Part shown: in pieces, positions 1-64,000 of the stretch | How the letters are laid out: the number at the start of each line of letters is the position of its first letter | Position numbering within the stretch: position 1 is the first letter of the stretch | Origin: Callorhinchus milii | Taxonomy: Eukaryota | NCBI RefSeq assembly: GCF_018977255.1 | Contig: NW_024704743.1 | Coordinates: 5,830,001-5,894,000 of the forward strand | Direction: 5' to 3' | DNA: 64,000 nt | Translations under genes and position numbers: made by a program | The notes under the pieces: model-generated | The model's input: only the letters and a program-made list of their open reading frames with translations | What the model was told of the DNA's origin: nothing | Databases searched by the model: none

Positions 1-229
1 CAAGTCACACACCAAACATTTGGTAGTTTCAAGAGGTTTGAATTTGCATCTGCTCCAGTATAAAGGCCAGACTGGGAACCAATGCTGGCTCCACTTACCC
101 AATAATCCCTGAAGAATCCAATCAGTCCAACAGATGGCCTGAGGAAATAAGGAGCATTTTTGGTGTTATTTTGATTTTTTTGTTGATTTTTTTGATATTT
201 TTCTCCTTACCACATGCGGCTTCCACGTT

Positions 230-745
230 GGTTTAACGTCTCATCTGATAGCACCTCCAACAATGCAATGCACCCCCAGCACTGCATTGGAATGTCATCT
301 TAGACTATTCGAGTTCACATCCCAATGTGGGCCTTGAACCCACAACCTTCTGACACAGAGGTGAGAGTGTTACCAACTGAGCCAGGCTGGCGCATTCACT
401 ATAAAGTGAAGTGTATGTATTTTGTAGGCAAACTGGCAGCCAATTTGTGCACAGGCTGCCCATAAACCACCTTGAAATCAATCACCAATTTTATTTTGCG
501 GATTGTTGGTCGGGATACCAGGAGAATCTCCTTTCTCACTTTGAATAGTGCCATTTGAATAGACAAACAGACGGTTGAACATCTCACTCAAAAGCACCAT
601 CAACAATGCAGAGCACTCCCAGCACCACATTGGAGTATGAACCTAGAATCTAGATTATAAGAATTCAAAGTACTCAAAGTGTGGCTTAATCTCACAATCT
701 CGAACTCCGAGGCAAGTGTGCTACCAATTGAATCAGGCTGACACC
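230..745 (-). mobile_element. Two adjacent Deu-domain SINEs (230-392, 397-745)
   Basis: Minus strand ggctcagttggtaacactctcacctctgtgtcagaaggttgtgggttcaag head and ttggaggtgc..gatgagacgttaaac Deu-domain motif. Confidence 0.8.
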
Positions 746-1674
746 TGTGCAGCTGCAACATCCTATAGCAATAAATTGCCAATTGCCTTCGGAAGAGGTG
801 TAGAAATAATTGGCAGAGTTAGAAAGCTTGCTTTTTTTTGAACAGCATCTCCTGTAAAGTAGCACAGAACAATCACAAACTGCACTAAGCATGGAGAGCC
901 ACAGAAGGCTAGATGGTTTGAGAGAGAGGAAACATCTTGCCTTCTGTTAAACCGATACTACTTTTGGTGAAACACATTTCTACCCAGCACCACAATTCAC
1001 AATTTTCCGGCTGTGATATTTCCTTTTCAAAAGATGTTTTTTTAAAAAGAATTTAATGTTTCCTCTGCAGCTGCAAACATTTGTAACTGTGAAACTGGTC
1101 AGCTGAAATACCACACTGTGATATGCTGGCTATTGCTTGCAGACCTGAGCTCCATCATCAGGTTTTAGCAACAACAATCATAGAATGGTTGATAGACTTT
1201 TTTCAAAAAGCATTCTCCCGCTTTCTTTCCCTATATATCATTTTCAAAGGTAACCTCTCATGAAGTGTAGTGACTGTATATTTGTAGGCGAATAACTTTT
1301 CACACAGCATGCCTCACACACAGCTGTGAAGTGAAGTACAATTTTATCTGGAGGACTGTAGGCCAGGACACTGACAGAAATTCTTATCTCTTTTCGCAGT
1401 GACGGTATCTTTAATGTCCACTTGAACAGACAGAGAGTAACTCAATGGGCAATGCAGTGCTCCTGGTGTCAGCCTAGACCACAAGCTTTTTAAAGGAGAT
1501 GGATGTTGTTATCTAATAGGAGTGAGTGGAACACTTTAAGTTCATCAGGGTGTGGCTATCTGGTGGTGAAGAGTGCACAACTTCCTTGTTAGGCTCCAGT
1601 GTCAGCAAAAAACACACACACAGGTTTACTATTATCAGTCAGATTCAGAATAAAGCTCTACCCTGCAAAACTTA

Positions 1675-1835
1675 GAATCATACAATCCTACAGCACAGGA
1701 GACGATTCGGCCCATGGTGCCTGTGCCGGCTCTTTGAAAGAGCTATCCAACTAGTCCCATTCCCCACTCATTTCCCATAGCCTTGCAATTTTTTTCTTTT
1801 TCAAGTAAATATCCAATTATTGAATCTGCTTCCGG
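1675..1835 (-). mobile_element. CR1 3'UTR fragment (similar fragments near 16875-17090, 25290-25400, 34290-34445, 39205-39385, 60255-60410)
   Basis: Homologous to 56273-56460. Confidence 0.75.
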
Positions 1836-2058
1836 ATTTCAAACCAACACTCACTGTTGGAGGAATATGATATTTGCATTTCCAAAACCACACATGTTTT
1901 ATGACTAAGTGAGGGAGCCATTTTAACTTTGAGTTATGGCTAATTGTGGATCAGTATATTCTCATAGCAAGTGCTATTCTCGGCCTAACTATTCTTCTAT
2001 GAACACCAGTCTAAGCAGAGCACACCGCAGTGCACCAGTACTTTGCCTCTTTAATCCA

Positions 2059-2271
2059 AGGCTGAAATCCCACCTCGCCTTAGCCTGTAAATCCATTTTG
2101 CTTTACTTTTTACAATCCCACAGGATTGTGGAAAATTGTTAAATTTCGAATCCACTGCAGATCTTAAAATAAATTTTAAGACTGAATTTAAGAATTTTCT
2201 ACTATTCTGCAAGAGCTTGAATGTCAAGGTAAAATGGATCTATAGGTTAAGACGAGGTGGAATTTTAGGCC
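2059..2271. mobile_element. Palindromic MITE-like fold-back, possibly PIF/Harbinger
   Basis: ~45-bp imperfect terminal inverted repeats beginning GGC, internal symmetry centred near 2170. Confidence 0.55.
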
Positions 2272-2594
2272 TCACTGCCAGTGTTCTTAAAACTGAGTTA
2301 CTGATTCAGGCCAGATGGGCACAAAAAACCCTGGCCTGCTCAGAATTAAGCTTCGCCAACAAGACTCCACCACAGCTTTTGTCTCATGATTGTTTGAGAG
2401 GAAATAAGAGTAGAAAAAGCTCAGACTGAGGAAAGAAGAGATATTTCTTCATTCGAAAGACACATATTTTAGGAAACAGTGAAATCAATGGCGAGAAGCA
2501 ATCCTGTTGTAACAAAAATGACAGGGAAAGACGATAATGCACACAATTTCCTTTTAAAAGTTATTAAAGTCCTATGCTTGAACAGCAGAGTTAC

Positions 2595-2750
2595 AAACCA
2601 CTCTTGAATATTGTAAACATGGGAGTGGTTTCATAGATATTGCCCCAACATTAGTATTTCCTGTAAATATTGCAAGCAGCATGTTATCTCGCGCTCAAAC
2701 TGGGCAATGTATGTTCAAATGCAATGACTGTGGTTTGCCACTTCCTCTTT
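2595..2750. promoter_or_regulatory. Candidate haematopoietic enhancer (RUNX + PU.1/ETS + FOX motifs)
   Basis: TGTGGTTT 2729-2736 two bases from CACTTCCTCTTT 2739-2750; AAACCAC 2595, TGTAAACA 2612, TTCCTGTAAATA ~2658; non-repetitive DNA. Confidence 0.4.
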
Positions 2751-3158
2751 AATTGTACAACTTCATATACGAAAGAAACTGTGAAGGTAGAGGTGGAGTG
2801 TGGCAACACTCAACTATGTTAACACTTCAACTGTGGCACTGCCTAATGTTTTCATTTGAGAAAAACAAGTGAGAAAGTAAGAAATAAAACGCAAACAAGA
2901 GAACAGAGTCAAAAAATGAGATATTTCTAAATGCGTTCCATTCTTTAACTATCGCCAGCAATAGTCGAGAAACAATACAAAAATCGCAATTTAAAAATGC
3001 GTCCATTGAAACAGGTCCTTAATGAAAACTGAGGTGTCGGTCTGGCTCAATTAATAGCACTCTCGCTGCTGAGTCGGAAGGTTGTGAGTTCAAGCCTCAC
3101 GGTGGTATGAATACTGACCATTCAGCTCCTGCGAACTTTGCAAGCCAAAGCTCTAATG

Positions 3159-3326
3159 CTGTAGTAGGCAACCTGTGGCCCACAGGGCCATCACGAGGTG
3201 CCCCCTCCAACATTTGCACATCTGGGTAAGTCTGTGTTGGATTGGTTGTGTGTTTTCAGTTTTTTTTCTTGATTGAATATTTCTTGATTTATTTTGTTGC
3301 CCGACCATAAAGGTTAGCCAACACTG
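3159..3326. mobile_element. hAT (Charlie-like) MITE, same family, internally deleted
   Basis: ctgtagtaggcaacct / aggttagccaacactg termini, 8-bp TSD ctctaatg/acctaatg, internal homology to 27450-27595. Confidence 0.65.
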
Positions 3327-5567
3327 ACCTAATGGGTAGGGTGGTCCTAAGCTGGACGATCAGCAGGAAGCCCACTAAACAGTGCTCTCAATGGCAAGTT
3401 ATGTGGTTTTAGCTGGTTAAACATCAGCAACACACCAATGCGCATTCTGGGTCCCCAAGTCTTGGCTTGTCAACTCTCACCTAATACTCTTCGGAATTAG
3501 GTAAGCTTGGTGCATCCTTCCAGAGAGGAAATGTGCACAGAGGGAAATTTCCATGTGTAGGGGAGCATACATATGTGGAACTCTGTATGGTTTGGATATT
3601 CTTAACCATAATCGGGTTATGCAGGATAATCATATCCGGTTACGCGATCGCTAGGAAGGTGGAAGGCAAACTAGATGGACCTTAATCTTTTTTCATCTAG
3701 CATTTCTTATGTTCATAGGCGGATGGCTAGGATAGAGGGGCTTAGCCTATTTATCTATACAGCTCACTTCTTTAAGGGAGCTGGAAATGCAAATGCCTGA
3801 GCCCTGCAGATGACCATAGCCAGTCTTTAACTGAAACCTTTATTGAGTTTTATCACAGCCTGTCCACCCCCTACCACCAAGAATATTTTCAATCGCCACC
3901 CATGATCATGATGATGTATTTCTGTATGTGTCGGACTGCGCAGCTGAAAAAAACACACAGGAAGCCATTGTGACTATGAAATAATTTTACAATGCAATAA
4001 TTTGACACAGCTTTCGTCTCATGAACAACATACAACAACAACAACAACTTTGATTTATATAGTGCCCTCCACGCCGGACGGCATCTCAAGTGATGTCAAG
4101 GTGGCCATTTTCCTCTGTGTTCATTTATAAGGAATTGAAAAAGTAAACCCAGAAAAATTAGGATGCAACAAGACAGTTGAGGATAAACAAGAGGACAAAA
4201 AGTTTAGAGTTGCAAAGGTCAATTTCAGGACAGGTACTAGGGACTTTTTCTTTACTAAGAGGATAATTAATGACTGGAACAGATTACCAGGATGGGTGCT
4301 TGAGGCCAGGACACTGGACTCAATTAAAAAGCAGCATGATGTTGTGACGGGAGGACAGTAGGATGGGTGTTTCGGAGGTTGAGATCATTTGGGCTGAAGG
4401 GCCTTCTTCACGCAAATCAATTTTGTGATGTTGTATAAAGATATTTAAAAGAATCGCATACTACAGCTCCCGACAAAGCACATTCTCCATTTCCTGTACC
4501 ATGCGGCGTGAAGGAAATCTTGAGGTGCTTTATATGTTCTTTGCAGGTTTGCAGAGCATGTGAGTTTATAAAAAGTTTTTTTTCCGTCTTAGTGTAATGT
4601 TTTAAGCTTAATGTTTTTAAGTTTAAGTCGGCTTGAAAGGCATTATATCAAATGAAGGATTACATAGTTACAAAGACCTACAGGAAATCTCTCCATTAAC
4701 CTAACAATCACACTCTGAAAGATTTCACTTTCAAGATTGTGAACATTAACAACAACAAATTGCAAGAATTAAAATAAGTTAATACGGTCTTTGTGAGTTA
4801 TTGTAATGAGTAGTGACAGTGTATTTTATGAGATGAACACAGCAGACAATTTGGACACAGCAATAACTCACAAACAGCCATGGAGTGAGGAATCAATTTT
4901 CTTGAGGAAGTGTTGTCCTGGACACTGGGAGAAACTCCGTTCTTTTTTCAAATAGAGGCATGGGATCTTTAACGTCCACCTGGACAGACAAACAGGACCT
5001 TGATTTAACATCTCAGAAAACATCTCAGACAAAATGTCATGAATAAAATAACAATAATTCCTACATTTGGTATAACACAGAATATATGCTAATGTGCACC
5101 AACTCTGTATTTGTGGTGAACGGTCATTATAATTAAGCAATTATAAATAATTAGATTTTTATAGTGGCTTAAAAGCTGGAGGATGGGCACTGTACAATTT
5201 TTCACTTTGTGTAAATGGATGTTGCAGAGTTCAATCAATAGTGGGAGTGCAAATCTGTAATGGTTTTGTTTTAGGATTCAACCAAATCATCTGATTGGTC
5301 AGAGGAGCCTTTGATTGACAGGAATTATTTAGGGATTTCTCACATTTTATCAAATGCAAGGATTCTTCTTATTATTCAATATTGAACAAAATTGATATGT
5401 GGATACAAAACTGGTCATTCACCTCATGGCTGTTTGTAGGATTTTGCTGTGTGCACATTGACCTCCTCGTTCACCTACGAAGAACACAATAAAATCCTGT
5501 GAAGTACTTTGAGGCATCTCAATGACATGATAAGGCACTGTAGAAAATGCAAGAATTATTGTTTTAA

Positions 5568-5898
5568 TGGAGTCCTGTAGCTCAGTGGTTAGAGCACTCG
5601 CTTTGCAAGCGAGAGACCTGAGTTCAATTCCAGGCAGAGGGCGAAACCTTGGGCAAGTTTCCTTACTCCAGACAGAGCCTAATAATAATCCCTCCAAAAC
5701 CAAAAACAATAATAAATTGGTCATTTTCAATCTACGACTGTTTGTGGGACATTGCTGTGCGCAATTGGCTGTCACGTTCACCCACAATTATACAGTCAAT
5801 TCACTTTACAGTGTGTTCTGTGAAGCGCTTTGGGACGTCCTCCCGACGTGAAAAGCACTATATCAAATGCAAGGATTATTATTTTATTATTATTATTA
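5568..5898 (+). mobile_element. tRNA-Ala-like SINE, short young subfamily
   Basis: Box A TAGCTCAGTGG, anticodon arm CTCGC-TTTGCAA-GCGAG, box B GAGTTCAATTCC, L2-like tail ending (TTA)n. Confidence 0.92.
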
Positions 5899-6473
5899 CA
5901 GAGCCTTGGGGAAATGCTTGAAAAAAGTTAAAAATGAGATTTGTAATTGAAAAGAATGAGGTGGATCAAAACCCATTTGAACATCTGGTGTGTTTATTTT
6001 TCCAGGAGGGACTAATGAGTCTGACTCCAAGTGAGCAAAGCAAGACAAGTCTGTGAAATGTCAGACTTTATTTACAATGGTGTTAAACTGCTATAAAGTT
6101 TCAGCGTGGAAAGCAATTATTTTGGGTCACAGAGAGCTATCACCAAATGATCGCAATATGATCTCCCTCTGCACAAGCTGTCTAACCGAACTTTATAATA
6201 TTGTCGTAAATAATTATTACAACAGATATATAGCATTTTTCAGGCCATTTATAGATCTGCCACCCCATCAACTAATAAATGTCAGCAGCGCTACCTACCA
6301 ATATCATCCCGATCCGAACATTCACCCAGTCTGATATTCACTTTAAATTGTACCCTGTTCCACTACTGCCCTGAACTTTGTATGTTTGTATAAGCTGTTA
6401 TTTATCAGCTAGAGCTTGTAATAATAATGATAATCCTTGCATTTGATATAGCGCATTTCATGTCAGAAGGACA

Positions 6474-6757
6474 TAATAGTAATAATAATCCTTGCATTTG
6501 ATATAGCGCTTTTCACATCGGGAGGACGTCCCAAAGCGCTTCACAGAACACACTGTAAAGTGAATTGACTGTATATTTGTGGGCGAACGCGGCAGCCAAT
6601 TGCGCACAGCAATGTCCCACAAACAGTCGTAGATTGAAAATGACCAATTTATTATTGTTTTGGGTTTTGGAGGGATTATTATTAGGTGTGTGGAGTAAGG
6701 AAACTTGCCCAAGGTTTTGCCTCTGCCGGGAATTGAACTCAGGTCTCTCGCTTGCAT
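6474..6757 (-). mobile_element. tRNA-Ala-like SINE, same young subfamily, 5'-truncated
   Basis: Shares diagnostic cattttcaatctacgac and gtgtgttctgtgaagcgctttggg. Confidence 0.88.
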
Positions 6758-7189
6758 CCCAAAGCACTTTGCACAATTTACTGTAAAATGGAGTGACTGT
6801 ATTTTTTTGTGGGTAAGCGGTTTGAGGCGGTTTGAGGTTTGAAGGAAATGTACTTGAAATGTTGAAGAGAGTTTTCAAGATATTAATAATACTACTTGCA
6901 TTTGATACAGAACCTTATCACTTCGTTGAGACATCCCAAAGCGCTTCACAGAAAATATTGAGTGAACTGACTGTATATTTTGTGGGTGAAAAACTGAGAG
7001 GCCACCTATTACTCACTGCCAGTACAATTGGGCTATTGACTGGCCAATTACCCTATTAGGGAACATGACTGATAAAGATGATTATCATCCTTTTCCTCCC
7101 CCCTCAGCCAAAGGTAATCCCTGTGTTGAAAAACTGCCAGATCCCAAACCAGCATTCCAGTGTAGAGGCAAGGGATTGACTAAATTAAG

Positions 7190-8835
7190 TCATAAGAACA
7201 TAAGAACATAAGAATTAGGAGCAGGAGTAGGTTATTCAGCCCCTCTAGCCTTCCCCGCCATTCAATAAGATCGTGGCTGATATATTCTAACTCCACCTAC
7301 CCGCCTTATCCCCATATCCCTTAATCCCTTTATCCACAAGAAATCTATCAATCTCAGTCTTGAATATGTTCAAGGACTCAGCATCTACAGCCCTTTGGGG
7401 TAGAGAATTCCATAAATTCACTACCCTCTGAGTGAAGAAGTTTTTCCTCAACTCAGTGCGAAAGGGCTTACCCCGAATTTTAAGACTGTGACCCCTGGTT
7501 ATAGTTTCTCCAACCAGGGGAAAAAGTCTTCCACTATCTATTCTGTCATGCTCCTTAATAATCTTATAGATTTCTATAAGATCACCTCTCATTCTTCTGT
7601 ATTCTAGAGAATATGGGCCTAAATTGCTCAACCTATCCTCATAACTCATCTCCCTCATCCCGGTACCAACCTAGTGAATCTATGTTGTACTCCCTGTAAA
7701 CCATGTCTCAGTAATGGCTACTAGATCATACCTATTTGTATCTATCTGTGCCTTTAATTCATTAAACTTATTCCGAATGCTTCGTGCATTCAGATATAGC
7801 GATTTTAATTTCTTACCATTTCCCTTACTTTCTGATGCCCTATCTTCTTTACTGAGCTTCTTATCCCTCTTTGACCTATTCTGTTTATCTCTCTCGCTAT
7901 TCTGTTCTGGCACCTTTAGTTTTCTTAATACTGCTGGCTTACGATTATATCTAATTGTATCCCCTTTACTAGTTTAAAGCCTTATTTACCTCCCTATGTA
8001 TTCGGTTTGCTAGGACATTTGTTCCAGCCCGATTTAAGTGGAGCCCATCCTTTTGAAATAGACCCCTTTTCCCCCAATACTTGTGCCAATGGCCCATAAA
8101 ATGAAACCCCTGAGTTCCACAGCATTCCCTCAGCCATGAATTTAACTCTCTAATTTGCTTATTCCTGTACATGTCAAAGCCAGCAATCCTGATATCACTA
8201 CCTTTGATGTTCTTTGTTTCAATTTAGTTCCCAACTCCATGAACTCCCTCCTCAAATCATCACTGTTAACCCTACCTATGTCATTGGTACCACCAATGGA
8301 TCCTCGCCCTTATGTTTCAGATTCTCTTCCAGCCCAGCTGAGACGTCCTTCACCCAGGCCCCAGAAAGGCAACAGAGCCTTCGGGCCTCCTGGTTGGGGC
8401 TGCAGATAAGTGTATCTGTCCGCCTGATAGTCTCGTCCCCAATCACTACAACTTTCTGTTTGTTTTCCCTAATATTAGAATGACGTTTTCCTTCCTCCTC
8501 ACAGGTTTCCTTGGCCACACAGGTTGCAAGAATCTCGTACCTGTTGGCCAAGGTTAAAGCCTGAGGCTTCATTGCCACTCTCTCTGGCGTTCCCTTAACC
8601 TCCTGCCTGTCAGACACCCTATCCTATCCTTGACTGATACAATTATCTATACTTTCCCTGAGCCTCAGCGGAGTGACTGGCTCTAGGATGAAACTATCCA
8701 GGAAGCACTCACTCTCCCTGATGCTGCGCAATGTCTGCACCTCGGAGTCCAGCTCTGAGCTGGAGCTGCCTCAGTTGCAGACATTTGCTGCAGATGTGGT
8801 TGCCCGAGCTCAGACTGCCCTCCAGCAACTCCCAT
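7190..8835 (-). mobile_element. CR1 LINE, internally deleted (ORF1 zinc finger/zipper + esterase, ORF2 N-terminus fused to ORF2 C-terminus, 3'UTR)
   Basis: HICSKCLQL; VVVIGD..CCLSGA; DGLHLNRAG (SGNH esterase); YLNARSIRNK..AITETW (APE start); RGDLIEIYKI..TRGHSLK..FFTQRVVNLWNSLP (CR1 C-term); (TTCTTATG)n tail. Confidence 0.92.
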
Positions 8836-9183
8836 TATCATTAATCATTATCATTTGAAACAGCAGAACCATAGATTGAAGACGTCAGATAAAATCTACA
8901 AGATAGTGGTGTGATGTTGGTTAGTCGACATATTTAAATCGAGATGGGAGTACTAAGAGCTGGTGATAAATCAGATTGGGGCTTTTTGGGGTCAGCTGGG
9001 TGTCTGACACATGGGGAAACCCATCACCACGCTTAGGAGTTTCCAAATCCCCTACACATAGAAATTCCTGAGTCTGGAATGGAATGCATACTCTCCTCCA
9101 GGGGAACGACCCTGCTTACTTAATTCTGGAGAGAATTAAGCGCAAGTTGGCAAGAGCCCAGGCTTGGGGACCTCAAAGTATGT

Positions 9184-9184
<1 letters not shown>

Positions 9185-9222
<38 letters not shown>
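9185..9222. repeat. (TAA)n microsatellite inside a family X copy
   Basis: Direct reading. Confidence 0.9.
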
Positions 9223-9223
<1 letters not shown>

Positions 9224-11004
9224 TTTTGCAAACTCCTGGAGTTTAACCAGCTAAAAGTGCATAACCTGTCTGGCACTATCTTCCCACTGCCTGTCCCACC
9301 CTATTCGTTAGGGCTTTGCCAGAGTTAATGGAAGCTGAGTGGGAAGAATGCCAAGCCCAAGTGACTGGTCTGCTCCTTGAAGTCCTGCTACCATCCAGGC
9401 TGACTGATCTGCCATTAACAGTGCCCTGGAATAATGGGGACTTCTGACTCAGGATCCGGACGACCAAGAATGCCATAGCTAGAAGCTGAAGGCTGTGTTT
9501 CTTCAAATCATTTTTTTTCACCCACAAAACACACTTTACAGTATACTTTGTGCAATGCTTTGAGACGTCCCACTGATGTGATAAGGCGCTATATCAAATG
9601 AAAGGATTATTATTATTATGTTCTCTGAATAGTGGCAGTGGTGAACAGTTGTGAAACTTTAGAACCAGTTTCTGGTCCAACCATTGTTTATAATGGAAAC
9701 ACCAAAATAGTTGGTAGACTCTGCGACTGGTAAGAGTATATCTAGGAATGGGCAGAGCCACAGAGGTAAAGCAGGGAGGTGAGATGTTGGAGAAGGTTGT
9801 TCAATGAAACAAAGGGGTACTTTGGATGTAAGGCATTTTTGATAGAGATCATTGTCAACTGCAAAATTCATCCTTTTCCTTGACCTTGCTTCACTCTTTT
9901 GTGCCTGCATCGCAAATTAATCGATCTGTGCCGTACGTTCTCCAGTTCAGAGCTGTATCCAGTCAGTCTCTTCACCTTTTGTATACAGTTAAGTGTGTGT
10001 TAGGCACATGTTATACCATAAGAGACATTGCACATGAAATGGGAGGGGTTGGTGCTTGCATAAGGCAGGAGGGTTGGTAACACTCGGAAGTAATGCAATG
10101 GCCTTTTCTAGTCCTGTATGTTTCTGAGTTCCTTACACACAAGCACAATAATATTGTGACTTGTGTATGTGGCAAACAAAATGATAATTGCGTAGGTTTG
10201 AGCAATATGTGATTGATGCAAATCAGAAGAATTTACAGTCCTAATCTTCATAGCCTGCACTAAAAGATAACAATGTTTACGTGAGCATTTTGAAGCTTGT
10301 TTTAGTTGTTGCAAATTCTACCACATATAGCTAAACTGTCATACATTTGCAGACTCTGTGACTGGTCTACTGGCAGAGGTGAGCCCAAGGGAAGCTGAAC
10401 TTTAAGGGAAGCGCAAACAAGCTGATGTTAGAATATGGTGGGATTCCCAATAGGAAATGGCTTTTATCTAAATTCTTCTTTAAAAAAAATTGAATTTAAA
10501 GTAAAATCTTCCACAAAGACACCAAACTGACATTTTGTTCCCTGGTTGAAGTGCAGTGAGCAGCATAGCACAGAAAAGGAAGTGAAGAGCATTGTGTGGG
10601 AGCAGCAGCTAAACCTTGGATTAATTTAATCCTCACACCACTAACCATAGTCAAGGGTCACTCTTTACTAACAGCATTGCTCTGTCTAACAGCAGCAAGC
10701 AAGCAACAACAATTTATATATAGATAGCGCCTTTCACATTGGGAAGCTGTCTCAAACCCCCACACAGAGTTAACTGGGAGCACAAGCTGGGGAGGAGGGG
10801 ACGAATATGTCAAATTGTCTGAAATGCTAAGAAAACTGGAATCTGAACCGAAGATTGAATTTCTTATCACACAATACTGCCAGCAGTAATGTTGCATCAC
10901 TTCTACAGTGTGAAAGGGTTATCTGGAATATCCGGTGCAGTTTTGGGCAATCCTACTCTAAAAATGGTATCTAACACGGTATCTGGGGGTGATGAAAAAT
11001 GTAG

Positions 11005-11908
11005 GATAATAATATTAATAATAATCATCCTTGCGTTTGATAAAGCCCCTTATCACTTCTTTGAGACAACACCAACAAATTACATTTGAATAGTGCCTTT
11101 CACATCAAGAGGACGTCCCAAGGAGCTGGAAAGTCAGGGATCTGCACCCAAGCTGGTGGTTGGGATCAGGAGGGGTGAAAGGCGGGAAGGGTAGGGGTAG
11201 GAGGGTGACCAAAGGCACGGTCAAAGAGGAGGGTCTTGAGACGGGTCTTGAAGGATTCAAAGGTGGGGCAGGCAAGCCGGTGGACATGAAGCAGGCCGGA
11301 GCCCGCTGAGTGGAGGGAGTGGACAGGTTGGTAGGGGGTTAGGAAGTCAGAGAAATAGGGAGGAGCAAGGGTGTGGAGGGCTTCGAAGATGAGGACCAGG
11401 ATCTTGAACTGTATCCTCTGAGTATTGGGGAGCCAGTGGAACCGGGCGAGGATGGGGGTGATAGGGTTACAGAGCCTGGTGCAGGAGTGGACACGGACTG
11501 TAGAGTTCTGGATGATCTGCAGCCTATGGAGGGAAATGTTAGGGAGGCCGACAAGCAGGGAGTTTGCATAGAGACATCTCAAAGTGCTTCATAGAAAATA
11601 CTATAAAGTGAATTGACTATATATTTTGTGGCCAAAATGTGGCAGCCAATTGCACACAGCAGTGTCCCACAAACAGTCGTGGATTGAGTGACCAAATTAT
11701 TTTTTTTTATTATTATTATTTTGAAGAGTTTATTACGCCCAGAAAAGCGATCCTCCAATCGACTAACAGCCGGGTTCCTATGTACTACTAGATAAACAGA
11801 TAAACAGTGTGGTGTAAGGAAACTTGCCTAACGTTTTGCCCTGCCCGAGAATCAAACCTAGGTCTTCTCGCTTGCGAGGCGAGTGCTCTAACCAACATGC
11901 TACAGGAT
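11005..11908 (-). mobile_element. tRNA-Ala-like SINE, long form, tail interrupted by L2
   Basis: Head at ~11830-11908, body to 11571, remaining tail 11005-11068. Confidence 0.85.
11069..11570 (-). mobile_element. L2 3' fragment inserted in a SINE tail
   Basis: YANSLL..LQIIQNS..HWLPNTQRIQFKIL; GAGACA direct repeats at 11063-11068 and 11571-11576. Confidence 0.9.
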
Positions 11909-13549
11909 GTAGGCCATAAAATTAGTCCTTGCATTTAATATGATGCTTTATCACGTCAGGCGAATGTCTCATAGAGCTTCAAAGAATATACTGTAAACTG
12001 CAGTCAAAGTATATTTTGTAGGCAAACATGGCAGCCAGTTTGTGCACAACAAAAGAGGAAGCAGGGAAAAGGGTGCAGATTTCCTCAAGTGATGAAATTT
12101 CCTCGAGTCAGATTTAAAAGGGCTTTGGAGGGGACATGCCACATTTAGTGAGAACCAGAAAAGCAGAGGCTGATCTCTGCCTTACAATAATAACTTGCAT
12201 TTTGGATTTCTGGTAAAAAAAACACCTCAAAGCACTTTATAAAATCTAACTGATTATAGATGAATGATTGTAGTCAAATGCAGCAGTTAATCTGCATCAG
12301 CAATATCCCATAAACGACAAAATTGATGAGCGGCCAATTAAATTGAATTTGGAGGTAAATTTGGATGAGGCGGGGAATTTAAAGGAAGATGTCACTTTTC
12401 TTTGAAATAGCGTCCGACTGAATCACTGTAAGGCGTTGTAAAGATATACGCAGGTGTTTTGATTACTGACCAAACTCTATCCTGCCTCCGACCGCTCCCA
12501 AGGCCTGATTTTTGCTCTCAAGATCCAGAATTGGAAAGTAAGAGACAAATCTGCTTCTCTTTGTGTTTCGTTGGAGTATTGATTCTGGCCTCCGGGGACT
12601 GAAGTAAGCTATAGCGCCGTACTTATCCTTAAAGCTGAAATGTTATCCCAGACATAATGGAACTTTGTCACAAGCTGCAGATACACTGTAAATAATACTA
12701 TACTACTAATAATATTCCTTGGTTTAATAAAGCACCTTATCAAGTTGAGACATCTCAAAACTCTTCACAGAATGTACTGTAAAGTGAACTGACTGTATTT
12801 TGCGGACTGTTTTCGGCCTGAGGTGAGCAATTGAACGGAGTAGGTTACACGACGTATCATCCATCACATTGCTGGTTTAAGCCAATCTATTAAGGTTAGA
12901 AACAACATGTTGTTAAAATTAATGTTCATCCCCACCAAAGAACGGTACAGCTAAGAGAGGGGAGGAGTCAGATCAGCTCCTGGCAATGAATTGCTGAATT
13001 GGCTCCAAATGCATCCACTTAGAAACCAGAATAGGCAGAGAGGACATGCGTTTCTTTGAGGGAACTGTTAGTTCTGCAGTGTGTGCTGGCTCCTTCCTTG
13101 AAACACACTTTGCTTGGCTATCTCTGCAGAAGTTGTGGTATTTCTCAACCAAAATGCATGTTAAGAATAGTGTTGGAAATTAACCAACTGAAACCAACTA
13201 AAACTGCACAGTTGACCAGTATAAGGCACTGGGTAATCAGCAGTAATAAGTAGGATGGCTTCCATTCTCTGGTGACATTTTAGCCCAAGTGATGAGCAAG
13301 ATGGACTGATTCATCATCAAAGCTTTGGAGTCCTGAAACCCTGCCTGGCTCAAGTGTTGGATCACTCAGACATCCACGGAGGTTGGTTCAGATCCACTTT
13401 CCTTTCTCCAAGTGTATTACCTTAGAGCCATTTTGATTCCAGAGAGACTTACTTTCCCCTCTCTTCCTCACAGAAAATCACAAGTCAGTCATACAGAAGC
13501 ACACCTGCCAATGCTATAGGGTTTTCACATAGACTATGTTTTTTAGGAT

Positions 13550-14045
13550 TTTTTTTGTCAGTCGGATGTCTGAAACATGTGGAAACACATGCTTAAGAGT
13601 ATCCAAACCAAACTGAGAAACCACTATACATGGAAATTCCAGAGATATTCATTGGAATGGAATGCACACTCTCTACCTGGAGGGATGTTAATAATAATAA
13701 GGATACTTACCTTATTCCAGAGAGTAATAGGCATAGTTTAGCAAGAGGCAAGGCTTGGGGACCCCAGGGAGTGTATTGGGGTACTGCTGGAGTCTAACCA
13801 GCTAAAACCGTATAGTTTGTCATTGTGAGCGCTGTCTGGCAAGCTTTCCCACTGCTTGTCCAGCGAGGACCGTCCTACCCATCGAGGTTTTGGCTTGCAG
13901 GTTTAACAGGAGCTGAGTGGAAAGAGTCCTTGTCCCTAGTGACTGGTCTGATCTTCCAAGTCCTGCCGCTGAGGTAGGCTGGGCTGTGCTGTCTTTAGCT
14001 GTGCCCTGGAATACTGTGGACCTGCCCAGCTCGGGAACTGGATTA
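13550..14045 (-). repeat. Unclassified ~500-bp dispersed repeat (family X); strand assigned from the A-rich end
   Basis: Homologous segments near 3118-3610, 8985-9480, 25550-25830, 45880-46160, 47960-48220, 54280-54790, 55310-55440 (shared ttttagctggttaaac, gggtccccaagcct, ggaaatttccatg). Confidence 0.8.
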
Positions 14046-15811
14046 CTCAGGTATTTTATAGATCGTGTTAGGTTTTAAAAATGTGGCTCTGTTGATGCTT
14101 GCGGTTAAATCAAACTGTGTCAAGCTGTAGCCGTCACGTGGGTTGGTGGGAGTTTGAAAACACAGGTGGACTTTTTAACATGCAAACGCTGAAATAAGAA
14201 TGAGTTTGTTAAACTACAGTATACATAACGTTACACAGTAAACCCTCTGCTTAGTAGACTCTGGGATTTTAATGGATTTTTTAAAATTCCACCCACGCAG
14301 TGCAGACTCCCACTTGCCACTCTATTACCACAGTGGCTTGGGATATCAACTTTGATTTGTTTATGAATCCCATGAGCAGAAGATAGCTTATTCGCTGGAT
14401 TGAAACAAATACATTTACCAGGATATTGCGGCACTAAAAATACATTGTAATTACACTTGGTCGTAAATTCCGGATCACTCGACCGGATCTCTCCCTCATT
14501 GGTGCAGCTAGCCAAGGTTTCAGTGTAGTTATAATCGTATAGTTTTCGGGTACATTTCAACAAAGAATTCTACCATATTTGTAATTTAGTTACTATAAAG
14601 TTTTTAGTCACAAAAATTGCTTGAAATATATGTCACAGAAACTCTACTTTTGACTTCTGAGAGTTTTTTGGGGGAGCGGTCACCAATGTGGAGAATAACA
14701 TTTATGCTGCTACAAGTCTACTATTTGTTAACAAAAAGCTGTTAACAGCTTTGTTTTTGCTGAATATGTACCATTTATTTCTTCCGCAAGTTTGGCTGAT
14801 ATGGAGAAGAAATCACTCGTTGTTGGCTTTTGCTCATTGATCTTGAGTCCAGTTTGTTGAGATTGATTGAATACCTTGTAACGGTTTTAGGGAAACTTGT
14901 GCATAATTATTAAGGAGAACAGTAATTCTCTTATTTATTTAAATGTATACATTCACTGCAATTGGTCAGTGTGCACTGACTAGATGGAGGTTTGTGATTA
15001 ATAATAGCAGTGGTAGGAAACCAAAGTTAGTTCTGGTGGCAAGTGTGAGATGTAGTGGTATTGAGTTTAGACTTGCTTTTGTTTTATTTTGTTTCACTTA
15101 TTTCTTGACAAACCTGTGGTCTCAATTTTATTTACTGCCTGTGGCCAATAGAGATGACCAAAGGATTCTGATAAACTCAGCTACATTGTTAAATCAAAAC
15201 ATTTGTGGCTACTACTGTGTGTGTGTGTATATATATTCACCTACAGAATACACAGTCACTTTAGTTTACATGTGAAGTGTTTCAGACATCTTCTCGACAT
15301 AAGGGTTTTCTCCAGAGTTATCCGAGCCAACAGCCCCCCCCCCACCCCCCAAATAAAATTGGTCATTCATTCCATGGCTGTTTGTGAGATGATGCTGTGT
15401 GCGAGCTGGCGGCTGCATTTCACCCACACAATACAATCACTCCACTTTACAATATATTCTGTGAAGCACTTTGAGACGTCTCGATGACGTGGTCATCGAA
15501 TCAAATGCTAGGATTATTATGAAGCGCTCTGAGACACTACCCTGTGTGCAGGATGCTATATAAATGCAAGTTGTTGATATAGCTACAATAACCGACTGCA
15601 TATAATTGTTTACAGACAGACACTATGAAGGTTTACTGACTACCCAGGCACACAAAATATATTGTGTCTATTTGTTTTAAAATACATCTCATGTTATTTT
15701 ATCATTATAGCTACTAATTACCTTGATCTGTCAAGGTATCCAAATTAAAGGAATCATATCAAGCTGATCAATTGAGCTTGCACCAGAAAACAAAATGTGC
15801 TCCATTAGACT

Positions 15812-16835
15812 TTCAACTGCCTCGTGCGGTGTTCCTCAGGGCTCTGTCCTCGGTCCTCTCCTCTTCAACCTGTACATGCTCTTTCTTGCTGACATCATCC
15901 GCAGACATGGGGTCAACTTCCACATGTACACGGATGACACCCAACTCTACCTCTCTGCCTCCACCCTTGACTCCAAGATACTGATGTCCTGACAGAATGT
16001 CTGCCAAACATCGTCCTGAATGAGAGCTAACTTTCTACAGCTGAATGTCAGCAAGACTGAGACTCTCCTGATTGGCTCCCATCAGTGCCTCCGCACCTCA
16101 AGCACTGATAGCATCACCATCCACGGATGCACACTCCAATTACCGAGCCAGTCAGGAACCTAGGCGTCTTGTTCGACCCTCAACTGTCCTTTCTCCCCCA
16201 CATCAGTGCGATGACTCGCTTTGCCTTCCCCCACCTCTGCAACATTGCCCGACTCCACCACTGCTTAATCCTCAGGCCGCCGAAACTCTCATCCACGCCT
16301 TCATTACATCCAAGCTCGACTATGCCAACTCCCTGCCTCTCAGCCTTCCCAACTCTTCCCTACACAAGTTGCAAATTATCCAGAACTCTGCAGCTCATGT
16401 TCTCTCCCGCACCAGGCTCTGTGACCCTATCCCTAGCCGGACTCCACTGGCTCCCCATCCCTCAGAGGATCGAATTCAAAGTTCTCATCCTCACCTTCAA
16501 GGCCCTCCATGGCCTTGCCCTCTCCTATCTCTCCAACCTGCTAATCCCTTTCAACCTGTCCGCTCCCTCTGCTCAGCAGGCTCTGGCCTACTCCATGTCC
16601 CCCACCCTCTGGTATTCCATTCCACATTCCCTTTGCCTCGCTCTCTCCCTTGCCTCCTTCAAGACACGTCTCAAGACCCTCCTCTTCGACATGCCTTCGG
16701 CCAACCTCTTACCCTCTTTGCCTTCCATCCTCCCTGATCCCAACACCCCTGCCCTCCCCCGCTCAGCTCCTAATCCCTGACTGTTCAGTGCCTTGGGACG
16801 TCCCGATGTGAAAGGCACTTTTCAAATGTAATTTT
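15812..16835 (+). mobile_element. L2 LINE, 5'-truncated ~1 kb, frameshifted
   Basis: [61 protein letters not shown]2 tail ttgggacgtcccgatgtgaaaggcac. Confidence 0.92.
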
Positions 16836-17457
16836 GTAATGTATTAATTAGCAAAGCTGCAAAGGAGGAATATTAGGAGCAAGTCTTTTTTTTAACACAG
16901 AAAGTTTTTAGGAATGGAATACCCTGTTTTGTGGGGCGGTCAAAGCAGAACCAATATTAACTTCAAAGAAGAACTAGATAGATATGTAAAATGATTCATT
17001 TGTGTTAAATGGGACTGAATGGATTTCTCTTTCAAAGACACAGTACAGACCTGAATGGCTTTTTTTCTGTGCTGTAACTTACTATGGGTAATTTACTCTT
17101 ATTTAAGTAAGGTTTGTTCTCATATCTTTTAAAAACTATTTCCACTAGATTAGATTGACTACCTTGTTCTGTTTTTCTGATCTACTCTTAAGTATTATTC
17201 ACAGTTTATACTTCCTGTACTTTGAGTTCAAGATCCTCATTTTAACATTCATACCCCTCCAGAGCCTCACCCCACCCGACCTCTGTAACCTCCTACAACC
17301 TCAGCGATCCGGCTGTTCCTAACCAGTTTATCTCTAGAACCTAGAGATATTCTAGTCTTTTGTCAAACTATAACTTGTCCCTAATTTTAACATTGCTCCT
17401 GCATCGCCTTAACTCATTTCCCAGCTGGACAGCGTTAGACACACAAAGCCATGAAGC

Positions 17458-17590
17458 TTTGAGTTCTGACGAAGGGTCATAGACCCGAAACGTTGACTCA
17501 CTTTCCTTTCTCCGTAGATGCTGCCTGACCTGTTTCCAGCAACTTCTGTTTTTGTTTCTGTTTTTGTTCCAGCATCTGCAGCATTTTGCA
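17458..17590 (+). mobile_element. Penelope-like element terminal-repeat remnant
   Basis: Hammerhead followed by ctcc(g/a)tagatgctgcctgacctg...ccagcaacttctg, shared with 57522-57628. Confidence 0.6.
17461..17499 (+). ncRNA. Minimal type I hammerhead ribozyme motif (Penelope-like element type)
   Basis: GAGTT-CTGACGA-A-GGGTC-ATA-GACCC-GAAAC-GTT-GACTC: intact core, 5-bp helix I, 5-bp helix II, palindromic AACGTT helix III. Confidence 0.75.
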
Positions 17591-18015
17591 GCAAGAATTA
17601 TTATTGCTATTATTATCATCTTGTGAGTTCCCCTAGGCTGGAACCGAAAGTATTGTAAGGAAGCTTTTGAAGTTGACGATCCTATCAAAATAGATTTTTT
17701 TAAAAAAAGCAAGAATTCTGAGGCCCCAAATCTCTCGTGTTCATAGCGTTAAGATTGTTCATTAAGCTGTTAAGATTATGCGCCACTCCTCATCTGGTTA
17801 CCTAAAAGTTTCATTGCTTCTCAACAAACAAGATAAAAAATCAACAAACAAACACAGCTGTGACTTAAAAAGACACGGCACAGAAGTCAAATATTAGCTC
17901 TCAAGACAGCTGTTAAAATATCTTTGTATATATTGTATAATAATAATAATCCTTGCATTAGATATAGTCTTCGAGACGCCTTAAAACAGTTCACATGATA
18001 TACTGTAAATAAATC

Positions 18016-18060
18016 TATATATATATGTGTGTATATTTATTATATATATATATATATATA
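18016..18060. repeat. (TA)n-rich microsatellite
   Basis: Direct reading. Confidence 0.9.
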
Positions 18061-18440
18061 GCATTCTCGCCTCTGAGTCAGAAGGCTGTGGGTTCAAGCC
18101 CCATGTTCAGACTTTGATCTCATTATCTTCTCGGCTGACACCCCAGTGCAGTGGTGGGAAATTGTTGTATCATTGAAGGCACTGTTTTTCAGATGAGAAG
18201 TTAAAGTCGAGGACCAGGGTGGACGTTAAAGATCCCATAACACTTCGAAAAGGGAAGGGAGTTTCTCCCAGTGTGGTGGCCAAATAAAATTAATCATTCA
18301 CTTCATGGTTGTTTGTGCAAACATTATTCTGTCACGTTTGCCTAGAAAAAACACTTTATATGAGGAAAAAACACAGACAATAAATCCTGTGAAGCACTTT
18401 GAGATGATAAGGTGCTAAATGAAATGCAATGTAATTATTA
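18061..18440 (+). mobile_element. Deu-domain SINE (other copies near 4800-5020, 29045-29425, 35805-36055, 43475-43830, 50510-50875, 53840-54120, 60640-61140, 63540-64000)
   Basis: ctcgcctctgagtcagaaggctgtgggttcaag head; ggtggacgttaaagatccca core. Confidence 0.82.
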
Positions 18441-19262
18441 TTACATCTCTTTTGTTAAGCGCTTTGAGACATCTAGAAGACTTGAAAGGCGCTATATCAA
18501 ATGCAAGGATTATCATTACTATCTATCTTAATTTCATACATTTTTTTTTGGAAGACCTGAATCTACAGTACTCCCTGAAAATTTCAGAAGCCACAATCCC
18601 TATCAATCGCATTCCGAGTTTCTGCACTCCTATGTCCTTACTATGTGATAGTTTTCCTCATATTAAGTATAATTGATTTCTTTTTATTTTTTTGTCGGTC
18701 TTTGCTTTCCTTAGTTTCCTTTTCATCTGACGTCAGGTGCAGCGTTTAAAGATAACAGAGGGCAAACACTTTTGCATGCCAATATCCATAAGATCCCACA
18801 AGATCACAAGATGGTTTGGGTGAAGAAGGCCCTTTGGCCCATCCAATTTCATCCCTCCAGAACACCCATCTATCCACGCCCATCAGAGCATCAAGCTGTT
18901 TCTTAAATTAATTCATTGTCCCGGTCTCTACCACCATTCCTGGCAAGCAGCTAGGAAGAGCACAGTCCGAGACCTGCAAGGAGGTGGAACATCCCATGAT
19001 TTTATTTATGTCTATTAGCAAAAGATGGGATTGTCTGAGGCCAAGAAAGGCTCATGTTATGCATCAATCTATAGCAATGCTCGAGGCAGTGCTGCTTGAA
19101 TTTTTACGGAAGATTCCTTCTCCTTGCCCTGGCTTGTTGTGCTGCAAAATGTGCTGGAAAAATAACACAGTCGCTTCAATTGGAATTGCGCAATCATGTT
19201 TTGCAAGATTTGGAAGAGGGTTGAGAGTCATTACCTCACTTTCTTTCCAATTTTATTTACAG

Positions 19263-19331
19263 GACTGGGATCTTCTCACCGCTTCTGCTGGCACTTTCTG
19301 GGTAGATAAGGCACTGGGCTGAACTTTCAAG
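19263..19331 (+). other. APBB1IP: Probable non-coding 5'UTR exon of APBB1IP
   Basis: Pyrimidine-rich tract ending ttttatttacag|, consensus donor AAG|gtgagt, non-repetitive, no ATG, in-frame TGA; the ATG exon starts right after an acceptor so an upstream exon must exist. Confidence 0.6.
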
Positions 19332-21164
19332 GTGAGTGCTCCGTCCATTTGTTTTACTTGCTTGAGATTTTCAGCCTAGTTGGATAATCTTAAGAGCTGA
19401 ATGACAACTTGTAGAATCACGGGGATTTCAACAAATTCAGCCTTACCTTGCCTGTACCATGCTGGCTTGGCCCACTGTAGCTATAAACTCTAATTCTGCA
19501 TCGCTGATCTTTTCTCTTAGAGTTTTGTAGCATCAGTCTTTAAGTGTTTATCAGAGTCCCTTTTAAATGTTACAATTGACTGAGATTCTACTTGTGGTGG
19601 CACTACTTGGCCCTCAATAACCCCCATATTGCTTCATGTCCCCAACCCCTCACCCCACCCAATCAGCCGTGGACGAGCTTTCGTCCATGCTGCCCTCGCT
19701 TTCTGGAACTTCATCACAGAATCCCTCCACCTCATCCTCTCCTTCCCCACCTTTAAAGCCCCTCCCCCCCCACCCTCCTACTTATGATCTTTTTGTTTCA
19801 ACCGTGCTTTTTGTTCACGTGGCTCCCCCTCCCTCCTCTGCCAACCATTCCCCCCCACCCCACTCCCACCCCACTTCCTCAGCTCCCACCACCTTCCTTG
19901 GTTCCTCCTCAGGCTCTCGGTTGGCACTGTGAAGTGCTTGAGATAGCCTTCTGGCGTGAAAGGCACGAGATAAAATTAAAATTGTCGTTGTTGTTCTATT
20001 CTCTTCTTTATTGTTCTCGTAATAGTTCTGTTTCCTCATGGGCACAGCGTGGGCACTATCTGGGTTCCGGTTTCCCAGTCAGGGAGGATTGATAGCTATT
20101 AAGATTGAAAGCCTTTCCTGGATCCCAGATTTCAGGAGCATAAACTTCTCCATAAAGGAACTGGGATCATTGTCTTCGCAAAACTCAGAGTATTGTGGAA
20201 TATGTGATAACGCGCTAAACGGAAGGATTATTATTATTATTTTTATAGCTTCTCACTATACTTGGAGAATGCAGGACAGGAGGATGATAACTTTCATTTC
20301 AAAGCTCTGTGTTGATGGTAGGGGAGTGTTGCATTCTTTACATAACGGGTGAAGGGATGTGAGAATGGGAAATAGACCACATCAAAAAGCCATGGATACA
20401 GAGTTAATAAGATATTTGAGAGAGAGATCAATACTTGGTAAGTAAGCATCTTGCAGAATAAGGCGAAAAAGTGGAGGAATTGAATTAAAGGCTTACTATA
20501 GATTTTATGGTGGAGCAGGCTGACATCCGAATGGTCTACTTCTAAATACAATGTACCTGGTTCTTGGTGAGTTCATATCTGGATTACTGGCTGTAGTTTC
20601 AGTCTCAACCTTACATTTATGTATAGGGCATTTCATGTTTGACAACTTGCCATGGTGGGTGAAAGGTGAAGAGAGTGAAGAGGGCATGTGGCCCTTTGGA
20701 TTGATAAATTCGGTTGTTAGAAAGAGTGGAGCAAAGAGCTACTAGATTAATTCCAGAATTTAGGTGATAAGTACTGTTAGACGTCATTTTACATAAAAGA
20801 TCTATATAAATGCAAGTGGCCACCATAGGACTTTCTGCTCTTGAAAGGAGAATTGCCTGAGAGGTTTAAATTATGAAGGTAAGTTTTTTGGACTTGTAGA
20901 AAATTCTAAAAACCAAAGGTCCCACTTACAGAATAAGGTTAACAAAAGCAAATAGGAAGTGCAGGAAAATATGTTTTCCTATGAAAAGGTAATGAGCAAA
21001 TTAGGAATTGGCACAGATTGTGGAAGAAGGAACTATAAGGGGTTTGAAAAAGGAACCAGGCAGGTTCCAGGAAATTAAAAGGATTCAGGGTTGTTAGATC
21101 TTGAAATAGACTTTTCAAAGGAATCCTTTCAGTTCTTTGAAAATTATTTCAGAATGTCAAAACG

Positions 21165-21990
21165 TTAGGCAAATTTCCTTAATCCACACGCCACTGTTTA
21201 CCTCGCAGTAAGTGGGAATCTGGTTGTTAGTCAATTGGCTGTTCGCTTTTCTGGGGGTAATACTCCCTTCAAAATAAATAAATAAAATAACAATAATTTG
21301 GTCACTCATTCCATTAGTGGGACACTGTTTGCGGCACATTGCTGTGCACAATTGGCTGCTGCGTTTCGCCCACAAAATATACAGTCAATTCGATTTACAG
21401 TATATTCTGTGAAGCACTTTGAGAAGTCTCGAAGACATGATGAGGCGCTATATCAAAATAGAAGGATTATTATTTTATCTCAAAATGTGTTAAGTCGCAA
21501 TATCAAATGCAAGGATTGTTATTTTCAATACTCATTCTTTGAACTTTAGACTCAACTCAATTCAGAGGATCTGTCTGAACTACATATGGGTCTGATTACA
21601 GGAGAATGTATTAAGCTAGTTTTGTTCACACTTTGAACCACCCTCTGAGCGTAACCCCAGGCAATCAGCTGAAAGCCCCCAAGATTTTTGCATATAAAGC
21701 AACCGTTAAATTTAATCATTCTTTATTGTTAAACTAAATTAGGCAAATAAGGTGCTCGACTGCATTAATAACAATAATAATAATAACAATAATAATAATA
21801 TTTGCAATTGATATAGTGCTTTATCACGTCTTCGAGATGCCTCAAAGAGTTTCACAGAATATACTGTAAAGTGAATTGACTGTATATTTTGTGGGCGAAA
21901 CGTGGCAGACAATTGCGAACAGCAGTATCCCACAACAGTTGTGGATTGAGTGACCAAATTATTTTTATTTTATTTATTTATTTTTTGAAG
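21165..21990. mobile_element. Inverted pair of truncated tRNA-Ala-like SINEs: 21165-21525 (+), 21765-21990 (-)
   Basis: Body and tail homology to family. Confidence 0.85.
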
Positions 21991-22945
21991 GGAATCTTTT
22001 GAAGAAGCTAATTGACGTTTTCCAGATTCCGAGGGGGATCAACACAGCTGACCGTAACTTTTCGTTCACTATGGGAATGGATTCAAATCTGAACTCAAGA
22101 ATTAAACAGAATGTTACAGGACAGAACAAGCCATTTGGCCTAACTAGTCTGTGCTGGTGTTTATATTCACATCAATCTGCACCTTTCCCAATCACCATCT
22201 CCATACTGCTATGTTCCTTTATCCCTCATGTAAATGGTGGCAACAACAACAACTTGCATTTATATAGCACCTTGCCGGAGAGCATTTAACAGTGGTAAAG
22301 CTTGATACCAAGCTGGGGGAAGGGAGGAGGTGAATGTAGGCACAGCGAAAGAGGAAGCTCTTCATATTCAATCTGAAGATGGGCAAGGAGGGGACAAAGT
22401 GGAGGGATTGACAGCGCAGAGCAGGTGGGGGGGGAGACACACAAGCCCAAAATTGCTAAGCAAAGGGCAAGCGGAGAAGTAGGATCGGAGAAGGTGGGAG
22501 CAATAAGGAAATGTCAGAGAGTGGATAGATTTTTAGGTGAGGGGAGGACCTTAAAATTGATCTGCTGCAAGATGGGGAGACAGTGAATCCTGGTGGAGGG
22601 CTTGGGGTGATGGGTGTGTGGAGTTTGGTGTAAAAGTTGTTTGGTGCAAACATCAAAGCATTTGTTGGGTCAAATGGCCTTTTCCTTTTGCTAGAAATTC
22701 TTACATGCTGACTCCTTCGTGTCATTGATTTTTTTCACCTGTTTTAGAACCAGTTATATCAAAAAAAACATTATTCTCCAATCATTATATCCACAACCTG
22801 CAAAAGTGCTGAAACAGCAATATTTATTATTTGTTGTAAGAAACGAACTACAGTCTAAGGCACTGTTATAAACTGCTCCTAAAAGTCTTGTATAATTTCT
22901 TGTCTTGTTACAAAGCTCTTGATTGACCCCTTTATACCTTTACAG

Positions 22946-23029
22946 ATGGAGTCCGGAGGGGGAAATCCCACCGATGACATAGATGCCATGTTCAGTGATC
23001 TCTTAGGGGAGATGGACTTGCTGACACAG
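22946..23029 (+). CDS. APBB1IP: APBB1IP/RIAM coding exon 1 (MESGGGNPTDDIDAMFSDLLGEMDLLTQ; talin-binding site 1)
   Basis: tacag|ATG acceptor, CAG|gttagt donor; translation matches RIAM N-terminus (human IDQMFSTLLGEMDLLTQ). Confidence 0.95.
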
Positions 23030-23529
23030 GTTAGTTATATTTTGAAACAATTTCTACCTAAATCGGGTGTGGAAAATTCATTAGAACTTGTGTAAGAACG
23101 GTGTAAGAAATCCAAAACAGATTGGAAAGGCAGAGAGACTGTAATAACTGGGGGAGAGAAAGAAAAGGTTTTAGATCAAATGTTTTAGTGGTTGTTTGAA
23201 GATGGATTCACACAATCCGCACTGATTGGTTTGCTTAAAGGGTCAGAACCTCTATCAAAATATGGCTGGTGATTTTTGATTTGGGGATGGATCTTTTCGA
23301 CCACCGCAACAACAAATTGGATTTGTCGAGCACAATAACATCACCCGAGGCTATGTTTTTTGGCTTGTCAGTAAATTTACAGAAATTGTTGGCGAGCAGT
23401 GCCTATAAAAAGTATTGTAAGCGTACAGATGTACTGACAAGTGGAAAATTCTCCCACTTTCTATTTTTTGCAATACATACATACAGACTGGGAAGGTCAC
23501 ATGTTTAATATCTGATCTCAGCCACAGCA

Positions 23530-23912
23530 GCAAAAGGGACACTAGAAGTGGTCTTACCCCATACTGGCCTGTCCGCTCCCTCCTTTCAGGGGACTCTGGT
23601 CTGCTCCAAGTTCCCCACCCTGCCCACCCCACCATCAGCGGGTGGGCCTTCAGCATATCTGCCCTCCACCCTTTGGAACTCCATCCCACAGATCCATAGG
23701 GTTCACCTCGCTCCCTCCCATTCTTTCTTCAAGACCCATCTCAAGACCTTCCTCTTTGACCGCGCCTTCAGTCACCCTCCTACCCCTACTATCCTTGCCC
23801 TCCACCCCTCCTGATCCCAAACCCCTGCTCGGGTGCACATCCTTGACTGTCCAGCGCTTTGGGACATCGTCTCGACATGAAAGACGCTATGCATACGTAA
23901 TTTGTTTTTGTT
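23530..23912 (+). mobile_element. L2 3'UTR fragment (similar near 19640-19995, 22240-22640, 26370-26760, 29655-29815, 33670-33882, 39655-40060, 42860-43400, 61590-62040)
   Basis: LWNSIP..FKTHLKTFLFDRAF and L2 tail gcgctttgggacatcgtctcgacatgaaagacgcta. Confidence 0.8.
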
Positions 23913-24212
23913 ATAGTGCTCCGTGTAAAGGAGAAGAAAACTCAGCCAGGTTTCCTGCTCCTAATCAATATCCAGCAATCACTGCTGGAGGCAGTATGTG
24001 TCAACCCTGGTTGAGGATAGGATCAAACACATGCCCCTCAGAGTTGAATAGGCTACTAGACTCACTCCCAAGCCTCACAATTTACTCAATGCTTGGGTAC
24101 AGTACTGCAGGACACCCAGTGCTTGGCTGTTTTTTTGCCCACCAACCTCCCCACCCGACCCCCAACCATCACACAAAAGGTCACTTCTAATTGTCCCTCT
24201 TGCTACCCGATC

Positions 24213-24655
24213 TGTCAGCCTGGCTCATTTGATGGTACTATCACCTCTGAGCCAGAAGGTCGTGAGCTCAAGCCCCATATCGTAACTTTGAACTCACAGT
24301 CTTGGTTAACACTACAGTGCAGTGCTGGAGCGAGCTCTGCATTGTTGAGCATAAGGTCTTTCAGATGAGATATTAAACTGAGGACCATTCCGCCTCTTCA
24401 GGTAGATGTTAAACATGCCATGGCTCTACTCGAAAAGAGAAGGCAATTTCTCCCAGTGATTTGGGCCACCAATCTCGCAAATAAAATTGGTCACTCAACT
24501 TCATGGCTGTTTGTGGAATGTTGCTGTGTGAAAATTGGCTGCTACATTTGTCTACAAAACACACAGTAACTATACGTTATAGTATATCCTGTGAAGCACT
24601 TTGAGATGTCTTCCCGAAGTGAAAGGTCCTTTATCAAATGTAAGGATGATCTTAT
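24213..24655 (+). mobile_element. Deu-domain SINE (SacSINE1/AmnSINE1-superfamily-like), near full length
   Basis: tRNA head, ttcagatgagatattaaactgagg..caggtagatgttaaacatgccatgg Deu core, L2-like tail. Confidence 0.85.
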
Positions 24656-25677
24656 TTATCCTGAGTGAGACCAGTTATTTATTAAACCTGTGACCTTCCC
24701 AGTCTGTGTGGTTCAGCTACTCACTACATAATCTCACCGAACCATCAGAACAAACAAAGAACAAAAGAGCCAAGTGCCTTCTGAACATTGTTAAAAAGTT
24801 ATTAAAGTTACAGCTAACGCAAAGCTAGGAAAGTTTACTAACAATTTTCAGCACTGCATAATTTTGTTAGTGGTTCAAAAGGGAATTGAGTGAAGCTTCA
24901 CAGGGAATTGAGTAGCAGTGAGTGTTTGCATAGTTATGTTGTTGTATGTACAAATTGTACAAATGTATTCCACAGCTAAATGTTTCATACAAGTTCTTGC
25001 AGGTACTAGTCCTGTCCGCTGTTTGTTATTCTACATTTTGAGTTTGATGTGCGGTTGAGTTACCTGGAGTGGTTTTTGAAGTGGGATTTTTTTTCAGGCT
25101 GTTATGAAAACACACAGATACGTTTAGATTCCCCATATTCTTTTGTGGTTCATAATCTTCGATGCCCATATTTTTTCTGAATATTATTTCAGGGGGAAAA
25201 CAATTAAATTGTGAGCCTCTGTGGTTCTTTGCTTTGTCAGTTGGCTACTCCTGAGTGTGTCACTCTCAGTTAGCGAGAAAAAAGGGAAAATACATGAAAG
25301 AGTATATGTTGCAAAGTTAGTGGAGCGAACCTAGTAAACAGATAGTGCTTATAGAGGACCAGCGATGGCATGATGGGCAGAATGACATTCTGTGCTGAAA
25401 AACTTGGGCATTCTGTACTTAGTTTCAGCCTATCCATCAATTATGGAGTGGCTCTCAATGAGGTGGCGATCCAATCCAGCACCCAAGCCATTGATATTGT
25501 CATCTTTTCCGAGAACAAGGGATGTAAAGCCTGCCAGGCGATGTTCTCCAAGCCATGCGGCTTTTGCTGGTTAAACTCCTGCTGTACCCCAGTGCACACG
25601 CTCGGGTCCCCCAGCCTTGGCTCTTGCCCACTTGCGCCTAATACTCTCTGAAGTTAGGTAAGCAGGGTGCAACCCAG

Positions 25678-25705
25678 GAGAGAGAGAGAGAGGAGAGAGA
25701 GAGAG
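25678..25705. repeat. (GA)n microsatellite inside a family X copy
   Basis: Direct reading. Confidence 0.9.
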
Positions 25706-25927
25706 TGCATTCTATTCCCAGGGAAATTTCCATGTAAATGGCATACATATGTGAAACTCTGTTTGGTTTGGATACTCTTAAGCATGGTGATGAGTTTCTG
25801 CATGTGTCAGACACTTGGCGAAACAAAAAAAATAATGGCAACATGAGGCATCCAGGAGGGGGAAAATACCTTATGCAACTAGACTGTTTAAAAATATAAA
25901 CATTGTGTTCTCCAAATCTTTTTACAG

Positions 25928-26021
25928 AGTCTAGGGGTAGAGACTCTTCCATCTCCAACTCCTTCGAGTTCCAGTCAGAACACGGATTTCCAATTCTCGT
26001 TTGGCTTTTCAGACGTGAAAG
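25928..26021 (+). CDS. APBB1IP: APBB1IP coding exon 2 (SLGVETLPSPTPSSSSQNTDFQFSFGFSDVK)
   Basis: ttttacag|AGT, G|gtaaga; phase 0 to 1; aligns with human SLGVDTLPPP...EFNYSVGFKDLN. Confidence 0.93.
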
Positions 26022-27112
26022 GTAAGAAAACCTGACAGGAGCGCTGGATGTACTTATTAGAAAATGTTTGCACAGGGAAGGAAGCAGCATTGACATTTAT
26101 ATGAAACAGAAGCTTGCAGCAAGCAAAATACAAGGTCTCTTTCCCTCACTGGTTTGAATTTCCCGAATCATTTTCTGATGATCTTGCGTTGCAATGAAAA
26201 CGTATTCAAAGTTTAGTGTGTGCACCCCAAGAACACACCTGCTGGGGTGAAGTAGCGGCAACATTGGTTTACCTGAAATATTCTGAAATGTAAACTCCTC
26301 GGATTGCACTTTTAGCAATATGATAATTACCACCAGTGACAATGATCACTTCCATACCTTACTTTTCAACAACAACAACTTGCATTTATATAGTGCCTTC
26401 ACCTGGGGTAGCACTTGAGAGTGAAGGAGTCTGACACCGAGCCAACAGGAGAGGCAGGTAAGCAATTCAGTTAGGTAGGAAACTACAATAGAATTAAATG
26501 GTTTCAAAACGAGTGAGAGGATCTTGAACTCGATCCGTTCGGTTCAGTAGAGCCTGGCAAGGACTGGTGTGATGGGCGTATGGAGTTTTGTGCCGGTGAA
26601 TATCCAGGTGACAGAGTTTTGAATTTGTTGAGTTTTGTGTACGGTGGAGCTGGGGAGACCAGCGAGGAGTGTATTGGAATAATCCAGCCGGTAAGTGACG
26701 AAGGCGTGGATGAAAGTTTCTGCTGCTTGGTTGTGAGGTATGGACACAGGCGGGTAATGTGTCACCATAATAATAAAAATCATCATCATCCTACATTTGA
26801 TATATTTCGGGGATGCCTCAAAGCACTTCACAGTATATACTGTCATTGTGTGTTCTGTGGGCAAAAACAAAGGCCAATTTGAGCACAGCAATGTCCCACA
26901 AACAGCCATGAAGTGAATGACCAATTTTATTTGGAGGATTGTTGGGAGTACTCTGGGAGAAGCTCTCTTCTCTTCTTTCAAATAATGCCTTGGGGCCTTT
27001 AACACCCACTTGAACAGACAGACAAGACCTCAGTTTAACATCTAACCCGAAGGATGCCACTCTTCCCTCCCCCACTACCGTATTGCATTTGAGTGTCAGT
27101 GTCAGTCTAGAT

Positions 27113-27595
27113 CAGTACCAGCCAAATTGTTTGGATCTGGAATGCATTGCCTGAAAGGGTGGTGGAAGACGATTTAATACCAGCTATTACGAGAGAAGTA
27201 GATAATTATTTGGTGCGGACAAGCAGTGTTATGGAGAGAGAGCAGGGGATTGATTTGGATAGCTCTTTCCAAAGGGCCAGCACAGACATGATGGGCCGAA
27301 TGGCCTCCTTTTGTGCCGTATAATTCTATGATTCTAAATTACTGCTCGCGGGCCAGAAGTAGCCCACAGGGCCGATAAAAGCACCCCCGCCCCAATCCCC
27401 TCCCCCCCCTGCACCCGCCCCTGTCCACCACCACCACACTAGCCTTCACATTAATCCAGGCAAGTCTATGTTCGATCGGTAGTTTGTTTCCAGGTTTTTC
27501 TTGATTGAATATTTCTTGATTTATGGTATAACTCAAAAAATATTCAATCAAGAAAATGTATTTTGTTGGCTGACTATAAAGATTGCCCACAGCTG
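27113..27595. mobile_element. hAT (Charlie-like) MITE, interrupted by CR1
   Basis: CAG..GCCAA / TTGCCCACAGCTG termini, gcgggcc..gccc subterminal motif, degenerate 8-bp TSD gtctagat/gccgagac. Confidence 0.65.
27129..27335 (+). mobile_element. CR1 3' end with (ATTCTATG) tail, inserted in a hAT MITE
   Basis: tggaatgcattgcctgaaagggtggtgg...gggccgaatggcctcct...ttctatgattct; AAATT direct repeats flank it. Confidence 0.85.
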
Positions 27596-27819
27596 GCCGA
27601 GACAAGATAAGTTCCAAGTCCTGATGTGAGGCTTGAACCTACAACCTTCTAACTCAGGAGCAACAGTGCTACCGACTGAGCCAGACGAATCCTGCCATGT
27701 TGCCCTAACTATCCTGCCTTCACGTGAAACATCAAATCAAGGTCCACTCTTCTCATTTTGCTTATTTGGGTTTCCACCTGCCCTCATTCTTACATCTTTC
27801 TCCTCTTTCTCTCTGCTAG

Positions 27820-28106
27820 AGTCTCTCAATTCATTGGAAGACACGGACTTTGATGCCTTAATGGCAGATTTAATGGCGGACATTGACCAGACTGAGGAAA
27901 TCTGTAACGCAAAAGCAACAAGCGCTGCATCGCAAACCCTTGCAGCTCCAGAGCCTCAGAGGACCTCTGATATGTCATGCTTCCCTGCACAACCAGTGCA
28001 TAACCAGAGACCTCCTGAAATCCTAAAGAAGTGTGCAAACCCTCCCGCTTTAGCCTGTCTGGAATTCCCACCACCACCTACTGAACCTCCGGAACCACTG
28101 ACAGAG
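27820..28106 (+). CDS. APBB1IP: APBB1IP coding exon 3 (ESLNSLEDTDFDALMADLMADI...EFPPPPTEPPEPLTE)
   Basis: Long polypyrimidine tract + ctag|AG, GAG|gtaagg; inside ORF 27633-28214; phase 1 to 0. Confidence 0.95.
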
Positions 28107-30856
28107 GTAAGGGTTCATTTTCCACAAGTTATCAAGCTTAACATTCTGCAGACACTCACTGCCTCAGCTCATGTAGAGAATGGTTGCTGGTGGAACCCGT
28201 GGAACCAAGCGTAACTTAGTACCTTTGAACGAGCAGGGGCAAGGAGAAAAGGAGAGAAAACAGGAGGGAAGAAAAAACAGGAAAGTATCAAGTGCCAGCG
28301 GGTAGAAACTTGCCATATTAAGCATTCATTAAGTGTGGACATTTTTGCTGACTTTTATCTTAAATTGGTGGCTGCCCGCTAATTTCCTGTAATAGTGCCC
28401 TGGATGCGCGTGTAGTATATTTCCTACAAGAAGATGTTTATTTGAACAACAATTGAAACTTCTGGAAGCGGACAATTCTACATGTCGTCTATGGGCTCCC
28501 AAAGGAAGTTGGCAATGGTTATCGATGCCCTGTCGAAGCAAGTCACCTTAAACAACTTTAAAAGCCTTGAGAAACCGAACGACAGAAGAAAATTAACAGA
28601 TCACTTGTGTTGCTGCTACAAATCTGTTATTTTTAAACTTTCAACAAAGCAGAAGCCTCGCTTTGTCATTAAAAAAAGGCCTAATTTGGTTACCCCTAAC
28701 TGTAAAGTTTGGTTGATAACTATTACTGAACTTGCTAATGTAGCTGCTGAAATAGAAAAACCTACTATTTCTAACTTTGTGTCTATGAGAACCTATCAAG
28801 TTGTCCAATGTCTCAAAGCACTTCATAGGATGTACTGTAAAGTGGATTGACTGTGTGTTCGCCTACAAAATACATATTCAATCCACTTTATACTGTATCC
28901 TGTGAAGCCCTTTGAGCTGGCTAGATACGACATGATAAGGCGCTTATCATGGATAAAATCCAAGGATTATTATTATTTATTGTTCTACCTTTACCTGTGT
29001 TTTTGGTATTCAAAAAGGGGAAATGTAAATATGAAAATTGAAATGTGGCCTTCTGGCTCAGTTGGTAGCACTATCTACATCCTATCTGCCTGTTCAGGAG
29101 GATGTTAATGATTCCTTGGCATTATTTGAAAAAAGAAGGGGGATTCTCTTGATATCCTAGCCAAAAATTCCCCAAATAAAATTGGGCACTAAACAACAAC
29201 AAGATTCCAGTTATAGAGCGCCTTTCACGTCGGGAGGACGTCCCAAGGCGCTGGACAGTTGGGTCACTCACTTCATGGCTGTTTGTGGGACATAGCTGTG
29301 AGCAAATTGGCTACTGCTTTCACTTACAAATGCAGTTACTGCACTTTACAGTATCTCCTGTGAAATATTTTGAGACATTCTCCTTAACACGAATGACCTT
29401 ATTCCAAACGCAGGAATTATTATTACATGTGATGTTTTCATTAACGTAGATGGTGCTAATTAACTTATGCGTTGGAAAGGTAACCTGTTGATGATTAACA
29501 TATCGATGGTTCCTAGTGGAGGTAAAAATAGATATCTCCCTCTGACACCTTTTTCAATGGCTGTGCCCAGAAGCTGACTACAGTGAACTTATTATACATT
29601 GTGGCACGAGACTGGCAGTAAGCAGAATTACAGCATAACGTTGATTTAACCTTGTCTTCAACCACGCCTTTGGTCACCCTCCTACCCCTACCTTCCCTGC
29701 CCGCCACCCCTCCTGATCCCAACCCCCAGCTCGGGTCCAAATCCCTGTCTGTCCAACGTTTTGGGACATCCTCTCGACATGAAAGGTGCTATACAAGTGT
29801 AATTTATTGTTGTCATGCTTATCCCACGGTCTCCATCTTGTCTCCATGAACGGCTTCTCCTCCAGCCCCCCGCATAGGCCAAGTAAGGTGGTAAAAGCAG
29901 AGTTCATTGTGGGTGTCAAGAGGTAAGTAGACAGATCTATGGAAGATAGAGGATTGAAAGGGGTTGGGGGATAAGGCAGAGAAGTAAGATTGAATATCCA
30001 CCTTGTTCTGAGGGACGGTGCAGACCCAATGGGTCAGTAAATATTTCCTTTGGGGGATGAAGAGATAGTGACTGTGCTGAATTGTGTGTGTCTGTGTGGT
30101 GGTGGTGGTGGAAATTGAGTTGTTAACATTGACAGAGATTAAAATTGTTCAGTTTCCTGGCACTGATGGAGGCCACTGAGCTCCAGGAAACTGGACTGCC
30201 GCAGGCAGTCAAAGTTGCAGCACCTTGATGACTGGTTGACAATTGTATCTATGTCAACGTTAACTTAACTCCCACCCATTCCAAACCACCATCACCACCC
30301 ACACGCACTATCCAATCACTTTCTCCTCCTCCCCCAAAATAAACTTTTAAAACTAAATCAATAGGGAGACTATTAAATGGCACATTTACAAAAGTAATGG
30401 TAATTCTCTGTAGTTGTGTTTTTGTCAAATAAGAGAGTCCAGATGGTGACAATCACTTTTGAGCTGTTGTTTGGTCTCCAAAGTGAAGCTTTGCTGGAGA
30501 ATTGTTTTTCTCAGACAATTTTCAAAGATGTGACTCTCAATATCTTTTCACCCACAAATATATGGTCAATTCACTTTACAGCATATTCTCTGAATCACTT
30601 TGTGACGTCTAGAAGACATGGAAAGTGCTATATCAAATGCAAGGATTGTTATTATTATTATTATCATCTGACCAGTGGTTGGATTGGAGGTTGAGGGACA
30701 TTGCCAGTCACAGGGTAGAAGCATATTTTATATTTAGAATTGCACATTGACCTCCTCGTTCACCTACGAAGAACACAATAAAATCCTGTGAAGTACTTTG
30801 AGGCATCTCAATGACATGATAAGGCACTGTAGAAAATGCAAGAATTATTGTTTTAG

Positions 30857-31177
30857 TGGAGTCCTGTAGCTCAGTGGTTAGAGCACTCGCTTTGCAAGCG
30901 AGAGACCTGAGTTCAATTCCAGGCAGAGGGCGAAACCTTGGGCAAGTTTCCTTACTCCACACAGAGCCTAATAATAATCCCTCCAAAACCAAAAACAATA
31001 ATAAATTGGTCATTTTCAATCTACGACTGTTTGTGGGACATTGCTGTGCGCAATTGGCTGCCACGTTCGCCCACAAATATACAGTCAATTCACTTTACAG
31101 TGTGTTCTGTGAAGCGCTTTGGGACGTCCTCCCGACGTGAAAAGCGCTATATCAAATGCAAGGATTATTATTATTAT
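30857..31177 (+). mobile_element. tRNA-Ala-like SINE, short young subfamily (near-identical to 5568-5898)
   Basis: Direct comparison: about 6 substitutions over ~430 bp including shared upstream flank. Confidence 0.92.
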
Positions 31178-31231
31178 AGAGTGAGTTGACTGTACATTTT
31201 GTTGGTGAAACGTAGCAGTCAATAGGGCACA

Positions 31232-32760
31232 GTGAGAGGACCCAGGTTCGATTCTGGGCGGAGCGAAACCTTAGGCAAGTTTTCTTACTCCACACGCCTC
31301 TGTTTACTTAGCAGTAAGTAGGAACCCGATTGCTAGTTGGATCGCTAACCGGGGTAATAATTTCTTCAAAACAAATAATAATAATAATTTAGCCACTCAA
31401 TCCATGACTGTTTGTGGGACGCTGCTGTGCGCAATTGGCTGCTGCGTTTCACCCACAAAATATATAGTCAATACACTTTACAGTATATATCTATGAGGCA
31501 CTTTGAAATGTCTCAACAACGTGATAAGGGCCGATATCAAATGCAAAGATTATGATTATTATTGTGTGTTCAGTTGGGAAATACTTGAAGGGATATCAAT
31601 CCCATTTAAAAATCATTCTGACCACTATTTATTGATTGATTAGGAACATAAGAACAGGAAGAGACTATTCCTCTTCATTGAGTAACTCAACCATGGAGTC
31701 CTATAGCACAGTGGTTAGGGGATTTGCCTCGCAAGCGAGAGACCTGGGTTTGATTCCTGGCAGGGCGAATCTTTGGGCAAGTTTCCTTACTCTACACGCT
31801 TGATAATAATCCCTCAAGAAAAAAATAAGAATTTGATCACACAATCCATGACTGTTTGTGGGACATTGCTGTGCGCAATTGGCTGCCAAGTTTCGCCCAC
31901 AAAATATACAGTCAATTCACTTTACAGTATATTCTGTGAAGCGCTTTGAGACGTCTCGAAGACATGAAAAGTGCTATATCAAATGCCAGGATTATTATTA
32001 TTTTATTAGATTCTTTGAATCCCTATTTAAAAGATCTTCCTCTTTAAATAGTTAAGACTTCAACTTGAATAACTAATGCAAAATGCTTTCCAATTGAAGT
32101 GCAAAATAAACAAAGTGGAAGTGAACGTATAATTCTCATAGCATATAATGGCGTACAGTTTCGCTCTACGAACTGAGACATCCTTTGTATGTGGTGCTTA
32201 TGTGGTGCAATGCTAAATAATGGTAAATTTAGATAAATAAGTAGACCTTTGACCACATATCACATTAACACACTGATGATGCATTCGTTGTTGTATTCTA
32301 TCAGGTAAGATTTGGTGTCCCACATGGTGATTGTCCAATCCTTCTATCATGTAAATGTTCAGAAGGCAACTGTAAAAAAAAAGGTTGAAATCAAATCTAA
32401 TAACAAGGAAATGTAGAACTGCAGGGCACATTGCCATGTTATGCTTTGGTTGTTTGACTGACGGATGGTGAGTGTGAGGACAATGTGAGGCTGTGGAGTA
32501 CGACGGGGTTAAAGCCCTGAGCTAGATTTTTGGTAGTCAGTGATAATAATTATAATAATAATAATAATCCTTGCATTTGATATTGCGCCTTATCACGTCT
32601 TCGAGACATCTCAAAGCGCTTCACAGGATATGCTGTAAAGAGTGACTGTATATTTTGTGGGCAAAACACGACAGCCAATTGCGCACAGCAGTGTCCCAAA
32701 TACAGTCGCGGACCGAGCGACCACATTACTATTATTATTTATTTTTTTGAAGGGATTACT
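31232..32760. mobile_element. Cluster of tRNA-Ala-like SINEs: 31232-31563 (+), 31694-32007 (+), 32542-32760 (-)
   Basis: Homology to 30857-31177. Confidence 0.85.
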
Positions 32761-33879
32761 GGGGGCGAGTGGGGCCGGAGTTTGTGTGTGTGTTTTTTTG
32801 TTGTGTCTTATTAAGAATTTCCTGAAGACCTGAAATGCGATCTTGTGTTGTGTGTTGTTCTGTGCATGTGAGAGAGGGAGGGGGGTGGGGGGGATAGGTT
32901 CAGACTCGTGGATTTGACGCTAACTTGCGAACATGTTCTCTGGGCAGCTCTCCTCATCTCCAACTGTGTCAGTGTCTTCTGGATCCTTCTTGTGTCATCT
33001 GTATCCACGAGCACAATTGGGCTCGTGAACTTAGGATCTAATATCAAAGAAGATGGCAAGATCACAAGATTAGTATGGAAGAAGTAAGCCCTTCAGCCCA
33101 TCTGATCTCATCCTCCCAGAATACCCAACCTACCATCCTCCCATCAAGCTACTTTATAAACAAATCCAGTGCCCTGGCCTCAGCCTTCTTTCCTGACAAC
33201 CCATTGCAATGATTAAATACCTTCTGAGTAAAGAAACACTTCCTGGTGTCTGTCCTGAGATTGTCCTTTGCTTCTCTAAACTCATGACCTTTACTGCCTT
33301 GGTGCATCCTACACAATTGATTTTATTTTTCAATCCCATGTTATACACTTCTATGAGGTCCCCTCTGAGACATCTTCACTGAAGAGCTTGCTTAATCGTT
33401 GCTTATAGCTCATTCTTAAGGTATCGTTTTGCCCACAAAATGCACAGGCAATTCACTTTACAGTATATTCTGTGAAGTGCTTTGGGATGTCTCGAAGACG
33501 TGATAAGGCTCTTTATCAAATGTAAGGATTATTATTATTATCGTTATCAAAAAATTTTTTTGGAGTGTAGCAAGATTTAAACCAGGAAAGGAAGAGCTTT
33601 GCCCCTTCTTGGCAAATCAATGCCAAAAATTCAATATTCCACAAACAAATAACCTGGAGACCATGCTGTGTCATGGAGTCACTCCGCCTCGCCCCCCCCC
33701 CCTTAGCCTCCTTCGAGTCCCGCCTCAAGACCCTTCTCTTCGACCATGCCATTGGTCACCCCCCTTTTCCTCCCCTCCCTTCTCCCTCCCTGACCCCAGC
33801 TTGGTTCTGAAATGCTGTACACTGTCCAGTGGGACGTCCTCCTGACGTGAAAGGCGCTACACAAATGTAATCTTGTTGT

Positions 33880-34257
33880 TGTCCTGTAGCTTAATGGTTA
33901 GAACACTCGCCTCGCAAGCGAGAGGACCTGGGTTCGATTCCCATGTGGGGCGAAACATTGGGCAAATTTCCTTACTCTACTCACACGCCTGTTTACCTAG
34001 CAGTTTGTAGGAACCCAGTTGTTAGTGAATTAGAAGTTCACTTTTCCGGGGGTATTAATCCCTTCAAAAAAATGTTTACAAAAATAATTATTTGGTCACT
34101 CAATCCACAACTGTTTGTGGGACGCCGCTGTGTGCAACTGGCTGCTGCGTTTCACCCACAAAAATACAGTCAATTGACTTTACAGTATTTTCGGTGAAGC
34201 GCTTTCAAGTCTCAAAGACATAAGATAAGGTTCTTTAACAAAAGCAAAGATTATTAC
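33880..34257 (+). mobile_element. tRNA-Ala-like SINE, long form, abutting an L2 (TTG)n tail
   Basis: gtcctgtagcttaatggttagaacactcgcctcgcaagcgag..ggttcgattcc; CORE-like middle; tail. Confidence 0.88.
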
Positions 34258-34925
34258 AGTTTACAAAACAATCAAAGTTAAAACAAATTAGCGGGTACTG
34301 GGATCTGAAAAGAAAGAGACCAGTTATTTGGAAGAATGTGCTGTCACTCAGTGGAAAATAGTTTGAATGAACAGCTTGCTACGAGAGCAAGTGCAGACTC
34401 AATGGGCTGAATGGCTTTATTCTATGCTGTAAATTTCTATGATTCAGTGTTAGTTAAGGAACAGTACACTTTTACCCCTATATGTCCGAATGAAAAATAC
34501 CGCCATAATTATCATTGAAAGCTTAACAAGTGGCCGTTGCATGTAGTCTGAATTTAACAGTCAAGTGATTGACTGCCCTGGATTATATTCAAATGGAATG
34601 TGTCCCAGCCACAGTCAGGCCCAAGTATCCTTTGATCACACGAAGCACTGACAGAACGATTGACGGGCAACTGCTGGGCCTTGGGCCTATCTTTCATCTG
34701 TCTCGGAGGAGGGCTGGAGAGGAAGGAATCCCTGCCTCTGTGTATCAAGCTGCAATTCCTCAATGAACTTTGCACAAAAAAAGGCAGATCCCAAGTAAAT
34801 ACAGATGTCAAGATTGAAAATCTGTACAACAACTCATTTTAAATTGGAAAGTTAATCCTATCTATAATGGTGATAGAGGAGAAAGCTTTCTGGGACTGCG
34901 GGGACGTGACATTTTGCAGATTCTT

Positions 34926-35320
34926 TTAAGAACATAAGAATTAGGAGCTGGAGTAGGCCATTCGGCCCCTCGAGCCTACCCCGCCATTCGATAAGATCAT
35001 GGTTAATCTTCAGACCTAACTCTAATTACCTATCCCCATATCCCCTAACCCCTCTATTTTTTAAAAATCTATCAGTCTCAGCCTTGAAGATGTTCAAGGA
35101 CTGAGCACCTACAGCCTTCTGGGGTAGTGAATTCCATAAATTCACTGCACTCTGCGTGAAGAAATGTTTCCTCAACTCTGTTCTAAAAGGCTGACCCTTA
35201 ATTTTAAGACTGTGACCCCTGGTTATAGATTCTCCTACCAGGGGAAACAGACCCTCAGTGTCTACTTTATCCAGCCCTTTAAGAATCTTATATGTTTCAA
35301 TAGGATCTCCCCTAATTCTT
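34926..35320 (-). mobile_element. CR1 3' fragment, same family as 7190-7690
   Basis: aagaacataagaattaggagc tail and colinear similarity to 7200-7590. Confidence 0.85.
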
Positions 35321-36634
35321 CTGTTTTGTTTTGTTCATCCTCTCTCTTTCGTTGGGTAATAAAATGTTCCAGCACTGAGAGTGATTTAAAACACTGACCG
35401 AGAGGATGGATGGGTTAGCTTGGATTTTCAAGGTCTGTGGAGGAGTGAGCTCCCTGAGTTGAAAGACTTTCTTGAAGTGACGGTGATTGTTCTGTACCAT
35501 CACAGAGTGCCATCACTGTGTGCCAGCCTTCTGTATTATCACACTCTTTGCCAGTTCTCTGGACTGTGTGCCATTATGGAATGGCATCAACACCATTTAG
35601 TGCCACCAATAGCTTCCAATTAATCCTGACTCGCCTACATGGCAGACTCGTATCTCGACCCATCATCCGTTGGATAGAGGGGGGTGTTGAACAGAGGTCT
35701 GAAGTTGTCGAATTGAGCAGCTAGCTACAAAACAGAATCCATAGCAACAGGCAGCCCTGATAAGATCCAGCAATAGATGATACCTGCCTTAGCATCCGAG
35801 GCCTGATCAGGTGGACGTTAAAGATCCCATGGCAGAATCTCAAAAGAGAAGGAAGTTTCTCTCAGTGTCCTGGTCATCAAGCCTCCAGATAAAATCGTTC
35901 ACTCACTTCATGGCTCTTTGTGAAACAATGCTGTGTGCAAATTGGCTGTCGCGTCTGTCTACAAATACACAGTCACTACGTTTTACAAACAAATTTTGAA
36001 GTGCTTTGAGACATTCCTAATGCTACATCAAATCAAGGAATATTATTATTATTATACCTGAAAATAAATAATATTGCTACAGTATAGAACTATCTTTTTG
36101 ATTACACTTTCAGTCATCTTTCCGTCCCCCTTCTCAGCTGTCCCCGATCCCCTCCAGCTTGGATGTCTGCTGAGTTGTGTTGAAAGACTTTCCCGATGCA
36201 GAAAGCGCTACACAAATGTGAATTGATGTTATAGAGGAAAATAATTTCCTTTCATTAAACAAAACAATTGCTCTGTGCTCTTTTGTATTCCTATGGTATG
36301 GTGGTTGAAGCCAGGACACTGGACTCATTTAAAAAGCAGCTTGATGCCATGATACAGGAATGGTAGGGTAAGTTTTTTTTTCGAGGGATGAAATCAGATG
36401 GGCCAAAGGGCCTTACACACCCAAACCAATCTTGTGATCCACCCGTTGGCTGAGCTAACGGGAATTATTCTCTACCTATCTCTAAATGTTGAAGGTTCAT
36501 GGCCAGAGATGGCTTTACAGGGAGGGAAAAGGATGTCATAGTCTCAAAATAAAAAGATAACCTGTTGCTTTAATAACTGTAACCAGCTTTGAATTTGCTG
36601 ATGTCTCTCAATTCTCATGAACTTGTTCCTTTAG

Positions 36635-36712
36635 GAAGAGAAAGAGGCCAGAGCGAAAGCAGACAAGATCAAACTCGCCTTGGAAAAGCTGAAGGAAGCC
36701 AAGGTCAAAAAG
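36635..36712 (+). CDS. APBB1IP: APBB1IP coding exon 4 (EEKEARAKADKIKLALEKLKEAKVKK; coiled coil)
   Basis: ctttag|GAA, AAG|gtcagc; near-identical to the MRL-family coiled coil. Confidence 0.96.
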
Positions 36713-37900
36713 GTCAGCAGGTCCCAAATTTCAGCTTGCAAGCAGAAACGATCTTCCCCTCTGCCTCGAATAAAACAGGCGACCACTTTGCTGCGCATTC
36801 CATGTCACATCACTCAGTAGAGGTATTCTGGTCACTCATTTCATGGTATTTGGACATTGCTGTGTGCAAATTGGCTGTGTATAGGAGGTACAACCCCTAT
36901 ATTTTACAGTACATCATGTGAAGCGCTTTGAGATGTCCTCCCATGGTAAAAGGCACTATATCTGGTATCTGCAGAGTGGGATAAACTCCCTTCTTTTTTC
37001 ACATCATGCCATGGGATCTTTTTAAAACATCCCTATTGATTCAGCCTCTACAGCTATAGCATTCCGTATCTTCACGACCCTCTGTGTGAAGAAATACTTC
37101 TTGAAATGTTCCTCCAGTCATTTCGCACAAACTAACAAGTTTCCCCATCTTCAGATGCCGGGAGGTGGGAATGGGGGACAGAGGTGCAGAATGTCAACAT
37201 CATTACACTTTAAAACAGCTCTATCTTTGGCTCCTTGTCAGACGGCTGTACTGTCCAAACCTAGGTATCACTTTCCTCCTGTGCACCCTGTTAGCTTGCC
37301 TCAGATTCCCATTTATTGATCATTAAATGTGCGACATTTCAACATCATTTCTGTGGTTTAACATTCGCTGACCACTAAAAATAGCCAGCTTTTTACTTCG
37401 TCTTCATATGGGGAAATTTATTTGTAAAAATGTAGTACAAATCACTAATTTTGGCAATCGGCATTAAAATAGACCAAGTCTTAAAAACGCACATAGCATA
37501 CATAGACTAATGTTATGTAAATTGTAAATTACTAGCTGAGAATTGACAATACATATGTTTCCAATTTGAAACCCTAGGACAAAAAAAAACTCAAACGTGC
37601 TGATCAGGAGAATTGTTTGAAGTGAATTCCCCTAAAAATTTACAAGAAATTCACCCAGTCCAACTGAAGTCAACATTATTCCATCCCACTGACGTATTAT
37701 TTTGTTTGACCAGTCCTGATGATATACAGCAAGTCATAGTGCTCAGCCCTCTCGTTACAGGTTTATAGCATACCCAAGAGGTTCAAACATTTATAGTAAA
37801 AATAGAGGTAAAGACCTCGACTATATTTCTTGACTAAGGAATCCCATAAGAATTCCTATTGTCCCATGATACATCAAGGTCCTTTCTGCTTTAATGGAAA

Positions 37901-38006
37901 TTCTTAATCCAAGAAGAATACACTCTTAATAAGGAATCAAAGTCACGCAAATGGAGATTCTTGTCTTTGATTTCTTATTAAGAATTAATTCTTCTTGGAT
38001 TAAGAA
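37901..38006. repeat. AT-rich inverted repeat, 42-bp arms
   Basis: 37901-37942 vs 37965-38006, 4 mismatches. Confidence 0.88.
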
Positions 38007-38796
38007 ACACCATGAATTAGATTCCAATACGTTAGTGCTCACACATTACACTGGTTTGGTATTGGATTTTTTTTGTCCAAATCAGCAGTTATTTCTTCAT
38101 AAATGCACTTCCATTTAAAGAGCCAACACAATATACCCAAAACATAATGGTTAGTGTTCTTCAACGTGTGTTTTTCCAATTAAATAACTATCAAGGGTTT
38201 TATACTCTTACTGAATTAATGGGGAATCCAGAGTACCATCGAGAACTCTGCAGGCTGTGTCCTCTCTCGCACTAGGATGTGTGAGCCTATCACCCCCATC
38301 CTCGTTCAGCTCCACTGGCATCCCATCCCCCAGTGGATCAAATTCAAAACCCGAGTCCTCACATTCATATCTGTCCACGGCTTCACCCCACTCTACCTTT
38401 GCAACCTCCTACAATCCTACCACCTCGGCCACTACCTCTGATCAGCAAACATCTGCCCATTGTATTCACCCACAATTCTCCACCCTGAGCCTCTGGTCCC
38501 AGGGCACCGGCAGAGTAAAGACAGCCACATGACCGTATGAAGAAAAGGAACAATGGAAGTATAACTTCAAGCAGATAGAGTGTGAGGATTAGGGGAGTTT
38601 TGCTGATCTGAGCCACATCACTTGGAGGAAATGAAGCACTGTCCCAACAAGGAGTTAAAAGTCAGAGGATTAGACACCTCCAGCTCTCCCTCAACCACTT
38701 CCTAAAGCTTATTAGGTTGAGCAGCTGTAGTACCTAAATGGTTAGTAATGAGGAATTGGCACGTATTCAATCCTGATCACTGTGATTACTTTTCAG

Positions 38797-38956
38797 CTGG
38801 TCGTCAAGGTCCTGATGAACGATAAGAGCAGTAAAACGCTGATGGTTGATGAAACACAAACTGTCCGTGAGATCTTGGATAACTTGTTTGAAAAGTCTCA
38901 TTGCGACTGTAATGTGGACTGGTGCCTGTATGAAGTCAATCCGGATTTACAGATTG
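38797..38956 (+). CDS. APBB1IP: APBB1IP coding exon 5 (LVVKVLMNDKSSK...WCLYEVNPDLQI; RA domain)
   Basis: tttcag|CTG, G|gtaaac; inside ORF 38782-39105; phase 0 to 1. Confidence 0.96.
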
Positions 38957-41900
38957 GTAAACACTATAAAACATTATTTATCGTGCTGTATGTGTTGTTT
39001 CTCCTTGCCCGCAGTCAAAAAAGTATTCCTTTAAAACGGTTAAAGGCAATTTCCATAATTTGTATTTCTGAACAAAGAATTGCTTTCTCAGAGCCCCGAC
39101 ATTAAAGAGAATTCCGAACACGCTCGCTGGCTCAGTGGGTAAAGTTTCCGCCCAATATGAAACTGAGTCTTACAATCCCAATATTATAACCTGAATCTCA
39201 GCCTTGGAACATAGAAGGTTGTGGGGTAACTTCAAAAGGGAATTACATGGGTATTTAAAAATGAGAGCACAAGGGTATGGTAAAAAGGCAGGTAAATGGG
39301 ACTAATAGAATTGCTCTTTAATTGAGTCAGCGGACAATTGGCTGAAATAGCCTTCTTCTGTGCTGTAAACTTCTATGGTTCTATCCCATCTGTGTTCTGT
39401 TAAGTGCCTCTTGGGATACTACAGTTGTCCTCAGTGCTCTGGGGTTAGGGAATGGCAAAATCAACCAAACCTCTTACTTTTTGGGTCTCTGTTTTGTGTC
39501 CCCTTCCTTTGCCATGCACATGGATATTAGATTGAGACTATTGCTTCAAAAATATACAGTCATTACATTTTACAGCAATTCCTGTGACGGGCTTTGAGAT
39601 ATCCTCCCAATGTGAAAGGGGCAGTATCAAATGTAAGGATTATTATTATTATCCAAGATCATCCTTGCTTGGCTCCATCTCCCAGCAGATCAAAGTCAAA
39701 ATCCATGTCCTCGTGTTCAAAACCCTTCCATGGCCTAGCCCACCTGGCACTCTGTGATCTCTTGTAACTCCACAACCTCTGCTCAGTAAACACTCTCCTG
39801 TCTCACGTCCTTCATCCATCTCTTTCAGCCATTCTGCCCCTGCTGTGTGGAACTCAGAATCCCTCTGCCTTGCCCCTTCCATCCCTCTCACCCCCTTTAA
39901 AACCCAACTGAAGATCTTTTTTTTTAAACTGCACTTTTGGTCATCTTCACCCCCATCCCCAACCTTCTTCACTCCTCCAACCACCAAAGCTCAGGCTCCC
40001 AGTCGGCTCTGCGATGCCTTTTGAAAGGTGCTATTTAAACATAAAATTGGTGTTGCTGGTTGACATCATTCTGTACTACAACTAATTTATAAACAGCATT
40101 GAAAACATCTGGTGTTAATTGAAGAGTAATGCGCCAGCATTTGTATAAAGTCAGTGGGTTAAAGACTTGGCGTGGGATCACGGCAACCCTATTCACATCG
40201 TGGTTTGATGAATGAGTTATTGTGGTATGGACAGAAGGGCAGGAAATTTGATCTTAAATGGTTCTGAACTTACAATTATGGTCGAAAGATTGTTTGATCT
40301 TAAGTTGGATTTGATCTTCTAGAGTTAATGGGAGCCTTGATACTTTCCTCTGCGGTCACCAGGGAACTTTTGTTTTGAAGGAGAACTATAGCTGACTATA
40401 AACTGGGAGTCTCTCTTTGCTTCCTGCCAGTATTGATTTTTCTACAAACCGCACAAAAGAAAATGTAGACTTTTTCCCTCTAATAATTCTACAATCACAG
40501 ACTTGTTTGACATCACATTTGAAAAGCACCTCGAGTAGTCAAAATTCATTATATATCTTTGCATGTTGTAAGATTTCAGCACTTTCACAGGACAGAATAA
40601 GCCTTTCTTACTGTCTGCACATAGATCCTACTGACAAAGACACCCACCCCGAGATGAACCTGACTGTCACTTTGGTTGCATAACGTGTACAGGACCAAAC
40701 ATGGTCACTGATTTCCTTCTGGCCCGAACAATATTTAAAAAATAATAATAATCTTTGCATTTGATACGGCATGTGAAGATATTTGTAGTCACTCTTCAGA
40801 GGCGATCTCAAACAAGCTGTGATTGTGGAATTATCAGCTCGAAAAGTTCTGTTTTTCGTGGTTTGGGAAGTCAATACTGGCAGAAAGAAAACAGAGGTTT
40901 GTGGATCCAGCCTACAGTCAACTCTGAGATCTATTTCAGAACAAAAGCTCCCTGGTAACCACAGAGTTAAATTAAGTCCAGGAGATCAAATGGTCAAGCA
41001 AACGTTCGACCGCAATTGCAAGCTTACAATGTCAAGAACACTTCAAAGAGTTTCATAACATTTCTGTGAAGTGTAGTGACTGTGTATTTGTAAAACGGAA
41101 TAAGCATAGAATCCTGCACTGCTTTGTCTCTCAAATATCTTTACTGATTCATTTCATGGACGAAAATGAAAAAAGAGAGAATAATTTACAATATAAAATG
41201 TATGCACCATATTTTCAAACCTGTTTGTTTGCCTCATGTTGTATTTTTCCTGTTAGAGGGTTGCATTTTGTATAATAAGGAAATGCTGATTTCTCTGGGG
41301 TTGTGCTGTCACTCAGTGGTCATTGTGTGAGTGCAGTAGGTTCTCTGTGACAACACGTGATGGGATTAGTGTGTTTGCTTCCATTATCAGGAGCTCATCC
41401 ACCTCACACTGCGATTTTACAAGTCACGAAACCAAACACTTCCAAAGTAATCCGAGTAAATAAGACTCCACCATTGTACAGATTAAAACACAAAGTGATG
41501 ATGAATAAATAGAATAAATAACATAAATAAATAAAAATAATAATAATTTGGTAACTCAATCCACGACTGTTTTTAGGACACTGCTGTGCGCAATTGGCTG
41601 CCGCGTTTCGCCCATAAATATGCAGTCAGTTCACTTTACAGTATACTCTGTGAAGCACTTTGAGACATCTAGAAGATGTGAAAAGCGCTATATCAAAATG
41701 CAAGAATTATTTCTGATGTGTGCCTGTTTAACTTGGGGATAGGTTCCAGATGATGCACTCAACTTAATTGTGCTCTGAGATGCTATCCTGTATGAAGGGC
41801 TCCATTATAAATGTTGTTGTTAGATTTAACCATATTTGAGCTAACCATAAACAGCATAGTTTTACTCTTGACCCCAATTTACCCCGGTCCTATTGAAGAC

Positions 41901-42688
41901 AATTTGGATCCTATCTTGGTTAACCCCTGCAATTTAGAATTACATATGTTTCTAACTGGGAGAAATATTCACGATTTTAGTGAATGGTATGGACTCAGAC
42001 CACTAAACACAAGAGAGGTTCAGATGTAGAATGCCCTGTGTTGACCCATTTGATCTCATCTTTCCAGAATATTCAGCTATCATATACCCATCACAGTATT
42101 GTGCTGTTTTGTGAATTAATCCAGCTTCCAGCCTCAACAACTCTTCCTGGCAACCTGATCCACCCATTATTTTCCCTTTGTGCAAAAGAAATACTTCCTG
42201 GTGTCTGTCTTCTAATTCCCTTTCACAGCCTTGAAACTGTCTCCTCCTCTCCTGCTTCACTGATGAATGTGAAAGTATTGTTCTGGTGTTACTTTCTCAA
42301 CATCATTTAATATCTCATGTATCTGTATAAGGTCTTCTCTGAGACATTTTTTCCAAGGCTGAAGAACCTTACCGTATCTAGTTGGTGGTAATCCATGGGT
42401 AACACAAACATCAGGAAGTTTTCATTTACCCAGAGGGTAATTAATGACTGAAACAGGTTGCCATGATAGGTGATTGATGTCAGAATAATGGTCTTATTTA
42501 AAAAGCAGCTTGATGCTGTGACAGGACAATGGTGGTGTAGGTATTCTGGAAGCATTAGATCAGATGGGCCAAAGAACAATCTTGTGAACCTGATGGTTTC
42601 TCTGCTGGAGAAGCCAGGAGTGGGAAAGGGGAATGTTGCCTGAAATGGGAAACAAAAGTGCTAAACGTTTTTCTGACTTGTTTTCCAG

Positions 42689-42810
42689 AGAGATTTTTAG
42701 AAGATGATGAGAACATGGTGGAGACGCTCTCCCTCTGGATGCGAGACAGCGAAAACAAGCTCCTGTTTGTCGAGCAGAAGGAGAAGTACGCAGTCTTTAA
42801 AAATCCTCAG
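42689..42810 (+). CDS. APBB1IP: APBB1IP coding exon 6 (ERFLEDDENMVE...KYAVFKNPQ; RA domain C-terminal part)
   Basis: ttttccag|AG, CAG|gtgagc; phase 1 to 0. Confidence 0.96.
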
Positions 42811-43937
42811 GTGAGCAAAAAAGGTGGACGAGTCAAAGTATAAAAAGTTTAATCAATGCCACAACAGCAACAACAACTTGCATTTATATAACGCACCTCA
42901 CGCAGGGCAGCATCCCAGAGCACTTGACAGTGGCGGAGCACATTGCCGAGCTGGGGGGGGAAGGGTGGGTGACTGTAGGCACGGTCAAATAGGAAGGTCT
43001 TCAGGCGCGATCTGAAGATGGGGAAAGAAGGGACAAGATGGAGGGACAGAGGAAAAGTGTTGGAGGTATAGTGGCTGAAAGCTCAGCCACCAATGGTTCA
43101 ATGGAGCCAGTCGAGTGGAGGCAGCAGGTTGTGGGTTGAGTAGTAAGCAGGTTGGAGAGGTAGGGAGCTGCCAGGGCATGAAGGGATTTGAAAATGAGTG
43201 TGAGGATCTTGAAATCGTGGAGTCCGGCTAGAAATGGTGTGATGGGGGTTCGGAGTTTATAGGTGAGTATGTGTTTACGAGGCAAGGGGAGTTTAGATGA
43301 AGGTTGAAATCACCCAATATAATCAGGTGTTCAGTGCAGAGGCAGAGGAATGAGAGGAGGGAGGAGATGTCAGGGATGAAGGAACCCGGTGGTTTGGGAG
43401 GACGATAAATAAGGAGGATTTTGAAGGAGTTTTCAAGGCAAAACCTATATGCCTTAATATTTTAGTATCAATCCTCGCTCAGTCAGAGTCTGAGTCAGGT
43501 AATGGGTTCCAACCTCACCATTGGACCTTTACGCTCATAGTCTGCAGGGACATTCCAGTGTAATGCAAGGGGACTGTGGGTGTACTGACAGACAGACTGT
43601 TCTTCAGATGAGACATTAATATGAGGTCTTGTGGTGGATGTTAAATTACACTATTGAAAAAGAAGTTTCTCCTCCAGATACATTGCTCATTCCCATTGTG
43701 ACTGGTTGTGGGACATTATTATTTTGTGCAAAATGGCTGCTGTATTCAATTGCACAGTTGCTACACTTTATTAGTAATTGCCTGTGAAACCCTTTGAGGC
43801 ATTTTGATGTTATGGGCACTTATATTAATGCATAGATTTTTAATTAATAAAATCAAAAGCACGTTAAAATGCATAAAACCACTGCCCAAAGCAGAGAGGA
43901 CCAGTGCTGGTATCAATATTACCGCAGTTAAACTGAT

Positions 43938-44318
43938 GTAGTAATAATAATCCTTGCATTTGATATAGCGCCTTGTCACATCTTCTAATCGTCTCAAAGC
44001 ACTTCAAAAAAAGTACACTGTAAAGTGAATTGACTCTATATTTGTGGGCAAAACACAGCAGCCAATTGCGCACAGCAGTGTCCCACAAACAGTCATAGAT
44101 TGAAGTGACCAATTTATTATTATTATTTTTTTTGAAGGAATTATTACCCTGGAAAAGCAATCCACCAATCGACTAACAACCGCGTTCCTACTTACTGCGA
44201 GATAAACAGAGGCATGTGAATTAAGGAAACTTGCCCAATATTTCACGCTGCCAAGAATTGAACCCAGGTCTCTCGCTTGCGAGGCGAGAGCTCTAACCAG
44301 TGAGCTACAGGACTCCAC
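43938..44318 (-). mobile_element. tRNA-Ala-like SINE, long form
   Basis: Full head-to-tail homology with other copies. Confidence 0.9.
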
Positions 44319-47300
44319 TCAAATAGTAATGTTTGGCTATTGGTAAATGGACTACGATGTCTGCAGATGCTTTTTGTGCAGAAACAGCCTGACATATATA
44401 AAACCATTTATTTCCTGTGTGTCGTTATGAACTGAGATGAATTCCAGATTGTTCAGCTGCAAGAATTCCGGCTGCATCTCCTCAATAGCTTATTGAGCAA
44501 ATAAACCCACGTCAGCCTCTTGGTTAGTACTAGGACTTGAACAAATGGAAGGTCATTGATTTTATTAATGCATTGGTGTGAATGGATGCCTTCAATCTTC
44601 ATTTAAACTCAGCATTTTTGATCACCACCACCCCCCCACCCCCACCCCACACAATCCCACTCCCAATTCTACAGATGCTATGTTTAAATAATAATTACAC
44701 TTTCCATTCTTCTGCTGTCAGCACTTATGTGAACACATTTGTGAAAGCAGATGCTCATGTGGTGCTTGTTCATCGACTTGTGAAATCATATCTCTGTGCT
44801 GTAACCTGATTGCAATTGATAGCATTAGTAAATCATAATGACCGCTTTGGAGAAAATCACACTTCATTCCGAGATAGAAAGAAGAGAGGACGTGGCTGAA
44901 ATTGTCAACAACTGAGTTCCTAGTTTCACTGTGACACCAAGTCAAGTAAAGCTGAGTATAAACTTCACAGGCAGTGCATAGTAAAGGAGGCCTCTGAGAA
45001 AGGACAATCGCTCCCATTAAAGAGGGGATGTGGAAGATGGATATTAAGTTATGTCAAAACAGTTTTTGATGTTTCCTTATACAACCGCTCAGAGGACAGT
45101 AGTTGGTTCAGATACAGTGTTCCAAGGCACAAGCAAACACTGTTAAGGTCTGGAGCTCATTTCAAAGGATTGGCATTTATATTTTAAGTACATTTAATAT
45201 TAACAACACCACCAACAACAAAATTACATTTGTATAGTGCCTTTCATGTCATGTGGACGTCCCAAGGCGCTGGACAGACAGTGTTATGGACCCGAGCCGG
45301 GGGACGGGGTCAGGGAGTTTGGAGGGCAGGGGAGAAGCAGAGAGGAAAGTAAACAAGCTCATTTGGGGAAATTGCTATGACTAAAGCCCTGGCTTTTCTA
45401 ACTGTTTGTAACATGAGACTGGTTTCCTTCAACATCCCATTCATCTTTTTCAGTAGCGTGTTGAGGTGCACAGTAATGTTTTCTGTGGGGAAAATACAAG
45501 AAATGTAGACCTATAGAACCATAGAAAACCTATGATTGACCTAATAGGAGGCCATTCGACCCATTTGTATTAGTGACAATGTTTGCTCCTCCAATTTATC
45601 CCTCAATCCTAAAGTCAGGCAGTCTGCATAGAGGAGGCAAGGCAGTTTTATAACTGTAAAAAAAAATCTGATAAATAATTTGGTCATTCAATCCATGACT
45701 TTTGCGGGACACTACTGTGTGCAAATGGCTGCCATGTTTCACCCACAAAATATACAGTCAATTCACTTTGCAGTATATTCTGTGAATCACTTTGAGACAT
45801 TTCAACGACGTGATAAGGCGCTAGATCAAATGCAAGGATTATTATATTATGTATGGTTTCTATCTGTCTGCTATGACGTGTACTCCATCCTCCCAGAGGG
45901 ACCTTCTTACCCAATCAAAGGCTTGGAGACCCCAGAGTGTGTAGTAGAGTGCTGCTGGACTTTAACCAGCTAAACCCTCCCAGCTTACCATTGCCAGCTA
46001 GCAAGCAGAGGCCTATGCTGCTTATTCAACTGAATCCACTTTAGCAGTTTGGGCTTCAGCCTTGCAAGGTCAACAAGAACCGAGTGGGAAGAATCCTTCC
46101 CCTCAGTGACTTCTCTGACCTTCCAAGTCCTGCTAACAATCTGACAGTACTCCGACTCATACAGTGAGCAGCACAGCACAGCATGAAATGCGTGAGAAGA
46201 TTGTCCTGTCCACCATCCTTCTGTCCACAGCTTGGAAACACGTCCCTAGCCATTGAGCGATGGTTCCGCCAGTTGGAGGTGTGGAGCTTGAGCATCATCT
46301 GCTTACCTCTCTGCAAATCAATCAAGGTGGATTCCAAGCCGTGGATACAAATGTAGACCCCTGGTCGTCAGAGCTTCCTCCATCTTGCATTGGAATGGCA
46401 GTGAGTCCTTGAGTCAGACACTCTAGTTCCCATTTCTAGTGGGTGAGCTTGTATCAGACAGGAAATGTGCCTCCCATAGCCACCCGAGGTACCCCACAGT
46501 GCTGTGTGCTGGTCTGCTCCAGCTGCCAAATGCTTGTGGCATTTGTTTGTTCCTTTCACTGTTGCTAATTCCAAAAAAGCATTAAGAGGAAATTCTCAAC
46601 ATCACCAGCGGTCCTCCTGCTATTCCACGCTCCGGTCTAACCCGTCCTCCCCTGCAGCACTTGCTGATCTTTCATTAGGTCTGAGCGTTCCAAGACGCTG
46701 TATAAATGCAAGTTGTTGTTGTTGTGGAGTCCATACTGTGCGGTTATAACACCAACATCAACAATCCTTGCAGTTGGTATAGCGCCTTTCACATCGGGAG
46801 GACGTTTCAAAGTGCTTCACAGGATTTACTGTAAAGTGAAGTGACTGTGTGTTTTGTAAGGCAAATGCAGAGGCCAATTTGCACGCAGCAATGTTCCATA
46901 GTCAGAAAATGAACCAACAGTTCTGCTTCACTTATTAACAGCTTTCAATGCGTCTTTTTAGAAATTGCCAAAGTGAGAAACGAAGTGTTATGAGCAGCAT
47001 TGGCAGAGCCCGTGGTCTCTGTTCACATTACAATCTTTACAACAGCTTGCATTTCCATAAAGCCCTTCATGTGGGGTAGTGTCTTAGAGCGTTCAACATT
47101 GGCGAAGCTTGAGGCTGAGCCAGGGAGAGAGGAGAGATGGCCATAGGCACAGCCAAAGAGGAAGATCTTCTGGTGTGATATGAAGACATTGAGGGAGGGA
47201 GCAAGACGCTGCACGGAGTGAAAGACCTATATAAATGTTGTTGTAATAATTTTTTATAATAATTTATTTTTATATGTGATAATTTATTTTTAGAGCACTG

Positions 47301-47537
47301 TCTGGTGAATAAAAAAAACTGTTCCCCACCCCAATCCCTCACCTCACGTTCCCTCCCACCGGACCACTTTTGAAGAATTTACAGATCGGACACAGATTAT
47401 GGCAAAGGACAGCAATTTAACCCAGCATCTAGATCTGCGGACACTTAATACATTGGTTATTAATGGGTTATCACAGGTCACAATATTGCAACCCACACCG
47501 GCAGAGATGTAACCTTGCTTTGTTTTCTCGCGACCAG

Positions 47538-47609
47538 AATTTCTTCATTGCAAAGAAGAAAGACGAAGGGAAGGACATGAAGGAGAAAAGGAAGGAGGCT
47601 TTACTGGAG
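47538..47609 (+). CDS. APBB1IP: APBB1IP coding exon 7 (NFFIAKKKDEGKDMKEKRKEALLE; RA-PH linker)
   Basis: accag|AAT, GAG|gtgagt; aligns with human NFY...KESLLE; phase 0-0. Confidence 0.92.
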
Positions 47610-49372
47610 GTGAGTCAAGACTATTATTGTCCCAGAACTTTACAGCAATAACTACATTAACATGTGTTTCTATAGCACTCTTCACACAGGATAGCGCCTC
47701 AAAGTGCTGAGATGTTATATATAAGTATAAAGGCACTCACTTTACTGTGAGCCCCTATTTCATTTGACAGAATGAATTGATTAGTAACACATCAGTGCCT
47801 CAGACTGCAAAATCAAACTGGTCCAAAGTTCCCGCACATGTGTGAACCTTCTGATGTCTTCACGCCATCTTAAGCAGTGAGATCTGAGGTCCCAAATCTG
47901 CGTACAAATAACTGAGGATCCAAGATTGTTAAAAGTGAAAGCTGTGGCAGCAGCATACATCTCAATAACAAGTTATGCAGTTTTGGCTGGATAAATTCCA
48001 GCTCTTTCCCCAACGCACACTCTGGGGACCCCAAATCCTTTGCTCTCGCCAACTTTCCGGAATTATACAGGCAGAGTGCATCCCTCCAGGGAGAGAGTGC
48101 AAGTCCATTCCAACCACAGGGAAATTTCCATGCCCACGTGGAACTTTCAGTCTGGTTTGAAACATCTTAAGGATGGCGATGGGTTTTCGCGTGTGTCAGA
48201 CACCCGGCTGACCAAAAACGAGATGAAGCCGACAAATATGGAGAGAGCAGAGCAAGGCTGGGATCAACTCTGCTTTTCTCTGTCCTAGCCCGGCACTAGC
48301 AACAAGTGAATAGTCACTGGTTCTATGCTGCCAAACACTTGTCCATTTATAAGTCAAAGGACAAGAATGTATAAACCATTACTGTTAAAGGAAAGAATTA
48401 ATAAGCAAGATTAAAAGTGGAATGTCTGATGGGAAAGGAGTCCCAAATAGCAACTCCCACCTGTAACCCGAAGTGTCACATTGTCCTGGAAAGCAGACCT
48501 CTCCAGAAGTAGGCATGTCCGAGTGTAATTTCTGCAGGTCGGCGAAGCTAATGTTTAATTCCCCACAGGAAATCCTGTAACAAATGACATTTTACACCTT
48601 TCTAGTGCTTTACGCCAAGTCTGCACCGCTGTCGTTAATTCTGTTTACAAGTGGTAGTAAAGGTGATTTCATGGTGCAGTGATTTCCTCCTTTTTAAATG
48701 AGGTTTCTGCTCTTTGCTTGTATCTCCGTGCCCTGTGATTGATAGCACACGTGACTGAATAGCTTCCACTTCAAAAGGAACCCCCATTTTTCTTTGGAAA
48801 AGCACCAATGTCAGTCTGTGGCTTTCCGAAAGGTTGGACCACTCAATAATTAAACCAGCTTTTTAACAAGCATGTAAGGTCATCCTTAGGAGAAATCAAT
48901 TCCGTTGTCAAATCTTCAGCCCATATATAATGTTGGTAATTGTGCACAAACAGCTGGTGTACAACAAAACATGAAAGTGAAACCAGAGACAAGTGGCCCA
49001 GCTGAGCTGTCTAACCCAGACATGTGAACCAGAGTCTTGCCTACTAAATACATAGGAAAATAGGAAATGCTGGACAAAAAAAGATCAAGGTCAATCCAGT
49101 TTGCCTTCCACCATCCTTCAGTTGCAGTCATCTGTTTATGTCCTGAATTACGTCCTGATTTGCTGTATTGCCACAATATTATTTCCTAAAAATCTAATTT
49201 GAAAGAATCAACACTTTCTGCTTCCACCATCTCCCTAGGGAGCCCAGACACACAACACTTCACAGTAAATTCTGTGAAGCGCTTTAAGACATCCTCTCAA
49301 TGTGAAAGGCAATGCAAAGATTATTATTATTATTGCTATGACTACTTTTTGGGCTCAATTCTACTCAATAAG

Positions 49373-49652
49373 TTCCCTTTAATGTACAGAACAAAATAAA
49401 TTAATTGCACCGCACAATGGGATCTAACATGCAGTTTAATTTTAGCAATTTTTTCCCTTTTTAAAAAATTTTACTGTGTCGGAATGGCTATTCTCCCCTC
49501 CCCTTGTCTTTCTCCACAAGACACAAGGGGGAGAAAAATCATTTGGACACAGTAAAAAAAATTGGAAAAGGGGAACAAATGCTAAATTTAAACTGCATGT
49601 TATATCCCATTGTGCGGTGCAATTAATTTGTTTTGTTCTGTACATTAGGGAA
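49373..49652. repeat. 280-bp imperfect palindrome (MITE-like fold-back)
   Basis: taatgtacagaacaaaataaattaattgcaccgcacaatgggat.. is mirrored by ..atcccattgtgcggtgcaattaatttgttttgttctgtacatta. Confidence 0.9.
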
Positions 49653-51189
49653 TAGCAACTTGGCTTCTGGCACTGACTGGCTGCCCTCCTGCATATGTAC
49701 ACAGCGAACAGGAAGTCAGATGAAGCTACAATGACTATCGCCAGCATTTCCTGCATTAGAAACCCTCCGAGTGTCAGGCTGCCTGGACCGACCAGCAGTC
49801 ACTGCTGGAACCATTGACGTCAATGGTGGCACAAATGACAGGTGCTTGGTTAAGCCTGGCTCAGCTGGTAGCCCTCTCAGGTTGTGGAGGTTCAACAACA
49901 ACAACTTGCATTTATGGAGCATCCCAAAGCGCTTGACAGAGGACGAACACCAATCCGTGGACTTGAACTCACAACTTTCTGACTCAGAATAGAGCGCTAT
50001 AGACTGAGTCAGGTTGACGTGGGTTAGCTATGCTGCAAATTCTAATTTTATACCTTTCCAGGTCCCACCCCTGACCCGACCACGGCGACCACTCAAGTTT
50101 AGAAATAAACTTATTTAAACCAGCTTCCCCTCCATTCCACGCCGCCCCTCCCTTCCACCCCGCCTCACCCAAAGCTTGCAAGTTCAAATCAGCATCAGCA
50201 ACATGTTGAAATGAAATAATTAAACACGATGTCCCACATCCTTTTCTATTAAATAGAACTGACCTCTGAATTAGCGATACACCCTGTTCCACCCTGTTCA
50301 CCACATCCTGCATTCACACAGTGCTGTCAATGTTTACTCAGGGGCTTAAGGCAGACTTTTGTGTCACATCACAGAGTAAGGTTCTGAGGGGGGAAACGTT
50401 ACACGGCAGAAATTCCCCCTGATTCACAGACCCAGGGCAATAAAGTTAAACTTGTTGATGGCACCAAGTTGGGAGGGAATTATAGAACTGGAGGAGCCAG
50501 GAAACTGCATCAGTCTGGCTCAGTTTTGAGCATTCTCAGTTCTAAGTCAAGAAGGTCGTGGGTTCAAGTCCTACATCGGGACTTTTTTAACTCGTAGTCT
50601 CAACTCACACCCCAGCGTAGTGCTGGAGAGTGTGCTGTGTTGTTGGAGGTGACGAAGACGTTAAAAACCCCATGGGACAAGTCATAATAAGTGTCCTGAC
50701 CAAACACACCCCCAAATAAAATTGGTCATTCATTTCATGGTTGTTTATGGGAAATTGCTGTGTGTAAATTGACCTACAAAATCACGACACTGCACGGTCA
50801 TTACGCTTCATAGTATATCCTGTGAAGGGCTTTGAGATGTCCTCACAAAGTGAAAAGCGTTATATCAAATGCAAAAAGCAGGGCTTGGTATGGTAAATAG
50901 AGTTCAATATAATAATAATAATCCTTCCATTTGATACAGTGTCTTATCATGTCATTGAAACTTCTCAAAGAGCTTCACAGAATATACTGTAAAGCGGATT
51001 AACTGTGTATTTTGTGGACGAAAATAGAGTCCAATAGAGATAAATGCACGATGCTACGAACTTAACGACAGCGGTGCAAACAGGATGCTGTGCCATATTG
51101 CCAAATCAGTTGAGTCATACGTAAGCTATATAGTGCTCTGGTAAGGTCCCACCCAGAGTACCACAAAGAGCTCTGGTACCCACAGGCAT

Positions 51190-51757
51190 AAACAACAACA
51201 AAAATTACATTTGTTAGGGTTAGGACGACCCAAGGCACTGAACAGTCGGGGATCAGGACCTGAGCGTAGGGTGGGGGGGCAGGGTTGGGATAAAGGAGGG
51301 CAGAAAGTAAGGAGAGCGGCCGAAGGCATGGTTGAAAAGGAGGATCTTGGTGCCATGAAGGAGGCAAGGCAAATGGACTGTGGGATGGAGGAATTCCAAA
51401 GGATTGGGGCAGAGAGGCTGAAAGCCCGGCTGATTATGATGGGGCGGGTCGGGCGGGAAACATGGAGCAGGCCGGAGCCTGCTAAATAGAAGGAACAGAC
51501 AGGTTGATAGGGGGTTACCAGGTCAGAGAGGTAGGAGGGGATAAGCCCATGGAGGTCCTTGAAAGTGAGGATAAGGATTTTGAATTCTATCCTCTGAGGG
51601 ATGGGGAGCCAGTGGAGTCGGGCGAGGGTGGGGGTGATGGGGTCACGGAGCCTGGTACGGGAGAGAACACGAGCTGCAGAGTTCTGGATGACCTGCAGCT
51701 TGTGGAGGGACGAGCTTGGGAGGCTTACAAGGAGGGAGTTTCCATAGTCGAGCCTTG
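51190..51757 (-). mobile_element. L2 3' fragment
   Basis: Homologous to 16310-16835 on the opposite strand; (TTG)n tail. Confidence 0.88.
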
Positions 51758-51919
51758 AGGCACCCCAGGTCCTAGAGATTAGATAATAACATTACAAGAT
51801 CAGTTCAGATGAAGAATTCAGACGGCCTCTAAGGCCAGAGCAGCCCCTTAAGGTCACAATGGTCAAAACTGTAGGCAGTGCAAACCCAGTGTTAGAAGAA
51901 TGAGCAATGAGCAACAAGG

Positions 51920-52270
51920 TAGGGCTCTTCAGCCTTGAAAGGAGACATCTCAGAGGGGACCTTATAGAGGTATGTGTGATTTTAAATGGGAATGAGATAA
52001 TCAACGAGAATACTTTGGGATGCACCAAGACAGTAGATGACACTAGTTTAAGGTTGCAAAGGTCAATTTAAGGACAGACACCAAGAAATTTCTCCTCACC
52101 CAGATTCGGTAATTAATGATTGGAACAGATTCCTAGGAAGGGTGATTAAGGCCAGGACACTGGATTCATTTAAAAAAACCAGCTTGATGCTGTGATGGGG
52201 TGCGGGGGGTATTCTGGAAGAATTAGGTCTAAGGGCCTTCTTCGCCTAATAAACCGTTCTTGTGATCTAC
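51920..52270 (+). mobile_element. Older CR1 family 3' fragment with TTGTGATC-type tail (also near 4195-4435, 18795-18945, 33060-33420, 36300-36440, 42015-42360, 42395-42590)
   Basis: FSLERR.LRGDLIEV; gaggccaggacactggactcatttaaaaagcagcttgatg shared among copies. Confidence 0.75.
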
Positions 52271-53493
52271 TTAATTTTCTTGGAAATTCAAAAAAGTCCA
52301 CAGTTCACCCACCATCAGCACTATTGATGGTGGGCGAGACTTTCAGCTGCTTTGCCTCTGCTGTCTGGAGCTCTCTCCCTAACTATCTCTGCCCCACCCT
52401 GTTCCTCTTTGATTTCAAAACCCTTCTAAAAAAAACTCTCTCTTTGACCGCGGTTTCAATCACCTCCCTCCCAACCCCCCAAATCTCCCACCTAGCACAC
52501 AGCCCAACTTCCTGCGCTCACAGGTAAGAGGTCTTTCACGTCCTGGTTTTACACCTTAGAAACGTTAGGAGGTAAGAAGAGGTAGAGTTCACGTTCTCCC
52601 GACGTGAAAGATTCTATACAAATGTTATTTTGTGTTGTCATTTTGTATTGTATAGTTGAATTTCAGTGCCCGGAATTTCTCCTGACAATTCCACGAAAAC
52701 ATTCACTAAATTTACACTGAGTGCTCCGTGATTTGTGACAAAAAATCGGGTGGCAAATCTGTATTTTTAAAATTTCTTTTCTTTAATTCTTTTAAAACGT
52801 TGTTTGCGATTAAAGTAAGGTACTCAGTTTGATGGATCTATTGTGTGGAGAGGGGTCTTCAGTCAGGATGCCTAATGTCATGGGAGGTCTTGAGCCCAGA
52901 GAGTTTGGGAACCTCTTATCTAGACAATACAGAGAGCGATTCCACTTATCTGGACAGGGCTGTATTTTCCTTAAATAACACAAAGTAGAGTGTAATGTTG
53001 GTGTCCTATTTTGTGGTGTCACACAGTTCACCTATAATTCCGTTTATCAAACAGTTTGTAAAAGTCCACAGATTACCAGAATTAATAGCACAGAAATGTA
53101 GAACTAAATATCATAATTATCCTCGCATTTGGTACCTTTGACATCGGGAGGACATCTTAAGAGCATTTCACAGGATTTACTGTGAATAGATATTTTCTAT
53201 ACTGCTGAAAATCACAGTGTAATTATTATCCCGGAAAAGAGATCCGCTGGTTGACTAACAACTGGGTTCATACTTACATAATTAATGCAGAGCTACCTCA
53301 CACTGAGGACTGTAAATTTCAAGCATCCCAACTCCCGATAATATCATTTTGATAAACTACGCTGCTAAGATTGCTGAAAAGCTTAAGTGTCTGGCCTGGT
53401 TGTAGCTCACAGATAAGGTTCCATTTCTTTAACTCAAATGTTTTGACTATTTATTGCTCCTGCCACATAAAACGAATGCATCTGTTCACACAG

Positions 53494-53637
53494 GAATGTT
53501 TCTGTGGCACATCTATCATCGTCCCAGATCTTGAAAGTGCTCTGTTTGTGAAAGAAGATGGGAAGAAGTCATGGAAACGTCGGTACTTCCTCCTGCGAGC
53601 TTCTGGAATTTATTACGTTCCCAAGGGCAAGACTAAG
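53494..53637 (+). CDS. APBB1IP: APBB1IP coding exon 8 (ECFCGTSIIVPDLE...KKSWKRRYFLLRASGIYYVPKGKTK; PH domain)
   Basis: cacag|GAA, AAG|gtcagg; PH signature WKRRYFLLRASGIYY. Confidence 0.97.
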
Positions 53638-54436
53638 GTCAGGAAACACAAAGAGGTTTTTCTTTACAGTGAACTTCAATGATTGATACTTGAACCAAAG
53701 TAATTTTAATGACCTTATTTACAGCTATAATTATGTTACAATTATGTCAGGTCCACCCACGGGCAAAATCTAATCCAAGAAGTCCTAGGTCAAGCCAATC
53801 CTTGCATCTAGCCTTTGAGTGCTGGTATTAATGAAAGGGATTGTACTGACACGCCAGTGCAATGCTTGGAGAGTGCTACTTTGTTGGAGGTGCTGTCCTT
53901 TGGATGAGACATTAAACCGAGGTCCCGTCTTCAGGTGGCCATTAAAGATCCCATGGGACTATTCGAAAAGAGAACGGAGTTTTTACCTGTGGCCTGACCA
54001 GCAATCCCCCAGATAAAATAGGACATTTACTTCATGGCTATTTCTGGGATATTGTTGTGGGCAAATTGGCTGCTTCATTCGTCTACAAAATACACAGTCA
54101 CTACACTACAGTGTATCCTGTTTTTAATAACATCTGGGTGTTGGGTGAGTGTAAGCTTTGAGTCCCTGAAACTACAGTACAGAGCAGGTGGTCATGCAAA
54201 ACCACTTAAACAGTCACGCATGTCCCTAAATCTCCTGTTCATCTCTGATCACTTCTTTCTTGTTCTGATACAATCAGAAACCCATTGTCATACTTAAAGA
54301 GTTTCCAAACCGGACTAAGAACTCTACTGTGCACGCATAAACCAAGGCAAGGAAATTCTCCCTGTGCCTGGAATGGAATGTACATTCTCTCTCTGGAAAC
54401 TATTCTGAACAACAACAAGATTACATTTGTATATAT

Positions 54437-54642
54437 AGCTCAGAGGTTTTAGCTGGTTAAACTGCAGTAACCCAACACATACTTTGGGGGTACTCAAGCC
54501 TTGTCTCTTGGCAACCTATAGCGCCTTTCATGTCGGGAGGATGTCCCAAGGCGCTGGGAATAGGTTGCCAAGAGACAAGGCTTGAGTACCCCCAAAGTAT
54601 GTGTTGGGTTACTGCAGTTTAACCAGCTAAAACCTCTGAGCT
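54437..54642. repeat. Perfect 83-bp inverted repeat with 40-bp spacer
   Basis: 54437-54519 is the exact reverse complement of 54560-54642. Confidence 0.97.
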
Positions 54643-56009
54643 TTGCAGCATGGACATTGTCTGGTATGTTTTCTACTGCTTTCCCATTTTTTACCCATTA
54701 TGGACTTTGATTTGCAGGGTTAATGTGCCAAATGGGAAGAATCCCTACTCCCAGTCTGAGCCAAGCTATCAGCAGTTTCTTGTAGTACTGCAGTCCCACC
54801 TGGTTCAGGAATCTACTGAGACTACCACTGAGGGTTTACTCGATTCGATATTCCATTGCTAGGTATACCACCCTAGAACCACCTTAGCCGCAAGGAGACC
54901 CTGCTTACCTCACTCCAAGGCGTAGCACTGAGGGTTACAGATCGTGATGATAGAACTATAAAATGTTACAGCACTCTAAATACTTCATTTGATTATCAAG
55001 TCTGTACAGATGGTTTTCTCCACACGAGCTATCTAATTTAATTTCTCTCTACTGCTCGCTTCCAGTGCCTTTTAATATTCTTCTTTTTCAGGCGTCTGTC
55101 TAATTTTCCCTTAAAATAATTCATGGTTCTCTGCTTCGCCAACACTAACTTTCATTTACATAGCGCCCTTCATGGAGATAACGTTCCCAGAGCGCTGAAA
55201 TACTTTGTGGCACAGAATTCACTATGTAATGCACTTTATGTCAATCTAATAAACTTATAATATACTTACATGAAAGTAATAAAACTTCAATAACTGCCAT
55301 CAAAATGCTCACTCTCTCCGTGGAGGGAAGCTCCCTGCTTAACTAATTCGGAGCATCTTTGAAGCAGGCTAGTAAGAGACAAGTCTTGGGGATACCATCT
55401 AGCACCATCGTACCTGTTAGGGCTTCAGCTAACAGGGTTCCACTCTGCACTCCTTTGTTCCAAAATGTCATCACTCGAGGGTAACAATCTGAAATGAATC
55501 TCCAATCATTTGTATTTTCCCTGACGAATGATTCTGCTGGTTATTGAGGCTTTATTCTGAAACGTGTTCTTTAATTTCTTTTTCCTCCGCTTACAATTCT
55601 CTTTTGCTGTTCACTGCGTGCGCTCATGAATATGAATGAGGCACTAAAACTTTAGCTTTAATGAGCATTCAGGTTCTAAATTGGGTAATTAAGAGCACTG
55701 TTAAGAAAAAAGCTTGCAAATTTATTCTGAAAACGTTCTCTAGCCAATTTGACAAGGATCTCACGGAACGCTTCCTGGAAGCCGTGCTGATTTACAATTT
55801 GTATTTGTGCGACTTAGCTCCCACTCTCTGGAACTCTATTCCCAAATCTGATCGGATCTCTTGCTCCCTCCCTCCCTCTCCTCTTTCAAGTTACGTCTCA
55901 AAACATACACTTTTGACTGTCCTCATGGTCATCTTTCCCCTCCTCACCTCCCTACCTCGTGCCCAAACAGAATTGTCAAGAGCTTTGGGAATCTTCCCGG
56001 TATGAAAGG

Positions 56010-57465
56010 CGTGTCAGCTTGACTCAGTGATAGCAGTCTCGCCTCTGAGTCAGAAACTTGTGGTTTCATATCCCACGTTGGGACTTGAATTCACATTGTC
56101 TAAGCTGCGGGTGTGTTGCATTGTCAGAGGTGTCGTTCTTCAGATGAGACATTAAAACAAGGTCCCATGTGTCTGTATAGGTGGACGTTAAAGATCCCAT
56201 GGCACTATTTGAAAAGAGAAGGGAGTTTCTCCTGATATTCTGGCCAATAATCCTCCAAATGAAATTGGTCATATCATAGAATTTTACAGCACAGAAGGAG
56301 GCCATTCGGCCCATCGTGTCTGTGCTGGCTCTTTGAAAAGAGCTATCCAATTCAATCCCACTCCCCCGCTCTCTCCCCATAGCCCTGAAAACTTGTCCTC
56401 CCCAAATAATTATCTACTTCTCTCTTAAAAGTTGTTATCGAATCAGCTTTCACCACTCTTTCAGGCAATGCATTCCAGATCCGAACAACTCGCTGTGTGA
56501 AAAAATTTCTCCTCACCTCCTCTCTGTTTCATTTAACAACTATTTTAAATTGGTGTCCTCGGGTTACCGACCCACCCTCCAATGGAAATAGTTTCTCCTT
56601 GTTCACCCTATCGAATCCCTCATAATTTTGAAAACTTCTATTAGGTCTCCTCTTAACCTTCTCTGCTCCAAGGAGAATAATCCCAGCTTCTCTAGTCTCT
56701 CCTGATAACTGAAGTCCCTCATTCCTGGTGCCATTCTGGTAAATCTGCATTGCACCTTCTCCAATGCTTTGACATCCTTCCTAAAGTGTGGTGCCCAGAA
56801 CTGAACACAGTCTCTCGCTGAGGCCTAACCAGTGTTTTATAAAGGTTCATCATAACTTCCTGACTTCTGTATTCTATGTCCCTATTTATAAAGCCTAATA
56901 TCCCGTATGCTTTTTTAACAGCTTTATCTACCTGTCCTGCCACCTTCAAAGATTTAGTTATATGAACCTCCTGTAAGATTGTACCATCAGCTTATATTGC
57001 CTCTCCTCATTCTTCCACCCAAACTGCATCACTTTGCATTTCTCCACATCAAACTTCATCAGCCTCGTATCTGAGTCTGTCTACCTGTCTGTCTATGTCC
57101 ATTTGCAGTCTGCTACTATTCTCCTCACTGTTTAGTACTTTTCCTAGCTTAGTATCATCTGCAAACTTGGAAATTGTACTCCCTGTACCCAAGTCCAGGT
57201 CATTTATATAGATCAAAAACAGCAGTGGTCCCAATACCGGCCCCTGGGGGACACCACTGCAGACTTCCCTCCAGTTAGAAAAACAACCGTAGTCAGAAAA
57301 ACAACCATCATAGTTGTTTGTGGGACATTGATGTGTGCAATTGTGCTGCCGTGTTTGTCTACAAATACACAGTCACTCCATTTCACAGCAAATCTCGTGA
57401 AGTGCTTTGAAACATCCTTCTGACATGATAAGGTGCTTTCCCAAATGGAAAGATTATTATTATAT
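56010..57465 (+). mobile_element. Deu-domain SINE split by CR1 (56010-56272 and 57307-57465)
   Basis: The two halves rejoin to the family sequence aaattggtcat..catggctgtttgtggg. Confidence 0.88.
56273..57306 (-). mobile_element. 5'-truncated CR1 LINE (~1 kb of RT and 3'UTR) inserted in a DeuSINE
   Basis: GPLLFLIYINDLD..SKFADDTKLG, LYKTLVRP, VTRGHQFKI; ATCATAG direct repeat at both ends. Confidence 0.92.
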
Positions 57466-57521
57466 AAATGCAAATTGTATTGTAATTTACCACAGTCCCT
57501 CCCCTCAGTCCATCTAGTTCA

Positions 57522-57628
57522 GTGTAAATACAGAAGTTGCTGGGAACACATAGCAGGTCAGGCAGCATCTATGGAGAGAGGGAAATGAGTTAACGTTTCA
57601 GTTCAATGACTTTTCATCAGAACTCAAA
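57522..57628 (-). mobile_element. Penelope-like element terminal-repeat remnant
   Basis: Reverse-complement homolog of 17458-17590. Confidence 0.6.
57587..57625 (-). ncRNA. Degenerate second copy of the minimal hammerhead motif
   Basis: Minus strand GAGTT-CTGATGA-A-AAGTC-ATT-GAACT-GAAAC-GTT-AACTC; core intact, two mismatches in helix II. Confidence 0.6.
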
Positions 57629-57845
57629 TTGAGATCCAGTTAAGACACAATTTACACAATAATAATAATCCTTACATTTGATATAGCACCTCATCACGTC
57701 GTTGAGATGTCTCAAAGTGCTTCACAGAATATATTGTGAAGTGAATTGACTGCGAATGTTGTGGGCGAAATGAAACAAATATGAAACCTACAGCAGTCTC
57801 CTCTTTACCTGATTTCAATTTATTTCTTCTGCTCTTTTCCAACAG

Positions 57846-57956
57846 ACGTCTTCTGACCTGATTTGCTTCATCCAGTTTGAGAACGTGAATGTTTATTATG
57901 GAATGCAATACAAGGCAAAGTACAAAGCCCCAACTGATTACTGCTTCGTGCTTAAG
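57846..57956 (+). CDS. APBB1IP: APBB1IP coding exon 9 (TSSDLICFIQFENVNVYYGMQYKAKYKAPTDYCFVLK; PH domain)
   Basis: Polypyrimidine tract + aacag|ACG, AAG|gtaaaa; not in ORF track, translated by hand. Confidence 0.96.
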
Positions 57957-58019
57957 GTAAAAAGAAATACAACAATGGGTAAAATGTGTGGTGGTCTCTT
58001 AGCCCATTTCTTGTATTGA

Positions 58020-58780
58020 TCAACAACAACAAAATGATATTTATTGAGCTCCTTTCACGTCAGAAGCGCCTTTCAGCCCAAAGTGCTGGACAGTCAGAGG
58101 TCAGGACCCGGGCATGGGGGAGAGGTGGGGTAGGGGCGAGGCGAGTCGGGCGAGGGTGGAAGTGATGGGGTCATGGAGCCTGATGCGCGAGAGTACATGA
58201 GCTGCAGGGTTTTGGATGATCTGCAGCTTGTGAAGGGAAGAGGTGGGAAGGACGTTGAGGAGGGAGTCTCCATAATCGATTCTTGATATGACGAATGCGT
58301 GGGTGAGGGTTTTGGCAGCCTGAGGGGTGAGAAAGTGGCGGGGTCTGGCAATGTTGCGGAGCTGGTGGTAGGCTGTGCCGGTCATGGCGCGGATGTGGGG
58401 GAGAAAGAACAGTTCAGGGCAAACAGGTTCCTGACTGGCTTAATGAGGTTGAGCGTGCAGCCGTGGAGGCTGATGCTGCCAGTGCCCGAGGTGCGGAGAA
58501 GGCCTCAGTCTTGCTGATGTTGAGTTAGAGAAAGTTGTACCTCATCCAGGACTTGATGTCGGACAGGCAGTCGGGCAGGATGCCAGTAATCTTGGAGTTG
58601 AGGTTGAGGCAGAGAGGTAGAGTTGGGTGACATCCGCATACATGTGGAAATTTACCCCACGTCTGCGGATGATGTCACCAAGGGGGAGCATGTAGAGGGT
58701 GAAGAGGAGGGGACCGAGGACAGAGCCCTGAGGATCGCCGCACGAGACGGTGCGGGGGCTGGAGGAGACGCCGTTTGCTG
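58020..58780 (-). mobile_element. L2 LINE fragment with internal deletion near 58140
   Basis: [39 protein letters not shown]; (TTG)n tail. Confidence 0.9.
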
Positions 58781-59271
58781 AGAGAAACATCACAAGAAAC
58801 ATCTTAAATGTGTTTCCAATACTTAAGTAACACTGGTGTTCTTGATGGGATTCAGAGCTGCTCCCGGCTTCCAATCCTGAGAGATGTTCCTCCTGATTGA
58901 AATTATATTTGTGACTTCAAACAATGGCTTTGAACTCTGGATAAGGGAAAGGGGTTAAGAAAATAAGGGAATTAACACAGGGGATGAATTAATAAACTAC
59001 CATCATTTTTAACCCAATATCTAAAGCCATTTTCCTAATGTAGGGATTGTTCCAAATGTTGATGTAGAGCCGAGGTTTGGGGGACCCGAGTTAAAGGGTG
59101 AAATTAAACATTACATGCCGTTCATGTTCTCAGAAAGAAATCCGGTTAACTTAAGCAAACTACAGTAAATTGTTCAACACATCTTTCATCGATTCCACAA
59201 GGTTGTTGTGGTGAAAATAAAATGCCTTTTAGAAATCTGAACCCATTTAATGATGACTGTCATTCGTTCAG

Positions 59272-59370
59272 CACCCCCAGATTCAGAAGGAGTCACAGTA
59301 TATCAAGTACCTGTGCTGTGATGACCGCTGGAATCTACAACAGTGGGTAACTGGGATACGAATAGCTAAG
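59272..59370 (+). CDS. APBB1IP: APBB1IP coding exon 10 (HPQIQKESQYIKYLCCDDRWNLQQWVTGIRIAK; PH domain end)
   Basis: ttcag|CAC, AAG|gtgagt; translated by hand. Confidence 0.96.
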
Positions 59371-59647
59371 GTGAGTGAAAAACAGAAACATGCTGCAACG
59401 TGTAACTGAAATGAAGGATCCCCAACGCTACCTTACATTGGTATAGCGCCCCTCACCCAGGGTAGCGTCCCAGAGAGCTTGACAATGGCAGACCACAATG
59501 TCAGGCTGGGGGGAGCGGGGAGGAACTAACCAAGCTACAGATTCTTCTTTAGTCTTACCTCCATCCCCATCTTCCTCTCCTGTCTTGCCCCCGCTCTTGT
59601 GCTCTACCAAACAAACACGCTGGAGATATTGTCTGCGTTGCTATATC

Positions 59648-60030
59648 ATGGAGTCCTGTAGCCCAGTGGTTAGAGCACTCGCCTCGCAAGCGAGAGATCT
59701 GGGTTTGATTTCCCGGGAGAGGGCAAAAACGTTGGGCAAGTTTCCTTACTCCATGCGCTTCTGTTTACCGAGCATTAAGTAGGAACCTGGTTGCTAGTCG
59801 ATTGGCGGATCGCTTTTCTGGGGTAATGATCCCTTCAAAAAAGAAAAGAAATGGATCGCTCAATCCACGACTGTTTGTGGGACACTGCTGTGCGCAATTG
59901 GCTGCCGTGTTTCGCCCACAAAATATACAGTCAATTCACTTTGCAGTATATAGTGGGAAACGCTTTGAGATGTCTAGAACACATGATAAGGTGCTACATC
60001 AAATGTAAGGATTATTATTATTATTATATC
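59648..60030 (+). mobile_element. tRNA-Ala-like SINE, long form
   Basis: tggagtcctgtagcccagtggttagagcactcgcctcgcaagcgag...ggattattattattat. Confidence 0.9.
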
Positions 60031-62351
60031 GTAATACAGGAGATGCCACAGACTTTGCTTCATTAACTTCATAGTGTTAAGTCGCCACCTAGAGGTCACA
60101 CTGAGAACTGACAAAACCTCTCTCCAACTCTGGTCCAAAAGTCGTCGTAGCGACAGCATCGTAACTTTTCAAGTGCAGAAAAACACTTTCATCTTTCAAA
60201 ATACATAGCTGTTTTCTCTCATACGCAAACCTTACTTTTAATTCAAAGCTATTGAGCGATAGTTGAGGCAGAATCTATATTAGCTTTCAAAAGGGAACTA
60301 AATAAGTACCTAAAAACAAGTAAACTACAGGGGTATGAGGAAAAGGCAGGTTAATGGGACTGAAATGATTGCTCTAGAAAGAACCAGCACAAACACAATA
60401 GGCCATATGGCCATATTTATCTTTAAATGTAAGTACTGTGAATCTTTTAGTTTGTCAGGAAATTTATCTGGTTCCTTTAACAAAACCTTTTGGGGTTTCT
60501 ATAGATTAACATATTGTTACGTTTCGCCTGCAAAAACACACAGTCAATTCACATTACAGTATATTCTGTGAAGCGCTTTGAGTCGTCTCGAAGACGTGAT
60601 GAGGCGTATTATTGTTATAACTGCTACTAATAATCCTTGCATTTGATACAGTGCCTTATCACCGCTTCGAGACGACTGCTTCACAAGATTAATTGCAAAG
60701 TGTAGTGACTGTGCATTTGTAGGAGAACCTGGCAGTCAGTTTGTGCACAGCAATGTCCCACAATCAGTCGTGACGTGAATGACCAGTTTAATCTGGGAAA
60801 TTGTTGGTCAGAACAGCAGGAAAAACTTCCTTTCTGAATAATTCACACCACAGTATATTCCGTGAAGTGCTTTGAGATGTCTCTAGGATGTGATAAGGCA
60901 CTATATCAAATGGAAGGATTATTATTATTATATCATGGGATTTTTAATGAACAGGCTGACAGGAGCTTGGTTTAATGTCTCATCCAAAAGACGGCACCTC
61001 TGAAAGTGCACTGCTTCCCCCTGTATGCACTGTATTCGTGTGTCAACCTAGACTGTGAGCTGAAAATCCTGACCAGGGGCCTTGGAGCCCACAACCTTCT
61101 GACTTGGAAGCGAGAATGCTACCAACAGAACCAAGCTGATATTGTTATTCACGAATATAAAACATAAACTGTACATTCACGTAAAAAAAAGGTGAAAAAT
61201 GCAACAAAGAAAAAGCGTTAGGCTGCGAATTTTTGATTGCCACGATCCACCCAATACAAGTCACCGCGCAAAAGGCATCTGTCGTGCTAAAATCATGGCA
61301 AACACACACTGAATCTGTTAACCGTAAATAGGCTCATTACGACAGATCAAGTGGTTGGTGCTGTGCCTGCTGTTCATGATTACAGCAAAATCATTACTTC
61401 AGACTACAGGAACCAGACGCAATTTCAGACGTCTCAGTTCTCAACAGCCGAGGTTGAGCCTATCATTTCCTCATCAGATATGTGATCAATATCTGACAAA
61501 TGAGAACCAGCAGTAGAAAAAGATGGCATCCTCCTTTGTGTGTTGCATCTGTAGAGGGTCGTTGTCCACCGCCTTCCAATGGCATATTCAACAACAGCAA
61601 TAAAGTGCATTTATATAATGCCCCTCACACGGGGCAGAGGTATTCACCACCAGTTGGTAATACATTTTAACAATTGACCCTAAAATTTACCCCCGCGACC
61701 TGCTAAGCCTTTATCAACCTGTCCGCTCCCTCCGCTCGCCTGCTCCACATCCCCCACCAGACCCACCCCACCATCTGTCCCTGAACATTCAGATTCTATG
61801 CCCCTGACCTCTGGAACTCCCTCATTCTACCTCTCCAGTTTGTGCGCAGGAATTGAAGGAGTTGTGTGATATAATACTGAGCAATGTACACTAAAACTTG
61901 ACTCAGATTTGACTTTTTAGTTATCTGGTCTGAAGGACATATCCCCAAAAGTATGTTGTTTCCTTTATACAAGACTCCATGAAACACTCTAAGACCTGAA
62001 AGGAGTAAAACCCACTATATAAATGTAAAATTATTGTAGGATTGATTCATTAAGCTGTGCATGTTACAATAATAATAATAAAAATAATAATAATAATCCT
62101 TGCATTTGATATAGTGCCTGATCGTGTCTTTGAGACGCCTCAAATCACTTCACAGAATATACTGTAAAGTGAATTGACTGTATATTTTTGTCGGCAAAAT
62201 GGTTAAGGTTGTCTGCGGGAATCGGGACAGAGATCTGAACTCCCATGAAAAACTAACCATAACTAGTTTTCATTTAGACTAGTAACTTCTTTTAATTTAA
62301 GGTGTATCTTACCTGCTGAGGATAACGAGTTCTCTTCTTTTCTGCTTTCAG

Positions 62352-62466
62352 TATGGCAAGACATTATACAATAATCATAAAATAGCGTTGCAAAAGGCTG
62401 GTCTGGCATCTCAATGGATAAATCTTACAAACATCGAATCTAACAATACTGCAAGCACCATAGCAG
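62352..62466 (+). CDS. APBB1IP: APBB1IP coding exon 11 (YGKTLYNNHKIALQKAGLASQWINLTNIESNNTASTIA); gene continues past the window
   Basis: ctttcag|TAT, CAG|gtatgt; matches human YGKTLYDNYQRAVAKAGLASRW. Confidence 0.94.
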
Positions 62467-64000
62467 GTATGTACATTGCTAAATATTGATTTAGTTTTGC
62501 CAATTAAATCGTAATGGGATTTAAATGTGAACGTTAATTGTAATGGCATTAATGAATAAGGAATCCAAGTAGCAAGTGAAGACTCCTTCCAACTACTGGA
62601 AATACAACAACCTGTGGAAACGCCACTCTAGCAAAGATTGCGTTGGAGCTGAGTTCCCACAGGTTGCAGTGAATTGTTTCTATTATTTGGGACTTGGAGA
62701 CCTCCTTAAGCAATCCCATTACAAATTGATGCAATTTAGACACCAGTATTACTCATTCTAAAGAAAAGACACACTGAAGTGATAACTTATGTTCTCAATG
62801 TGTTCGTTGTGATTTAGTTCATGCTGTATTGGTTCTCACAGTTGCTTTTAATAATAATAACCATTACATTTAATATAGCGCCCTCAACGTCAGGAGAGCA
62901 TCTCAGAGCCATTCATGGGATTTGCCGTGAAATATGGATTGTGCGTTTTGTAGGCAATTCTTTAACATCCACCTGAACGGGCAGTTTAACATCTCACCTG
63001 AGGGACAGCACCTCCAACAGTGCAGGACTTTGGGATAGTAACCTCGCCCAGAGTGGTCTAATATCCAGCCCACTGAATGAGAGTGTGATGTGTTAATTAA
63101 CATTCTGTTTTTTTTAAACAAAGGAACCAGTCAACGTGTTAATTATCAACTGGTCTGTGGGTGTGCTGGTGGCAGTCCCCTCCTGAAACTCTTCACATTG
63201 ATTGCACCCTCATATGTCAGCCATATCGAACTCCTAAACTGTTGCGTTGTCGGCCAGTTAGAAGAACACTAACTTCAGTTGACAAAAAAAATCAAAGTTG
63301 TTGGTAGCCTCCAATTTAACAACCAGTGTAGCTGGTTTCTCAGCATAACCATTCGGAATAATGTCCATGATATCAGATGTTTGTCTCCAGCACATCTGGG
63401 CATCAGTCGATGTGTTGAGTATCATAGGTTGCCTTTTTTTCAATGCAGATGTTAATTGCGATGTGTAGCGTTAAAACGTCGCATACTGTAACTTTGAACT
63501 CTCTGTAATGTAACGTTGTTGGTCTGAATTACATTTCGCTCAGGCTCAGTTAGTGGCACTCTCAATTAACTGAATAATTAATAAATTAATTAATTAATTA
63601 ATTAATAATGAATACTGAGCCAACTATGCGTTCAAGCCCCACATCGGGACTTTGAGCTCTTCGTTTAGATTTTTACACTTAACAATCCTGGGTTGTCCTG
63701 CATTGGCAGAGCTGCCTTCCTGTGAATGAGATACTAAACCGAGCTCCCGAATGCTTGTTCGGGTCGGCATTAAGCATCCTACGACACCATTCGAAAAGAG
63801 AAGGGAATTTCTCTCAATGTCCTGACCAACCATCCACAGATATAGTTGGCCATTCACTGCATGGGACACTGTGTGCCCAAATCAGCTGGCACATTTGCCT
63901 ACCAAAAAAATAATTACTACACTTTACAGTAAAAACCTATGAAGTGATTTGACAACGTGATAAGCTGCTATATCAAATTCAAGGATTATCATTACATTCA

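Follow-up and report, generated by a model that had tools for sequence, protein, structure and literature searches.

A minimal hammerhead ribozyme motif upstream of APBB1IP in Callorhinchus milii is very probably a passenger left by a Penelope-like retrotransposon

The window analyzed here, a 64-kb stretch of the Callorhinchus milii genome, carries a hammerhead motif in sense orientation upstream of the coding exons of a plus-strand gene, as had been predicted from the letters of the sequence, and protein comparisons identify this gene as APBB1IP (RA exon matched to RIAM structures at E 3e-23, and to RAPH1 at 3e-15). The segment 22946-23029, which we take to be the first coding exon, was assigned by eye from an N-terminal motif, and because a splice acceptor directly precedes its ATG, an upstream non-coding APBB1IP exon is implied. 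Two exon-like segments with both acceptor and donor lie in unique DNA on the + strand (19263-19331, 69 nt, and 20249-20437) and are candidates for APBB1IP non-coding exons. When the sequence was searched for a promoter, the sole strong CpG-rich stretch upstream proved to be the coding region of another gene, and a literature search on the APBB1IP promoter returned nothing usable.

Several further features surround the locus. About 30 kb before the window, the GC-rich coding exons of a minus-strand gene (L036:6834-9531, or G000:C2 about 5,796,800-5,799,500) encode a coiled-coil-like stretch and two TNFR cysteine-rich repeats (PF00020, E 2e-7 and 5e-6), and some 450 further residues of this gene had no Pfam match. 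It is placed between APBB1IP and the exons of a pyridoxal-dependent decarboxylase gene (G000:C2:5,765,053-5,767,482, + strand), the latter ~63 kb before the window; a decarboxylase upstream of APBB1IP presumably corresponds to the GAD2-APBB1IP order of other vertebrates. Five tRNA-like Rfam matches within the window (5575-5637, 30864-30926, 33881-33951, 44243-44314, and 59659-59716) were rejected as tRNA genes, their repeated downstream sequence marking them instead as heads of an abundant tRNA-derived SINE.

The hammerhead sequence quoted in the original prediction is present, letter for letter, at 17461-17499 of the + strand (features in Table 1). Its catalytic core is complete (CUGACGA at 17466-17472, GAAA at 17487-17490), helix II has 5 bp (GGGUC/GACCC, 17474-17478 with 17482-17486) and a 3-nt loop, and the palindrome AACGUU (17489-17494) supplies a GUU triplet and leaves helix III without an intramolecular form, all as described beforehand. 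For helix I, the proposed pairing (GAGTT/GACTC) held, and the helix can be one pair longer than the proposed 5 bp (6 bp, 17460-17465 with 17495-17500). Four of these pairs (17462-17465) derive from a repeated element, and T17460 and G17461 are junction bases at which the element family has C; within the motif, the window copy differs from the family majority at two positions only, both in loop II. Positions 15.2-16.2 are palindromic (CG within ACGU). By its sequence, the motif at 17461-17499 is a real and intact minimal type I hammerhead. A chance look-alike sitting inside a repeat, with no ribozyme history, is extremely unlikely: it could draw on the Rfam search, in which no hammerhead model reached the gathering threshold or an E-value of 10 or below, but a hammerhead descriptor search gave a single match in the 64-kb window and at least one match in just 2 of 300 dinucleotide-type shuffles, and every feature listed for the minimal hammerheads of Penelope-like elements (PLEs) in the available text of PMC4209133 is present. 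The same look-alike is further opposed by the covariation and by the neighboring reading frame described below.

Table 1. Features at the hammerhead locus, in window coordinates
Feature	Position	Strand	Remarks
5' junction	17449..17461	+	TTG directly before +1
Minimal type I hammerhead	17460..17500	+	Up to 6 bp in helix I and 5 bp in helix II, helix III lacking within one molecule; predicted cut after U17494
Short copy of PLE end	17462..17590	+	129 bp; from first base of helix I (+1) through a ~30-nt tail
Core C3-A9 (CUGACGA) plus extra A17473 between 9 and 10.1	17466..17473	+	From sequence; the feature is described in PMC4209133 (available part)
Helix II	17474..17486	+	Closing pair G10.1-C11.1 (G17474-C17486), 3-nt loop
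G12-A15.1, palindrome ACGU (17490-17493), GUU triplet	17487..17494	+	Two molecules could pair through ACGU as a 4-bp helix III
Probable first coding exon of APBB1IP	22946..23029	+	5.45 kb downstream of the motif; splice acceptor directly before ATG
Second copy, other subfamily	57526..57624	-	Antisense to APBB1IP; helix II broken, decayed

The motif forms the first 37 nt of the repeat copy at 17462-17590, which we number from the first A of helix I (+1), with +34 as the first base after the cut. Relative to the family majority, this copy has one deletion of 7 bp, one insertion of 4 bp, and about 8 substitutions over ~130 nt and is about 6-7% diverged apart from its intact core; the 13 nt in front of it possibly derive from an inverted arm that has since decayed (10/13 nt match, by eye), and no target-site duplication was seen by eye. 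The motif is part of a dispersed repeat, a point that the original prediction had missed, with 430 exact intact-core copies genome-wide on both strands alike (225/205) and none in a reversed control, while a 26-mer just downstream has 3,798 exact genomic copies. Two side features of the repeat concern its coding and splicing signals: the family majority has an ATG behind the hammerhead from about +56, in a frame without stop through the tail (by eye), and the element's ORF may begin there, by analogy with the Anolis element, and at the repeat end of the window copy a T-rich tract plus CAG (17544-17573, + strand) has the sequence of a cryptic sense splice acceptor.

Upstream of the motif, longer copies continue as a pyrimidine-rich 3'UTR and, beyond it, the end of an ORF. 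A protein search with this ORF end yielded 150 scored matches, and among the 28 distinct insertions examined from these, 22 carry a complete same-strand hammerhead behind the GIY-YIG ORF end, at a distance of ~210-620 nt, one has a partial motif, and five have none. The endonuclease domain (PF01541) scored above the Pfam cut-off in one of three fragments and weakly in the other two, and a PDB search with an endonuclease fragment gave nothing significant. A C-x4-C-x2-C motif precedes the endonuclease in the translations of loci L050, L056, L057, L066, and L067, and a CX2-5CxxC linker in this place is a feature of Neptune/Nematis PLEs (PMC8557442). Reverse-transcriptase-like motifs were recognized by eye at locus L067, Pfam returned no match on the reverse-transcriptase fragments, and the loci examined contain broken copies only, with no intact full-length element among them. 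An immunoglobulin or T-cell-receptor V-like frame lies close to one PLE copy (L052:2719-3288, - strand). The attribution of the motif to the PLE-type minimal hammerheads is thus borne out by the GIY-YIG link in 22/28 insertions, and, taken jointly with the passenger reading developed below, it is very probable that the source element is an endonuclease-bearing PLE with a Neptune-like linker.

Insertion marks were read from the first 100 of the 3,798 26-mer matches, all on contig C1 and not fully independent of one another, since some are inverted partners and one is a duplicate pair. In this set, an inverted partner lies no more than 300 nt upstream of 56/100 copies, and the 3' ends fall into two clusters 30-35 nt apart (+95 to +109 in 43/100 and +130 to +144 in 44/100); inverted 5' partners and dual 3' ends are both PLE insertion marks (PMC8557442, PMC11167929). 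Four copies (L275, L284, L299, and L300) have lost the same ~13 nt separating the GAC of helix II from that of helix I; short direct repeats flank this recurrent deletion, whose end coincides with the cleavage site.

Sequence decay was followed in 52 gap-free aligned copies, 5/57 having been left out for indels or low identity. The core is kept in 24/52 copies, and the core together with helix II, palindrome, and helix I in 8/52. Damage is greatest at the CpG guanines G8 and G12 (changed in 20/104 cells), and the remaining, non-CpG core positions changed as often as flanking non-core positions (20/468 vs 22/468, p 0.87). The covariation among copies that the original prediction had named as a check was found, with 15 cells altered on both sides, 13 of them at one pair, and none of 500 shuffles reaching as high. 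Two subfamilies account for this pattern, with G-C replaced by A-U at pair 10.1-11.1 (13/53 rows; association p 1e-4) and U-G by U-A in helix I, and the covariation at 10.1-11.1 is one subfamily-level event and not many. That the signal depends almost wholly on one pair is a second point in favor of the chance look-alike, against which stand the both-sided change in 13/53 rows, the 88.7% of cells that are paired compared with at most 49.9% in slid controls, and the position of the motif behind the GIY-YIG ORF. Because the family majority is a perfect hammerhead motif and the subfamilies differ by a compensatory pair, the ribozyme structure appears to be under selection in the master elements. 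Inserted copies, by contrast, seem to decay neutrally, with no sign of selection on their cores. Since 8/52 copies remain intact, the intactness of the window copy needs no selection; it is roughly a 15% event, which is unremarkable, yet not proof of neutrality.

The copies share a sharp 5' boundary at helix I. In the 100-copy set, 34 begin between -1 and +5, with a peak at +2 (13 copies), so that the start rate within this interval is 12.5% per base, tenfold the 1.2% found both upstream and downstream. Exact genome-wide counts agree in placing the break here, with 823 copies having a base other than A at +1, 510 other than C at -1, and 362 other than C at -2, as compared with 770 that have three Cs; the flank was unrelated in 25 of 30 copies examined among the 510. 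The base before +1 is G in 273/510, where 27% is expected, while G before +2 shows no such excess (32 of the first 100 rows, by eye, vs 30% expected). TT precedes this G in 93/273 copies, and the resulting TTG directly before +1, with 93 exact copies family-wide, is found at both window copies (17458-17462 and 57624-57628). The TG of TTG pairs with a conserved CA after helix I, extending the helix from 4 to 6 bp; TTG could come from a cap plus an AT-rich target or from a fold-back of 1-2 nt. In three of 28 G copies, a duplication of 6-9 nt stops exactly one base short of +1, that base being the G; in one, the duplication includes the G, and most are without a clear duplication. Of 22 longer copies, 20 carry a TATA-like box at positions -27 to -30. 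For L1 and SVA, an untemplated 5' G has been read as a copied cap (PMC4859970).

By comparison, starts at the cleavage site, as expected of copies made from cleaved RNA, are not enriched. None of the 100 copies begins at +34, and genome-wide, 51 matches have a base other than T before +34; among 30 of these examined, 16 proved to be substitutions, and about six of the 14 that were flagged are internal deletions or variants by eye. The remaining +34 starts amount, as a rough estimate, to ~1.4% of at least ~1,290 copies, about the same as the background of 1.2%.

On the simplest reading, these boundaries suggest an element RNA that begins at +1 and is copied, without prior cleavage, from internal priming sites. 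A fuller version, which we offer tentatively and with slightly less than even confidence, is that the PLE family makes a capped RNA from +1, driven by two signals within its own 3' end, a TATA-like box at -29 and the initiator-like sequence CCAGTT, that short copies such as the window copy are complete cDNAs of its first 105-135 nt, that the extra G is reverse-transcribed cap, and that the ribozyme cuts off a 33-nt capped leader. Were this so, the ribozyme would act as a switch removing RNA from the pool that transposes and is translated cap-dependently, and thousands of short copies would not be random truncations. Against a start at +1 stands the peak at +2, and junction microhomology with the inverted arm, a rival account of the boundary, explains some copies (4/28 G copies end in TCAG). 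The boundary might instead be a 3' splice site, composed of branch point, pyrimidine tract, and CAG acceptor; the intron of Drosophila Penelope ends at helix I (PMC4209133), with transcription starting 46 nt ahead of it (PMC2377424). In the copies examined here, no shared upstream exon was found. For the recovered parts of the element, a short first exon was rejected as the source of TTGAG: 30 examined of the 93 TTG copies share no upstream sequence, and neither TTGAG nor a TTGAG-GT donor occurs in the last 650 coding nt or the 3'UTR majority of the recovered element. A literature search on Penelope-like elements, pLTR, hammerhead, and transcription start, thin and not proof of absence, found no description of an RNA start at helix I, and what PLE hammerheads do is called unclear in the available text of PMC8557442. 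For specialists on retroelements, the copy boundaries could be of interest as a testable map, with a proposed RNA start at helix I and no copies from cleaved RNA.

The 5' boundary also bears on another possible origin, in which the motif is the monomer of a retrozyme (non-LTR) or SINE-like family propagated by small circular RNAs that two tandem hammerheads generate. Most copies are indeed short and non-coding with a common sharp 5' boundary, and animal retrozymes derive from PLE ends (bioRxiv 10.64898/2026.07.22.740005). However, direct tandem copies occur in just 2/100, the window locus has no tandem array, copies do not start at the cleavage site (2/100 at +32 to +35 and about background genome-wide), and the short copies run on into the PLE 3'UTR and ORF in longer copies, leaving an origin as a retrozyme very improbable.

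Would the motif cut if it were transcribed? The predicted monomer fold (-15.3 kcal/mol) pairs G5-G8 with the CGUU stretch and so buries the core, while the open hammerhead (-12.7 kcal/mol) makes up a predicted 0.5% of the ensemble. A double hammerhead of two molecules is predicted at -23.5 kcal/mol, compared with -30.6 kcal/mol for two misfolded monomers, and is thus 7 kcal/mol less stable, on nearest-neighbor energies that omit the hammerhead core and Mg2+. The triplet GUU is cleaved more slowly than GUC, and the 64-kb window holds no same-strand or tandem partner of the motif. Published minimal hammerheads do not cleave as monomers and do so weakly as dimers (PMC4209133, PMC6765202), and the hammerhead of the Anolis PLE cuts only with the element's protein, with no RNA-seq reads ending at the cut site according to the available part of PMC11167929. 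Because a second copy and probably the element's protein are needed, we would expect the motif to cut little or not at all in a host pre-mRNA.

These considerations weigh on the original prediction's idea that the copy lies in a 5'UTR intron of APBB1IP and is cut in trans by RNA from another copy or an active element; in the form considered here, pairing through the palindrome and helix I would lead to cleavage that lowers or reroutes APBB1IP mRNA. Several points speak for it: the motif is sense to APBB1IP, the acceptor before the ATG implies an upstream non-coding exon, the exon-like segment 19263-19331 would itself require an exon further upstream, potential partner copies number in the hundreds in the genome, and helix I of the window copy reaches 6 bp. 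Other points speak against it. The cores show no sign of selection, the predicted dimer energy is unfavorable, the triplet is a slow one, and transcription of APBB1IP may begin downstream of 17.6 kb; published minimal hammerheads are weak even as covalent dimers (PMC4209133), and the Anolis PLE is inactive without protein and, in the text available, leaves no RNA-seq ends at its cut site (PMC11167929). The proposed role in cutting APBB1IP pre-mRNA by pairing with another RNA, lacking core selection, a same-strand partner in the window, and a favorable dimer, is thus unsupported, and intronic trans cleavage with an effect on the mRNA is, taken jointly, even less likely than the retrozyme.

We conclude that the motif is very probably a passenger, the hammerhead of a PLE left in a neutral solo insertion and not a device of APBB1IP. 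In the mechanism that we propose, reverse transcription of the element's RNA would have been primed internally, at either of two sites (~105 or 135 nt from its 5' end), and would have proceeded as far as the first base of helix I; the product would be the solo insertion of 129 bp that lies 5.5 kb ahead of the APBB1IP start codon. Ribozyme function would be kept up in the master element, as the family and subfamily sequences indirectly indicate, whereas the inserted copy, judging from the decay statistics, would be neutral DNA whose core has not yet mutated. Two observations run against the passenger reading, namely that the core is intact despite the divergence elsewhere in the copy and that the junction lengthens helix I to 6 bp. 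For APBB1IP, the hammerhead relic is most likely of no consequence.

Among known systems, the closest are the minimal hammerheads in the pseudo-LTRs of metazoan PLEs (Cervera and de la Pena 2014, PMC4209133; Lunse et al. 2017 as cited in PMC6765202), which are alike in the core boxes, the extra nucleotide after A9, and G10.1-C11.1, and also in the palindromic 15.2-16.2, short helix I, absence of helix III, and occurrence as mostly solitary copies from truncated elements with some inverted pairs (PMC4209133). Differences are that helix II has 5 bp here vs 7-8 bp in Schistosoma families (PMC4209133) and that one subfamily here has A-U at 10.1-11.1 in place of G10.1-C11.1. The motif thus has, in its letters, the characters of a PLE minimal hammerhead, a class known since 2014. 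Cartilaginous fishes are not named in the available main text of PMC4209133, and a literature search for hammerheads described from any named species of cartilaginous fish gave no paper; PLEs are reported from every vertebrate sampled (PMC4350176). Neptune/Nematis PLEs (PMC8557442) are alike in the C-terminal GIY-YIG, the C-x4-C-x2-C linker, a hammerhead near the 3' end, inverted 5' partners, and a 30-40-nt tail, and the element here is known from broken copies only.

The Anolis carolinensis Poseidon element PAc (Frangieh et al. 2024, PMC11167929) is alike in having two internal reverse-transcription starts downstream of the hammerhead, two 3' ends, and uncleaved RNA as template; it belongs to another clade, and the available text reports no pile-up of 5' ends at helix I. 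The domesticated intronic hammerheads of amniotes, in RECK and other genes (PMC6155905), are likewise type I, sense to the host gene, and near or in an intron, but they are canonical and conserved at orthologous sites, whereas the motif here is minimal, still inside a repeat, and without sign of selection; assignment to that group was rejected, as the motif has no canonical helix III folding in a monomer. Finally, non-LTR retrozymes (bioRxiv 10.64898/2026.07.22.740005) resemble the window copy as short non-coding PLE-derived repeats with a type I hammerhead, but they are defined by head-to-tail units, whereas the window locus carries a single copy.

What the first reader, a model, noticed from the sequence alone, without database searches (positions are those of the whole stretch)
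54437..54642. Perfect 83-bp templated inverted duplication inside an L2 tail
Seen: 54437-54519 is an exact reverse complement of 54560-54642. The left arm interrupts a short antisense L2 tail (aacaacaagattacatttgtata|...|tagcgcctttcatgtcgggagg) that is contiguous in other copies (e.g. near 45215), and it was copied from old, diverged family X DNA 40 bp downstream. Junctions show tata/tagc microhomology. Inference: a very recent template-switch or polymerase-theta-type repair event that created a new 83-bp perfect dsRNA stem in the intron after exon 8 (ADAR/Dicer substrate, cruciform site); may be polymorphic.
Basis: partly seen in the sequence, partly recalled or inferred. Interest (0 to 1): 0.7.

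Follow-up and report, generated by a model that had tools for sequence, protein, structure and literature searches.

The report
Fold-back repair scar in intron
A backwards 83-base copy of nearby DNA sits in an intron of a shark-like fish's RIAM gene; three other animals appear to lack it, so it is probably a recent, harmless DNA-repair scar started by a small hairpin in a jumping-gene remnant.

Summary
The 83-bp perfect inverted repeat is real. The left arm plus 4 extra bases (87 nt) interrupts an L2-type tail, and the right arm is the native source. On the minus strand that stem, a 4-nt bulge and 3 more pairs form a fold-back primer. About 80 nt were copied and rejoined through 3-nt microhomology with a TA slip and no loss. 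In 3 of 3 genome-scale runs from distinct animals the arm lies inside one unbranched contig at flank-like depth, so the insert is absent there and is not a mobile element. It is most likely a private or low-frequency allele. An assembly artefact (about 17%) is not excluded, because reads of the assembled animal were not seen. The class is known: yeast fold-back insertions, snap-back SD-MMEJ and template-switch mutations. The scan noted similar scars elsewhere in this genome. No evidence of editing, small RNAs or function.

The parts
53494..53637 (+). Upstream coding exon of the host gene (start of PH domain, APBB1IP/RIAM-type)
   Evidence: Pfam PH E 5.6e-4, below the curated cut-off; best PDB matches RIAM E 8e-22 versus RAPH1 1e-17; splice ends read
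54346..54404 (+). Upstream part of the old repeat 'family X' copy that hosts the tail
   Evidence: Matches copies at 48085-48134, 13653-13681, 9061-9095, 25694-25734; 25/29 to 43/50 identity
54408..54432 (-). Terminal part of an L2-type 3' tail (TGTAA unit then TTG repeats on the minus strand)
   Evidence: Contiguous with the stem-loop in other window copies; same layout as the UnaL2 tail (PMC1636434)
54433..54436 (.). Four extra TA-repeat bases at the outer junction (slippage; could be placed at 54430-54437)
   Evidence: Net insert 87 nt versus 83-nt arm; other tail copies have a single TATA
54437..54519 (+). Left arm: the new, inverted copy. Its first 3 nt (AGC) and last 3 nt (TAT) are microhomologies with the target
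   Evidence: Exact reverse complement of 54560-54642; no contig joins it to its flanks in X1, X2, X4
54520..54555 (-). 36-nt stem-loop of the tail: 8-bp outer stem 54520-54527 with 54548-54555. This is the proposed fold-back primer
   Evidence: DNA fold -10.6 kcal/mol, z -2.8; stem pair probabilities 0.67-1.0; outer stem 89.6% paired over 18 window copies
54556..54559 (+). 4-nt bulge between the tail stem and the right arm; the tail's 5'-truncation point lies here
   Evidence: Fold; other tail copies match up to 54555-54557
54560..54642 (+). Right arm: native family X sequence, the template
   Evidence: Same strand and order as the upstream family X part in 5 of 6 copies; the sixth has no clear upstream match. 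62/73 identical to the copy at 13546-14021
57846..57960 (+). Downstream exon (end approximate); its acceptor is 3,203 nt from the hairpin
   Evidence: Translation and acceptor context

Best explanation
A real, recent, private or low-frequency allele made by one fold-back event. Shown: the anatomy, the direction of copying, and the pre-existing stem-loop at the turning point. Inferred: (1) A break or stalled fork left the minus strand single-stranded with its 3' end at about 54517 in present coordinates. (2) The tail's 8-bp stem folded, and the last 3 bases paired beyond a 4-nt bulge. (3) A polymerase copied about 80 nt of the strand's own sequence. (4) The hairpin unwound and the new 3' end re-annealed through 3 nt (AGC) at the original site. 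(5) Fill-in slipped by 4 nt in the TATA. No base was lost. The result is a 95-bp stem in pre-mRNA of the carrier allele, 800 nt from the donor and 3.2 kb from the acceptor. It is probably neutral and would at most be an incidental ADAR substrate.
For: Exact arms. Tail contiguous elsewhere. Right arm native in 5 of 6 family X copies. Only 0.56% of window positions have an 8-bp or longer stem ending within 0-4 nt (a post hoc figure). The stem is a family feature: 84.5% of cells paired versus 38-59% in slid controls. In X1, X2 and X4 the arm lies inside contigs of 1069, 1360 and 1183 nt that continue on both sides with letters that are not the left arm's neighbours, and left-flank contigs stop at 54433. 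A carrier should give an isolated 83-nt unitig, and a heterozygote a 63-nt junction unitig as well; neither is listed although pieces of 41-61 nt are. The three animals differ at 53847, 54136 and 54292, so they are distinct. Close experimental precedent: a 10-bp imperfect inverted microhomology with a 41-nt spacer gave fold-back insertions of 2 to about 150 bp (PMC11724301).
Against: Reads of the assembled animal were not seen, so the allele has no independent support. The 3 terminal pairs are weak (pair probability 0.05-0.07; +1.4 kcal/mol). Covariation in the stem is not above shuffles (41 of 500 for the score, 93 of 500 for pairing). PMC5453318 argued that primate events are inter-strand and saw no event with point 4 before point 1, which using both microhomologies implies here. 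Common SD-MMEJ products use 3-4-nt primers under 10 nt apart. Table 8 is cut (13,781 pieces not shown) and filtered; the 30-31 inner letters of the arm contigs were not printed. The stop at 54433 is also where a heterozygote would branch, though a branch caused by other tail copies explains it too.
Confidence: 0.62

Rival explanations
1. Assembly or library artefact: a fold-back chimeric read primed at the same stem-loop was spliced into the consensus at a highly repeated tail.
For: Absent from 3 of 3 other animals. Library chimeras arise at natural inverted repeats of 8 bp or more (PMC10908179). The site is a very abundant repeat (summed depth 227,794-357,569 versus 8-12 in the flanks). All 4 runs also differ from the window at 54210.
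Against: It needs two switches with a clean return and 4 added bases, whereas fold-back chimeras usually do not return (own knowledge). Both flanks otherwise match the other animals at 99% or more over long pieces. Comparable events were confirmed as real polymorphisms in humans (PMC5453318).
Confidence: 0.17
2. Inter-strand template switch (order 1-4-3-2), or trans-primed end joining. The plus-strand 3' end jumped about 120 nt ahead through AGC, copied 80 nt backwards, stalled at the tail hairpin and returned through TAT.
For: It gives the same product, and the two orders are mirror cases. Inter-strand switching was favoured in primates. It needs no weak bulged primer.
Against: The first switch would rest on 3 nt alone at 120 nt distance, and the 8-bp stem beside the other junction would serve only as a stall site.
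Confidence: 0.13
3. RNA-templated insertion: a staggered nick, then a LINE reverse transcriptase extended the plus-strand end on the host pre-mRNA and stopped at the hairpin; the 6 nt repeated at both junctions would be a target-site duplication.
For: The orientation fits a plus-strand transcript. Six target bases are repeated at both junctions. L2-type RT fragments are in the window. An unchecked note describes a SINE inserted with an inverted host copy (e1-7812105).
Against: The repeated 6 nt are fully explained as two 3-nt microhomologies. There is no element tail on the insert. Copying from exactly the adjacent 83 nt is expected for DNA fold-back.
Confidence: 0.06
4. The 206-bp palindrome is a MITE or other mobile fold-back element.
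For: Long terminal inverted repeats.
Against: No target duplication around 54437-54642. Depth over the arm's middle is 8.3-10.1, like the flanks. The spacer continues the left flank's tail and the right arm continues family X. No look-alike among the scan's noted windows.
Confidence: 0.02

Closest known systems
Local fold-back inverted insertions at double-strand breaks in yeast (PMC11724301; passages read)
   Same: Imperfect inverted microhomology of about 10 bp beside the break, spacer about 40 nt, templated inverted copy, capture by the other end with 0-4 nt microhomology; size within the 2 to about 150 bp range.
   Different: [quoted passage not shown] Here it is a natural vertebrate allele of 80 nt, the primer is a retroelement tail hairpin, and the enzymes are unknown.
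Snap-back synthesis-dependent MMEJ (PMC5728401; passages read)
   Same: Inverted primer repeats P1/P2, synthesis, unwinding, then annealing of a new microhomology to the other side; the insert becomes part of a longer inverted repeat.
   Different: Favoured primers are 3-4 nt and under 10 nt apart, and 8-9-bp repeats were seldom used whole. Here the distance is 40 nt and the synthesis is long.
Short template-switch mutations, four-point model, type 3-2-1-4 / 1-4-3-2 (PMC5453318, PMC10710096, bioRxiv 10.1101/2021.11.26.470150; passages read)
   Same: One event creates a perfect inverted repeat with an uninverted spacer; such events are often polymorphic, and those that seeded miRNAs are mostly intronic.
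   Different: Mean length in humans is 11.56 bp, with per-individual maxima of 97-180 bp, so 80-83 nt is in the long tail. Four extra bases are not explained by four points. The stem is much longer than the ~35 bp preferred for miRNA processing.
Stringent L2 3' tail stem-loop (eel UnaL2, PMC1636434; passages read)
   Same: About 60-bp tail, 36-nt two-part stem-loop, TGTAA unit at the end.
   Different: Different sequence and loop. Here the hairpin is proposed to act in DNA as a primer, not as an RT recognition signal.

Membership tests
Template-switch mutation (four-point model) | Inserted fragment is the reverse complement of sequence a short distance away | tested here: met
   83 of 83 at 40 nt
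Template-switch mutation (four-point model) | An ancestral allele without the fragment, colinear on both sides | tested here: met
   Paralogous tails and family X copies; contig pattern of X1, X2, X4. The allele is inferred; its junction letters were not listed
Template-switch mutation (four-point model) | All changes explained by four points, with point 4 not before point 1 | tested here: inconclusive
   Points 1 and 4 can be adjacent or overlap by up to 6 nt depending on microhomology placement; 4 extra bases remain
Template-switch mutation (four-point model) | Arises at a replication fork | not testable with these tools
   Sequence cannot separate fork from break repair
Fold-back insertion at a DSB / snap-back SD-MMEJ | Pre-existing inverted primer repeat at the turning point | tested here: met
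   8 bp + 4-nt bulge + 3 bp; present in other tail copies
Fold-back insertion at a DSB / snap-back SD-MMEJ | New microhomology joining the copied end to the other side | tested here: met
   AGC, 3 nt, with a 4-nt TA slip
Snap-back SD-MMEJ (common products) | Primers 3-4 nt, under 10 nt apart | tested here: not met
   40 nt apart; a tendency rather than a strict rule in PMC5728401
Pol theta-mediated end joining | Dependence on POLQ | not testable with these tools
   Needs genetics; the yeast look-alike uses Pol delta
MITE / fold-back transposon | Target-site duplication around the palindrome | tested here: not met
   The two flanks differ
MITE / fold-back transposon | Many near-identical copies | tested here: not met
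   Depth 8.3-10.1 at 54470-54499 at 95% likeness, like the flanks (the tool warns depth is no exact copy number)
miRNA precursor | About 35-bp stem with a loop of 10 nt or more; match to a known family | tested here: not met
   95-bp stem, 5-nt loop; 5 of 5 Rfam matches far below gathering scores
miRNA / endo-siRNA / ADAR substrate | Small-RNA reads or A-to-I editing over the arms | not testable with these tools
   No RNA holder on record; needs RNA from a carrier
L2 3' tail | About 60-nt tail with a two-part stem-loop and terminal repeat | tested here: met
   against PMC1636434
L2 3' tail | Attached to an L2-clade ORF2 in longer copies | tested here: inconclusive
   The tail at 11068-11129 lies next to an ORF fragment (11166-11588) with no Pfam match; RVT_1 matched 2 of 5 fragments. 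Clade assignment is recalled; no repeat library was available

The most novel reading that the evidence does not exclude
The 3' stem-loops of L2 and its SINE partners, which are extremely abundant in this genome, act as built-in fold-back primers. They would seed long perfect intronic hairpins at a measurably raised rate and in a fixed orientation, making the RT-recognition hairpin a genome-wide source of new dsRNA loci. This allele would be a fresh, still segregating example.
Probability: 0.12. Interest if true: 0.6.

Novelty: new member of a known kind. Interest (0 to 1): 0.27.

Why it matters
As a single locus it matters little: it is a clean natural example of a known mutation type at the long end of its size range, with both alleles available for study. 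It would matter more if retroelement tail hairpins prove to be a general primer for such events, since that would link a very abundant repeat to the birth of perfect dsRNA stems and give evidence on the intra- versus inter-strand question. In this window only 1 of 17 tail stem-loops carries such an extension, which neither supports nor excludes that.

Tried and rejected
No whole genome is held for this window, so no genome-wide count of the palindrome or of similar events could be made. No RNA holder is listed. Run X5 (RNA is a guess) has no depth at 54470-54499. Neither says anything about expression or editing. The joints in table 5 that skip 88-101 nt come from other tail copies (sides 20-26 nt, other letters between) and were not used as evidence for the empty allele. 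Rfam gave 5 sub-threshold miRNA matches, read as structure-driven. Covariation in the tail stem was not above shuffles. A crude scan of 54401-54560 found no acceptor-like site and one weak donor-like motif at 54464, so a splicing effect has no support. A MITE reading was rejected. Co-insertion of the tail and the inverted copy in one retrotransposition was rejected: the other animals carry the tail's terminal part (contigs run to 54433), and the copy sits inside the tail. Paper searches listed no paper whose title or abstract start describes LINE tail hairpins priming inverted duplications or this locus; the library lacks most subscription journals, and no supplements were read. Look-ups of earlier findings near this place and by sequence returned nothing.

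Full report
Observation. Positions 54437-54519 are the exact reverse complement of 54560-54642. The match cannot be extended at either end and the spacer is 40 nt. It is the longest exact inverted repeat in the window, and the only one above 19 nt among the 8 with spacers up to 120 nt. Chance is about 1e-41. As RNA the region folds at -192.6 kcal/mol, z -24.8, into a 95-bp stem with one 4-nt and one 7-nt bulge. A model without the insert gives -81.1 against -195.4 for equal lengths.

Setting. The host gene is on the plus strand and has RA and PH exons. The exon upstream matches RIAM/APBB1IP best (E 8e-22; RAPH1 1e-17). The intron runs 53638-57845, so the hairpin is 800 nt from the donor and 3,203 nt from the acceptor. 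I did not check the exon number. Earlier AI notes on this genome call it the elephant shark; I did not test that.

Three layers. The oldest is a diverged repeat (family X). In 5 of 6 other copies the part upstream of the site and the right arm match on the same strand and in the same order; the sixth has no clear upstream match. So the right arm is native and the left arm is the copy. Into this repeat a very short antisense tail was inserted (54408 to about 54557). Its two halves are contiguous in other copies. It has the layout of a stringent L2 tail: about 60 bp, a 36-nt two-part stem-loop and a TGTAA unit (PMC1636434, passages). L2 and SINEs share tails in the elephant shark (PMC5499810, passages). 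The clade label itself is partly recalled. Last came the 87-nt insert: the arm plus 4 TA-repeat bases, with no base lost and 3-nt microhomologies at both junctions.

The spacer is the tail's own stem-loop: 54520-54527 pairs with 54548-54555. The outer stem is paired in 89.6% of cells over 18 window copies, and the whole structure in 84.5% against 38-59% when slid. Covariation is not above shuffles (41 of 500), so the stem is pre-existing but compensatory change is not proven. On the minus strand a 3' end at 54517 would close this stem and pair 3 more bases beyond a 4-nt bulge, exactly where copying starts. Only 0.56% of window positions lie this close to the end of an 8-bp stem (post hoc). Against: the 3 terminal pairs form only 5-7% of the time, so a polymerase would have to trap them.

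Other animals. One search listed 24 runs, 4 of them holding half the words or more. I laid X1, X2, X4 (one study) and X5 on 53660-54559. X1, X2 and X4 differ at 53847, 54136 and 54292, so they are distinct animals. In all 3 the whole arm lies inside a single contig (1069, 1360, 1183 nt) with 956, 1247 and 1069 letters on its outer side and 30, 30 and 31 on its inner side, none of which continue the left arm's neighbours. Their left-flank contigs end at 54433, the last base that the two alleles share. A de Bruijn model predicts that any carrier yields an isolated 83-nt arm unitig, and that a heterozygote also yields 63-nt and 57-nt junction pieces; a non-carrier yields an unbroken path. The observed pattern is the non-carrier's. 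Low-depth 61-nt bubble paths are kept in these contig sets and pieces of 41-61 nt are listed, so a 63-nt junction piece should have shown. Limits: the table is cut and filtered, depth is about 8-12, contigs drop rare variants, hairpins may be under-sequenced, and the inner 30 letters were not printed. Depth in the arm's middle (8.3, 10.1, 8.3) is like the flanks, which rules against a multi-copy element. X5 has no depth there and tells nothing.

Reading. The best explanation (0.62) is a real private or rare allele made by intrastrand fold-back primed by the tail hairpin, at a break or a stalled fork. An inter-strand switch gives the same product (0.13; PMC5453318, passages, which favours inter-strand events in primates and saw none with point 4 before point 1). 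An artefact of the assembly remains (0.17): library chimeras start at such short inverted repeats (PMC10908179, passages), and the assembled animal's reads were not seen. RNA-templated insertion (0.06) and a MITE (0.02) are weaker.

Comparison. It works like the yeast fold-back insertions of PMC11724301 (passages: 10-bp imperfect inverted microhomology, 41-nt spacer, 2 to about 150 bp, most under 14 bp) and like snap-back SD-MMEJ (PMC5728401, passages). By outcome it is a 3-2-1-4 template-switch mutation. Human events average 11.56 bp with per-individual maxima of 97-180 bp (10.1101/2021.11.26.470150, passages). Such events create hairpins and some miRNAs (PMC10710096, passages), but this stem is far longer than the preferred 35 bp, and all 5 Rfam matches are sub-threshold. 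Enzyme-level membership (Pol theta, Pol delta) cannot be tested here. Other papers were seen as listings and abstract starts only; no supplements were read.

Verdict. The feature is real in the window and is a new member of a known kind. The scan has noted several similar local inverted copies in this genome (unchecked). Nothing shows function. The one fresh idea is that retroelement tail hairpins may be general primers for such events; 1 of 17 tail stem-loops in this window has an extension, and the searches named above listed no paper on it. Interest 0.27.

Noticed in passing
window 51214-51224: Another copy of the same tail has TTAGGGTTAGG (the only such telomere-like string in the window) replacing about 20 nt that begin at the same seam. 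It may be a second break-repair scar at this seam, or chance.
   Followed up: partly
window 54210: All 4 runs laid read C where the window has A: a private allele of the assembled animal or a consensus error, 227 nt from the insert.
   Followed up: no
window 53847: An 11-nt deletion is present in X1 and X2 but not in X4: an ordinary intronic polymorphism.
   Followed up: no
window 5452-5883, 6476-6717, 30741-31177: Three young, 97-98% identical SINE-like copies; 5678-5883 and 6481-6686 face each other 597 nt apart, a longer potential dsRNA than the finding itself if transcribed.
   Followed up: no
window 37901-38006 and 27496-27556: Two further perfect 19-bp inverted repeats with spacers of 68 and 23 nt; possible small template-switch scars.
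   Followed up: no
window 6437-6540: One tail copy is interrupted within its stem-loop by a second tail: tail-in-tail insertion.
   Followed up: no
window 3332-3620, 8980-9441, 13546-14021, 25480-25833, 45850-46133, 47900-48218: Family X is an old, roughly 300-bp dispersed repeat (about 75-90% identical in local matches) that I could not name; no repeat library was available, and Rfam gave no family match for the copy at the site.
   Followed up: partly
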